Positions 1 to 64,000 of a stretch of 64,000 nucleotides of DNA are shown one piece after another. The stretch is from assembly GCF_964204645.1 (NCBI RefSeq), contig NC_134029.1:16052950-16116949 (forward strand), read 5' to 3'. The stretch's first letter is position 1, and each line of letters opens with the position of its first letter. Below the pieces are notes generated by a model. That model was not told the DNA's origin, did not search any database, and saw only the letters and a program-made list of their open reading frames with translations. The position numbers were made by a program, and so were the translations under genes. This stretch comes from Tubulanus polymorphus. Taxonomy: Eukaryota > Animalia > Nemertea.

Positions 1-1365
1 GACAATTCATTATTTTGGTTTAATCGCCCGCGACAATTCATTATTTTGGTTTTATCGCCCGCGATAATTCATTATTTTGGTTTTATCGCCCGCGACAATT
101 CATCATTTTGGTTTTATCGCCCGCGACAATTAATCATTTTGGTTTTGTCGCCCGCGACAATTCACCATTTTGGTTTTGTCGCACGCGCAATTCACCATTT
201 TGGTTTTGTCACCCGCGACAATTCATTATTTTGGTTTTATCGCCCGTGACAATTCATTATTTTGGTTTTATCGCCGCGACAATTCTTTTTTTGGTTTTGT
301 CGCTGCGACAATTCATTAGTCTGGTTTTGTCGCCCGCGACAATTCATTAGTCTGGTTTTGTCGCCCGCGACAATTCAATATTTTGGTATTGTTGCCCGCG
401 ACAATTAAATATTTTGGTTTTGTCGCCTGCGACAATTCATTATTTTGGTTTTATATTTTGTTTTAGTCGCCCGCGACAATTTTTTTTCGGTTTTATCGCC
501 CGCGACAATTCAATATTTTGGTTTTGTCGCCCGCGACAATTCAATATTTTTTGGTTTTGTCGCCTGCGACAATTCATTACTTTCGTTTTATCTCCAGCGA
601 CAATTCATTATTTTGGTTTTGTCGCCCGCGACAATTCATTATTTTGGTTTTATATTTTGTTTTAGTCGCCCGCGACAAGTTTTTTTTTGGTTTTGTCGCC
701 CGCGACAATTCAATATTTTGGTTTTGTCGCCCGTGACAATTCATTATTTTGGTTTAATCGCCCGCGACAATTCAATATTTTGGTTTTATAGCCCGCGATA
801 ATCCATTATTTTGGTTTTGTCGCTGCGACAATTCACCATTTTGGTTTTGTCACCCGCGACAATTCATTATTTTGGTTTTATCGCCCGCGACAATTCATTA
901 TTTTGGTTTTATTGCCCGCGACAATTCATTATTTCGGTTTTGTCTGCCCGACAATTATTTTTTTGGTTTTGTCGCCCGCGACAATTCAATATTTTGGTTT
1001 TGTCGCCCGCGACAATTCAATATTTATGTTTTGTCGCCCGCGACAATTCAATATTTTGGTTTTATCGCCCACGACAATTCATTACTTTGGTTTTATCTCC
1101 AGCGACAATTCATTATTTTGGTTTTGTCGCCCGCGACAATTCATTATTTTGGTTTTATATTTTGTTTTTGTCGCCCGCAACAATTTTTTTTTTGGTTTTG
1201 TCGCCCGCGACTATTCATTATTTTGGTTTTATCGCCCACGATAATTCATTATTTTGGTTTTATTGCCCGCGACAATTCATTATTTTGGTTTTGTCGCACG
1301 AGACAATTCATTATTTTGGTTTTATCGCCCGCGACAATTCATTATTTTGGTTTTGTCACCCGAAG
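1..1365. repeat. ~31-bp tandem satellite (consensus TTTTGGTTTTGTCGCCCGCGACAATTCATTA)
   Basis: Head-to-tail units seen directly, each with the internal inverted repeat TTGTCGC-CC-GCGACAA. Confidence 0.95.
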
Positions 1366-3035
1366 AAAATCTTGAAGACGCTTTGATCAATTATCTTGAT
1401 CTTTCGTTTATATTTGAATCTACCAAAGGCCCATCAGCATAAGAAAATTGGGTCGATCTGACTCAAGATGGCCGTCCTATGACCTTTTTAGTGCCCAAAT
1501 GTCAATTTTGGCCAGAATTCTAGGTCCTGTAGCTTCCTACTAATTTGCCATTTCTCATTGTAATTGCTGATGGATATTCTTTGGAGAGGGATGTTTTATA
1601 CCTGGGACAGGTATTTTTGATCAGCCAATTATGAAGCAATTGGCGGCCATCTTGGTGTCATCAGTACTCATTCGTAGGTGGGAAAAAGTTTTTCCACAAT
1701 CAATTGATACCTAAGCATATTGTGTTACTATATTCAATTGGAAAGTTGTAGCCCATAACGTGTTCTATGATTTTGGTGAGTTTCAAGATCATTGGTTTTG
1801 TATGTGGCCATCAGGGGGCGTTGAATAATACAATAACTTAGTATCGCTATATTATATTTGTACCAAGGCATATTTTGTTACCATGATCAATGGCAAAGTT
1901 GTAGTTCATGACATCGTATATGATTGTGGTGAGTTTTTAAGGACATTAGTTATTCCATATAGTCACCAGGGGGCGTTGAATAGTAGAAAAGCTTAGTTTT
2001 TCCTTATTAGATTGGTACCTAGGCATAGTTTGTTACCATGATCCATTGCAAAGTTGTAGTTCATGACATCGTCTATGATTGGGGTGAGTTTTTGAGGACA
2101 TTAGACTATATTCCATATAGTCACCAGGGGGCGCTGATTAGTAGAATGGCTTAGTATTTCCTTATTAGATTGGTACCTAGGCATATTTTGTTACTATGAT
2201 CAATTGCAAAGTTGTATTTCATGACATGTACTACGATTGTGGTGAGTTTTAAGGTCATTGGGTTTTGCATATGGTCACCAGGGGGCGTTGAATAGTAGAA
2301 TAACTTAGTATTTCCATATTAAAGTTTTGAAGATGCTTCAAGGTAATGTCTTGATATTTGGTTTATACATGTATCTACCCTAGACACATCGTCAGCCCAA
2401 AAACTGGCCCTGTCAGATTCAAGATGGCCGACTGGCAGCCATTGTTGTTTGCCAAAATCAGCACTTTTTAAACATTTTCGATGTTTTCGTGGGAAATTTT
2501 GAAGACGCTTTTATCAATTACCTTGTTCTTTCGTTTATATTTGAATCTACCAAAGGCCCATCAGCATAAGAAAATTGGGTCGATCTGACTCAAGATGGCC
2601 GTCCTATGACCTTTTCAGTGCCCAAAAATGTCAATTATGGCCAGAATTTTAGGTCCTGTAGCTTCCTACTGGTTTGCCATTTCTCATTGCAATTGCTGAT
2701 GGATATTCTTTAGAGAGGGATGTTTTATACCTGGGACAGGTATTTTTGATCAGCCAATTATGACGCAATTGGCGGCCATCTTGGTATCATCAGTACTCAT
2801 TCGTAGGTGGGAAAAAGTTTTTCCACAATTAATTGATACCTAAGCATATTGTGTTACTATATTCAATTGGAAAGTTGTAGCCCATAACGTGTTCTATGAT
2901 TTTGGTGAGTTTCAAGGTCATTGGTTTTTGTATGTGGCCATCAGGGGGCGTTGAATAATACAATAACTTAGTATCGCTATATTATATTTGTACCAAGGCA
3001 TATTTTGTTACCATGATCAATGGCAAAGTTGTAGT
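1366..3035. repeat. Host repeat: ~540-bp direct duplication (1366-1906 vs 2495-3035) plus ~156-bp internal tandem units
   Basis: GAAGACGCTTT..ATCAATTA through GCAAAGTTGTAGTT occurs twice, ~1129 bp apart. CAGGGGGCG recurs at ~1812, 1967, 2125, 2279 and 2942. Confidence 0.85.
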
Positions 3036-3157
3036 TTGGTTTTATTATTTTGGTTTTATCGCCCGCGACAATTCATTATTTTTGTTTTGTCGCCCGTGAC
3101 AATTCAATATTTTGGTTTTGTCACCCGCGACAATTCATAATTTTGGTTTTGTCGCCC
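3036..3157. repeat. Resumption of the 31-bp satellite (~4 units)
   Basis: Same TTTTGGTTTTGTCGCCCGCGACAATTCA units. Confidence 0.9.
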
Positions 3158-3469
3158 GTGGTTGTGTCGGAACATTAAGTTTTTTGGTCGAACAGTGTGT
3201 TAAGGTCGTTTTGGAAATTTACTCGGTCTGGTATATTTTGGATTACTGTGTATGTCATTTGTCAGGACATTAAACAAAAGACGACTTAGGATGCTACCTT
3301 GCGTGACTCCACTAGTTAGACCGTCTCATTCCAAGATGAGGCGTTCCGTTGATTTCGGTTACAAGTTTCCGTTCAGAGATAACTGCTGAGCCATTTGGGC
3401 GACCTATCATTGATGCTGTTTCCTAATAGCCTGTTTAGTAATGGCTGATGTTGAGCCTTATCAAATGCT

Positions 3470-5387
3470 TTGTTGAAATCCACCGTTGAACAGGATTCTA
3501 AGACTGTGCAGAAAACCCGTTATCGCTGCTTTGCAGCTATATTTGAAGATGAAATTCGAAGAGGAGATGGTCCAACGGCAGTAAGATCGAAACTAGGATA
3601 TGTAATTTCGGGTCCAGTAAGTAAGTCTGAATCTGTAAACCAAGCTGTGATCATGAGCATTGTGACTTCTCATAAAGAAGAAGAAATTGAGTTAGATACT
3701 TATTGGAAGCTTGAGACGTTAGGTATTTCGGAAACCGAGTCTGATCTAATGTTTCAATCGTACTGTCAGAATTCTATTACATTTGTCGATGGCCGCTATA
3801 TAGCACGTTTACCGTGGAAACCTGTACACCCCGAGCTTCCATCTAATTACGACATTAGTTATGCAAGGACACGATTAATGATCTGTAGGTTAGATTCTGA
3901 TTTGCTTCAAACTTACGATGCCGTTATTCAGGACCAGCTCAAACGTGGTTTTATAGAATTAGTTGACAAAGAATTCGTTTCGCCCAGTATTGGTCATTAT
4001 ATACCACACCATCCAATCGTAAAAGATTCTATGACAACCCCCGTGAGGGTAGTCTATGATTGTAGTTGTAGTAAAGGGCCTGGAGAACCTAGTCTTAATG
4101 ATTGTCTTTTAAAGGGTCCTAATCTCATAAACGATCTTTGTTCTATTATCTTGAGATTTCGATTATTTCGATACGGATTTTGCTCTGATATAGAGAAAGC
4201 ATTCTGCTACATGAAGACGATCGTGATTATGTTAGATTTATGTTGCTATCTAATCCACATGATGCCGAGAGTGAGTTTGTTGTTTATCGTTTTCGCGTAG
4301 TTCTGTTTGGAGCCAAAAGTTCTCCTTTTATTCTGAATGCAACACTTAAACATCATCTAGGTTTAAATGATTGTAATATTTCTAGAGATTTACGTGAGAG
4401 CTTATATGTAGATAATGTTTTATCAGGTAGAGATACTGATACTGAGTTGATTGAATACTATGAGACTTCTAGAACATTACTCAATGAAGCAGGGTTTAAC
4501 CTGCGTGAGTGGCTGTCCAATTCTGAAGATTTAAAGCAAAGAGCATTAAAAGATGATGTATTGAGTAGCAAACAGTCTGTGAAGACTTAAGGTATCTACT
4601 GGGATACTTCTGGTGACACGTTACGGCTGGTAAAACACGATGTTACCGATACGCCATTGATTACGAAGAGAGAGATTGTCAGTGAAACGGCCAGGGTTTA
4701 CGATCCACTAGGATTAATTACTCCAGTCACTATTAATTAGCAAAGAAATTTATTCAGAATTTGTGGAAATCCGGTCTTGACTGAGATGAACCTTTATCTT
4801 TGGAGCTTCGTGATCAATGGGCAGTTATTTCACGTGATTTATCTATTAGTACTAGTTGTTTTTTGCCCAGAGCATATTTTGATTTCGGGATCATCGGTAA
4901 GAAGTGTGAACTTCATGTTTTCGGTGATGCAAGCAAGTCAGCCTATGGAGCCGTTGGGTATCTCAAGGTTGAGGGCAAGACATCATTTGTCATTTCTAAG
5001 AATAGGGTATCTCCATTCAAAGTGAGAACAATTCCAGAAATGGAACTCATGGCTGCCTTGCTCGCATCACGTTTGGCTACTTACATTAAAGAATCGATGG
5101 ATTCTCGACTACATATTGATACACATATTTGGTCTGATAGCCAAATTGTTCTGTCCTGGATTAATTCCGATAGACAATTGAGTACGTTTGTTATTAATCG
5201 GATTTTAGAAATTCGAAAGTTGACCTCTAAATGCATGTCATACTGGCATTACTGTAACAGTCAAAGTAATCCTGCAGATCTTCTTTCACGTGGAGTTTCT
5301 GCGGATACTCGTGCTTCGTGTGAATTATGGTGGAAAGGGCCGACATGGCTATCAGAGTCTCGGCTACCAAATTTTCATTTCTATACT
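3470..5387 (+). pseudogene. pol: BEL/Pao pol, 5' part (protease tail, reverse transcriptase, RNase H), frameshifted
   Basis: GPTAVRSKLGYVISGP, YIPHHPI..TTPVRVVYDCS, SLNDCLLKGP, DIEKAF, FGAKSSPF, LYVDN, HVFGDAS..AYG, IPEMELMAA, WSDSQIVL, NPADLLSRG spread over ORFs 3470, 4240 and 4800. Confidence 0.93.
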
Positions 5388-5979
5388 AGTAATAGGGATA
5401 ATAGGCTTTCAAGCCAAAGGTCGAACGGTCGAGTTCATAAAAAACAAAACATTAAAAGTAATTTAAAACTATAATATATTTTCATAACCGTGTGTATTTT
5501 ATATTAAAACTAAATATTTATTCTAAGATATCAATAATTCAAAAAGCATATTGTATTAAATCAATTGGTCGCTCCACTTCGCTACCGCTCCGCTCCGCGA
5601 CCAATTGATTTATTTACAATACACAAATTCATATAATCAAATATATTCAAATAATAATAATTATTCTATTATTCAACTGAAATACACACGGTTATGAAAA
5701 TATATTATAGTTTTAAATTACTTTTAATATTTGTTTTTTATGAACTCGACCATTCAACCTTTAACCTGAAAGCCTATTATCCCTATTACTCTTAAAATAT
5801 TCATGTAAATGAATAACATTTAAAAGTGTAAGCTCTTATAGAATAGATATATAGATATATTTACAACATTATTTCAATATTCATATTTGTGTGAGTTAGA
5901 TTTTTAAACATTAAAAGTGTTAGTAAAGTGTAATTGAAATAATACATATATAAATCATTGAACTTCTAAAATCAATTTA
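5388..5979. repeat. Left TIR of A, containing a 403-bp terminal hairpin (5388-5790)
   Basis: Inverted match to ~39696-40111; starts AGTAATAGGGATAATAGGCTTTCA and contains its reverse complement ending at 5790. Confidence 0.9.
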
Positions 5980-6000
5980 AAAAAAAAATTTAGTATTAAA

Positions 6001-9000
6001 ATGGAAGTAAATAAGTACTGTCCAACATGTAATATCAATATAGATAAATCCCAAAAATCAAGACACAATAAAACTAAAACACATTTAGAGAATAAATTGA
6101 AATTAGAATATAAAGATGATATATCAGGAACTAAATTAGAAGAATTAAAGAATGAAAAAGAAACATACAAATGTGATACATGTAATCAATCATTCAGTGA
6201 TAAAAGATATTATAATGAACATTTAAAATCTAAAAGCCATATTAGAAATATGAATAATGATATTTTAGGTGAAGATTATTTTGATAATGACAATGATAAG
6301 AAACATAAGACAATTAAAAGAATAAGAAATAAATTAAACAATAAAAGACCATACATGGAAGATGTAAGAAAATATATTAATTCATTAGATAATAAAAAAG
6401 ATATAGAGATAACCGAAGCATTTAAAAGTGATATTGGCCCAGCAGCTATCGAGTTTAAATTTCATAAAGGAAAAACATTAGAAGAAAATAAAAAACATTT
6501 AGAAAATATGAAAGAAATAATAAAAATAATAACTGATGTTGAATATCCTAAAATAAGTATTTCATCAAAAGTTAAATTCATAAAATCTGAAGATAAACCA
6601 ATATATAATATAAATTCTCATTCACAACATATTATATCTAAACAACATATAGATGAAAAATTAGATAAATGTTATAATGAAGTAAAAACTAAAATAGAAG
6701 AGAAATATTTTGAAGGATCTGGTTTAATATTCGATGAAATAATATTTATGACTTTACATGTTTATAACACAAAATATAATAAGTTAACTAAATCAAAACC
6801 AATAGATGAAAATAATGTATCATATTATAAAGAACCAGATATTGAAGCATTAAGTTATATTAAACTACCATTTAAAACTAATGCTGTAATAAATGTACAA
6901 AATGAAGATGATAAATGTTTTCTATGGGCTATAATAAGTTGTTTACACCCAGTTGAAGATTATAAACAACATAGTTTTAGATTAACTCATTATAAATCAT
7001 TTGAAAATAATTATAAGATAGATAAGTATCCTGTTAGAATTAAAAACATCCCAAAGATAGAAAGAGATAATAATTTAAGAATAAATGTATTTGATTTAAT
7101 CAAATTACCAAATACAAAAGGTAACAACATAAAACATTATACATTAGAACCTTTATATCTATCAAAAGATTATGATTCAAACGATGTTATAGATATACTA
7201 TATTATGAGAATCATTATATGTGGATTAAACAAATAGATCTATTTTTTAAATCAGAAAGTGATCACCATAATAAAATATATCTATGTAGAAAATGTTTAC
7301 ATAAATTCAGTAATGAAAGTACATTATTAAATCACAAACAATAATGTGAAAATCATGATTATTGTAAATTAGTTTTACCAAATGAAAAGGATAAAATATT
7401 AGAATTCAAAAAATATGATTACAAAAATAAAGTACTATTTGTTATATATGGAGATTTTGAATCATTAAATAAAGAATTAACTGATCAAGATAGAAAAGAA
7501 ATATATTATAAAAGAAAGAAATTAAATTCTAATGAAAATGATTTTTCAGATGAACCACCAAAAACAAATACTATTAAAAAGATTCATCAATCAGCTGCAG
7601 CTTTCGGGTTATATATAAAATCTGATTATCCAGAACTAATTAAAAGTGAATATTATCATTATAGAAATGAAAATGTTATCAATCATTTTTGTGACTTATT
7701 AATTGAATATGAAATAAGATTTAATGAAAAGTTAAATAAAAATATAGAAATTATAATGACAGAAGAAGATAAAGAAGAATTTGCGTTTGCATATAAATGT
7801 TATTATTGTGAAAAGATATTTAATTATAAAGATAAAAAAGTAAGAGACCATGATCATTTGAATGGAAAGTTTAGAGGCGCTGCGCATGAGAATTGTAACT
7901 TACAAGCTAAGAAAATTAACTTTGTACCAGTTATATTTCATAATCTATCAGGATATGATGCACATTTATTCATCAAACAGTTATGTCATAAAATAGAAGA
8001 AATCAATAATGAAATAGAAAGATTAAATTCAAATAGATCAAAAGATAAAATACCAACTTATAAATTTAGAATGTTAGCTAAAACATCTGAGAATTATATA
8101 TCATTCCAATTTGGTTGCCTAAGATTTATAGATTCATATAGATTTTTAAATAGTTCATTAGATAACTTATCAAAATCATTAGTCGATGATGAATTGAAAA
8201 TATTAAAACAACACTACCCAAATAATGATGATTTTCAATTAATGAGATATAAAGGCGCAATTCCATATTCATTTTATAAGAATCATAATGATTTTAACAT
8301 AACTGAATTATTAAAAGAACAATTTTATGATGAATTAAAAAATGAATATGTTAAAGATGAAGTATATAATAGAACATTGAATATTTGGAATCATTTTAGA
8401 ATGAAAAATCATGGGCAATTAGTAGATTTATATCTAAAATCAGATGTATTATTATTAACCGATATATTTGAAAGGTTTAGAGATGTAAACCTAAAATATT
8501 TCAATATTGATCCTTGTCATTGTTATTCATCACCAGGTTTAACATGGGATTGTGGATTAAAATTTACAGATATAAAAATGGATTTGTTAACAAATATAGA
8601 TCAATTACTATTATTTGAAAAATCTATAAGAGGAGGAGTTTCAGGTGTATTAGGTGATAGATATTTCAATGTAAATGATAACCCCGGATATAAGTTATTA
8701 TATATAGATGCAAATAATTTGTATGGTTGGGCAATGATGGAACCACAACCTTAAGGAGTATTTGAATTAACTGAAGTTTTACAGAATGAAAATAATGATA
8801 AATTTGATTGGAAGAAAAGAATTCTAGATATTGCAGATGATTCAGAGACTGGTTACTTTTTGTTGTAGACTTAGAATATCCTGAAGATAAAAAATTTAAA
8901 TCTAGCTGTCCCGAACATAAAACCGTAACTCATGAAGAATTATCAAATTACCAAAAAAGAATTAAACCCGAAAATCATATTCATACAGAAAAGTTAATGG

Positions 9001-10162
9001 TAACTCACGAAGATAAATATAATTATGCAGTACATTATAGAATGTTAAAGTTTTATCTAAAACAAGGAATGGTTCTAAAAAAAGTACATAGATATATTTC
9101 ATTCAGTCAATCTAAGTGGTTAGAAAAATATATAGATTTTAACACCAAACAGGGAACTGAAGCTAAAACTGATTTCGAGAAAGATTTCTTCAAGTTAATG
9201 AACAATGCATTCTATGGTAAGACTTGTGAAAATATTAGAAATAGAAATGATATTGAGTTAGTTAGTAATGGTAAAAGGATAAGGCATTTACAATCATATC
9301 CTAAGTTTATTGGTAACAGAATATTTGATGAAAATTTAGCCGCAGTTAAGATGAGAAGAACATCAATGAAATTTAATAAACCAATCTATGTTCAACATAA
9401 TATTCCTACTTGGAAAAGTCACAATTTCTTCGGTTTCGATATATTCCTTTTGAAACCTTCAATATTCCTAATTAATCTGCCATTCATCCCTAAATGGAAT
9501 TTTGAAAGGTTGGCAGCCCTGATGTTGGCGCTTCAGTTTTAGAATTATCAAAATTACTAATGTATGAATTCTATTATAATGTATTACAACCACTTTTTGG
9601 AGAAAAACATATAGAAATATTATATTTTGATACTGACAGTTACATATTAAAGATAAAAACTGATAACATAACTGATGATTTAAAAACATTGAAACATCAT
9701 TTTGATTTCAGTAATTATCTTAAAAATCATGAATTGTTTAGCAATGATGATAAAAAAGTTCCCGGTAAATTCAAAGATGAATTAGGTGGTGAAGAAATGA
9801 TAGAGTTCATAGGTATTAGATCTAAAATGTATTCATATAAAACTAAAGAACATGAAGCTAAAAAGTTAAAAGGAATAACCAAAAGTGTAGTAGAAAAGAA
9901 TATTCATTTCAAAGATTACATCAATTGTATATTCAATGAAGAAGTTAGAAAACATAAGATGAAATGTTTAAGATCTGAAGATCATGAAATGTTTATTGAA
10001 GAAATTGAAAAGATAAGTCTAAACCCATTTGATGATAAAAGATATATTTTAGATGATGGAATTCATACAGTTGCATATGGTTGCAATTTAGATGAATACT
10101 TAAAATTTAAAAGAGAAGAAACAAAAGAGAACGAGATAATGAAAAGAATTCTAACGTGTTAA
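6001..10162 (+). pseudogene. pPolB: Protein-primed family B DNA polymerase of A (stops at 7344 and 8754, frameshift, 129-bp insertion)
   Basis: Collinear with the intact 33222-37247 copy; FHNLSGYD, YIDANNLY, KLMNNAFYGK, YFDTDS. Confidence 0.95.
9393..9521. mobile_element. 129-bp insertion in pPolB of A, flanked by an ATGTT duplication
   Basis: Copy C reads CCAATCTATGTTGGCG uninterrupted. The insert ends GGTTGGCAGCCCTG, resembling a DNA-transposon TIR end. Confidence 0.7.
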
Positions 10163-10191
10163 TCAAATTTTAATAAAAATATGTTATTAAA

Positions 10192-10545
10192 ATGGAGAGT
10201 AAACAAGCGCACAGTGAGAACAACAAATTATTTCTAGATAGAATTAAAGATATCACAAATGTAAAATCTGTAGATTATAAATTCAAAAAGTTAACAGAAT
10301 TAACAATCCATAAGAAATATCTAATTACAAATATTGATACAGTTACTAATAACTATGGAGATAAATTAGTTATGCACTTAGAATATGAAGGATTAAAAGG
10401 AAATACATATAAATTCAGAACATATTTACCAGATAGATTTCATAGATTATCAAGTGAAGATCTAGAAGAATTATGTTCAGGAGATTTCTATTTCGTATAC
10501 AAAGGTAAGAATGAAAAAGGGCATCATGAAATAGATTTCGAATAA
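10192..10545 (+). CDS. Small conserved Polinton protein, possible OB-fold ssDNA-binding protein
   Basis: FKKLTEL..KYLI..YGDKLV..YLPDRF..FVYKGK; near-identical to 32852-33193. Fold is inferred. Confidence 0.6.
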   Translation: MESKQAHSENNKLFLDRIKDITNVKSVDYKFKKLTELTIHKKYLITNIDTVTNNYGDKLVMHLEYEGLKGNTYKFRTYLPDRFHRLSSEDLEELCSGDFYFVYKGKNEKGHHEIDFE

Positions 10546-10559
10546 AATATGTAAAATAA

Positions 10560-11258
10560 ATGGCGGAATTAAAAGAATACAGAATATTTGTTGATTCTAG
10601 AAGACTTACAAATTATAAATCTCATAATTTACTAGTTCAATTAGATAGAGAATTCAAGAATTGTGTAGATTTAAAATTAGTTAATATAAGTTTTTTTGAA
10701 TTCTTTTTATAATATATCGGATAAAACTATTGATCATAATGCTTTTATGATTCATATTAGAAATGTAAATAAATGGTTTCACCTAATTTTAAAACCAGGA
10801 TTATATAATTTATAAACATTAGCTCAAGAAATTAATAGAAGAGCACGGTTGAAAATTAGAAGTGAAGATAAATTTTTAATTAGATTTATAAAAAGTGATA
10901 GCACAAATAAAATTAAACTGTTAGGAATTGTACCAGATACTGTTACAGGAAACGTAGATGGTAATTCAAATATAATACCTTTTACACACTTTTATATTTA
11001 TTGCAATTTAATCGAGCCTACAAAAACTTTCGAAGCAACTAAAGATACAATTTGTAATTCTAGTATACTAAATATTTTACCGCTAAAAAATGTTAAACAA
11101 TTTGGAACTCAAATTATAATTTAACTGAATGTGATTTTAAACCTTGCATTCCTAAATTTAATAATTTTAAATTAGAAATAAGAAATCACAATGGATATTT
11201 AATTGATTTGAATAACTTTCCTGTAATTTATGAATTAGTTATAAGATGTAGAGAGTAA
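10560..11258 (+). pseudogene. Minor capsid (penton-like) protein of A, frameshifted
   Basis: Homologous to 32073-32834; IYCNLI..LNILP..LEIRNHNGYLIDLNNFPV. Confidence 0.8.
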
Positions 11259-11275
11259 TTTTTTTCACTATATAA

Positions 11276-11632
11276 ATGAATATAACTGTTGGACCGAGTA
11301 TATGTTTTGGGTTTGATTTTAAACGTGAGAAAGAAATGAAATTTAACATTAATGATGTAATTACACATATCAAAAAAATTACATTTTCTAATGAAACAAC
11401 ATTTGAGTATGAAACAACAATAAATAAAGAAACTTTAAATGTAGAAAAGATTACTAATTCAATTAGAGAATCTTTAAGATTTTATGAATTAGATGAAGAT
11501 TTTATTATAGATGATATTAAAAAAATAATAATTGAAATATATACAAATGAAACTAGTAATGAAATAAATGTTGAAATAATCATAAATAAGATAACTAAAT
11601 ATTTTGATGATAGTAAAGTTTTTGATAAATAA
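11276..11632 (+). CDS. Hypothetical Polinton protein (MNITVGPSICFGFDF family)
   Basis: Homologues at the same position in B, C and D. Confidence 0.75.
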   Translation: MNITVGPSICFGFDFKREKEMKFNINDVITHIKKITFSNETTFEYETTINKETLNVEKITNSIRESLRFYELDEDFIIDDIKKIIIEIYTNETSNEINVEIIINKITKYFDDSKVFDK

Positions 11633-13463
11633 ATCAGTGATAATAAGTGGATAATAACTGGATTATATAATGGCGCATTACTATCAGTTGGAACTGTTGG
11701 TTATTCAATGGTATTAAAAAAAGTATTCAAAATGGGAAGTGTTAATGTTGATAGATTTGATATAAATGATATCTTAAAATTAACATTAGCAGTTACTTTA
11801 TCTAATTTAACTATTGATTATTTGGAAAAACAAAAATATATTCCTCCTATATAGATACATAATCATTTTACTAAATAAATGGCTTCTGCAATTATAACTA
11901 TTATAGGATCGGCAATTGTTAACGCTTTAGCATTTACTGGTGGTGGATATTTATTTAAGCATATTGATAAAAATGGATCATTAACAGAACAAAAAAGACA
12001 TAACTTAGCATTAGAGAAATACAATAAAGCTGCAGAAGAATATAGAGAAAAGAGGCAAAACTATATGGATTATATTAACAAGGAATTATATGATCAGAAG
12101 ATTTCACATAGAGATTTTCAATCAGTTGATGATGCAATGAGTTTATATAACGCGGTAACAAATAAATTACAGATAAATTACATCTACATAAACCTACAAT
12201 ATCAGATTATTATACCCCAAGTAATGAACAGAAGAAATATGAAATAATATGGATTTTAGGTGGAACAGTTATTGTTATATTTGTAGCATATAGATTTACT
12301 AATTAGTAATTTTTTTTGCTAAATAAATGGAAGATAAAGTTGATAATATTGATATTATTCCTCATGATATAAATAAAACTAAATTAAAAACATATTCAGA
12401 AAAACTAATATTAGAATTTGAATGTGACTTAAAGATAAAAAGAAAAAATATTTAAAAAGTAAAATTATATATTATCTTATTATCAGTGGTTCGGTTACAA
12501 TTAGTTCTGTAATAACATTTCTAGCAATATTCAGCCCATTAACACCTTTAGCTATATCAATTGGTGTATTAGGATTAAGTTCAAGTGTTTTAACCGGTAT
12601 AAGTTCAAAATTAAATGTAAAAAGTATTTTAGAGCAAAGTATTTTAGATTTTAGAGCAAAAATTGGAACAATGGGTGGATTAGGAATATTATATACTAAA
12701 GAATTTGGAAAAATAATAACAAATTCAGATATAAGAACACTAAATTGGAATGAATTACCAAAATATTATAATAATATACAACAACAAAACAATAATGGTT
12801 GGGTTAATTTCATTTTAGAAAATAGTGAAGGTTTTACTAAAGCTGGAATACAAAGAATCAATCAATCTATTAGAACTTATTTGATATGTATTTTAGGTGC
12901 GCAAGTTGAAACAAGATCCCCAATAATTGGAAATGATAACACTTCATTCGATGCGCAGAAACAATTTAAAGTATTATTTGAAGATTCAATTCATAATGAT
13001 AAAAATAGATCGATTCCAGAAAACATTGTAAGATATCAAAATTATTTAGATAAATCACATATTAGATTAAATTATTGTATAGGCCCTAATCTATTAATTA
13101 TTTCTAATGATTTAGTATTAAAGATGGGAAACATAATTGGTTACAATAATCTAATTAAAACTGCAACAATAAATAATTCATTTGGATTGAATGATATAAA
13201 TAAAAAGATTATCACTGCCCCAAAATTAATGGAAGGCGAAAAAAATAAAAAACATTCAATCAACAGAAACTAAAACTAATAATATTAAATTAAATAATGA
13301 TTCTAAAATAAAAGATTACAATACATCAGAAAATATAAAAACTGATAATATTCAACATGATATAATTAAACTAAATGATGAAAATAAATCCCATGAAAAT
13401 ACTAAATTAGCTTTAACTTGTATAGGAATTGTTATAGGAGGAATATTATATTTTAAATTTTAA
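11633..13463 (+). pseudogene. Decayed membrane-protein block of A (73-, 140-, 144- and 433-aa homologues; internal deletion at ~12625)
   Basis: Collinear with B 29273-31714; lost start codon, frameshifts, and a deletion joining the 144-aa gene to the middle of the 433-aa gene. Confidence 0.85.
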
Positions 13464-13478
13464 TTTTTTATTATATAA

Positions 13479-15170
13479 ATGGATGAAGAAATTCCAATGG
13501 ATCCTTTAGATGAACCCGGTATAAGTGATGAACAACAACCTGATTTTAGTGAAACAAGTTTTAATGACGGTGATGAGCTAGAATATAATACTAATTTAGG
13601 TGAAGATGTTGATTATGATGATGATTATGATGGAATTAATTCTGAATTACGTGAAAAATTAAATAAATATTTAAAAGCTCCTGAAATTGGTAGAATTACA
13701 ACTAGAAGAGAAAGAAAAGAATTAATGAAACTATTAGAAAAACAACAAGAAAAATATCCTGATAAACCTATGGAATTATATAAAATGAAATCTACAGTAA
13801 CAGATACAATTGTTAACGAATTATTACCAAAAGTTGTAATACATGAAATTGATACAGAAAGTGTTGTAGAACAAATTTTTAAAGATGACCCATATTTCAC
13901 GAATAATTTAGAATTTAAAAATGATTCATGGTATTATAATCTTGATTTAAATAGGAATATTGTAACAATTCAATTATCTAAAATGGGTCAAGAAAATATT
14001 TTGAACCTGAAATGTTAGCAAGATCTACAATTGAAGGTTCAAAAGGTGGTAGAGAATTTCTCAGAATTATATGGAATGCACTCGATAGAATAAATGAAGA
14101 AGAACCAATTTCATAATATTGATATAAACAAATATTCACCATTTAAAAATCCAAATCCAAATCCTACTGATGTTGATCCAGAAATGGAAGAGAATAGAGA
14201 TCGATTAGATAGATTAAGATCTTCAACACCCGAAACATCGAGAAGAGACACTCAAGCAATTGATAATGATTCAAATCAATTACAATTAACATTAGAAAAA
14301 CAATTTGATAGATTAAGAGATTCAGAAGAAGAGATGAATAGTATATCAGATACATCTGGTTCTGAAACTAGAATAAATCAAATACAATCTTTACTAGAAA
14401 AAGGAATACTTGATTTAACTGATGAAGAATTAAAACAATTTCCTGAAAAAGCACGTAGAGAAATTAAAGGTGTACAAATATCAGCTGGTGAAATTGCTAA
14501 TATTAAGATGAGATTTTCTTAAATAACCATGTTAGAAAAAGAATTAACTAATGCAAATGAAGAATTAAAACAATTAGAATTAAATAAAAATCTTCAAGTA
14601 ATAAAGGAAGCTGATTATGCAAGCAGGAAGTTAGCTTTAGTAAAAAAAATTGATGATTTAAAATATAAAATAGAATTACAAAAAGAAGAAAGAGATACAT
14701 TATTAAAATCATATGATCTTAATCATATTAAAAAATTAAAAGTTATTTTTAAAGATTTGTTGATAAAACCAAATTCTAAAATATCATTGAAAGATAGAAT
14801 AAGATTATTATTTAAATTAGAAGGAATAACAATTCTTTCAATTCTAACGGCTGTAACTATGGTATTCACAACAATAGGTTTAGCAATATCAAATGCTTTG
14901 AAATCTACTCCTACTCCAAATAAACCAGATAAACCCCAAGATAATAATTCTATACAAGATAAAGTTAAAGATGGTTTAAAGAAATTAGCAAAATATTTAT
15001 GGGAACTATCTAAAAAATCTGCTGCAGCTTTTGAAATCTGCAGGAAACATTATTAACTTTGCTGCTGAACATATTATTTTATTTTTAATTACAGTTGTAA
15101 GTGCTATTATTTTTGGGTTAGTAAACATGATATCAAAAAATATCAAGTAAACATGATCAAAAATGAATAA
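13479..15170 (+). pseudogene. Acidic/coiled-coil protein with C-terminal hydrophobic helices (A copy, broken)
   Basis: C-terminus LFKLEGITILSILTAVTM..KKSAAA matches 56393-57847; N-terminal part is divergent. Confidence 0.8.
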
Positions 15171-15190
15171 TTAATTTTTTTGTTAAATAA

Positions 15191-16438
15191 ATGAGTGGGA
15201 GTTATATCAATCCTTCTAAGAATCATAGAATATCTAATGCTATCAAAGCAGAAAGATCACATCATATAATTACTCATAACCCTTCCAATATTAATCCCGA
15301 TGAAACTTTATATGTTAGAATTCCTCGATTAACACAAAATACTTTTTATGTTCCAAATAGTATTTATTTATCAGCCGATATAAAAGTAATCGGTAATAAT
15401 AATAATTATGTTGTTGATAATGTTGGAAGATATTTGATTAAAAAATTAACTATAAAGATTGGTCCAGAAACAGTTTTCTCATTAGATGATTATAATTTAT
15501 TCATGCATTATAAAGATTTATGGTTAACTAAAGAAAATAGAAATAATATGATATTTCAAGGAATCCAATCAGAAAACCAAAATAAATTAAGATCAGAAGC
15601 TAATAGCGCAATATTAACTAATGCTGTAGATAAATTGATAAAAAGTATATATGGAAGCAAATATAAAATTCCATTAGACTTTGAATTGATAAATAACAAT
15701 GCACCTTTATATAAATACGCAATTCAAGGAGACGTTATATTCGAAATAACATTTGCTCCTGTAAATGAAATTGTAATATCTAGCGTTAATAAAGATATGA
15801 GTTATAAATTATCGAATATATGTTTAGAATATGATACAGTAACTGATGAAAATATTTCAAGTATAATTCAAACTCAATACAATCAAGGATTTTCATTATT
15901 GTATGATTATATTGATAAATTTAAAACTGTAACTATTAATGCAAATGATGAAATAATTAATGAGAATATTAACTTCCCAAGAAGATCTATTAAAGGTATA
16001 TTAATATTTTTTACCATTGCAACATATACTAATGGCGCAATACAGGTTGATAAGTATTATAATCCTGAAATAACAAAAGTAGAAATAACTATCGAAGGAA
16101 TAGCAAATAAAATATTTTGTCAAGGAATGAGAATGATAGATCAATGGCCAGAAATTAGAAAACATTTTATGAATGAAAAAGTAAAATCATCTGAAAATTG
16201 TAATATTAATCAAATTGATTATTATACCGGTAATAAATATGCATTATGGTTAGATTTTAGAACAACAGAGGATAATTCATTACATGGTTCTGGGAAAAAA
16301 CTACAGAACACTAAAGATGGAATACAATTATTCATGACAAAGAAAAAAGGAAGTCTAAATTTCAAAATGCACATTTATATTATATCTGACGCGCAATTAA
16401 ATATTGTAAATTCACAATTAGATAGTGTTATGTATTAA
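15191..16438 (+). CDS. Major capsid protein (double jelly-roll), A copy, intact
   Basis: 415 aa, beta-rich; THNPSNI..LYVRIP, NICLEYD, LWLDFRT..LHGSG, YIISDAQLNI; size and position fit a Polinton MCP. Confidence 0.8.
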   Translation: MSGSYINPSKNHRISNAIKAERSHHIITHNPSNINPDETLYVRIPRLTQNTFYVPNSIYLSADIKVIGNNNNYVVDNVGRYLIKKLTIKIGPETVFSLDDYNLFMHYKDLWLTKENRNNMIFQGIQSENQNKLRSEANSAILTNAVDKLIKSIYGSKYKIPLDFELINNNAPLYKYAIQGDVIFEITFAPVNEIVISSVNKDMSYKLSNICLEYDTVTDENISSIIQTQYNQGFSLLYDYIDKFKTVTINANDEIINENINFPRRSIKGILIFFTIATYTNGAIQVDKYYNPEITKVEITIEGIANKIFCQGMRMIDQWPEIRKHFMNEKVKSSENCNINQIDYYTGNKYALWLDFRTTEDNSLHGSGKKLQNTKDGIQLFMTKKKGSLNFKMHIYIISDAQLNIVNSQLDSVMY

Positions 16439-16688
16439 AATTTTAACTTTAATAAAGAAAAATAGATTTAAGTTATCTGATAAATAATTTTGGACATCAT
16501 TTTGATTTTGATTATGATGATTTTGATGAATACTTAGAAAAATTAAGAGAAAAAGCTAATATACCTACTAATTATTATGTTAAAATGGCTCAATTAAAAT
16601 TAATAAATCTACCTAAGACTTTTGGTGAATTAGATATAAACAGAGATGATTTTATAAATATATTAGAAACAAAATTAGAATAATCATT

Positions 16689-17061
16689 ATAAAACTAATT
16701 TATATAACTATATACTAGACGTACGTAAGAATCTTAGTAAGAATCCAAGAAATCTTACTTTCTTACTCGTACGTCTAGTACATAGATATATATAATAGTT
16801 TTATATAAAAATTAAAAACATAAAATTATTAATCTAAGTATAGAAATGGTTATAATATAATCTATTTTTATTATTATTAAGAGAAAACATATAATTTATT
16901 CATTTTTATAATTTAAATTTAGAATAATTATTATAAAACTAATTTATATATCTATATACTAGACGTACGTAAGAATTCTTACCAAGATTCTTACTTTCTT
17001 GGCAAGAATCTTACTTTCTTACTTGTACGTCTAGTACATAGATATATAAATTAGTTTCTAT
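16689..17061. terminator. Two imperfect ~120-130 bp hairpins at the point where the two gene blocks of A converge
   Basis: TACTAGACGTACG...GTACGTCTAGTA arms occur twice. Terminator role is inferred. Confidence 0.5.
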
Positions 17062-17105
17062 AATATTCCAAATTATAAATAGTTAATACATAGGTATACA
17101 AATAG

Positions 17106-17717
17106 TTATTTTATAAATTTATATTCATATGGAAATTGTAATCTCAGTAATAATTTTGAACCTTTATTATTCTTCAATTTATTCATATATTCATCATGTA
17201 ATTCAGTAGGTATAATTTGATTTTCTTCCAATGATTGTTGCATAGATTTTTTATCTTTGTTATAAAATAAAACTAGAAATCTTATATTCTCCCTAAAGTC
17301 TTTAACAATTGAATTATATTTTTGATTTAAAACTCATGTTGTTATCCCAAAATGTCTTCCAGAGAAAGCTAGATAACATAACTCACTTTCTCTAACTTTT
17401 GAATCATGTAAATTTGCGCAATCATCTATGATAAATAATGTATTTGATCCTTTATAAGTATCCATTGCTATTTTTATACAATTATCTAAATTTTCTTTTA
17501 CTGTTTTAGGATCTAATATAATAAACTTTTTCATCTTAACTATATCTCTATTATATGTTTTATTCATTTCATAAGTAGGACAGAATAATATTATATTATC
17601 AAAATGATTCTTATAAATAGTTTCTAACAAATCTAATATGAAATGTGTTTTACCACAATTGGTTACACCAGTAACTAACATATTATGCGGTTCAAATATA
17701 AATAAATCTTTATTCAT
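17106..17717 (-). pseudogene. A32/FtsK-HerA packaging ATPase of A (premature stop at 17334)
   Basis: GVTNCGKT, FIIDD, GRHFGI. Confidence 0.9.
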
Positions 17718-18801
17718 TTATTCTTTTAATTTTACTGGATAAAATCCATTCATTAAATTTATCATCGTATCCTTTATATTTCACCAAAGAATACTTTTTT
17801 CCTTTAAGAGTTTTTGTTTTCAATACTTTTTCTATTTTGTATTCTATTTCATCTGGATTTGGTACAAGTGATAATTCTTGTTCATAGAAAAAACCTAATA
17901 TTTCTTCATCTTTTAGATCTTCTAGTTTATAAACAAAAGGTTTAGTTAATATTATCTTTTTAATTTTAAATATTTCTTCAGTAAAATTAGGGGTATAACC
18001 TTTATAAAATGTTTTTCTATATTTAGATATTCTTACGTGTTGTCCTATTTTAAATTTTGGTTCACCAAAATCATGTGTAACAAACGCACCATATAAATTA
18101 TTCCAAACTATTTCCGAATTATCTTCTTTTCTAGCTTGTATAGGTTTCATATTTATAGAACTATGTTTAGAATTATTATAACCTTTCACTAAATCATCTA
18201 ATACATCGATATATTTATATGTTTCATTCGCAGTAAAATATTTCCACATTCTAGTTTTCAATGTTTTATTAAATCTTTCTATAATAGATGCTTTTTTATC
18301 TGAGTGTGTTGAAAAATATTCTACATCGTTATCAGATAATAGTTTTTTAAAATGTTTCTTATAAAATTCCTTACCTTCATCAAATTGTATCTTATCTGGA
18401 ATAGCTTCTTTAAATATTGATTTAAAAGCATTTGTCACTTCTATTCCAGTTTTATTTTTGATTGGAATTGACCATGCGTATCGACTGAATATGTCTATAA
18501 CATTCAGTATCCAGAAATATCATTTGTTGTATTCTTCTAAGTTCTTCATGTCAATTAAATCTGCTTGCCATTGTTGATCGATATATGAAACCATAACTTT
18601 TCTTGTTAAATAAGTTTTATCCATTTTCTTGTGGATTTGATATGTTGGTTGATTTTGTAACCATGATTTTAATTCACTATATTTCATACCACCATTTTCC
18701 TTATCAGATTTAATTTTATTCCATAATTCTGAAACGTTAGAATATGATACTTCACTTTCTGGGTTATAATATAACTCTCTTAAATATTGTTCTTTTTTCA
18801 T
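17710..18801 (-). pseudogene. int: Retroviral-type integrase with chromodomain, A copy, frameshifted
   Basis: WQADL, QFDEGKEF, IERFNKTLK and C-terminal chromodomain split over two ORFs. Confidence 0.92.
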
Positions 18802-18807
18802 CTTCTT

Positions 18808-19176
18808 TTAATCCATTAATAATAATTTAGATTTAGTTTCAATGGCTTTATGATTTGACTTATTTTCTGGTATGATAGGTTTATTGTCATTGGAATCATC
18901 TTTATCATCAGATTTGAATTTTGATTTATATATTACACCGGATAATATAATAACTGTTACTAATCCAATTGTAATATATAATTTATAATTACTTCCAGCA
19001 TTAGAAGAATCAGATGGATTATTACTTGAATCAATATCAGATAAAGTCTGTGATTCATTTATATCAGTTAATTTCTTTTTCTTAGCTTTTTTTAATTCTG
19101 CAGATCTTTTACCTAGTTCTCTTGCCCATTTAATTTGTTTCTCGGATCTAGCCTTTTTCTTAACGCCATCACTCAT
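18808..19176 (-). CDS. Small basic protein with one TM helix
   Basis: RSEKQIKWARELGKRS; LYITIGLVTVIILSGVIY; homologue at 22794. Confidence 0.75.
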   Translation of the reverse strand: MSDGVKKKARSEKQIKWARELGKRSAELKKAKKKKLTDINESQTLSDIDSSNNPSDSSNAGSNYKLYITIGLVTVIILSGVIYKSKFKSDDKDDSNDNKPIIPENKSNHKAIETKSKLLLMD

Positions 19177-19704
19177 TTATTTTAGTTAATTTTTGTTCTG
19201 ATTCATTTTCTGTTTCGACGTTTGGTTGTAGTACAGCGTCATCTGTTTCGTTCTTACATGATTTATATTCCATAGGTTTGATGTTCGAAAATGTTATGAC
19301 GCCAGTAGAAATTAATGTCATAACCGATCCTAATTGAAATGAAGCATAACCAACCCATTTTTGTAATTCAGTCATAACTAAATAGTCATTTTTCAAATCA
19401 CTATATAATTTATTTTCATCATCAATTGTCATTAACCGGTTACATAATTTTGAATAACATTTTATAATACTATCTGAAATAGAATCATTTATTCGAGCCA
19501 ATCTTGCCTCTTCATAAATCTTAAAATATTTTATTACTTTATCGGGTTTCATAGAGTCTAGTTCTTGAAAAGTTATTATTTTTCCCAAGAAATCCTTAGA
19601 TTTCCCGCCAGCAATTAATAATTCAAGATGATGCTTACAATATAAATAGTATTCATAATTTATATTACAATTAACTTGAGCACAATTAGTTACAACTGTA
19701 TCTT
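19169..19704 (-). pseudogene. 3' part of the ~200-aa conserved gene of A, split by B (5' part at 37616-37688)
   Basis: Joining 37688-37610 to 19698 restores MSKKSNKNSIDIEKTLDDL..KDTVVTNCAQVNCN, homologous to 50993-51595. Confidence 0.92.
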
Positions 19705-20182
19705 AGTAATAGGGGTTTAGTTGTTTCAGATCAAAGGTCGAACGGTCGAGCTCGCAAAAATGAAAAAACATAAAAATAATAACAATTTCTACTTGAATTA
19801 CTCGCAAAACTCATAAAAATGAACAATAATTCTCGCATACTCGAATTTATTTTTCATTTTCTACTCGCTAGAAGAAAGTGTGAGTAAAGTGTGAGTTGTT
19901 TGAATTGTTATTATTTTTATGTTTTTTCATTTTTTACTCACTCGACCGTTCAACCTTTAACCTGAAACAACTAAACCCCTATTACTCTTAAAATATTCAC
20001 ATATATATGAATAACATTTAAATCATTGAACTTCTAAAATCAATTTTAATAAAAAATATAGTATTAAAATGGAAGCAAATAAGTACTACTGCCCAACATG
20101 TAATATCGATATAGACAAGTCTCAAAAAGCAAGACACAATAAAACTATAACACATTTAGAGAATAAATTGAAACTAGAGTAT
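19705..20182. repeat. Left TIR of B (478 bp), with a 282-bp terminal hairpin at 19705-19986
   Basis: Reverse complement of 37134-37609 apart from a 2-bp indel and rare substitutions. Confidence 0.95.
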
Positions 20183-20308
20183 TCAGAACAGTTAACAAAG
20201 GGAAAGAAATTTATTGAATTATGGAACACTGATCCAAATAATAAACAATACGTTGAGGAATTTATTATCAAGGAATCGAAAGAACTTATCAAAAGCAGCG
20301 AGGAATGA
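20069..20308 (+). other. Chimeric ORF: first 38 codons of pPolB (inside the TIR) fused to an HNH-gene C-terminal remnant
   Basis: MEANKYYC..KLKLEY is identical to the pPolB start; KFIELWNTDPNNKQYVEEFII matches the end of the HNH paralogue at ~50610-50688. Confidence 0.75.
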
Positions 20309-20385
20309 AAAAGGATGACGTTGGTCGAAGAAATGGAAGAGGATTCTAAAATGTTAATCAATTTTAATAAAAATATGTATAATAA

Positions 20386-21039
20386 ATGGAGCCGGAACAA
20401 CCACAAACTATAAATATTACAAATAACACTGGTGTTATAAACATATACTACAAGAAGTGTTCTAAATGTGAATTAGATAAATTAGCTTTAACAGAATTTA
20501 GTAAGCGTAAGATTAGCAAAGATGGTTTTCAAAATTGTTGTAAAACTTGTGCTAAACTATATACCAAACAATACCGAGAAGATAATAGAGAAGCTTACAA
20601 TGATTATATGACAGAATACATGAGAGAAAAATATAAAACAGATCTTAATTTTAGATTAAAACAATGTTTACGGTCTAGATTAACGCAATTATTCAGTAAA
20701 GACAGTCACTCGTACACATTATCTGATCTATTGGGTTGTTCAGATGAATTTCTCAAATCATGGATAATATATCAATTCGATGATAAAATGAATATAGATA
20801 ATTATGGTGAATACTTTCATATTGATCATGTGTTGGCGATTTCTAAATTTGACATGAATGATGAATATGATAAGAAGCTAATCTGGAACTGGAGAAATTT
20901 AAGGCCTTTAGAAAAGAAAGAAAATATAATTAAATCTAACAAACTAGATATGAAATTATATTTAGATCAACTGGAAAAAACAAAAAAATTTATTGAATTA
21001 TGGAACTCAACACATAATGAAAAATACGTTGAATGTTAA
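20386..21039 (+). CDS. HNH-family endonuclease with N-terminal Cys4 zinc finger
   Basis: CSKC..SKDG..CKTC; FHIDHV..F..NWRNLRPL...EN..KSNK. Confidence 0.8.
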   Translation: MEPEQPQTINITNNTGVINIYYKKCSKCELDKLALTEFSKRKISKDGFQNCCKTCAKLYTKQYREDNREAYNDYMTEYMREKYKTDLNFRLKQCLRSRLTQLFSKDSHSYTLSDLLGCSDEFLKSWIIYQFDDKMNIDNYGEYFHIDHVLAISKFDMNDEYDKKLIWNWRNLRPLEKKENIIKSNKLDMKLYLDQLEKTKKFIELWNSTHNEKYVEC

Positions 21040-22198
21040 ACGCTTAGAGAACCGGTTTCTCTCGATCTATGTCAAACCGCCTGTATGTAATTGTATTAGG
21101 TTGTTTACAAAAACATCTGTGCCGTATTTCATATTCAGTTGAATGGGGCGCACCTCATTTGAATATTGATCGAATGTGCTATTTCAGTTGAAAAGGATTA
21201 ATCAATTATATTACAAAAGAAGGAACATCTGTTGCACCAGACAGTGTTTAGCTAGTGTATAACTGGCAGTTATAAACGCGCAGCACATAAGCATAGGAAC
21301 GTATAGGATATTCTCTCTATAAACACAATTTTAGGAGTTTACAGTTATAAATGTAAGTACTGTTTTTGTTGTTATTAAGGCGTTGGAAAACGCTAAACAT
21401 GTAAAACTTATCCTGGTAAGATGAGCCACAAAATGGTCATGTTTAAGTGCTGTAATTAATATTTTACAACTACAACTTCAAGTTAGTTTTATTCTACGTT
21501 AGATATTTATCTTTTAGATAACAAAATGAAGACCATTGAATAAAGAAAGTGAAGATGGATGGATGTGGAATCAGAAATTATGGATATTTCAACTCATAAG
21601 ACTGTAGCAGTTTAGCCATACTGTATAGGCTTCCAATGCATTACGTTTGCCGGAATTTCAATTGCGTCATTCAGCTGTTGTTAATGACACATAGTGACAG
21701 ATGTTGTATTATACTTTATTGATTCCTGCATTCCGCGCATACCTTACCGCTCGGCTGCCGAGCGGCTTGGAATGTGGAAATAGTTAATGATTGTAGAATA
21801 AAATATATGTGTGTTTATGAAATAGTATTTCCAACAGTCGTTTCTTTGAATTTATTTTCAGTTTTAGGATTTATTATCGAGAATCCGAAATGACTTATCT
21901 GGACAGTTATAATTACTGCTCATAATAGATAGACAATAGTAGTGAGATAATCTAAATCCTAATTTAAATAAAAAGTATTTAAAAAACAATAACTTCAACT
22001 AGCTAGTGAATTCTATTATATTTTTAATACTTTCTTTTCAAAAGAGAATACTTTATATTTTGAATAGATTCAAATAGATATTCTTTAAATTCAAATAGCT
22101 AGTATCAGTAGTCAATACTAGAATTCTTTAGCTTTAACTAGCTAGTATCATTTGAAGAATACTTTTAATACTATTCTTATTAAATTTCTCTAATATAA

Positions 22199-22777
22199 AT
22201 GTCAAAGAAATCTAATAAGAATAGTATTGATATTGAAAAGACATTAGATGATTTAGGTATTAGTGATAATAAAGATACAGTTGCAACTAATTGTGCTCAA
22301 GTTAATAACAATATAGATTATGAATACTATTTATATTGTAAGCATCATCTTGAATTATTAATTGCTGGAGGGAAATCTAAGGATTTCTTGGGAAAAATAA
22401 TAACTTTTCAAGAATTAGATGCTATGAAACCCGATAAAGTAATAAAATATTTTAAGATTTATGAAGAAGCTAGATTAGCTAGAATAAATGATTCTATTTC
22501 AGATGGTATTGTCAAATGTTATTCAAAATTATGTAACCGGCTAATACCAATTGATGATGAAAATAAATTATATAATGATTTGAAAAATGACTATTTAGTT
22601 ATGACTGAATTACAAAAATGGGTTGGATATGCTTCATTTCAATTAGGATCGGTTATGACATTAATTTCTACTGGTGTCATAACATTTTCGAACATCAAAC
22701 CTATGGAATATAAATCAGGTAAGAACGAAACAGATGTACTACAACCAAACGTCGAAACAGAAAATGAATCAGAATAA
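22199..22777 (+). CDS. Conserved hypothetical Polinton protein (8 aa short because of a CAA>TAA change)
   Basis: Homologue 50993-51595 is 200 aa. Confidence 0.8.
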   Translation: MSKKSNKNSIDIEKTLDDLGISDNKDTVATNCAQVNNNIDYEYYLYCKHHLELLIAGGKSKDFLGKIITFQELDAMKPDKVIKYFKIYEEARLARINDSISDGIVKCYSKLCNRLIPIDDENKLYNDLKNDYLVMTELQKWVGYASFQLGSVMTLISTGVITFSNIKPMEYKSGKNETDVLQPNVETENESE

Positions 22778-22793
22778 AAATTAACTAAAATAA

Positions 22794-23183
22794 ATGAGTG
22801 ATGGAGTTAAGAAAAAGGCTAGATCCGAGAAACAAATTAAATGGGCAAGAGAATTAGGTAAAAGATCATCAGAATTAAAAAAAGCTAAGAAAAAGAAATT
22901 ATCTGATATAAATGAATCACCTGGTATTGATTCAAATAATAATCCATCTAATTCTTCTAATGTTGGAAGTAATTATAAATTATATATTACAATTGGATTA
23001 GTAACAGTTATTATATTATCCGGTGTAGTATATAAATCAAAATTCAAATCTGATGATAAAGATGATTCCAATGATGATCGGAAACTTAGTTATCCATGTA
23101 CAGACAATAAACCTATCATACCCGAAAATAAATCAAATCATAAATCAAATGAAAATAAATCTAAATTATTATTAATGGATTAA
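22794..23183 (+). CDS. Small basic protein with one TM helix
   Basis: Conserved in A and C. Confidence 0.78.
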   Translation: MSDGVKKKARSEKQIKWARELGKRSSELKKAKKKKLSDINESPGIDSNNNPSNSSNVGSNYKLYITIGLVTVIILSGVVYKSKFKSDDKDDSNDDRKLSYPCTDNKPIIPENKSNHKSNENKSKLLLMD

Positions 23184-23189
23184 AATAAT

Positions 23190-24275
23190 ATGAAAAAAGA
23201 ACAATATTTAAGAGATTTATATTATAACCCAGAAAGTGAAGTATCATATTCTAACGTATCAGAATTATGGAATAAAATTAAATCTGATAAAGAAAAAATA
23301 AAATATAGTGAATTAAAATCATGGTTACAAAATCAACCCACATATCAAATTCATAAAAAGATGGATAAAAAATATTTAACAAGAAAAGTAATGGTTTCAT
23401 ATATTGACCAACAATGGCAAGCTGATTTAATTGACATGAAAAACTTAGAAGAATACAACAAAGGATATTTTTGGATACTAAATGTTATAGATATATTCAG
23501 TAGATACGCATGGAGTATCCCGATTAAAAATAAAACTGGTATAGAAGTTACAAATGCTTTTAAATCTATATTTAAAGAAGCTATTCCAGATAAGATACAA
23601 TTTGATGAAGGTAAAGAATTTTATAACAAACATTTCAAAAAACTATTATCTGATAACGATGTAGAATATTTTTCAACACATTCAGATAAAAAAGCATCTG
23701 TTATAGAAAGATTTAATAAAACATTGAAAACTAGAATGTGGAAATATTTCACCGCTAATGAAACATATAAATATATCGATGTGTTAGATGATTTAGTTAA
23801 AGGTTATAATAATTCTAAACATAGTTCTATAAATATGAAACCCATACAAGCTAGAAAAGAAGAAAATTCAGAAATAGTTTGGAATAATTTATATGGAGCA
23901 TTTGTTACACATGATTTTGGAGAACCTAAATTTAAAATAGGACAACATGTTAGAATTTCTAAATATCGAAAAACATTTTATAAAGGTTATACCCCTAATT
24001 TTACTGAAGAAATATTCAAGATTAAAAAGATAATATTAACTAAACCTTTTGTTTATAAATTAGAAGATTTAAAAGATGAAGAAATATTAGGTTATTTCTA
24101 TGAACAAGAATTATCATTAGTACCAAATCCAGATGAAATAGAATACAAAATAGAAAAGGTATTGAAAACAAAAACTCTTAAAGGAAAAAAGTATTCTTTG
24201 GTGAAATATAAAGGATATGATGATAAATTTAATGAATGGATTTTATCTAGTAAAATTAAAAGAATAAATGAATAA
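23190..24275 (+). CDS. int: Retroviral-type (rve) DDE integrase with C-terminal chromodomain
   Basis: WQADL / QFDEGKEF / IERFNKTLK triad; YKIEKVL..LVKYKGYDDKFNEWI chromodomain. Confidence 0.95.
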   Translation: MKKEQYLRDLYYNPESEVSYSNVSELWNKIKSDKEKIKYSELKSWLQNQPTYQIHKKMDKKYLTRKVMVSYIDQQWQADLIDMKNLEEYNKGYFWILNVIDIFSRYAWSIPIKNKTGIEVTNAFKSIFKEAIPDKIQFDEGKEFYNKHFKKLLSDNDVEYFSTHSDKKASVIERFNKTLKTRMWKYFTANETYKYIDVLDDLVKGYNNSKHSSINMKPIQARKEENSEIVWNNLYGAFVTHDFGEPKFKIGQHVRISKYRKTFYKGYTPNFTEEIFKIKKIILTKPFVYKLEDLKDEEILGYFYEQELSLVPNPDEIEYKIEKVLKTKTLKGKKYSLVKYKGYDDKFNEWILSSKIKRINE

Positions 24276-24879
24276 AGATTTATTTATATTTGAACCACAT
24301 TATATGTTAGTTACTGGAGTTACAAATTGTGGTAAAACACATTTCATATTAGATTTGTTAGAAACTATTTATAAAAATCATTTTGATAATATAATATTAT
24401 TCTGTCCTACATATGAAATGAATAAAACATATAATAGAGATATAGTTAAGATAAAAAAGTTTATTATATTAGACCCTAAAACAGTAAAAGAAAATTTAGA
24501 TAATTGTATAAAAATAGCAATTGATACTTATAAAGGATCTAATACATTATTTATTATCGATGATTGCGCAAATTTACATGATTCTAAAATTAGAGAAAGT
24601 GAGTTATGTTATTTAGCTTTCTCTGGGAGACATTTTGGGATAACAACTTGGGTTTTAAATCAGAAATATAATTCAATTGTGAAAGATTTTAGAGAGAATA
24701 TAAGATTTCTAGTTTTATTTTATAACAAAGATAGAAAATCTATGCAACAATCATTAGAAGAAAATCAAATTATACCTACTGAATTACATGATGAATATAT
24801 GAATAAATTAAAGAATAATAAAGGTTCAAAATTATTACTGAGATTACAATTTCCATATGAATATAAATTTATAAAATAA
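24268..24879 (+). CDS. A32/FtsK-HerA family DNA-packaging ATPase
   Basis: Walker A GVTNCGKT, Walker B FIIDD, GRHFGI..LNQ, FREN. Confidence 0.92.
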   Translation: MNKDLFIFEPHYMLVTGVTNCGKTHFILDLLETIYKNHFDNIILFCPTYEMNKTYNRDIVKIKKFIILDPKTVKENLDNCIKIAIDTYKGSNTLFIIDDCANLHDSKIRESELCYLAFSGRHFGITTWVLNQKYNSIVKDFRENIRFLVLFYNKDRKSMQQSLEENQIIPTELHDEYMNKLKNNKGSKLLLRLQFPYEYKFIK

Positions 24880-24902
24880 GATCCTAATTCAAAATATTAT
24901 AT

Positions 24903-25456
24903 AATTCACTGTATATTGATGGATGAGTGGATGAATTGGATGAATTGGATGAATTGGAAGAGTGGATGAATGGAAGAGTGTAATAATATATAATTTTCAT
25001 ATGTTTTTTATTTTTAAAACAGTAAGAGTTTGATTTGAAGATGTCATATAATAATAAATATATTTTTATAAAATAATAAAATGACAGATAATAAATGTCA
25101 TATAATAATAAATATATTTTCATAAAATAATAAATAATAAAATGATAAATAATAAATATATTTTTATAAAATAATAAATAATAAAATGATAAATAATAAA
25201 ATGATAAATAATAAATATATTTTTATAAAATAATAAATAATAAAATGATAAATAATAAATGTCATATAATAATAAATATATATTGTGTTAAATTTAATAA
25301 AGAATAAAAATATTATATTTATACTCATACTATTCTTCCAATTTATGTGTTAAAAAGTAAAATATATATATAATTATACTCATTCACTCTTCCACTCATC
25401 CAATTCATCCAACTCTTCCAACTCATCCATTCATCCATCAATATATACAGTGAATT
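24903..25456. repeat. Large imperfect inverted repeat with 9-bp subunits and an AT-rich tandem core between the convergent gene blocks of B
   Basis: AATTCACTGTATAT..GATGGATG(A/G).. pairs with ..CATCCATC..ATATACAGTGAATT; core of AAATAATAAAATGAT units. Confidence 0.8.
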
Positions 25457-25467
25457 CTATAATCTTT

Positions 25468-26532
25468 TTAATTTTCATTTTCATATTTTTCTTTAAGCTT
25501 ATTGTATTCTAAATATATATCCATTTGCATTTTCCTTGATATAATTCCTGAACGATTCCCGAGTTTATATTTATAGAATTTTTCTCTTGAAAATATTTTT
25601 GGAATATAATTTTCGATTTCAGTTTTAGATGGATGTTTATTTAAAAATTCTCTAAAATCATCATATTTAAGTTCAAATAAGTTCATTGCATAACTTACAT
25701 TTGGTTTAAAGTTATCTAACTTTTTCAATATGGTAACTATATCATTACTCGAGAAATAATCTATAAATGTTTTTCTATACCACCGATAATCTAATATATT
25801 ACTATCATTTAATTTTGGATTTATAACTGTTGGATCTTCTATTACATTATCTGTACCAATATGTTTAATTGAGTATTTATGATTCAATTGTTTATCATAT
25901 ATTACATATTCTTTACATTTTTCACACCAAGATTTAAATACTTGTATTGCATGGGCCGAATCATTTCCACCTTTTGTTTTTAATTTATAATGTTTTGCCC
26001 AATTAGCCTTTGTTATACATTCATTACAGAAAGCACAATAATTCTGATCCTCTTTGCATTTATCTTTATATATATTGGCATATGTTTTTACTAATTGTAA
26101 AATATGTTCATCTTTTTTGATGTGTAATAAATAATCATTATAATTATCAAAATCTTCTTCACAATACATACATCTGATGTTATCTTTTGGTTGAACATTT
26201 GATTTTTCTATTTTAGGTTCAATATTATGTTCTATTTTAGGTTCAATATTATCGTCATTCGATGTAGAAGGTATAACATTATCTTCTATTTTAGGTTCAA
26301 TATTATCTTTTATTTTAGGTTCAATATTATCTTTTATTTTAGGTTCAATATTATCTTCTATTTTTATATCAATATTATTATTACGTTCAATTAAATATTC
26401 TTTGTATTGATTTAATTCATTTAATAAAAATGTTCCAATATATTCATTTATTCTTTTATAAGGTATTACATAATACAAATCATCATTGATTTCTTTATCA
26501 GCTTTGATTCTTTCATATACTTTACCTTCCAT
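25468..26532 (-). CDS. Multi-zinc-finger protein with DNIEPKI 7-aa repeats
   Basis: CMYC..H..H, CAFC..H, CEKC..H motifs; 21-bp tandem repeats at ~26200-26360. Confidence 0.75.
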   Translation of the reverse strand: MEGKVYERIKADKEINDDLYYVIPYKRINEYIGTFLLNELNQYKEYLIERNNNIDIKIEDNIEPKIKDNIEPKIKDNIEPKIEDNVIPSTSNDDNIEPKIEHNIEPKIEKSNVQPKDNIRCMYCEEDFDNYNDYLLHIKKDEHILQLVKTYANIYKDKCKEDQNYCAFCNECITKANWAKHYKLKTKGGNDSAHAIQVFKSWCEKCKEYVIYDKQLNHKYSIKHIGTDNVIEDPTVINPKLNDSNILDYRWYRKTFIDYFSSNDIVTILKKLDNFKPNVSYAMNLFELKYDDFREFLNKHPSKTEIENYIPKIFSREKFYKYKLGNRSGIISRKMQMDIYLEYNKLKEKYENEN

Positions 26533-26564
26533 TTATTATATACATTTTTATTAAAGTTAAAATT

Positions 26565-27812
26565 TTAATACATAACACTATCTAATTGTGAATTTATAAT
26601 ATTTAATTGTGCGTCAGATATAATATAAATATGCATTTTAAAATTTTTGATTCCCTTTTTCTTTGTCATGAATAATTGTATTCCATCTTTAGTGTTTTGT
26701 AGTTTTTTTCCAGAACCATGTAATGAATTATCTTCAGTTGTTCTAAAATCTAACCATAATGCAAATTTATTACCGGTATAATAGTCAATTTGATTAATGT
26801 TACAATTTTCAAATGATTTTACTTTTTCATTCATAAAATGTTTTCTAATTTCTGGCCACTGATCTATCATTCTCATTCCTTGACAAAATATTTTATTTGC
26901 TATTCCTTCGATAGTTATTTCTACTTTTGTTATTTCAGGATTATAATAATTATCAACATTTATTGCACCATTAGTATACGTTCCAATAGTAAAAAATATT
27001 AATATACCTTTAATAGATCTTCTTGGGAAGTTAATATTCTCATTAATTATTTCATCATTTGCATTAATAGTTACAGTTTTAAATTTATCAATATAATCAT
27101 ATAATAATGAAAACCCTTGATTGTATTGAGTTTGAATTGTTCTAGCAATATTTTCATCAGTTACTGTATCATATTCTAAACATATATTCGATAATTTATA
27201 ACTCATATCTTTATTAACGCTAGATAATACAATTTCATTTACAGGTGCAAATGTTATCTCAAATATAATATCTTCTTGAATTGCGTATTTATATAAAGGT
27301 GCATTATTATTTATCAATTCAAAGTCTAATGGAATTTTATATTTGCTTCCATATATACTTTTTATCAATTTATCTACATCATTTGTTAATATTGCGCTAT
27401 TAGCTTCTGATCTTAATTTATTTTGGTTTTCTGATTGAATACCTTGAAATATCATATTATTTCTATTTTCTTTTGTTAACCATAAATCTTTATAATGTGA
27501 AAATAAATTATAATCATCTAATGAGAAAACTGTTTCCGGACCAATCTTTATTGTTAACTTTTTAATCAAATATCTTCCAACATTATCAACGACATAATTA
27601 TTATTATTACCGATTACTTTTATATCAGCGGATAAATAAATACTGTTTGGAACATAAAAAGTATTTTGTGTTAATCGAGGGATTCTAACATATAAAGTTT
27701 CATCGGGATTAATATTTGAAGGGTTATGAGTAATTATATGATGTGATCTTTCTGCTTTAATAGCGTTAGATATTCTAGAAATCTTAGAAGGACTTATATA
27801 ACTCCCACTCAT
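26565..27812 (-). CDS. Major capsid protein (double jelly-roll), B copy
   Basis: 415 aa, near-identical to the A and C copies. Confidence 0.82.
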   Translation of the reverse strand: MSGSYISPSKISRISNAIKAERSHHIITHNPSNINPDETLYVRIPRLTQNTFYVPNSIYLSADIKVIGNNNNYVVDNVGRYLIKKLTIKIGPETVFSLDDYNLFSHYKDLWLTKENRNNMIFQGIQSENQNKLRSEANSAILTNDVDKLIKSIYGSKYKIPLDFELINNNAPLYKYAIQEDIIFEITFAPVNEIVLSSVNKDMSYKLSNICLEYDTVTDENIARTIQTQYNQGFSLLYDYIDKFKTVTINANDEIINENINFPRRSIKGILIFFTIGTYTNGAINVDNYYNPEITKVEITIEGIANKIFCQGMRMIDQWPEIRKHFMNEKVKSFENCNINQIDYYTGNKFALWLDFRTTEDNSLHGSGKKLQNTKDGIQLFMTKKKGIKNFKMHIYIISDAQLNIINSQLDSVMY

Positions 27813-27832
27813 TTATTTAACAAAAAAATTAA

Positions 27833-29256
27833 TTATTTATTTTTTATCATATTCACTAAACCAAAAATAATAGCACTTACAATTGTAATTAAAAATAAAA
27901 TAATATGTTCAGCAGCAAAGTTAAGAATATTACCTGCAGACTTCAATATAAAACCAACAATTGAAGCAATAACTCCTGGCAATGCTGCAGCAGATTTTTT
28001 AGATAGTTCCCATAAATATTTTGCTAATTTCTTTAAACCATCCTTTACTTTATCTTGTATAGAATTATTACCTGGAGGTTTATCTGGTTTATTTGGAGTA
28101 GGAGTAGATTTCAAAGCATTTGATATTGCTAAACCAATTGTTGTAAATAACATAGTTACAGCTGTTAGAATTGAAAGAATTGTTATTCCTTCTAATTTAA
28201 ATAATAATTTTATTCTGTCTTTTAATGATATTTCAGAATTTGGTTTTATCAACAAATCTTTAAAAATAACTTTTAATCTATTAATATTATAATCGTATGA
28301 TTTTAATAATGATTTAATTTCTTCTTTTTGTAATTCTATGTTATATTCTAAATCATCAATTTCTTTTTCTAAATATGCATTTCTTTTTTTAAATTCAATT
28401 TCTTCAATAACTTTATTATCTCTATCTAATTTTAATTGTTCTATTTCTTTATTTTTATCAGTTAATTCTTTTTCTAAAGTTCTAATTTTAAAATCTCTTA
28501 TACTTTTATTATGTGCAATTTTATCAGCTTCATTTCTTATACTAATAATTTCTCTAATTGCTTCATCAGAAAATATATTTAAATTTTCTAATTCTTGATC
28601 TGTTGCATCAAGTAATCCATTTGGTAAAAGTTTTTCAGTTTGAACTTCGCTTGAATTAGGTTTACTAGTTTTGGAATTAATAACTTCTTTAGGAATTTTT
28701 TTTTGTCTTAAATTTTCATTAATTATCTTAAAAAATTTAGCATTTCTTTGTTTAAATTCTTTTAAATTATCAGATCTTTCTTTTTCTGTAACATCAGTTA
28801 TAACATCATTATTGATTTTCTTAATTCTAGATTGTTCTAATAAATTAAAAGTTGATTGTGTTATTATTTTATCACCACTTTTAAGATTTGAAATCTTAAA
28901 ATAATAGTCGCCTTTCAATTTCCAATAATATTCACCATTTAAATATTTCAAATCTTCTACTAAATGATCCATACCTTTATTTGTTATATTGAAACCAGAT
29001 TTTTTTAACATTGGTTAAAATCATGAATAATTTCATTATAATTGTATTCTTTTTCTGTTATTTCTGGTACTTCATTTTCAATACTTATCTTTGAACGTGC
29101 TTTGTCAATAAATTGGGGTGTAGTTAAATTAGAATTATATGCTGATTCATTACCATCATTAAAACTTGTTTCATCAAAATCAGGTGGTTGTTCATCAGTT
29201 ATACCAGGTTCATCAAAAGGATCCAATGGAATATCTTCTACACCTTCTACATCCAT
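27833..29256 (-). pseudogene. Acidic/coiled-coil membrane protein, split by a single frameshift near 29010
   Basis: ORFs 29005-29256 and 27833-29011 together match the single 484-aa ORF at 56393-57847. Confidence 0.8.
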
Positions 29257-29272
29257 TTACATAATAAAAAAA

Positions 29273-30574
29273 TTAAAATTTAAAATATAATATATCTCCG
29301 ATTACAATTCCTATACAAGTTATAGCTAATTTAGTATTTTCATGGGATTTATTATCATCATTTAGTTTAATTATATCATGTTGAATTTTATCAGTTCTAT
29401 TATTTTCTGATGTATTGTAATCTTTTATTTTAGAATCATTATTTAATTTAATATTCTTAGTTTTAGTTTCAGTTGATTGAATGTGTTTTTTATTTTTTTC
29501 ACCTTCCATTAATTTTGGAGCAGTAATAATCTTTTTATTTATATCATTCAATCCAAATGAATTATTTATTGTTGCAGTTTTAATTAGATTATTATAACCA
29601 ATTATGTTTCCCATCTTTAATACTAAATCATTAGAAATAATTAATAGATTAGGGCCTATACAATAATTAAGTCTTACATGAGATTTATCTAAATAATTTT
29701 GATATCTTATAATGTTTTCTGGAATCGATCTATTTTTATCATCATGTATGGAATCTTCAAATAAAACTTTAAACTGTTTCTGCGCATCGAATGAAGTGTT
29801 ATCATTTCCAATTATTGGGGATCTTGTTTCAACTTGAGCGCCTAGAATACATATCAAATAAATTCTAATAGATTGATTTATTCTTTGTATACCTGATTTT
29901 GTAAAACCTTCACCATTTTCTAAAATGAAATTAACCCAACCATTATTATTATCAATTTTATAATTATGATAAGCTGAAATTCTATGCATATAATCAATTC
30001 TTTTTATTTCAAACTCTTCACCAACACCTTGCAATTTACCATGCGCTCTAAAATCGGAATTAATATTTATATTAAATTCATTACATATTTTATAAAACTT
30101 GGATATATTAATATTATTATCCAATTCTTTAAAATATTTAGACCCGGGTAAAGGACATTCTAATTCATTTAATATTATTCTGATTTGAAAATATGTGTGA
30201 AATCTAAATATTGTGTGAATTAATTTTAAATCAGAATACTTCAAATTTTTATCTAAGTTATTTAAATGATCATTCCAACTTATTCCACATCCTGTTGTTG
30301 CACAATAAACAGCAAAATTTAATTGATTCTGCCAATATTTCATATTAGATTTTACTTTATATATATGATATTCATCTCGAGTAAAAGTAACTTCATATGT
30401 ATTAAATATATTTTCCATTTTAGAAATAAAAAACTGTGATTCAGTAACATAAATTTCTAAATTAGTTAATGAATTTAAAACTACATTTTTATATGTAATA
30501 TTTTTCTTAAAATCTATTGCTGGAATATTATATTTAATTGATTTATTATATTGGAAAGCTTTTGGAAACCCCAT
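29273..30574 (-). CDS. Conserved 433-aa Polinton protein with C-terminal TM anchor
   Basis: YWQNQLNFAVYCATTGCGIS, YLICILGAQVETR; hydrophobic tail. Homologues in A, C and D. Confidence 0.82.
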   Translation of the reverse strand: MGFPKAFQYNKSIKYNIPAIDFKKNITYKNVVLNSLTNLEIYVTESQFFISKMENIFNTYEVTFTRDEYHIYKVKSNMKYWQNQLNFAVYCATTGCGISWNDHLNNLDKNLKYSDLKLIHTIFRFHTYFQIRIILNELECPLPGSKYFKELDNNINISKFYKICNEFNININSDFRAHGKLQGVGEEFEIKRIDYMHRISAYHNYKIDNNNGWVNFILENGEGFTKSGIQRINQSIRIYLICILGAQVETRSPIIGNDNTSFDAQKQFKVLFEDSIHDDKNRSIPENIIRYQNYLDKSHVRLNYCIGPNLLIISNDLVLKMGNIIGYNNLIKTATINNSFGLNDINKKIITAPKLMEGEKNKKHIQSTETKTKNIKLNNDSKIKDYNTSENNRTDKIQHDIIKLNDDNKSHENTKLAITCIGIVIGDILYFKF

Positions 30575-30590
30575 TTATATAATTAAAAAA

Positions 30591-31025
30591 TTAATAATTT
30601 ATTAATTCTTTTAATAATTTATCTTGTTCTTCAACTGTTATATGACCATTTAAACTTATTATATAATCTAGTGTGTTCTTTAATTTATTTATTTCTTTTA
30701 TATTAGATTTTATTTTTTCTTTATTACTTTTTATATTTAATTTTGAACTTATACCAGTTAAAACACTTGAACTTAATCCTAACACACCAATTGATATAGC
30801 TAAAGGTGTTAATGGACTAAATATTGCTAGAAATGTTATTACAGAACTAATTGTAACCGAACCACTAATAATCAAATAATATATAATTTTACTTTTTAAA
30901 TATTTTTTCTTTTTTATCTTTAAGTCACTTTCAAATTCTAATATTTGTTTTTCTAAATATATTTTTAATTTAGTTTTATTTATATCATGAGGAATAATAT
31001 CAATACTATCAACTTTATCTTCCAT
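30591..31025 (-). CDS. 144-aa two-TM protein
   Basis: Two adjacent hydrophobic helices flanked by charged helices; conserved in D, remnants in A and C. Confidence 0.8.
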   Translation of the reverse strand: MEDKVDSIDIIPHDINKTKLKIYLEKQILEFESDLKIKKKKYLKSKIIYYLIISGSVTISSVITFLAIFSPLTPLAISIGVLGLSSSVLTGISSKLNIKSNKEKIKSNIKEINKLKNTLDYIISLNGHITVEEQDKLLKELINY

Positions 31026-31044
31026 TTATTTAGAATAAAAATTA

Positions 31045-31467
31045 CTAATTAGTAAACTTATAAGCAACAAATATAACAATAACTGTTCCACCTAAAATCC
31101 ATATTATTTCATATTTCTGTTGTTCTTTACTCGGGGTATAATAATCTGATATTGTAGGTTTATGTAGATGTAATTTTTCTTTATTTGTTACTGCGTTATA
31201 TAAACTCATTGCATCATCAACTGATTGAAAATCTCTATGTGAAATCTTCTGATCATATAATTCTTTGTTAATATAATCCATATAGTTTTGCCTCTTTTCT
31301 CTATATTCTTCTGCAGCTTTATTGTATTTCTCTAACGCTAAGTTATGTCTTCTTTGTTCTCCTAATGAACTATTTTTATCAATATGTTTAAATAAATATC
31401 CACCACCATTAAATGCTAAAGCGTTAACAATTGCCGATCCTATAATAGTTATAATTGCAGAAGCCAT
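31045..31467 (-). CDS. 140-aa protein with hydrophobic N- and C-termini
   Basis: MASAIITIIGSAIVNALAF..RHNLALEKY..IIWILGGTVIVIFVAY. Confidence 0.8.
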   Translation of the reverse strand: MASAIITIIGSAIVNALAFNGGGYLFKHIDKNSSLGEQRRHNLALEKYNKAAEEYREKRQNYMDYINKELYDQKISHRDFQSVDDAMSLYNAVTNKEKLHLHKPTISDYYTPSKEQQKYEIIWILGGTVIVIFVAYKFTN

Positions 31468-31492
31468 TTATTTAGCAAAAAAAATTATGCAT

Positions 31493-31714
31493 TTATATGG
31501 GAGGAATATATTTTTGTTTTTCCAAATAATCAATGGTTAAATTAGACAAAGTAACTGCTAATGTTAACTTTAAAATATCATTTATATCAAATCTATCAAC
31601 ATTAACACTTCCCATTTTGAATACTTTTTTTAATACCATTGAATAACCAACCGTTCCAACTGATAGTAATGCGCCATTATATAATCCAGTTATTATCCAC
31701 TTATTATCACTCAT
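31493..31714 (-). CDS. 73-aa hydrophobic protein
   Basis: Almost invariant in B, C and D. Confidence 0.78.
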   Translation of the reverse strand: MSDNKWIITGLYNGALLSVGTVGYSMVLKKVFKMGSVNVDRFDINDILKLTLAVTLSNLTIDYLEKQKYIPPI

Positions 31715-32056
31715 TTATTTATCAAAAAAATTACTATCATCAAAATATTTAGTTATCTTAGTGATGATTATTTCAACATTTATTTCATTACTAGTTTTAT
31801 GATTATCATATATTTTGGATAATATGTTTTTGATATCTTCAATAATTCCATCTTCATTTAATTCATAATATTCTAAAGGTGATTTAATTAAATCAATTAC
31901 TTTTTCTATATTATACTTTTCTTTATCAATCATTGATGCATTGTTAAATGATTTACTTTTTATATCAGTAATTACATCATTTAGTTTAATTCTCATTTCT
32001 TTACCATGTTTAAAATCAAACCCAAAACATATACTCGGTCCAACAGTTATATTCAT
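31715..32056 (-). CDS. Hypothetical protein (MNITVGPSICFGFDF family)
   Basis: Conserved ends, variable middle among copies. Confidence 0.75.
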   Translation of the reverse strand: MNITVGPSICFGFDFKHGKEMRIKLNDVITDIKSKSFNNASMIDKEKYNIEKVIDLIKSPLEYYELNEDGIIEDIKNILSKIYDNHKTSNEINVEIIITKITKYFDDSNFFDK

Positions 32057-32072
32057 TTATATAATGAAAAAA

Positions 32073-32834
32073 TTACTCTCTACATCTTATAACTAATTCA
32101 TATATTACAGGAAAGTTATTTAAATCAATTAAGTATCCATTATGATTTCTAATTTCTAATCTAAAATTATTAAAACGAGGAATGCATGGTTTGAAATCAC
32201 ATTCTGTTAAATTATAATTTATTTGCGTTCCAAATTCTTTAACATTCTTCAATGGTAAAATGTTTAGTAAACCAGAATTACAAGTTATATCTTTAGTTGC
32301 TTCGAATGTTTTTGTAGGATCAATTAAATTGCAATAAATATAAAAATGTGTGTAAGGTATTAAGTTTGGTGTAGTAGCGTCAATATTTGTAAAAGATCTA
32401 TCTGGAAGAATTCCTAACAGTTTAGCTATAGGTTTTTTTACCATAAATTTATGTTTTTTACTATTAGACAACCTTATCTTTATTCTATCAGAACTCTCAC
32501 TTTTTAAAAATCTAATACTAAACCCAGAACTACTACCTAATTTGTGCCAGGCTTTTCTATTAATTTCTTGTGCTAATGTATCTAAATTATATAACCCCGG
32601 TTTTAAATATATATAGGCCCATTCATTTTTATCTTTATTAAAAATTAAAAAAGCTCTATGTTCAATAGTTTTATTCGATATATTGTAAAAAAAATTACAT
32701 AAACTTATATTTACTAATTTCAAATCTACACAATTCTTGAATTCTCTATCTAATTGTACTAATAAATTATGTGATTTATAATTTGTAAGTCTTCTAGAAT
32801 CAACAAATATTCTGTATTCTTTTAATTCCGCCAT
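32073..32834 (-). CDS. Minor capsid protein (single jelly-roll, penton-like)
   Basis: IFVDS, LKPGLYN, IAKLLG, IYCNLID, LNILP, FRLEIRNHNGYLIDLN pattern typical of Polinton/virophage pentons. Confidence 0.78.
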   Translation of the reverse strand: MAELKEYRIFVDSRRLTNYKSHNLLVQLDREFKNCVDLKLVNISLCNFFYNISNKTIEHRAFLIFNKDKNEWAYIYLKPGLYNLDTLAQEINRKAWHKLGSSSGFSIRFLKSESSDRIKIRLSNSKKHKFMVKKPIAKLLGILPDRSFTNIDATTPNLIPYTHFYIYCNLIDPTKTFEATKDITCNSGLLNILPLKNVKEFGTQINYNLTECDFKPCIPRFNNFRLEIRNHNGYLIDLNNFPVIYELVIRCRE

Positions 32835-32851
32835 TTATTTTACATATTTTC

Positions 32852-33193
32852 TTATTCGAAATCTATTTCATGGTGCCCTTTTTCATTCTTACCTTTGTAT
32901 ACGAAATAGAAATCTCCAGAACATAATTCTTCTAGATCTTCACTTGATAATCTATGAAATCTATCTGGTAAATAAGTTCTGAATTTATATTTATTTCCTT
33001 TTAATCCTTCATATTCTAAATGAATTACTAATTTATCTCCATATTTGTTAGTAATTGTTTCAATGTTAGTAATTAAATATTTCTTGTGAATTGTTAACTC
33101 AGTTAGTTTTTTGAATTTATAATCTACAGATTTTACATTTGTGGTATCTTTAATTCTATCTAAGAATTCACTGTGTACTTGTTTACTCTCCAT
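32852..33193 (-). CDS. Small conserved protein, possible OB-fold ssDNA-binding protein
   Basis: Directly downstream of pPolB; homologue at 10192. Confidence 0.6.
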   Translation of the reverse strand: MESKQVHSEFLDRIKDTTNVKSVDYKFKKLTELTIHKKYLITNIETITNKYGDKLVIHLEYEGLKGNKYKFRTYLPDRFHRLSSEDLEELCSGDFYFVYKGKNEKGHHEIDFE

Positions 33194-33221
33194 TTATTAT
33201 ACAAATTTTTATTGAAATTGA

Positions 33222-36200
33222 TTAACACGTTAGAATCCTTTTCATAATTTCATTTTCTTTTGTTTCTTCTCTTTTGAATTTTATATATTCATCTAAATTG
33301 CAACCATAGGCGACTGTGTGGATTCCATCATCTAAAATATATCTTTTATCATCAAATGGGTTTAGACTTATCTTCTCTATCTCTTCAATATACATTTCAT
33401 GATCTTCAGATCTTAAACATTTCATCTTATGTTTTCTAACTTCTTCATTAAATATACAATTGATGTAATCTTTGAAATGAATATTCTTTTCTACTACACT
33501 TTTAGTAATTCCTTTTAACTTTTTAGCTTCATGTTCTTTAGTTTTATATGAATACATTTTAGATCTAATACCAATGAACTCTATCATTTCTTCACCACCT
33601 AATTCATCCTTAAACTTACCAGGAACTTTTTTATTATCATTGCTAAACAATTCATGATTTTTTGGATAATTACTAAAATCAAAATGGTATTTTAATATTT
33701 TTAAATCATCATTTATATTATCACTTTTTATTTTTAATATATAACTGTCAGTATCTAGATATAATATTTCTATATTTTTTTCTCCAAAATGGGGTTGTAA
33801 TATGTTATAGTAAAATTTATACATTAGTAATTTTGAAATTTCTAAAACCGATGCTCCAACATAAATAGGTTTATTGAACTTCATAGAAGTTCTTTTTAAT
33901 TTAACTGCTGCTAAATTTTCATCGAATATTCTATTACCTATGAATTTCGGATACGATTGTAAATGTCTAATTCTTTTACCATTACTAACTAACTCAATAT
34001 CATTTCTATTTCTTATGTTTTCACAAGTCTTACCATAGAATGCATTATTCATTAACTTGAAGAAATCTTTCTCAAAATCAGTTTTAGCTTCAGTTCTCTG
34101 TGTAGTATTAAAATCTATATATTTTTCTAACCATTTAGATTGACTGAATGAAATATATCTATGTACTTTTTTTAATATCATTCCTTGATTCAAATAAAAC
34201 TTCAACATTCTATAATGCACAACGTAATTATATTTATCTTCTTGAGTCACCATTAACTTTTCAGTATGAATATGATTATCGGGTTTAATTCTTTTTTGAT
34301 AATTTGATAATTCTTCATGTTTAACAGTTTTATGTTCGGGACAATATGCTAGATTTCTAGATTTGAATTTAATATTTTCAGGGTATTCTAAATCTACAAC
34401 AAAGAAGTAACCAGTATCTGAATCATCTGCAATATCTAGGATTCTTTTCTTCCAATCAAATTTATCAATTTGTAAAACTTCAGTTATTTCAAACATCCCA
34501 TAAGGTTGTGGTTCCATCATTGCCCAACCATACAAATTATTTGCATCTATATATAATAACTTATATCCAGGGTTATCATTTACATTGAAATATCTATCAA
34601 CTAATACACCTGAAACACCTCCTCTTATAGATTTTTCAAATAATAGTAATTGATCTATATTTGTTAACAAATCCATTTTTATATCTGTAAATTTTAATCC
34701 ACAATCCCATGTTAATCCTGGTGATGAATAACAATGACAAGGATCAATGTTAAAATATTTTAGGTTTACATCTCTAAACCTTTCGAATATATCGGTTAAT
34801 AATAATACATCTGATTTTAAATATAAATCTACTAATTGTCCATGATTTTTAATTTCAAAATGATTCCAAATATGCAATGTTCTATTATAAACTTCATCTT
34901 TAACATATTCATTTTTTAATTCATCATAGAATTGTTCTTTCAATAATTCAGTTATGTTAAAATCATTATGATTTTTATAGAAAGAATATGGAATCGCTCC
35001 TTTATATCTCATTAATTTAAAATCATCATAATTTGGGTAATATTCTTTTAATATCTTTAATTCATCATCAACTAATGATTTTGATAAGTTATCTAATGAA
35101 CTATTTAAAAATCTATATGAATCTATAAATCTTAGACAACCAAATTGGAATGATATATAATTCTCAGATGTTTTAGCTAACATTCTAAATTTATAAGTTG
35201 GTATTTTATCTTTTGATCTATTTGAATTTAATATTTCTATTTCATTATTGATTTCTTCTATTTTATGACATAACTGTTTGATGAATAAATGTGCATCATA
35301 TCCTGATAGATTATGAAATATAACTGGTACAAAATTAATTTTCTTAGCTTGTAAGTTACAATTCTCATGTGCAGCGCCTCTAAACTTTCCATTCAAATGA
35401 TCATGGTCTCTTACTTTTTTATCTTTATAATTAAATATCTTTTCACAATAATAACATTTATCTGCAAACTCAAATGCTTCTTTATCTTCTTCTGTCATAA
35501 TTATTTCTTTATTTGTATTCAATAATTTACTAAATCTTATTTCATATTCAATTAATAAGTCACAAAAATGATTGATAACATTTTCATTTCTATAATGATA
35601 ATATTCACTTTCAATTAGTTCTGGATAATCAGATTTAATATATAACCCGAAAGCTGCAGCTGATTGATGAATCTTTTTAATAGTATTTGTTTTTGGAGGT
35701 TCTTCTGAATAATCACTTTCATTAGAATTTAATTTCTTTCTTTTATAATATATATCTTTTCTATCTTTATCTGTTAATTCTTTATTTAATGATTCAAAAT
35801 CTCCATATATTACAAATGGTACTTTATTTTTGTAATCATATTTTTTGAATTCTAATATTTTATCCTTTTCATTTGGTAAAACTAATTTACAATAATCATG
35901 ATTATCGCATAGTTGTTTATGATTTAATAATGCACCTTCAGTTCTGAATTTATGTAAACATTTTCTACATAGATATATTTTATTATCAAAATCATTTTCT
36001 GATTTAAAAAATAAATCGATTTGTTTAATCCACATATAATGATTCTCATAATATAGTATATCTATAACATCATTTGAATCATAATCTTTTGATAGATATA
36101 AAGGTTCTAATGTATAATGTTTAATATTATTTCCTTTTGTATTTGGTAATTTGATTAAATCAAATACATTTATCTTTATATTATTATCTCTTTCTATTTT

Positions 36201-37247
36201 GGGGATGTTTTTAATTCTAACAGGATACTTATCTATCTTATAATTATTTTCAAATGGTTTATAATGAGTTAATCTACAAATATTATAAGTTGCAGGATGT
36301 AAACAACTTATTATAGCCCATAGAAAACATTTATCATCTTCATTTTGTATATTTATTACAGCATTAGTTTTAAATGGTAGTTTAATATAACTTGATGCTT
36401 CAATATCGGGTTCTTTATAATATGATAAATTATTTTCATCAATTGGTTTTGATTTAGTTAACTTATTATATTTTGTGTTATAAACATGTAAAGTTATAAA
36501 TATTATCTCATCAAATATTAAACCAGATCCTTCAAAATATTTTTCTTCTATTTTAGTTTTTATTTCATTATAACATTTATTTAATTTATCATCTATATGT
36601 TGTTTAGATATAATATGTTGTGAATGAGAATTTATATTATATATTGGTTTATCTTCAGATTTTATAAACTTTACTTTAACTGATATACTAATTTTAGGAT
36701 ATTCAACATCTGTAATTATTTTTATTATTTCTTTCATATTTTCTAAATGTTTTTTATTTTCTTCTATTGTTTTACTTTTATGAAATTTAAACTCGATAGC
36801 TGCTGGACCAATATCACTTTTAAATGCTTCGGTTATCTCTATATCTTTTTTATTATCTAATGAATTAATATAATTTCTTACATCTTCCATATATGGTCTT
36901 TTATTGTTTAATTTATTTTTTATTCTTTTAATTGTCTTCTGTTTCTTATCGTTATCATTATCAAAATAATCTTCACCTAAAATATCATTATTCTTATTTC
37001 TAATATGACTTATAGATTTTAAATGTTCTTTATAATATCTTTTATCACTGAATGATTGATTACATGTATCACATTTATATGTTTCTTTTTCATTCTTTAA
37101 TTCTTCTAATTTAGTTTCTAATATATCATCCTTATACTCTAGTTTCAATTTATTCTCTAAATGTGTTATAGTTTTATTGTGTCTTGCTTTTTGAGACTTG
37201 TCTATATCGATATTACATGTTGGGCAGTAGTACTTATTTGCTTCCAT
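33222..37247 (-). CDS. pPolB: Intact protein-primed family B DNA polymerase (1341 aa) with zinc fingers, OTU-like protease region and endonuclease VII-like insert
   Basis: Exo YGDFES / FHNLSGYD / YLKSDV; Pol YIDANNLY / KLMNNAFYGK / YLDTDS; NEDDKCFLWA..HYMWIK; CYYC..VRDHDHLNGKFRGAAHENCNL. Confidence 0.97.
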   Translation of the reverse strand: MEANKYYCPTCNIDIDKSQKARHNKTITHLENKLKLEYKDDILETKLEELKNEKETYKCDTCNQSFSDKRYYKEHLKSISHIRNKNNDILGEDYFDNDNDKKQKTIKRIKNKLNNKRPYMEDVRNYINSLDNKKDIEITEAFKSDIGPAAIEFKFHKSKTIEENKKHLENMKEIIKIITDVEYPKISISVKVKFIKSEDKPIYNINSHSQHIISKQHIDDKLNKCYNEIKTKIEEKYFEGSGLIFDEIIFITLHVYNTKYNKLTKSKPIDENNLSYYKEPDIEASSYIKLPFKTNAVINIQNEDDKCFLWAIISCLHPATYNICRLTHYKPFENNYKIDKYPVRIKNIPKIERDNNIKINVFDLIKLPNTKGNNIKHYTLEPLYLSKDYDSNDVIDILYYENHYMWIKQIDLFFKSENDFDNKIYLCRKCLHKFRTEGALLNHKQLCDNHDYCKLVLPNEKDKILEFKKYDYKNKVPFVIYGDFESLNKELTDKDRKDIYYKRKKLNSNESDYSEEPPKTNTIKKIHQSAAAFGLYIKSDYPELIESEYYHYRNENVINHFCDLLIEYEIRFSKLLNTNKEIIMTEEDKEAFEFADKCYYCEKIFNYKDKKVRDHDHLNGKFRGAAHENCNLQAKKINFVPVIFHNLSGYDAHLFIKQLCHKIEEINNEIEILNSNRSKDKIPTYKFRMLAKTSENYISFQFGCLRFIDSYRFLNSSLDNLSKSLVDDELKILKEYYPNYDDFKLMRYKGAIPYSFYKNHNDFNITELLKEQFYDELKNEYVKDEVYNRTLHIWNHFEIKNHGQLVDLYLKSDVLLLTDIFERFRDVNLKYFNIDPCHCYSSPGLTWDCGLKFTDIKMDLLTNIDQLLLFEKSIRGGVSGVLVDRYFNVNDNPGYKLLYIDANNLYGWAMMEPQPYGMFEITEVLQIDKFDWKKRILDIADDSDTGYFFVVDLEYPENIKFKSRNLAYCPEHKTVKHEELSNYQKRIKPDNHIHTEKLMVTQEDKYNYVVHYRMLKFYLNQGMILKKVHRYISFSQSKWLEKYIDFNTTQRTEAKTDFEKDFFKLMNNAFYGKTCENIRNRNDIELVSNGKRIRHLQSYPKFIGNRIFDENLAAVKLKRTSMKFNKPIYVGASVLEISKLLMYKFYYNILQPHFGEKNIEILYLDTDSYILKIKSDNINDDLKILKYHFDFSNYPKNHELFSNDNKKVPGKFKDELGGEEMIEFIGIRSKMYSYKTKEHEAKKLKGITKSVVEKNIHFKDYINCIFNEEVRKHKMKCLRSEDHEMYIEEIEKISLNPFDDKRYILDDGIHTVAYGCNLDEYIKFKREETKENEIMKRILTC

Positions 37248-37609
37248 TTTAATACTATATTTTTTATTAAAATTGATTTTAGAAGTTCAATGATTTAAAT
37301 GTTATTCATATATATGTGAATATTTTAAGAGTAATAGGGGTTTAGTTGTTTCAGGTTAAAGGTTGAACGGTCGAGTGAGTAAAAAATGAAAAAACAAAAA
37401 TAATAACAATTCAAACAACTCACACTTTACTCACACTTTCTTCTAGCGAGTAGAAAATGAAAAATAAATTCGAGTATGCGAGAATTATTGTTCATTTTTA
37501 TGAGTTTTGCGAGTAATTCAAGTAGAAATTGTTATTATTTTTATGTTTTTTCATTTTTGCGAGCTCGACCGTTCGACCTTTGATCTGAAACAACTAAACT
37601 CCTATTACT
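37134..37609. repeat. Right TIR of B (476 bp), hairpin at 37330-37609
   Basis: Reverse complement of 19705-20182. Confidence 0.95.
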
Positions 37610-38130
37610 TATCTTTATTATCACTTATACATAAATCATCTAATGTTTTTTCAATATCAATACTATTCTTATTAGATTTCTTTGACATTTATATTAGAGA
37701 AAAAAAAGCAAAAAAAAAATATTATAAGTATTCTTCAAATGATACTAGTATCTCTTTAGGTTAATACTAAATTGACTAGGTTAGTTAAAGTTAAAGAATT
37801 TCTATTCAAATCTATTCAAAATCTATTCAATCTAATGTCAATTAGAATTACCCAAAAGAAAATATTAAAAATATAATAGAATTCACTAGCTAGTTGAAGT
37901 TATTGTTTTTTTATTATATTCTATTTAAATTAGGATTTAATATCACCATGTGGGTGCCGTACGGCACCATCTCACTACTATTGTCTATCTATTAGGAGCA
38001 GTAATTATAACCGTCCAGATAGGTCATTTCGGATCCTTGATAACAAATCCTCAAACTGAAAATAAATTCAAAGAAACGACTGGTGGAATTACTATTTCAT
38101 AAACACATATATTTATTATACAAATTTTAG

Positions 38131-38484
38131 CGATCGATAATAGAACAATGGAGAACAATAGAAATGCGGTCCAATCGGACCGGTTATTGCGCAATACACA
38201 GTTATATTTTTGTTCTGTAAACTACAACATCCAAACATAGAACTGTAACCAATCAATATTGAGCAGCTGTTTCAGTCAACAACGATCAATAGTAGAACAA
38301 TGGAGAACAATAGAAAAGCGGTCCAATCGGACCGGTTATTGCGCAATACACAGTTAACAGTAAACAATCAATACAGAACAACCGCCGCCATTAACAACGA
38401 TCAATAATAGAACAATGGAGAACAATAGAAAAGCGGTTCAATCGGACCGGTTATTGCGCAATACTTAGTTAACAGTAAACAATA
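38131..38484. repeat. Three direct repeats (spacing 152 and 115 bp) containing small palindromes
   Basis: TAGAACAATGGAGAACAATAGAAA.GCGGT.CAATCGGACCGGTTATTGCGCAATAC at ~38131, 38283 and 38398; two copies in C at 49606-49802. Confidence 0.88.
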
Positions 38485-39005
38485 CAATATTAAAACAGAT
38501 ATGTACAATCGAGATTACATTTTTTGATATCTATATTACAAAGACCTTCAGTGTGTTACGAGAGTTTCATCCTCCATTTCTATTGATTCCTGAGTTTCAC
38601 TATTCAGCAGCATTAGTTCCTTTTCCTATGGTTGGCTTAGAAGTTCTGGTTCATCTTTGTGTTCCATTTTAATCTAAAAGATATCGTGAAAATGAATTAC
38701 TGTACTTAAATATGTTTAAAGGTTTCCCTACTTCATAATATATGTACTTACATTTAGATTTAGAACTGTAAACTGTGTTTTGAGAGAGAATATCCAATAC
38801 GTACTATGTATGTGAAAGTTGATTTCTAACTGCCGACGTGGCGCACGTTCAACCAAACTAATTATTTCTGCACAGATGTTCTTTATGATGAAGTTAATTA
38901 ATTCTTTAGAATTGAAAACAAGATATATTTGGCAACATATGTTTTAGTAGTAAGCAAAAGCTATGTATTATATACATACAAAGCTCAAATAGAATTTCCA
39001 GCTTT

Positions 39006-39674
39006 CTAACCACTGATTAAAACCTCAGAATGCGGTTGATTCTGTGAAATACTATTCCATAATTCAACAAATGTCTTTGCTTTATCCAGTTGATCTAAAT
39101 ATAACTGTAAATCTAGTTTATTAGATTTAATTATATTTTCCTTCTTTTCTAAAGGCCTTAAATTTTTCCAGTTCCATATTAGCTTCTTATTATAATCATC
39201 ACTCATGTCAAATTTAGAAATCGGCAACACGTGATCAATATGAAAGTATTCACCATAATTATCTATATTCATTTTATCATCGAACTGAAATATAATCCAT
39301 GATTTTAAGAATTCATCTGAACAACCCAATAAATTAGATAGTGTTTCTGAATGTGTTTCTTTGTTGAATAATTGTGTTAATCTAGATCTTAAGCATTGTT
39401 TCAATCTAAAATTAATATCTGTTTGATATCTTACTCTCATATATTCTGTCATATAATCATTACAAGCTTCTCTATTATCTTCTCTATATTGTTTGGTATA
39501 TAGTTTAAAACAAGTTTTACAGCAATATTGAAAACCATCTTTGCTAATCTTACGCTTACTAAATTCTGTTAAAGCTAATTTATCTAATTCACATTTAGAA
39601 CACATCTTGTATTATATATTTTTGACGCCAGTGTTATTTGTAATATTTATAGTTTGTGGTTGTTCTGATTCCAT
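39006..39674 (-). pseudogene. HNH endonuclease of A (frameshift near the 5' end)
   Basis: Near-identical to 48413-49081. Confidence 0.82.
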
Positions 39675-39695
39675 TTATTATACATATTTTTTTAC

Positions 39696-40111
39696 TAAAT
39701 TGTTTTTAGAAGTTCAATGATTTATATCATGTATTATTTCAATCACACTTTACTAACACTTTTAATGTTTAAAATCTAACTCACACAAATATAAATATTG
39801 AAATAATGTTATAAATATATCTATATATCTATTCTATAAGAGCTTACACTTTTAAATGTTATTCATTTACATGAATATTTTAAGAGTAATAGGGATAATA
39901 GGCTTTCAGGTTAAAGGTTGAATGGTCGAGTTCATTAATAACAAATATTAAAAGTAATTTAAAACTATAATATATTTTCATAACCGTGTGTATTTCAGTT
40001 GAATAATAGAATAATAATTATTATTAAAATATATTTGATTATATGAATTTGTGTATTGTAAATAAATCAATTGGTCGCGGAGCGGAGCGGTAGCGAAGTG
40101 GAGCTATTACT
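39696..40111. repeat. Right TIR of A, lacking the outer hairpin arm except the terminal 8 bp
   Basis: Matches 5570-5979 in reverse, then ends ..GTGGAGCTATTACT. Confidence 0.88.
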
Positions 40112-40117
40112 GATACT

Positions 40118-41791
40118 GTTGATTGTGCAAATAATTCTTTCGTTACTGTTACAGCTACGTCAGTTGGATCGAATACTTGTTACGGTATACATAAGGCTAT
40201 GGATATTGATAGCTTTAATTCGTTGAATCACCTGTTGAGAGTGACGATTCGTGTATACAGATTTGTAAATATGTTACTGCGTAAAAGTTTTGTCCCTCTT
40301 TCAGATCCAATCACTGTAGAAGAACGCGAATTTGCGGAGAATCAATGGGTGTTCGGTATTTAGAGTGAAGGATTTGGTGATATTATTCATTCCTTACTTC
40401 AAGTTTTGGTAAGACAGTTGAAACTCTTTTTGTCTGATGGCGTCCTTCGTTGCGGGGGGAGAATACAGAACGCTAGGCTTCCGGTGAAAACGAAGTACCC
40501 GATCCTGTTGCCGAGAACCCATCGATTCACGTTTTTGTATCTTCGTTACGTCCATTGTATTAAGGTAATGCATGAAGGTGTTAATGCAACAATAGCATTT
40601 GTTAGACAGAAATATTGGGTACCACAAATTCGTCGTCGTATTACCTCTTTGATACACAAGTGTGTGCCTTGTATTAAGGCTGGCACTGGTAAACCATTCG
40701 TGCTTCCCGATCCGGCTCCATTACCCGCCGTACGAGTTCAAGAAGCGCCACCCTTTTTAGTAGTTGGTATTGATTATACAGGCGCTTTAATCGTAAGAAC
40801 CGAATCATCTGATGCAAAGGTTTATATTTGTCTTATAACATGCGCTATTACTAGAGCGTTACATTTAGAACTTGTAACTGACCTTACCTGTGATGCCTTT
40901 CTTTTAGCATTTCGTAGGTTTTGTGCTCGTCGATCGTTTCCACGTATTGTGTACTCTGATAATGCTTCAACTTTTACATGCGCATCCGAGGAACTCTCGA
41001 ATTTATTCAAATCACTGAAAATCTTTCAATTCATGGCCCAGAATGGGGTCGAATGGCGTTTCATTCCAAAAAGAGCTCCGTGGTTCGGAGGATTTTGGGA
41101 GAGGTTAGTTGGGATGGTAAAAAGCTGTCTGAAAAGAGTCATCGGTCGTGCAAAACTTAACTACGATGAATTGAATACTGTTGTTATTGAATGTGAATGT
41201 ATAATTAATGATAGACCTTTAACATATGTTGATAGCCGTGTTTTAGAACCAGAACCACTAACTCCTTCTCACTTAATCTATGGCCGCGGAATATCGGCTC
41301 TTCCGCAACCTATTACTGATGCTGATACGTTGGCTGATCCAGATTATGGTCATAGCGAGTTGAATCGTCGGCAAGAACATCGCGCCGTACTCGTGCAGCA
41401 TTTCTGGGGAAGATGGAAAAACGAGTACCTCACCGCACTCAGGGAGCGACATAATCAGTCCGGAAATAATCAGGAAATAGTGAAAATAGGTGATATCGTT
41501 CAAATCCACGCGGATAACCCTCGTCTTACATTGCGTTTGGGTATCATCGAAAAGTTGAATCGTGGAAATGATAACTGTATGCGATCGGCGGTCGTGCGAA
41601 CCGCTAAGGGTCGAACGAGTAGACCCATTAATAAGTTGTACCCGCTCGAAATAAATCATCAAGAATTCGCGAAACAGGAGCCACAACCCGAAAAAGCGCG
41701 TAGGATCATCCACCCGAAACGTGCGGCTGCCGTTGCAGCCTTGCAGAAACTTCGCGCCGGGAGAATGTCGGGACTCGGTCCTATGGAGTGA
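40118..41791 (+). pseudogene. pol: BEL/Pao pol, 3' part (integrase)
   Basis: DIDSFNSLNHLLRVT, LRCGGRI, H..HEGV..C..C, GIDY, SDNA, APWFGGFWERL, INDRPL, LTPSHL, RPINKLYPLE. Confidence 0.93.
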
Positions 41792-42010
41792 CTCAACTCT
41801 GTCAACTCTGTTGCTGTTTCGAATGTGACTGAACTGTCCAGTAAACTGTAAACTGTATATTTCCGAATTCAATACTATTTGTTATTCACGGTCTGTGACC
41901 GTCATATTTGCTGCATATAAATATCTGTGTATGAATAAATTAGGAGGCATTTTTGTAAGATCACACTGTTCGTAGTGCTGAGTTCTTGTTCTCTGGTCGT
42001 CTCTCTCGTC
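41766..42010 (+). repeat. Truncated 3' LTR of the BEL/Pao element
   Basis: Purine tract GGGAGAA then TGT start; TATAAA and AATAAA inside; no second LTR in the window to confirm. Confidence 0.6.
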
Positions 42011-42284
42011 TAATACTACAGTTATTCCTAAATCATCTAAAGTTTTTTCAATTGCAACATCACTATTTTTAGATTTTATTTTCTTTTCACCTCCCATTTA
42101 TATAACAAAAAAAATTAGTTATGTTGTTGCAACTAGAATTCAACTAGATTAACAAGCTAGTTGAAATATTGTTGTTTTTATTTATTTCTTGTTGAATTTT
42201 ATTTGATTTTTGTTTCAACTACCAATAACTAGATTTCAACTAGAATGTAACTAAAAATATACTAGATTAACAAGCTAGTTGAGT

Positions 42285-42586
42285 TTAAATAAATTCATAT
42301 TTAAATGGGTGTTGTAATCGAAATAGTAATTTTGATCTTTTGTTATTTTTCAATTTATCCATATATTCATTATGTAAATCATGTGGAATAATATCATTTT
42401 CCTCAAGTGCATTTTTCATCGATTTTCTATCTTTATTGTAGAATCAAACTAGAAATCTAATGTTTTCTCTAAAATCTTTAACAATTGAATCATATTTTTG
42501 ATTTAAAACCCACGTTGTTATCCCAAAATGTCTCCCAGAGAAAGCTAAATAATATAATTCACTTTCTCTCACTTTTGAATCATGTA
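42285..42586 (-). pseudogene. C-terminal fragment of a divergent packaging ATPase
   Basis: Reverse strand reads HDSKVRESELYYLAFSGRHFGITTWVLNQKY..RLQHPFKYEFI*. Confidence 0.8.
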
Positions 42587-42627
42587 GAGGTCTCATGAAG
42601 GGGTCTCTAATTCATTTAATATTAATC

Positions 42628-43011
42628 TTATTTGAAAGTATGTATGAAATCTAAATGAACTAAATGAATCAATTTATATTTAGAATTATTCAAATGATCA
42701 TTCCAACTAATTCCACATCCTGTTGTTGCACAATAAACTGCAAAATTTAGTTGGTTCCGCCAATACTTCATATTAGATTTTAATAACCATTGTTTTTCAT
42801 TTTTCAATTTTTTAAAATTAATTAAATATACATGAAATATATTTTCCATATTTGCATTAGAATTATTAGTATCAGTAACATAAATTTCTAAATTAGTTAA
42901 TGAATCTAAAACTTCATTTCTATATGAAATATCTTTATTAAAATCTATTGCTAGAATATTATATTTAATTGATTTATTATATTGAAAAGCTTTTGGAAAA
43001 CTAATTGCCAT
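42628..43011 (-). pseudogene. 5' fragment of the 433-aa protein
   Basis: YWRNQLNFAVYCATTGCGIS. Confidence 0.8.
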
Positions 43012-43027
43012 TTATATAATCAAAAAA

Positions 43028-43462
43028 TTAATAATTTATTAATTCTTTTAATAATTTATCTCGTTCTTCAACTGTTATATGACCATTTAAAATAATTATA
43101 TAATCTAATGTGTTTTTTAATTTATTAATTTCTTTTATATTAGTTTTAATTTTTTCTTTATTACTTTTTATGTTTAATTTTGAACTTATACCAGTTAAAA
43201 CACTTGAACTTAAAGCTAACACACCAATTGATATAGCTAAAGGTGTTAATGGACTGAATATTACTAGAAATGTTATTACAGAACTAATTGTAACTGAACC
43301 ACTGATAATAAAATGATATATAATTTTAATTTTTAAATATTTTTTCTTTTTTATCTTTAAGTCACTTTCAAATTCTAATATTTGTTTTTCTAAATATATT
43401 TTTAATTTAGTTTTATTTATATCATGAGGAATAATATCAATATTATCAACTTTATCATCCAT
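43028..43462 (-). CDS. 144-aa two-TM protein (D copy)
   Basis: Near-identical to 30591-31025. Confidence 0.78.
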   Translation of the reverse strand: MDDKVDNIDIIPHDINKTKLKIYLEKQILEFESDLKIKKKKYLKIKIIYHFIISGSVTISSVITFLVIFSPLTPLAISIGVLALSSSVLTGISSKLNIKSNKEKIKTNIKEINKLKNTLDYIIILNGHITVEERDKLLKELINY

Positions 43463-43482
43463 TTATTTCCCAAAAAAAATTA

Positions 43483-43906
43483 CTAATTAGTAAATTTATA
43501 TGCTACAAATATAACAATAACAGTTCCACCTAAAATCCATATTATTTCATATTTCTGTTTTTCTTTACTTGGGGTATAATAATCTGATAATTTAGGTTTG
43601 TATAGATGTAATTTTTCTTTATTTGTTACCGCGTTATATAAACTCATTGCATCATTAACTGATTGAAAATCTCTATGTGAAATCTTCTGATCATATAATT
43701 CTTTGTTAATATAATCCATGTAATTTTGTCTCTTTTCTCTATATTCTTCTGCAGCTTTATTATATTTTTTCTAATGCTAAATTATGTCTTTTTTGTTCTG
43801 ATAATGACCCATTTTTTATCAATATGCTTAAATAAATATCCACCACCAGTAAATGCTAAAGCGTTAACAATTGCCGATCCTATTATAGTTATAATTGCAG
43901 AAGCCA
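43483..43906 (-). pseudogene. 140-aa protein (D copy, frameshifted)
   Basis: Homologous to 31045-31467. Confidence 0.78.
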
Positions 43907-43934
43907 TTTATTTAGCAAAAAAATTATGCACTTC

Positions 43935-44156
43935 TTATATGGGAGGGATATATTTTTGTTTTTCCAAATAATTAATAGTTAAATTAGATAAAGTTACTGC
44001 TAACGTTAATTTTAAAATATCATTTATATCAAATCTATCAACATTAACACTTCCCATTTTAAATACTTTTTTTAATACCATTGAATAACCAACAGTTCCA
44101 ACTGATAGTAAGGCTCCATTATATAATCCAGTTATTATCCACTTATTATCACTCAT
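43935..44156 (-). CDS. 73-aa hydrophobic protein (D copy)
   Basis: Homologous to 31493-31714. Confidence 0.75.
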   Translation of the reverse strand: MSDNKWIITGLYNGALLSVGTVGYSMVLKKVFKMGSVNVDRFDINDILKLTLAVTLSNLTINYLEKQKYIPPI

Positions 44157-44514
44157 TTATTTAGAAAAAAAAAATTACTATCTTCAAAATATTCATTTAT
44201 CTTAGTTATAATTATTTCAACATTTATAGTATTATTAGTTTCATTTTCATATATTTCAGTTATCATTTTTTAATATCATCGATAATAAAATCTTCATCTA
44301 ATTCATAAAATCTTAAAGATTCTCTAATTAAATCAGTAATCTTTTCTACATTTAAAGTTTCTTTATCTATTGTTTTTTCATACTCAAATGTTGTTTCATT
44401 AGAAAATGCAATATTTTTAATATGTGTAATTACATCAGTAATGTTTAATTTCATTTCTTTCTCACGTTTAAAATCAAATCCAAAACATATGCTCGGTCCA
44501 ACAGTTATATTCAT
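44157..44514 (-). pseudogene. MNITVGPS-family gene (A-type allele, frameshifted)
   Basis: Homologous to 11276-11632. Confidence 0.72.
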
Positions 44515-44530
44515 TTATATAATGAAAAAA

Positions 44531-45285
44531 TTATTCTTTACATCTTATCACTAATCCATAAATTACAGGAAAGTTATTCAAATCAATTAAGTATCCATTA
44601 AGATTTCTTATTTCTAATTTGAAATTATTGAAATGTGGAATACAAGGTTTAAAATCACATACAGCTAAATTATAATTTATTTGCGTTCCAAATTGTTTAA
44701 CATTTTTAATGGTATAATATTTAATATACTAGAATTACAAATTGTAGCTTTAGTTGCTTCAAATGTTTTTGTAGGATCAATTAAATTGCAATAAATATAA
44801 AAGTGTGTAAAAGTCATTAAATTTGTATAAGTTTCGATACTTGAATAATCTCTATCTGGAAGAATTCCAAACAGTTTAGCTATAGGTTTTCTTACTAGAA
44901 ATCTATGTTGTTCATTAGTTAACTTTATTCTTACTTTACTCGAACTATCACTTTTAATAAATTTAATTTCAAATCTAGCAGCTGCACCCATTTTTAAACG
45001 AGCTCTTCTATTAATTTCTTGCGCAAATGTTTCTAAATTATATAATCCTGGTTTTAGATAAAGATGAAACCATTTATTCAAATGTCTAACATGAATTTTA
45101 AAAGCTAAATGATCGAGACTTTTATTCGATATATTATGAAAAGAATTACATAAACTTAAATTAAATAATTTTAAATCTACACAATTCTTAAATTCTCTAT
45201 CTAATTGTACTAGTAAATTATGTGATTTATAATTTGTAAGTCTTCTAGAATCAACAAATATTCTGTATTCTTTTAATTCTACCAT
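44531..45285 (-). pseudogene. Minor capsid protein (D copy, 3' frameshift)
   Basis: Homologous to 32073-32834. Confidence 0.78.
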
Positions 45286-45355
45286 TTATTTATAACATAA
45301 AAAACATTACCGCTCACCACTAAAAATTAATTTTAATAAAAATTTTCCTAAATAA

Positions 45356-45725
45356 ATGGATGAGAAGATACCATGTGAAATTTGTGGTGAACTTCTAAGA
45401 AAAAGTTATATGGCTCGACATATGAAAAAACATGATGAAATTTATAAACCCACTAAAATAAACTGCCCAAATTGTAATAAATTATTCTCAAGAAATTATG
45501 TTAAAAAACATTCAGAGAAGTGTAAAGTTAATGACACAACGGTTAATGTTGATAGTAATGAAAGTAATAGTAATTCTGTTGAAGTTGAATCTGAAATTAT
45601 TTGGAAAAGACCTTTCTTATTCTATGATAAGAATGATATAAAAGATCATTTCTGTGAGCATTGTCGAATAAAATATAGCCCTGAAAATATAGAAGATTGG
45701 GAGAATCATCAATTTCATAAAATCT
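45356..45725 (+). pseudogene. Truncated C2H2 zinc-finger gene unique to D
   Basis: CEIC..H..KH, CPNC..H..C, CEHC; TAAATG start; runs into the antisense strand of the intein at ~45720. Confidence 0.65.
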
Positions 45726-46309
45726 ATGATTTTAAATGTTTTATTTGGGTAAACTTCTTCACAGTATTTCTTTATTCTTTCTAATAATTTCAAATCTTGA
45801 TTACATAAATACCAACAATATTGAGTTCCACTAACATAATTATACACACCTGCTGAACCATCTCCCATGAAAAATCCTTTGATAAAATATTCTTTTTCAA
45901 CCAATGTTTCGGGTTCTATATTATAAATATTATCAGTTATTTTATCAAATGACATATGATTCATTCTTTGGAAAAATCTTTTATGTAATAATTCATCTCC
46001 AATTTTTACATCAGTTGGTTTTATTTCATCACCATTTCGTTTAATTAAACTATGATCTTCTTTAACATCAACGAATCCTAATTTAGTTCTTACTCTATAG
46101 ATTTTCTTATTTGTTTTATGCCTAGTAATATTCTTTAATTTTTTCCATTCATTTCTTGTCCATACATCCATTAATCCATTTATTTGTATTAATTCTTTTT
46201 CACCATATGAAATATAACGTTCATTTTGTTTTGGAATTATTTCTGAAATTCTTCTAATTAATATTTGGTTATTGTATTTCAATAATATTGGGGTGTCAGC
46301 TGTTACAGA
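45720..46309 (-). mobile_element. Intein (N-terminal splicing domain plus first LAGLIDADG motif), C-terminally truncated
   Basis: Begins exactly between YFD and the expected TDS with SVTADTPILL (block A); VDVKEDHSL (block B); FIKGFFMGDGS (LAGLIDADG). Confidence 0.9.
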
Positions 46310-48032
46310 ATCAAAATATAATCTTTCAATATGCTTTTCCCCAAAAAGTGGTTGTAATACATTATAATAAAAATCATACATTAATAATTTTGATACTTCT
46401 AAAACAGTTAAACCAATGAATATAGGTTTATTAAATTTCATTGACGTTCTTTTTAATTTAACTGCTGTTAAATAATCTTCAAATCTTTTATCTCCTAAAT
46501 GTCTAGGGCTTGATTGTAAATGTCTCAATCTTTCAGAATTATTTACTAATTCAATATCATTTCTATTTCTAATATTTTCACATGTTTTACCATAAAAACT
46601 ATTATTCATTAATTTGAAGAAATCTTTTTCAAAATCTGTTTTTGATATGGTTCTCTGTTGAGTATTAAAATCTATATATTTTCCTAACCACTTCGATTGA
46701 TTAAATTCAATATATCTATGTACTTTCTTTAATTTCATTCCTTGTTTTAGATAAAATTTTAACATTCAATAATGAACAATATAATTATATTTATTATTTT
46801 GAGTAAGTATTAATTTTTCTGTAAAAACATGATCTTTCGGTTTTATTTTCTTCTGGTATTCACTTAAATAACTATCATCTACGGTTAAATGTTCCGGGCA
46901 ATATGGTAAGTTTCTTGTTTTAAACTTTATGTCATCAGGATATTCTAAATCAACTACAAATAACCAATTGGTACTTCATCTTTTAAAGTCGCAATTGCGC
47001 TTTCCCAATCAGTTTTATCATCTTTTTCAACTTCTGTTAATATAAAATTTCTGTACGGTTGAGGTTGCATCATTGCCCAACCATATAAATTATTGGCGTC
47101 AATATATAATAATTTATATTCATCATTTGCTTTAAAATGTCTATCACCCATAACACCACTAATTCCACCTCTAATTGATTTTTCAAATAATAAAACCATG
47201 TCTGGTTCTTTTAATAAATCTAATTCTACGTAAGTATATTTTAAACCACATTGCCAGGTTAAACCAGGACTTGAATAACAATAACAAGGATCAACATTAA
47301 AATGATTCAAATTAACTTCTCTAAATTTTTCAAATATATCAGCCAATATCATAACATCTGATTTTAAGTAAAGATCAACTAATTCACCATGATTTTCTAT
47401 CTTAAAATGGTTCCAAATATTTAATGTTCTATTAAACACTTCATCTTTCACATACTCCTCTTTTAATTGGTAATAAAATTGTTCTTTTAATAATTCTGTT
47501 ACATAAAAATCATCATGTGTTTTATAAAATGAATAAGGAATTGCGCCTTTATATCTCAATAATTTTGTTCATTTGGGTAATAATGTCGAGTTATTATAAA
47601 ATCATTATCAACTAAACTTTTTGCTAAATTATCTAATGAACTTGCTAGAAATCTATAAGAATCTAAAAATCTAATGCAACCAAATTGAAATGAAATGTAA
47701 TTTTCAGATGTCTAAGCTAATAGTTTAAAATCATATTTTCTTACATTTGTACCATTCATAGCATTATGTTCTTCTATTTCTTGATTAATTGCACCCAATT
47801 TTCCTGATAATTGTTTTATAAATAGATGGGCATCATAGCCCGATAAATTATGAAATAAAATTGGTACGAAATTAACTTTCTTAGCTTGTAAATTACAATC
47901 TTCATGAGCAGCTCCACGATATTTTGAATTTAAATGATTATGATCTCTAACTTTTTTATCAAATGAATAAAAACGTTTTTCACAGTAACAACAATGAGTT
48001 GCATAATTAAAATCAATTTCATCTTCCTTTGT
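45720..48032 (-). pseudogene. pPolB: Divergent pPolB of D, carrying an intein
   Basis: VRDHNH, FHNLSGYD, YIDANNLY, KLMNNSFYGK, then YFD followed by non-polymerase sequence. Confidence 0.92.
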
Positions 48033-48222
48033 AGTAATAGGGATAATAGGCTTTCATACCAAAGGTCGAACGGTCGAGCTCGTAAAAATGAAAAAATAAT
48101 AATAATTTACAGTTGAATTAGTCGCGCACACTCCTAATTCAACTGTAAATTATTATTATTTTCATTTTTTTACTCACTCGCCCCTTAGACCTTTGATATG
48201 AAAGCCTATTATCCCTATTACT
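48033..48222. repeat. 190-bp terminal hairpin of C
   Basis: AGTAATAGGGATAATAGGCTTTCATA...TATGAAAGCCTATTATCCCTATTACT. Confidence 0.92.
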
Positions 48223-48412
48223 CTTAAAATAATCATATACATGAATAACATTTAAATTGACAGATTATTCAATATAAAAGTGTAAGCTCTTATAGAATAG
48301 ATATATAGATATATTTACAACATTATTTCAATATTCATATTTGTATGAGTTAATGCATGATATAAATCATTGAACTTCTAAAATCAATTTAGTAAAAAAA
48401 TATGTATAATAA

Positions 48413-49081
48413 ATGGAACCAGAACAACCACAAACTATAAATATTACAAATAACACTGGTGTTATAAATATATATTACAAGAAGTGTTCTAAATGTGAAT
48501 TAGATAAATTAGCTTTAACAGAATTTAGTAAGCGTAAGATTAGCAAAGATGGTTTTCAATATTGCTGTAAAACTTGTACTAAACTATATACCAAACAATA
48601 TCGAGAAGATAATATAGAACATTATAATTATTATATGGCAGAATATATGAGAGAAAGATATCAAACAGATCTTAATTTTAGATTGAAACAATGCTTAAGA
48701 TCTAGATTAACACAATTATTCAACAAAGAAACACATTCAGAAACATTATCTAATTTATTAGGTTGTACAGATGAATTTCTCAAATCATGGATAATATATC
48801 AATTCGACGATAAAATGAATATAGATAATTATGGTGAATACTTTCATATTGATCACGTGTTGCTGATTTCTAAATTTCACATGGGTGATGATTATAATAA
48901 AAAACTTATTTGGAATTGGAAGAATCTAAGACCTTTAGAAAAGAAGGAAAACATAACTAAATCTAATAAACTAGATTTACAGTTATATTTAGATCAACTG
49001 GATAAAGCAAAGACATTCGTTGAATTATGGAATAGTATTTCACAGAATCAACCGCATTCTGAGGTTTTAATCAGTGGTTAG
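48413..49081 (+). CDS. HNH-family endonuclease with zinc finger (C copy 1)
   Basis: FHIDHV..NWKNLRPLEKKEN..KSNK. Confidence 0.8.
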   Translation: MEPEQPQTINITNNTGVINIYYKKCSKCELDKLALTEFSKRKISKDGFQYCCKTCTKLYTKQYREDNIEHYNYYMAEYMRERYQTDLNFRLKQCLRSRLTQLFNKETHSETLSNLLGCTDEFLKSWIIYQFDDKMNIDNYGEYFHIDHVLLISKFHMGDDYNKKLIWNWKNLRPLEKKENITKSNKLDLQLYLDQLDKAKTFVELWNSISQNQPHSEVLISG

Positions 49082-49938
49082 AAAGCTGGCAATTCTATTG
49101 AGCTTTGTATGTATATAACACATAGCTTTTGCTTACTACTAAAACATATGTTGCCAAATATATCTTGTTTTCAATTCTAAAGAATTAATTAACTTCATCA
49201 TAAAGAACATCTGTGCAGAAATAATTAGTTTGGTTGAACGTGCGCCACGTCGGCAGTTAGAAATCAACTTTCACATACATAGTACGTATTGGATATTCTC
49301 TCTCAAAACACAGTTTACAGTTCTAAATCTAAATGTAAGTACATATATTATGAAGTAGGGAAACCTTTAAACATATTTAAGTACAGTAATTCACTTTCAC
49401 GACATCTTTTAGATTAAAATGGAATACAAAGATGAACCAGAAATTCTAAGCCAACCATCGGAAAAGGAACTAATGCTGCTGGATAGTGAAACTCGGGAAT
49501 CAATAAAAATGGAGGATGAAACTCTCGTAACACACTGAAGGTCTTTGTAATATAGATATCAAAAACGTAATCTCGATTGTATATATCTGTTTTAATATTT
49601 TATCGTTTACTGTTAACTAAGTATTGCGCAATAACCGGTCCGATTGAACCGCTTTTCTATTGTTCTCCATTGTTCTATTATTGATCGTTGTTAATGGCGG
49701 CGGTTGTTCTGTATTGATTGTTTACTGTTAACTAAGTATTGCGCAATAACCGGTCCGATTGGACCGCTTTTCTATTGTTCTCCATTGTTCTATTATCGAT
49801 CGCTAAAATTTACATAATAAATATATGTATTTATGAAATAATATTTCCACCAGTCGTTTCTTTGAATTTATTTTCAGTTTGAGATTATGAATAGGATTCT
49901 AACATGTTAATCAATTTTAATAAAAATATGTATTATAA

Positions 49939-50688
49939 ATGGAAAGCGCACAATCACAAACTATAAATATAAACAATAATGGTGTTATAAATATATATCA
50001 GAAGACATGTTATAAGTGTAAAATAAATAAATTATTAGCAGAATTTAATAAAGATAACAATAATAAAGATGGTAAAAGAAATATTTGTAAAACTTGTAGT
50101 AAATTATATAGTAAACAATATTATGTAGATAATATTGAAAAATGTAAAGAAAAAGACAAACAATATTATCTAAATAATCTAGAAAAATGTTAAGTAACGA
50201 AAAAACAATGGAGAGAAAATAATCCAGAATATTATAATAATTATCAAAAAGAAAGGCGCCGAACAGATTTTAATTTCAAAATGAGACAATACCTAGGTAA
50301 TAGATTATCACAATTATTCAGTAAAGACAAACACTCATACACGCTATCTAATTTGTTAGGTTGTACAGATAAATTCTTAAAATCATGGATAATATATCAG
50401 TTTAATGATGAAATGAATATAAATAATATATAATTAATATTTTCAAATAGACCATGTTTTACCAGTTTCGAAATTTAACATGAATGATGAACACAATCAG
50501 AAGTTAATATGGAATTGGAAGAATCTAAGACCTCTTGAAAAGAAAGAAAATAAAATCTAATCTAATAAACTAGATTTTCAGTTATATTTGGATCAATTAG
50601 ATAAAGCAAAGACATTTATTGAATTATGGAACAATGATCCTAAAAATGAACAATACGTTGAGGAATTTATTATCGAGGATCCGAAATG
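49939..50688 (+). pseudogene. Second, divergent HNH paralogue (C only)
   Basis: CYKC..KDG..CKTC, then FQIDHVLP..WNWKNLRPLEKKEN across stops and frameshifts. Confidence 0.78.
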
Positions 50689-50992
50689 ACTTATCTGGAC
50701 AGTTATAATTACTGCTCCTAATAGATAAACAAAAGTAGTGAGATATTAAATCCTAATTTAAATAAAATATTATAAAAAAACAATAACTTCAACTAGCTAG
50801 TGAATTCTATTATATTTTTAATATTTTCTTTTCAAAAAGAGAATACTTTATATTTTGAATAGATTCAAATAGAAATTCTTTAAATTCAAATAGCTAGTAT
50901 CAGTAGTCAATACTAGAATTCTTTAACTTTCACTATCTAGTATCATTTTATAATACTTATAATATTTTTCTTATTAAATTTCTCTAATATAA

Positions 50993-51595
50993 ATGTCAAA
51001 GAAATCGAGTAAGAATAGTATTGATATTGAAAAAACATTAGATGATTTGGGTATTAGTGATAATAAGGATCCAGTTGTTTCTAATTCTATTCAAGTTAAT
51101 TGTAATATAGATTATGAATACTATTTATATTGTAAGCATCATCTTGAATTATTAATTGCTGGCGGGAAATCTAAGGATTTCTTGGGAAAAATAATAACTT
51201 TTCAAGAATTAGATGCTATGAAACCAGATAAAGTAATAAAATATTTTAAGATTTATGAAGAGGCAAGATTAGCCCGAATAAATGATTCTATTTCAGATGG
51301 TATTGTCAAATGTTATTCTAAGTTATGTAACCAGTTAATACCAATTGATGATGAAAATAAATTATATAGTGATTTGAAAAATGACTACTTAGTTATGACT
51401 GAATTACAAAAATGGGTTGGTTATGCTTCATTTCAATTAGGATCGGTTATGACATTAATTTCTACTGGTGTCATAACATTTTCGAACATCAAGCCTATGG
51501 AATATAAATCAGGTAAGAACGAAACAGATGTACTACAACCAAACGTCGAAACAGAAAATGAATCAGAACAAAAATTAACTAAAATAAATGAGTGA
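50993..51595 (+). CDS. Conserved 200-aa hypothetical Polinton protein
   Basis: Homologous to 22199. Confidence 0.8.
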   Translation: MSKKSSKNSIDIEKTLDDLGISDNKDPVVSNSIQVNCNIDYEYYLYCKHHLELLIAGGKSKDFLGKIITFQELDAMKPDKVIKYFKIYEEARLARINDSISDGIVKCYSKLCNQLIPIDDENKLYSDLKNDYLVMTELQKWVGYASFQLGSVMTLISTGVITFSNIKPMEYKSGKNETDVLQPNVETENESEQKLTKINE

Positions 51596-51957
51596 TGATG
51601 TTAAGAAAAAGGCTAGATCTGAAAAACAAATTAAATGGGCAAGAGAATTAGGTAAAAGATCTTCAGAATTAAAAAAAAGCTAAGAAAAAGAAATTAACTG
51701 ATATAAATGAATCACAGAAATTATCTGATATTGATTCAAATAATAATCCATCTAATTCTTCTAATGCTGGAAGTAATTATAAATTATATATTACAATTGG
51801 GTTAATCACAATTATTATATTCTCTGGTGTAATATATAAATCAAAATTCAAATCAGATGATAAAGATGATTCCAATGACAATAAACTTATTAAACCAGAA
51901 AATAAGTCAAATGATAAAGTCATTGAAAATAAACCAAGATTATTATTAATGGATTAA
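51588..51957 (+). pseudogene. Small basic TM protein (frameshifted)
   Basis: Homologous to 22794; extra A in the run at ~51671. Confidence 0.78.
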
Positions 51958-51963
51958 AATAAG

Positions 51964-53071
51964 ATGAAAAAAGAACAATATTTAAGAGAATTATATTATA
52001 ACCCAGAAAGTGAAGTATCATATTCTAACGTTTCAGAATTATGGAATAAAATTAAATCTGATAATGAAAATGGTGCCGTACGGCACCCACATGGTGGTAT
52101 AAAATATAGTGAATTAAAATCATGGTTACAAAATCAACCAACATATCAAATCCACAAGAAAATGGATAAAACTTATTTAACAAGAAAAGTTATGGTTTCA
52201 TATATTGATCAACAATGGCAAGCAGATTTAAATGACATAAAGAACTTAGAGGAATACAAAAAAGGATATTTCTGGATATTGAATGTTATAGACATATTCA
52301 GTAGATACGCATGGTCAATTCCAATCAAAAATAAAACTGGGATAGAAGTGACAAATGCTTTTAAATCTATATTTAAAGGAGCTATTCCAGATAAGATACC
52401 ATTTGATGAAGGTAAGGAATTCTATAACAAACATTTCAAAAAACTATTATCTGATGTAGAATATTTTTCAACACACTCAGATAAAAAAGCATCTATTATA
52501 GAAAGATTTAATAAAACATTGAAAACTAGAATGTGGAAATATTTTACTGCTAATGAAACATATAAATATATCGATGTGTTAGATGATTTAGTGAAAGGTT
52601 ATAATAATTCTAAACATAGTTCTATCAATATGAAACCTATACAAGCTAGAAAAGAAGATAATTCAGAAATAGTTTGGAATAATTTATATGGCGCATTTGT
52701 CCCACATGATTTCGGTGAACTTAAATTTAAAATAGGACAACACGTTAGAATATCTAAATATAGAAAAACATTTTATAAAGGTTATACCCCTAATTTTACA
52801 GAAGAAATATTCAAGATTAAAAAGATAATATTAACTAAACCATTTGTTTATAAATTAGAAGATTTAAAAGATGAAGAAATATTAGGTTATTTCTATGAAC
52901 AAGAATTATTACTTGTACCAAATCCAGATGAAATAGAATACAAAATAGAAAAATTATTGAAATCAAAAACTCTTTAAGGAAAAAAGTATTCTTTGGTGAA
53001 ATATAAAAGGATATGATGATGAATTTAATGAATGGATTTTATCTAGTAAAATTAAAAAAATAAATGAATAA
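51964..53071 (+). pseudogene. int: Integrase of C (premature stop at 52977, in the chromodomain)
   Basis: Collinear with 23190-24275. Confidence 0.9.
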
Positions 53072-53674
53072 AGATTTATTTATATTTGAACCGCATAATA
53101 TGTTAGTTACTGGTGTAACCAATTGTGGTAAAACACATTTCATATTAGATTTGTTAGAAACTATTTATAAGAATCATTTTGATAATATAATATTATTCTG
53201 TCCTACTTATGAAATGAATAAAACATATAATAGAGATATAGTTAAGATAAAAAAGTTTATTATATTAGATCCTAAAACAGTAAAAGAAAATTTAGATAAT
53301 TGTATAAAAATAGCAATTGATACTTATAAAGGATCAAATACATTATTCATTATAGATTATTGCGCTAATTTACATGATTCAAAAGTAAGAGAAAGTGAAT
53401 TATGTTATCTAGCTTTCTCTGGGAGCAATTCGGGATAACAACATGGGTTTTAAATCAAAAATATAATTCAATTGTTAAAGACTTTAGGGAGAATATAAGA
53501 TTTCTAGTTTTATTTTATAACAAAGATAAAAAATCTATGCAACAATCATTGGAAGAAAATCAAATTATACCTACTGAGTTACATGATGAATATATGAATA
53601 AATTAAAAAATAATAAAGGTTCAAAATTATTACTGAGGTTACAATTTCCATATGAATATAAATTTATGAAATAA
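53064..53674 (+). pseudogene. Packaging ATPase of C (frameshifted)
   Basis: GVTNCGKT; split into two ORFs. Confidence 0.9.
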
Positions 53675-53694
53675 CTATTTATAATTTGGAATAT

Positions 53695-53968
53695 TATAGA
53701 AACTAATTTATATATCTATATACTAGACGTATGAGTAAGAAAGTATGATTCTTACCAAGAAGGAAGAAAGAAAGTAAGAATCTTGGTAAGAATTCTTACG
53801 TACGTCTAGTATATAGATATATAAATTATTAAATGAATTATATAAAAATGAATAAATTATATGTTTTCTCTTAATAATAATAAAAATAGATTATGAAAGT
53901 AAGATTTCTTGGATTCTTGGATTCTTACTCGTACGTCTAGTATATAGTTATATAAATTAGTTTTATAA
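53695..53968. terminator. Hairpin(s) at the convergent gene junction of C
   Basis: TATATCTATATACTAGACGTA..TACGTCTAGTATATAGATATA. Terminator role is inferred. Confidence 0.5.
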
Positions 53969-53971
53969 TAA

Positions 53972-55092
53972 TTATTCTAATTTTGTTTTTAATATATTTA
54001 TAAAATCATCTTTGTTTATATCTAATTCACCAAAAGTCTTAGGTAGATTTATTAATTTTAATTGAGCCATCTTAACATAATAATTAGTAGGTATATAAGC
54101 TTTTTCTCTTAATTTTTCTAAGTATTCATCAAAATCATCATAATCAAAATCAAAATGATTTCCAAAATTTTGTATTAGATAACTTAAATCTATTTTTCTA
54201 AAATATAATAATTTATATATTTGTTTAGGATTATCTTCTGCATAAGCTAATAATTTATCATACTCATGGTACATGGTATCATACTCACCATTTTATAAAC
54301 TTCAATTAGATGTTACTTTGATTTATAATGAGTATTTTCATCAACAGGTTCAATTTTCTTATTACAATATTGGCACATTTTATTTCTTTCTATTTCTTCT
54401 AATTTCTTTTCATGTTCTTCTAACTTCCTTTCATTTTCGATATGCGCTTGAGATTTTTTATGTTTAGAAAAATTACTTTTAGAAATATCTAAATCACAAA
54501 TGTTACAATGTTTTTTAGAATCATCAATTGTTTCATTATCATTAGTTTCAATTGTATCAACATTATCTGTTATATTATCTATGGTATCATTTGTTTCAAT
54601 TGTATTAACATTATCTATGATATTATCTATTATATTATTATCAGATATATTATTATCATTATTATTCTTTTCTTTTTCTATATGTTTATTTGATTTCTTA
54701 TGTGATGCCCAATTTTTATATGATATATATTTCTTACATACATCACAATATTTTTCATTTGTCTTTTTGGTTTTGATATCAGGTTCAATCTTACCATTAT
54801 TAGATGTAGAAGGTATTACATTATTAGATGTAGAAGGTATAACATTATTATTAGATGTAGTAGGTATTACATTATTAGATGTAGAAGGTATTACATTATT
54901 ATCAATTACATTACTTAAATTATCAACAACACCACTTTTATTATTATCGATTTCTATTAGTTAAGTTTTATAAATTTTGAAAATAGGATCAAATATCAAA
55001 GCTATATTACAAGGTATTACATAATATAAACCATCATTATTTTTATGTGTATCGATGTATGGAATATGTTTATATACTTTACCTCCTTCCAT
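53972..55092 (-). pseudogene. Multi-zinc-finger protein with tandem repeats (C allele, broken)
   Basis: Start MEGGKVYK resembles the B gene; NVIPSTSN repeats at 54790-54900; C-terminus matches the A remnant at 16450-16683. Confidence 0.72.
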
Positions 55093-55124
55093 TTATTATA
55101 TGAATTTTTATTAAAGTTAAAATT

Positions 55125-56372
55125 TTAATACATAACACTATTTAATTGAGAATTTACAATATTTAATTGCGCGTTAGATATAATATAAATGTGCATTTTG
55201 AAATTTTTGATTCCTTTATTCTTTGTCATGAATAATTGTATTCCATCTTTAGTGTTCTGTAATTTTTTTCCAGAACCATGTAATGAATTATCCTCTGTTG
55301 TTCTGAAATCTAACCATAATGCATATTTATTACCGGTATAATAATCAATTTGATTAATATTACAATTTTCAGATGATTTCACTTTTTCATTCATAAAATG
55401 TTTTCTAATTTCTGGCCACTGATCTATCATTCTCATTCCTTGACAAAATATTTTATTTGCTATTCCTTCGATAGTTATTTCTACTTTTGTTATTTCAGAA
55501 TTATAATAATTATCAACATTTATTGCGCCATTAGTATATGTTGCAATGGTAAAAAATATTAATATACCTTTAATAGATCTTCTTGGAAAGTTAATATTCT
55601 CATTAATAATTTCATCATTTGCATTAATAGTTACAATTTTAAATTTATCAATATGATCATATAATATTGAAAATCCTTGATTGTATTGAGTTTGAATTAT
55701 ACTTGAAATATTTTCATCAGTTACTGTGTCATATTCTAAACATATATTCGATAATTTATAACTCATATCTTTATTAACGCTCGATATTACAATTTCATTT
55801 ACAGGAGCAAATTTTATTTCGATTATAACGTCTTCTTGAATTGCGTATTTATATAAAGGTGCATTGTTATTTATCAATTCAAAGTCTAATGGAATTTTAT
55901 ATTTGCTTCCATATATACTTTTTATCAATTTATCTACAGCATTAGTTAATATTGCATTATGTGCTTCTGATCTTAATTTATTTTGGTTTTCTGATTGGAT
56001 TCCTTGAAATATCATATTATTTCTATTTTCTTTAGTTAACCATAAATCTTTATAATGCATAAATAAATTATAATCATCTAATGAGAAAACTGTTTCTGGA
56101 CCAATCTTTATTGTCAATTTTTTAATCAAATATCTTCCAACATTATCAACAACATAATTATTATTATTACCGATTACTTTTATATCGGCAGATAAATAAA
56201 TACTATTTGGAACGTAAAAAGTATTTTGTGTTAATCGAGGAATTCTAACGTATAAAGTTTCATCGGGATTAATATTAGAAGGGTTATGAGTAATTATATG
56301 ATGTGATCTTTCTGCTTTAATAGCATTAGATATTCTATGATTCTTAGAAGGATTGATATAACTCCCACTCAT
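55125..56372 (-). CDS. Major capsid protein, C copy, intact
   Basis: 415 aa, near-identical to A and B. Confidence 0.8.
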   Translation of the reverse strand: MSGSYINPSKNHRISNAIKAERSHHIITHNPSNINPDETLYVRIPRLTQNTFYVPNSIYLSADIKVIGNNNNYVVDNVGRYLIKKLTIKIGPETVFSLDDYNLFMHYKDLWLTKENRNNMIFQGIQSENQNKLRSEAHNAILTNAVDKLIKSIYGSKYKIPLDFELINNNAPLYKYAIQEDVIIEIKFAPVNEIVISSVNKDMSYKLSNICLEYDTVTDENISSIIQTQYNQGFSILYDHIDKFKIVTINANDEIINENINFPRRSIKGILIFFTIATYTNGAINVDNYYNSEITKVEITIEGIANKIFCQGMRMIDQWPEIRKHFMNEKVKSSENCNINQIDYYTGNKYALWLDFRTTEDNSLHGSGKKLQNTKDGIQLFMTKNKGIKNFKMHIYIISNAQLNIVNSQLNSVMY

Positions 56373-56392
56373 TTATTTAACAAAAAAAATAA

Positions 56393-57847
56393 TTATTTAT
56401 TTTTTATCATGTTTACTAATCCAAAAATAATAGCACTTACAACTGTAATTAAAAATAAAATAATAAGTTCAGCAGCAAAGTTAATAATGTTTCCTGCAGA
56501 TTTCAATATAAAACCAACAATTGATGCAATAATTCCTGGTAAAGCTGCAGCAGATTTTTTAGATAGTTCCCATAAATATTTTGCTAATTTCTTTAAACCA
56601 TCCTTAACTTTATCTTGTATAGAATTATTATCATTCGGGGGTTTATCCGGTTTATTGGGAGTAGATGTAGATTTTAAAGCATTTGATATTGCTAAACCTA
56701 TTGTGAATACCATAGTTACAGCTGTTAGAATTGAAAGAATTGTTATACCTTCTAGTTTAAATAATAATTTTATTCTATCTTTCAATGATATTTCAGAATT
56801 TGGTTTAATTTTTAAATCTTTAACAACAACTTTTAATCTATTAATACAATAATCATATGATTTTAATAATAATTTCATTTCTTCTTTCTGAAATTCTATG
56901 TTATATTCTAAATCATCAATTTCTTTTTCTAAATATGCATTTCTTTTTTTAAATTCAATTTCTTCAATAACTTTATTATCTCTATCTAATTTTGATTGTT
57001 CTAATTCTTTTCTGGTGTCAAATAATTTATTTTCTAAAGGTTTAATTCTATTATATCTAATATGTTTTTCGCGCGCAATTTTATCAGCTTCATTTCTTAT
57101 ACTAATAATTTCTCTTATTGCTTTATCAGAAAGTATATTATTTAAATCTTCTAATTGTTGATCTGTTGCATCAAGTAATCCATTCGGTAAAAGTTTTTCA
57201 ATTGGAACTCCTTTTGAATTAGGTTTACTAGTTTTGGAAGTTATATTCTGTTCAGAAGTTGTTTCTGTTTCTAAATTATAATCGATTGTTTCAAATAATT
57301 CATTAATTCTTTGTTTAAATACTCTTTCATTTTTAATAATTTCTTCTTGTGTTACATCTTCTATTTCATTACTATTTCTTATTCTTTTAATTCTAGACAG
57401 GTCTAACTTAAGCAAAGTTGATTCGGCTAATATTTTGTTTTGTTTTTTATAAGAGATATCAATATAATAATCATCTTTCAAATGATAATAATATTCACCA
57501 TCTAAAAACTTTAATTCTTTTGCTAAAAGTCTGGCGCCTCTATTATTTATATTATATCCAGAATCTTTAAATACACGTTGAAAATCATACATAAATTCAT
57601 AATTTTCTATATTTTCCTTTAATAAACCAGGATTTTCATTTTCAATAGGTATTCTCGATCTAGTTCTTCTATCAAATTCATCTGTTGATGGGGCTTTAGA
57701 ACCACTATCTGCTAAATTAGAATTATATGTTGTATCATTATCATTATCAATATTAGTATCAGCAGTCATATAATCATCATCAATATATCCTTCATTATTA
57801 TTTCCCATGCCTTCCATTTCATAATCTTCTCCACCTTTTACATCCAT
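56393..57847 (-). CDS. 484-aa acidic/coiled-coil protein with C-terminal hydrophobic helices
   Basis: Intact ORF; conserved C-terminal ~150 aa. Confidence 0.8.
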   Translation of the reverse strand: MDVKGGEDYEMEGMGNNNEGYIDDDYMTADTNIDNDNDTTYNSNLADSGSKAPSTDEFDRRTRSRIPIENENPGLLKENIENYEFMYDFQRVFKDSGYNINNRGARLLAKELKFLDGEYYYHLKDDYYIDISYKKQNKILAESTLLKLDLSRIKRIRNSNEIEDVTQEEIIKNERVFKQRINELFETIDYNLETETTSEQNITSKTSKPNSKGVPIEKLLPNGLLDATDQQLEDLNNILSDKAIREIISIRNEADKIAREKHIRYNRIKPLENKLFDTRKELEQSKLDRDNKVIEEIEFKKRNAYLEKEIDDLEYNIEFQKEEMKLLLKSYDYCINRLKVVVKDLKIKPNSEISLKDRIKLLFKLEGITILSILTAVTMVFTIGLAISNALKSTSTPNKPDKPPNDNNSIQDKVKDGLKKLAKYLWELSKKSAAALPGIIASIVGFILKSAGNIINFAAELIILFLITVVSAIIFGLVNMIKNK

Positions 57848-57863
57848 TTACATAATAAAAAAA

Positions 57864-59180
57864 TTAAAATTTAAAATATAATATTCCTCCGATTACAATT
57901 CCTATACAAGTTAAAGCTAATTTAGCATTTTCATGGGATTTATTATCATCATTTAGTTTAATTATATCATGTTGAATATTATCAGTTTTTATATCTTCTG
58001 ATGTATTGTAATCTTTTATTTTGGAATCATTATTTAATTTAATATTATTAGTTTTAGTTTCTGTTGATTGATTGTGTTTTTTATTTTTTTCACCTTCCAT
58101 TAATTTTGGAGCAGTAATAATCTTTTTATTAATATCATTTAATCCAAATGAATTATTTATTGTTGCAGTTTTAATTAGATTATTATAACCAATTATGTTT
58201 CCCATCTTTGATATTAAATCATTTGAAATAATTAATAGATTAGGGCCTATACAATAATTTAATCTAATATGTGATTTATCTAAATAATTTTGATATCTTA
58301 CAATGTTTTCTGGAATCGATCTATTTTTATCATTATGAATTGGATCTTCAAATAAAACTTTAAATTGTTTCTGCGCATCGAATGAAGTGTTATCATTTCC
58401 AATTATTGGGGATCTTGTTTCAACTTGCGCACCTAAAATACATATCAAATAAGTTCTAATTGATTGATTTATTCTTTGTATACCAGCTTTAGTAAAACCT
58501 TCACTAAAATGAAATTAACCCAACCATTATTGTTTTGTTGTTGTATATCATTATAATATTTTGGTAATTCATTCCAATTTAGTGTTCTTATATCTGAATT
58601 TGTCATTATTTTTCCAAATTCTTTAGTATATAATATTCCTAATCCACCCATTGTTCCAATTTTAGATCTAAAATCTTTATTTGAATTAATGTTAAATTCA
58701 TTACATATTTTATAAAACTTAGAAAAATTAATATTATTATTCAATTCTTTAAAATATTTTGAACCTGGTAAAGGACATTCTAATTCATCTAATATTAATT
58801 TCATTTGAAAATAAGTATGAAATCTAAAAAGTTATAACATCAATGGTAAACTTGGTTTGTTTAAATGATCATTCCAACTAATTCCACATCCTGTTGTTGC
58901 GCAATAAACAGCAAAATTTAATTGGTTCTACCAATACTTCATATTAGATTTTAATAACCATTGTTTTGCCTCATTAAATTTTTGAAATTAATTGTATACA
59001 CATGAAATATATTTTCCATCTTTACATGAAAATTATTACTTTCAGTGACATAAATATATAAATCAATAATGAATTTAAAACTTCATTTCTATATGTAATA
59101 TCTTTATTAAAATCTATTGCTGGAATATTATATTTAATTGATTTATTATATTGGAAAGCTTTTGGAAAACTATCTGCCAT
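57864..59180 (-). pseudogene. 433-aa protein homologue (C, broken)
   Basis: Collinear with 29273-30574. Confidence 0.8.
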
Positions 59181-59194
59181 TTATATAATTGAAA

Positions 59195-59631
59195 AATAAA
59201 TAATTTATTAATTCTTTTAATAATTTATCTTGTTCTTCAACTGTTATATGGCCATTTAAACTTATTATATAATCTAGTGTATTCTTTAATTTATTAATTT
59301 CTTTTATATTAGTTTTAATTTTTTCTTTATTACTTTTTATATTTAATTTTGAACTTATACCAGTTAAAACACTTGAACTTAATCCTAATACGCCAATTTA
59401 TATAGCTAAAGGTGTTAATGGACTGAATATTGCTAGAAATGTTATTACAGAACTAATTGTAACAGAACCACTTATAATCAAATAATATATAATTTTACTT
59501 TTTAAATATTTTTTCTTTTTAACTTTTAAGTCACTTTCAAATTCTAATATTTGTTTTTCTAAATATGTTTTTAATTTAGTTTTATTTATATCATGAGGAA
59601 TAATATCAACATTATCAACTTTGTCATCCAT
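59195..59631 (-). pseudogene. 144-aa two-TM protein (premature stop at 59398)
   Basis: Homologous to 30591-31025; 3' end approximate. Confidence 0.78.
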
Positions 59632-59651
59632 TTATTTAGCAAAAAAAATTA

Positions 59652-60074
59652 CTAATTAGTAAACTTATATGCTACAAATATAACAATAACTGTTCCACCT
59701 AAAATCCAAATTATTTCATATTTCTGTTGTTCTTTACTTGGGGTAAAATAATCTGATAATTTAGGTTTGTATAGATGTAATTTTTCTTTATTGGTTACTG
59801 CGTTATATAAACTCATTGCATCATCAACTGATTGAATATCTCTATGTGAAATCTTCTGATCATATAGTTCTTTATTGATGTAATCCATATAGTTTTTTCT
59901 CTTTTCTCTATATTCTTCCGCTGCTTTATTGTATTTCTCTAATGCTAAGTTATGTCTTTTTTGTTCTGTTAATGATCCATTTTCATCAATATGTTTAGAT
60001 AAATATCCACCACCAGTAAATGCTAAAGCGTTAACAATTGCCGATCCTATAATAGTTACAACTGCAGAAGCCAT
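59652..60074 (-). CDS. 140-aa hydrophobic protein (C)
   Basis: Homologous to 31045. Confidence 0.78.
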   Translation of the reverse strand: MASAVVTIIGSAIVNALAFTGGGYLSKHIDENGSLTEQKRHNLALEKYNKAAEEYREKRKNYMDYINKELYDQKISHRDIQSVDDAMSLYNAVTNKEKLHLYKPKLSDYFTPSKEQQKYEIIWILGGTVIVIFVAYKFTN

Positions 60075-60098
60075 TTATTTGGTAAAATAATTACGCAT

Positions 60099-60320
60099 TT
60101 ATATGGGAGGAATATATTTTTGTTTTTCTAAATAATCAATAGTTAAATTAGATAAAGTAACTGTTAATGTTAATTTTAAAATATCATTTGTATCAAATCT
60201 ATCAACATTAACACTTCCCATTTTAAATACTTTTTTTAATACCATTGAATAACCAACAGTTCCAACTGATAGTAATGCTCCATTATATAATCCAGTTATT
60301 ATCCACTTATTATCACTCAT
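60099..60320 (-). CDS. 73-aa hydrophobic protein (C)
   Basis: Homologous to 31493. Confidence 0.76.
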   Translation of the reverse strand: MSDNKWIITGLYNGALLSVGTVGYSMVLKKVFKMGSVNVDRFDTNDILKLTLTVTLSNLTIDYLEKQKYIPPI

Positions 60321-60662
60321 TTATTTATCAAAAAAATTACTATCTTCAAAATATTTAGTTATCTTAGTAAAGATTAATTCAACATTTATTTCATTACTAC
60401 TTTTATGATTATCATATATTTTGGTTAATATGTTTTTAATATCATCAATAATTCCATCTCCATTTAATTCATAATATTCTAAAGGTGATTTAATTAAATC
60501 AATTACTTTTTCTATATTATAATTTTCTTTATTAAACATTGTTGCATTGTTAAATGATTTACTTTTTATATCAGTAATTACATCATTTAGTTTAATTCTC
60601 ATTTCTTTACCATGTTTAAAATCAAACCCAAAACATATACTCGGTCCAACAGTTATATTCAT
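60321..60662 (-). CDS. MNITVGPS-family protein (B-type allele)
   Basis: Homologous to 31715. Confidence 0.75.
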   Translation of the reverse strand: MNITVGPSICFGFDFKHGKEMRIKLNDVITDIKSKSFNNATMFNKENYNIEKVIDLIKSPLEYYELNGDGIIDDIKNILTKIYDNHKSSNEINVELIFTKITKYFEDSNFFDK

Positions 60663-60678
60663 TTATATAGTGAAAAAA

Positions 60679-61440
60679 TTACTCTTTACATCTTATAACT
60701 AATTCATAAATTACAGGAAAGTTATTCAAATCAATTAAATATCCATTGTGATTTCTAATTTCTAATCTAAAATTATTAAAACGAGGAATGCATGGTTTGA
60801 AATCACACTCTGTTAAATTATAATTTATTTGCGTTCCAAATTCTTTAACATTCTTCAATGGTAAAATGTTTAGTAAACCAGAATTACAAGTTATATCTTT
60901 AGTTGCTTCGAATGTTTTTGTAGGATCGATTAAATTGCAATAAATATAGAAATGTGTGTAAGGTATTAAGTTTGGTGTAGTAGCGTCAATATTTGTAAAA
61001 GATCTATCTGGAAGAATTCCTAACAGTTTAGCTATAGGTTTTTTTACCATAAATTTATGTTTTTCACTATTAGACAACCTTATCTTTATTCTATCAGAAC
61101 TCTCACTTTTTAAAAATTTAATACTAAACCCAGAACTACTACCTAATTTGTGCCAGGCTTTTCTATTAATTTCTTGTGCTAATGTATCTAAATTATATAA
61201 CCCCGGTTTTAAATATATATAGGCCCATTCATTTTTATTTTTATTAAACATTAAAAAGGCTCTATGTTCAATAGTTTTATCCGTTATATTATAAAAAGAA
61301 TTACATAAACTTATATTAACTAATTTTAAATCTACACAATTCTTGAATTCTCTATCTAATTGAACTAGTAAATTATGAGATTTATAATTAGTAAGTTTTC
61401 TTGAATCAACAAACATTCTGTATTCTTTTAATTCTACCAT
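60679..61440 (-). CDS. Minor capsid protein (C)
   Basis: Near-identical to 32073-32834. Confidence 0.78.
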   Translation of the reverse strand: MVELKEYRMFVDSRKLTNYKSHNLLVQLDREFKNCVDLKLVNISLCNSFYNITDKTIEHRAFLMFNKNKNEWAYIYLKPGLYNLDTLAQEINRKAWHKLGSSSGFSIKFLKSESSDRIKIRLSNSEKHKFMVKKPIAKLLGILPDRSFTNIDATTPNLIPYTHFYIYCNLIDPTKTFEATKDITCNSGLLNILPLKNVKEFGTQINYNLTECDFKPCIPRFNNFRLEIRNHNGYLIDLNNFPVIYELVIRCKE

Positions 61441-61560
61441 TTATTTTACATATTTTCTTATTCGAAATCTATTTCATGGTGCCCTTTTTCATTCTTACCT
61501 TTGTATACGAAATAGAAATCCCCAGAACATAATTCTTCTAAATCTTCACTTGATAATCTA

Positions 61561-64000
61561 TATTCTTTTCTACTTCACTTTTGGTTATTCCTTTTAACTT
61601 TTTAGCTTCATGTTCTTTAGTTTTATATGAATACATTTTAGATCTAATACCTATGAACTCTATCATTTCTTCACCACCTAATTCATCTTTGAATTTACCG
61701 GGACTTTTTTATCATCATTGCTAAACAATTCATGATTTTTAAGATAATTACTGAAATCAAAATGATGTTTCAATGTTTTTAAATCATCAGTTATGTTATC
61801 AGTTTTTATCTTTAATATGTAACTGTCAGTATCAAAATATAATATTTCTATATGTTTTTCTCCAAAAAGTGGTTGTAATACATTATAATAGAATTCATAC
61901 ATTAGTAATTTTGATAATTCTAAAACTGAAGCGCCAACATAGATTGGTTTATTAAATTTCATTGATGTTCTTCTCATCTTAACTGCGGCTAAATTTTCAT
62001 CAAATATTCTGTTACCAATGAACTTAGGATATGATTGTAAATGCCTTATCCTTTTACCATTACTAACTAACTCAATATCATTTCTATTTCTAATATTTTC
62101 ACAAGTCTTACCATAGAATGCATTGTTCATTAACTTGAAGAAATCTTTCTCGAAATCAGTTTTAGCTTCAGTTCCCTGTTTGGTGTTAAAATCTATATAT
62201 TTTTCTAAATTCACTTAGATTGACTGAATGAAATATATCTATGTACTTTTTTTAGAACCATTCCTTGTTTTAGATAAAACTTTAACATTCTATAATGTAC
62301 TACATAATTATATTTATCTTCTTGAGTTACCATTAACTTTTCAGTATGAATATGATTTTCGGGTTTAATTCTTTTTTGGTAATTTGATAATTCTTCATGA
62401 GTTACGGTTTTATGTCCGGGACAGTAAGCTAGATTTCTAGATTTAAATTTTTTATCTTCAGGATATTCTAAGTCTACAACAAAAAAGTAACCAGTCTCTG
62501 AATCATCTGCAATATCTAGAATTCTTTTCTTCCAATCAAATTTATCATTATTTTCATTCTGTAAAACTTCAGTTAATTCAAATACTCCTTAAGGTTGTGG
62601 TTCCATCATTGCCCAACCATACAAATTATTTGCATCTATATATAATAACTTATATCCGGGGTTATCATTTACATTGAAATATCTATCACCTAATACACCT
62701 GAAACTCCTCCTCTTATAGATTTTTCAAATAATAGTAATTGATCTATATTTGTTAACAAATCCATTTTTATATCTGTAAATTTTAATCCACAATCCCATG
62801 TTAAACCTGGTGATGAATAACAATGACAAGGATCAATGTTAAAATATTTTAGGTTTACATCTCTAAACCTTTCGAATATATCGGTTAATAATAATACATC
62901 TGATTTTAAATATATATCTACTAATTGCCCATGATTTTCTATTTTGAAATGATTCCAAATATTCAATGTTCTATTATATACTTCATCTTTAACATATTCA
63001 TTTTTTAATTCATCATAAAATTGTTCTGTTAATAATTCAGTTATGTTAAAATCATTATGATTTTTATAGAAAGAATATGGAATTGCTCCTTTATATCTCA
63101 TTAATTGGAAATCATCATTATTTGGGTAGTGTTGTTTTAATATTTTCAATTCATCATCAACTAATGATTTTGGTAAGTTATCTAATGAACTATTTAAAAA
63201 TCTATATGAATCTATAAATCTTAAACACCTAAATTGGAATGATATATAATTCTCAGATGTTTTAGCTAACATTCTAAATTTATAAGTTGGTATTTTATCT
63301 TTTGATCTATTTGAATTTAATATTTCTATTTCATTATTAATTTCTTCTATTTTATGACATAACTGTTTGATGAATAAATGTGCATCATATCCTGATAGAT
63401 TATGAAATATAACTGGTACAAAATTAATTTTCTTAGCTTGTAAGTTACAATTCTCATGTGCAGCGCCTCTAAACTTTCCGTTCAAATGATCATGGTCTCT
63501 TACTTTTTTATCTTTATAATTAAATATCTTTTCACAATAATAACATTTATCTGCAAACGCAAATTCTTCTTTATCTTCTTCTGTCATTATAATATCTATA
63601 TTTGTATTCAATAATTTACTAAATCTTATTTCATATTCAATTAATAAGTCACAAAAATGATTGATAACATTTTCATTTCTATAATCATAATATTCACTTT
63701 CAATTAGTTCTGGATAATCAGATTTAATATATAACCCGAAAGCTGCAGCTGATTGATGAATCTTTTTAATAGTATTTGTTTTTGGTGGTTCTTCAGAATA
63801 ATCATTTTCATTAGAATTTAATTTCTTTCTCTTATAATATATTTCTTTTCTATCTTGATCAGTTAGTTCTTTATTTAATGATTCAAAATCTCCATATATA
63901 ACAAATGGTACTTTATTTTTGTAATCATATTAGGAAATTCTAATATTTTATCCTTTTCATTTGGTAAAACTAATTTACAATAATCATGATTTTCACATAA
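61561..64000 (-). pseudogene. pPolB: pPolB of C (stop at 62589, frameshifts, 3' deletion fusing it to the downstream small gene)
   Basis: FHNLSGYD, YIDANNLY, KLMNNAFYGK, YFDTDS. Confidence 0.93.

Follow-up and report, generated by a model that had tools for sequence, protein, structure and literature searches.

A putative Polinton-specific branch of pol-c inteins, with a broken copy in the polymerase of a partial Polinton

When examining the DNA polymerases of Polintons, we observed what is very probably a distinct branch of pol-c inteins, specific to Polintons, that is inserted in motif C of the protein-primed polymerase (pPolB), and whose intact members are predicted to splice and are likely to be homing. 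The 64,000-nucleotide stretch of DNA analyzed here (hereinafter, the window) contains a member of this branch in the polymerase of one of its Polinton copies, denoted element D (Table 1). Judged by its sequence, this insert is the N-terminal half of a LAGLIDADG intein at the pol-c site, that is, a broken, dead copy. The finding extends beyond a single relic to a family that, in some populations of Polintons, probably continues to move. The Polinton branch of pol-c LAGLIDADG inteins is apparently undescribed, and its members are probably resident in animal genomes.

The palm region of the element D polymerase is encoded in an ORF on the minus strand (46765-45617), in which the sequence ending with KHIERLYFD runs in frame into SVTADTPILL and, from position 46309 on, into sequence unrelated to the polymerase. 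The initial annotation, made from the nucleotide sequence, interpreted this insert as an in-frame intein located after the YFD of pPolB, and this interpretation is borne out both by the existence of intact relatives and by profile searches with the translation of 46309-45713, where the N-terminal Hint region is recognized by the TIGR01445 (intein_Nterm) profile with a score above the cut-off (28.5 bits against 24.5, E 2.2e-6), the matches to the Pfam profiles Intein_splicing (E 0.07) and LAGLIDADG_3 (E 0.08) being weak and below the cut-off. The best match of the fragment among PDB sequences is the intein PI-PkoII (E 0.0012). The GC content of the insert (0.25) matches that of the polymerase (0.22-0.23). 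The profile match and the intact relatives rule out a frameshift or a chance insert, and a Hedgehog-type Hint domain is ruled out by the LAGLIDADG motif together with both splice junctions.

The assignment to the pol-c site (YxD/TDS, the slash denoting the insertion point) also holds, three empty copies in the window reading LY[FL]D/TDSYILKIK. In block B, the fragment has Lys in the position of Thr, as had been noted, with the His retained (codon 46063-46061), and the Thr-x-x-His motif is matched in 11 of the 12 related pPolB inteins. Furthermore, the fragment contains only the first LAGLIDADG motif, its alignment with P0002, a full-length relative with which it shares 65% identity over 199 aa, stops at 45713, and the C-terminal Asn/Thr junction is absent beyond 45712-45721, in agreement with the original view of a dead copy that is cut before the second LAGLIDADG motif and the C-terminal splice junction.

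The break itself is a zone of 9-10 bp that is claimed by both flanks, namely, the intein side and a convergent C2H2 zinc-finger gene, and a deletion at this point seems to have taken out the C-extein along with the second LAGLIDADG motif and the C-terminal splice junction. Raw reads from organism A (run X6, approximately 12% of the run, 3802 reads placed at 85% likeness) were compared to the window; organism A may be a relative rather than the species of the window itself, the best word share being 0.36, with 21 of the 3802 reads at least 99% alike. At the break, 120 reads diverge from the window at 45712, and 140 do so at 45721 from the opposite side, against a depth of about 230, so nearly all reads continue differently here; the break is private to the window copy, and many intein-bearing copies in the reads lack it. 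The depth over the intein is 200-265, a value that a single-copy sequence could reach only if the genome were smaller than approximately 10 Mb, so many intein copies are likely to be present; this evidence spans the N-terminal half of the intein. At the insertion site, the depth is 251 just inside and 466 just outside, with 112 reads leaving at 46310, under a likeness filter that leaves out the more distant empty copies; the reads of organism A seem to come from a population in which filled copies are mixed with empty ones. At base 46062, in the altered block B codon, 233 of 243 reads differ from the window, the base of which is the minority state.

Table 1. Features of the window related to the intein of element D and its surroundings
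Feature	Positions	Strand	Basis or comment
Truncated intein, 199 aa: N-terminal Hint splicing region and first LAGLIDADG motif	45713..46309	-	TIGR01445; 65% identity to P0002 intein
Intein block A, Ser first, YxD/TDS (pol-c) site	46271..46309	-	site definition in PMC549080
Intein block B region, Lys codon 46063-46061 where relatives have Thr	46040..46084	-	motif alignment; base 46062 in reads
First LAGLIDADG motif, FIKGFFMGDGS	45854..45886	-	motif; weak PF14528 match; full relatives above cut-off
Junction, inferred deletion with short overlap	45712..45721	.	reads leaving at both edges
Convergent C2H2 zinc-finger gene, cut at the intein junction	45356..45721	+	zf-C2H2 E 3.6e-4, below cut-off; single copy in window
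N-extein, decayed pPolB of element D, three frames with stops	46310..48038	-	tblastn with the window's 1354-aa pPolB, 58-69% identity
Remainder of element D: penton-like gene, small ORFs, ATPase remnant	42288..45285	-	86-88% identical to neighboring Polintons
Empty-site pPolB of element C, 1354 aa, YLD/TDS, Endonuclease VII-type HNH insert	33225..37286	-	comparison copy
Empty-site pPolB of element A, C-terminal part, YFD/TDS	9506..10162	+	comparison copy
Third empty-site pPolB, YFD/TDS	61678..62214	-	comparison copy
BEL/Pao retrotransposon integrase region adjoining element D	40364..41791	+	DUF5641 6e-17, Integrase_H2C2 2e-8

Protein searches, a representative search and cluster look-ups yielded 430 related proteins, namely, 386 PolB, 35 of the pPolB type and nine that could not be assigned to a class, and junction patterns delimited 232 full-length inteins, of which 16 are in pPolB. 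With seven near-copies dropped and the intein-only ORF P0328 added, there are 10 distinct full-length relatives of 333-354 aa, nine located inside pPolB and one being P0328. Full-length relatives that return to TDS, the presence of which the initial annotation had treated as decisive, were indeed found: all 16 full-length inteins in pPolB start with Ser, end with Asn and are followed by TDS. The expected HN/T junction, by contrast, stands only in part because, although Asn and the ensuing TDS are invariant, the His is not obligatory: the C-terminal pair is His-Asn in 13 inteins, Lys-Asn in two (P0345 and P0003) and Ser-Asn in one (P0002), which rules out His-Asn as a required intein end. The TIGR01445 profile scores above the cut-off in three of the seven relatives scanned, and in P0002, P0003 and P0199, the Intein_splicing, LAGLIDADG_3 and DNA_pol_B_2 domains are found in a single ORF. 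The whole protein closest to the window copy is P0002, with 65% identity in the intein and 62% in the N-extein. The AlphaFold model of P0328 (pLDDT 90) best matches endonuclease-bearing inteins (7qsu, E 5e-19), with further matches to PI-PfuI, PI-PkoII, PI-SceI and I-DmoI.

None of the 113 loci fetched in the genome-level searches had pPolB as the best extein match, and scans of viral sequences with the window fragment and with P0328 produced no matches; the same type of scan with P0326 and with alignment A2 retrieved large-virus PolB loci only. Two weak metagenome loci found with the window fragment as the query (24 residues, E 3e-4) were treated as spurious. The prokaryote genome scan yielded 25 loci, mostly archaeal, and the scan of the phage collection yielded one match at 27%.

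The mobility of the family can be gauged from closely related polymerases with and without the intein. The 90% identity cluster of P0199 comprises 136 members, and among the 15 that were examined, whose contigs range from 57 kb to 1 Mb, seven are filled, six are empty and two do not cover the site. The exteins of the filled and empty alleles are 94-99% identical, but near the site, 9-11 of 30 residues of the empty alleles differ from the filled reference, compared to 1-5% elsewhere (Fisher p 2e-5 to 7e-12, calculated at the protein level for six empty alleles that are not independent). Such clustering of differences at the site is what co-conversion of the flanks or escape from cutting would be predicted to leave, and the intein family is probably mobile in some Polinton lineages. 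All six empty alleles (in the set of P0199 and P0301-P0314) have TDA or CDS at motif C, in three local variants, and the flank of the filled P0199-family alleles is identical to the filled flank of another family in 24 of 30 positions versus 19-21 of 30 for the empty alleles of its own family; this pattern may reflect resistance alleles, a co-conversion tract, or both. A counterweight to taking TDA at motif C for proof of resistance is P0345, where an intein is present and is then followed by TDA.

The same comparison bears on a simpler scenario, namely, a single entry of the intein into an ancestral Polinton followed by passive inheritance and repeated loss, with homing extinct or rare. Compatible with this scenario, many short relatives look decayed, and among HNH-type pPolBs of different lineages, the intein and extein identities track each other (41-52% and 44-50%, respectively), such that homing and inheritance are not told apart in this group. 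However, the intein of P0003 is far closer to the others (41-50% identity) than the polymerase in which it resides, which is barely alignable with them (19-41% identity in poor alignments, best BLAST E 0.002), so this intein appears to have jumped between pPolB classes at a later time. Together with the divergence peak at the site in otherwise nearly identical filled and empty alleles, and with the retention of the Asp in both LAGLIDADG endonuclease motifs of all 10 distinct full-length inteins, this makes purely passive inheritance unlikely. The two classes differ also in domain recognition: P0003 strongly matches PF03175 (111 bits), whereas the window pPolB shows no match and is assigned by homology to the PF03175-positive P0002 and P0199. 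By description, this contrast resembles the split between Alpha and Beta adintoviruses (Starrett et al. 2021, PMC8502044).

Element D belongs to a group of several Polinton copies in the window that jointly include the polymerase, an rve integrase, an A32-like ATPase and a capsid-like gene. The integrase (rve, 2e-9) and the ATPase (Pox_A32, 1.8e-11) are found in the neighboring copies, element D itself being partial, and the capsid look-alikes were recognized by features alone, below the usual level of recognition. In the pPolB of element D, the N-terminal approximately 595 residues are unmatched. Along element D (42288-48038), the polymerase is about 75% identical at the nucleotide level to the three other copies in the window versus 86-88% for the structural-side genes, which suggests that the polymerase module was exchanged.

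A non-animal host for an otherwise genuine intein, which would undo the claim on animal genomes, is quite unlikely, even though no host gene was identified in the window and the intact relatives come from metagenome-type records. One of the relatives, P0329, is filed in a Thiodiazotropha MAG labeled 'ex Ctena', which we take to refer to a clam host, and this record suggests the presence of host DNA in the Thiodiazotropha assembly. The principal reason to assume an animal host is that two BEL/Pao fragments, the one adjoining element D and another at 3455-5474, lie among the Polintons of the window, BEL/Pao having been described as a metazoan group (PMC3118150); Peptidase_A17 (1.7e-24) is among the domains recognized for these fragments.

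Phylogenetic analysis was performed with a 231-row FastTree tree, a 48-row IQ-TREE tree (13 pPolB inteins, 33 PolB inteins selected by distance thinning and two topoisomerase inteins) and an outgroup tree (eight pPolB inteins, 28 viral-type PolB inteins including GVMAG contigs, and seven archaeal pol-c inteins). The pPolB inteins grouped together in the FastTree tree and, in the 48-row tree, including the window copy, comprised a single clade (13 of 13 rows) with 100/100 support, the bootstrap being not fully settled; in the outgroup tree, they again clustered together (8 of 8, 100/99) and were nested among the viral PolB inteins at a node with 95/97 support. The stem of this clade is long, at 0.28-0.40 changes per site, and the alternative, sister topology, in which the viral inteins are held together, was not rejected by the AU test (p=0.458). 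The nearest relatives of the window intein are other Polinton inteins, with 63-72% identity, compared to at most about 47% for the viral ones, and no close giant-virus donor was found among the PolB proteins, the best reaching that same approximately 47%. The two inteins of the 48-row tree that come from a topoisomerase II-type protein (P0205), where they occupy non-polymerase sites, fall within the same intein family, so this family is not confined to pol-c.

The trees and the protein searches uphold the view that the nearest relatives of the window intein outside Polintons are giant-virus-type PolB inteins, this label being assigned on the basis of PF00136 together with the exonuclease domain, one Edafosvirus name and GVMAG loci. 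The initial annotation had further proposed that an intein moved between a large DNA virus and a Polinton and was then endogenized. The relationship of the two families supports the exchange, but a one-off jump followed by endogenization in this element does not fit a single clade on a long stem, and because of this topology, the Polinton of element D most likely acquired its intein from other Polintons. The phylogenetic test that had been suggested places the Polinton inteins among viral PolB inteins in the best tree, but does not force a viral origin. The crossover with large DNA viruses would have been old and single, and most likely went from a large DNA virus to a Polinton, the direction favored by the best tree; we infer a co-infected cell as its setting. 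A direct acquisition from a co-infecting giant virus by this Polinton or a recent ancestor prior to integration is very unlikely because, although giant-virus-type PolBs make up the bulk of the matches (386 of the 430 related proteins are PolB), GVMAG contigs carry related inteins and 31 of 54 ORFs have TAAATG starts (see below), the gap in identity between Polinton and viral inteins and the long-stemmed, fully supported pPolB clade contradict such an event in the recent past.

The preferred scenario, in which a Polinton-specific lineage of inteins spreads by homing, can be outlined as follows. The precursor would be translated, and Ser1, the Thr and His of block B, the terminal Asn and the +1 Thr would act to rejoin the YxDTDS active site; these splicing steps follow established intein chemistry and the features given for the Mimivirus intein (PMC549080). 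The freed endonuclease would then cut the empty motif C sequence in other Polinton copies, and the cut copies would be repaired from an intein-bearing copy, a filled template being supplied by a many-copy genome or by co-replication. A single old crossover, which probably took place in a co-infected cell and involved the PolB inteins of large DNA viruses, would have been followed by inheritance and homing among Polinton lineages, with at least one jump between two deep pPolB classes, and the window copy would have decayed after integration. Homing between a giant-virus PolB and pPolB requires that both DNAs are in the same compartment. More speculatively, and in our estimation doubtful, an actively homing intein might drive through multicopy Polintons in animal genomes, with the empty copies diverging at motif C while escaping cutting, and Polintons might use the transcription machinery of cytoplasmic large DNA viruses, hence the shared inteins.

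In the window segment 5500-64000, TAAATG starts 31 of the 54 ATG-started ORFs of at least 100 aa versus 7-8% of all ATGs, and in most of the ORFs without such a start, the ATG looks like a Met codon inside a broken gene. TAAAT is the vaccinia late-promoter motif (PMC4542343). These starts may indicate that a cytoplasmic helper virus carries out the transcription, or may be only start-codon context; they are a hint of large-virus-type transcription and no demonstration of co-infection.

Inteins at the motif C site of DNA polymerases are not without precedent. One case is the pol-c allele in the Mimivirus PolB (Ogata et al. 2005, PMC549080), an intein that, like those of Polintons, is about 350 aa long, starts with Ser, ends with Asn ahead of a +1 Thr and contains a LAGLIDADG endonuclease. 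The insertion site is common to both (YGD/TDS in Mimivirus, YFD/TDS in element D) but, compared by description, the Mimivirus host protein is an RNA-primed, Pol-delta-like PolB whereas the Polinton polymerase is protein-primed. The GVMAG pol-c inteins (IMG/VR; L008, L065, L066, L087) share the site and the motifs with the Polinton inteins and are their nearest non-Polinton relatives, with 35-47% identity; the Polinton inteins nevertheless form a long-stemmed clade of their own, the nesting of which inside the viral inteins is favored, not forced. The inteins of archaeal PolBs (L041-L057) occupy the same insertion site (YGD/S...HN/TDS) but are longer, about 394-456 aa, and represent a distant outgroup.

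Another example comes from two algae and a labyrinthulid, the endogenous viral polymerases of which contain inteins (Gallot-Lavallee et al. 2023, PMC10710043). As in the Polinton case, intein-bearing viral polymerase genes are located on nuclear scaffolds, but the polymerases are viral-like and the hosts are not animals; the words polinton, metazoa and animal are absent from the main text of that article, and polinton, maverick and metazoa from two of its supplements. Nuclease inserts of the HNH and VSR types have been reported in pPolB (Jeong et al. 2023, PMC10748475; Krupovic et al. 2024, PMC11161782) and, citing Jeong et al., Krupovic et al. suggest that they result from intein invasions; the word 'intein' does not occur in the text and supplement of Jeong et al. 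These inserts, one of which, of the HNH type, is present also in the window pPolBs, are nuclease domains inserted in frame within pPolB at other positions, with no splicing domain in the published descriptions, whereas the Polinton inteins combine a Hint domain with splice junctions that lie in the active site. The survey of Green et al. 2018 (PMC5784728) reports viral polymerase inteins in Phycodnaviridae, Iridoviridae and Mimiviridae and a lack of inteins in the genomes of metazoans, its supplement listing 0 for Metazoa. The accessible text of Starrett et al. 2021, its supplement and a coral polintovirus paper do not mention inteins, and two further articles (PMC12220804, PMC13768754) do so only in general terms. 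The literature searched does not describe any Hint-domain intein in the polymerase of a Polinton; outside of this literature lie subscription journals, Repbase/Dfam, InBase and figure-only supplements.

If the scenario of a homing Polinton lineage of inteins is correct, protein splicing and a homing endonuclease enter animal nuclear DNA via a transposon-virus, and the inteins described here would be the first case, at the level of sequence, for the intein invasion of pPolB suggested by Krupovic et al. They would also mark an exchange of genes between large DNA viruses and Polintons, and bear on the question of whether helper viruses occupy the same infected cells as animal Polintons. With filled and empty alleles co-occurring in one family, homing and resistance can be tested directly among transposon copies.

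Several repeats accompany these elements in the window. The region of element D is flanked by 1.67-kb inverted repeats with 92% identity (38283-39931 and 48176-49802) that include a 222-aa gene, of which the window holds four copies. Where the polymerase homology of element D stops, there is an 89-nt inverted repeat with a 12-nt loop (48033-48222), and a similar pair is located upstream of the element C polymerase (37330-37609). At the start of the window (24-1386), there is a low-complexity tandem array with repetitive ORFs and an AT skew of -0.39.
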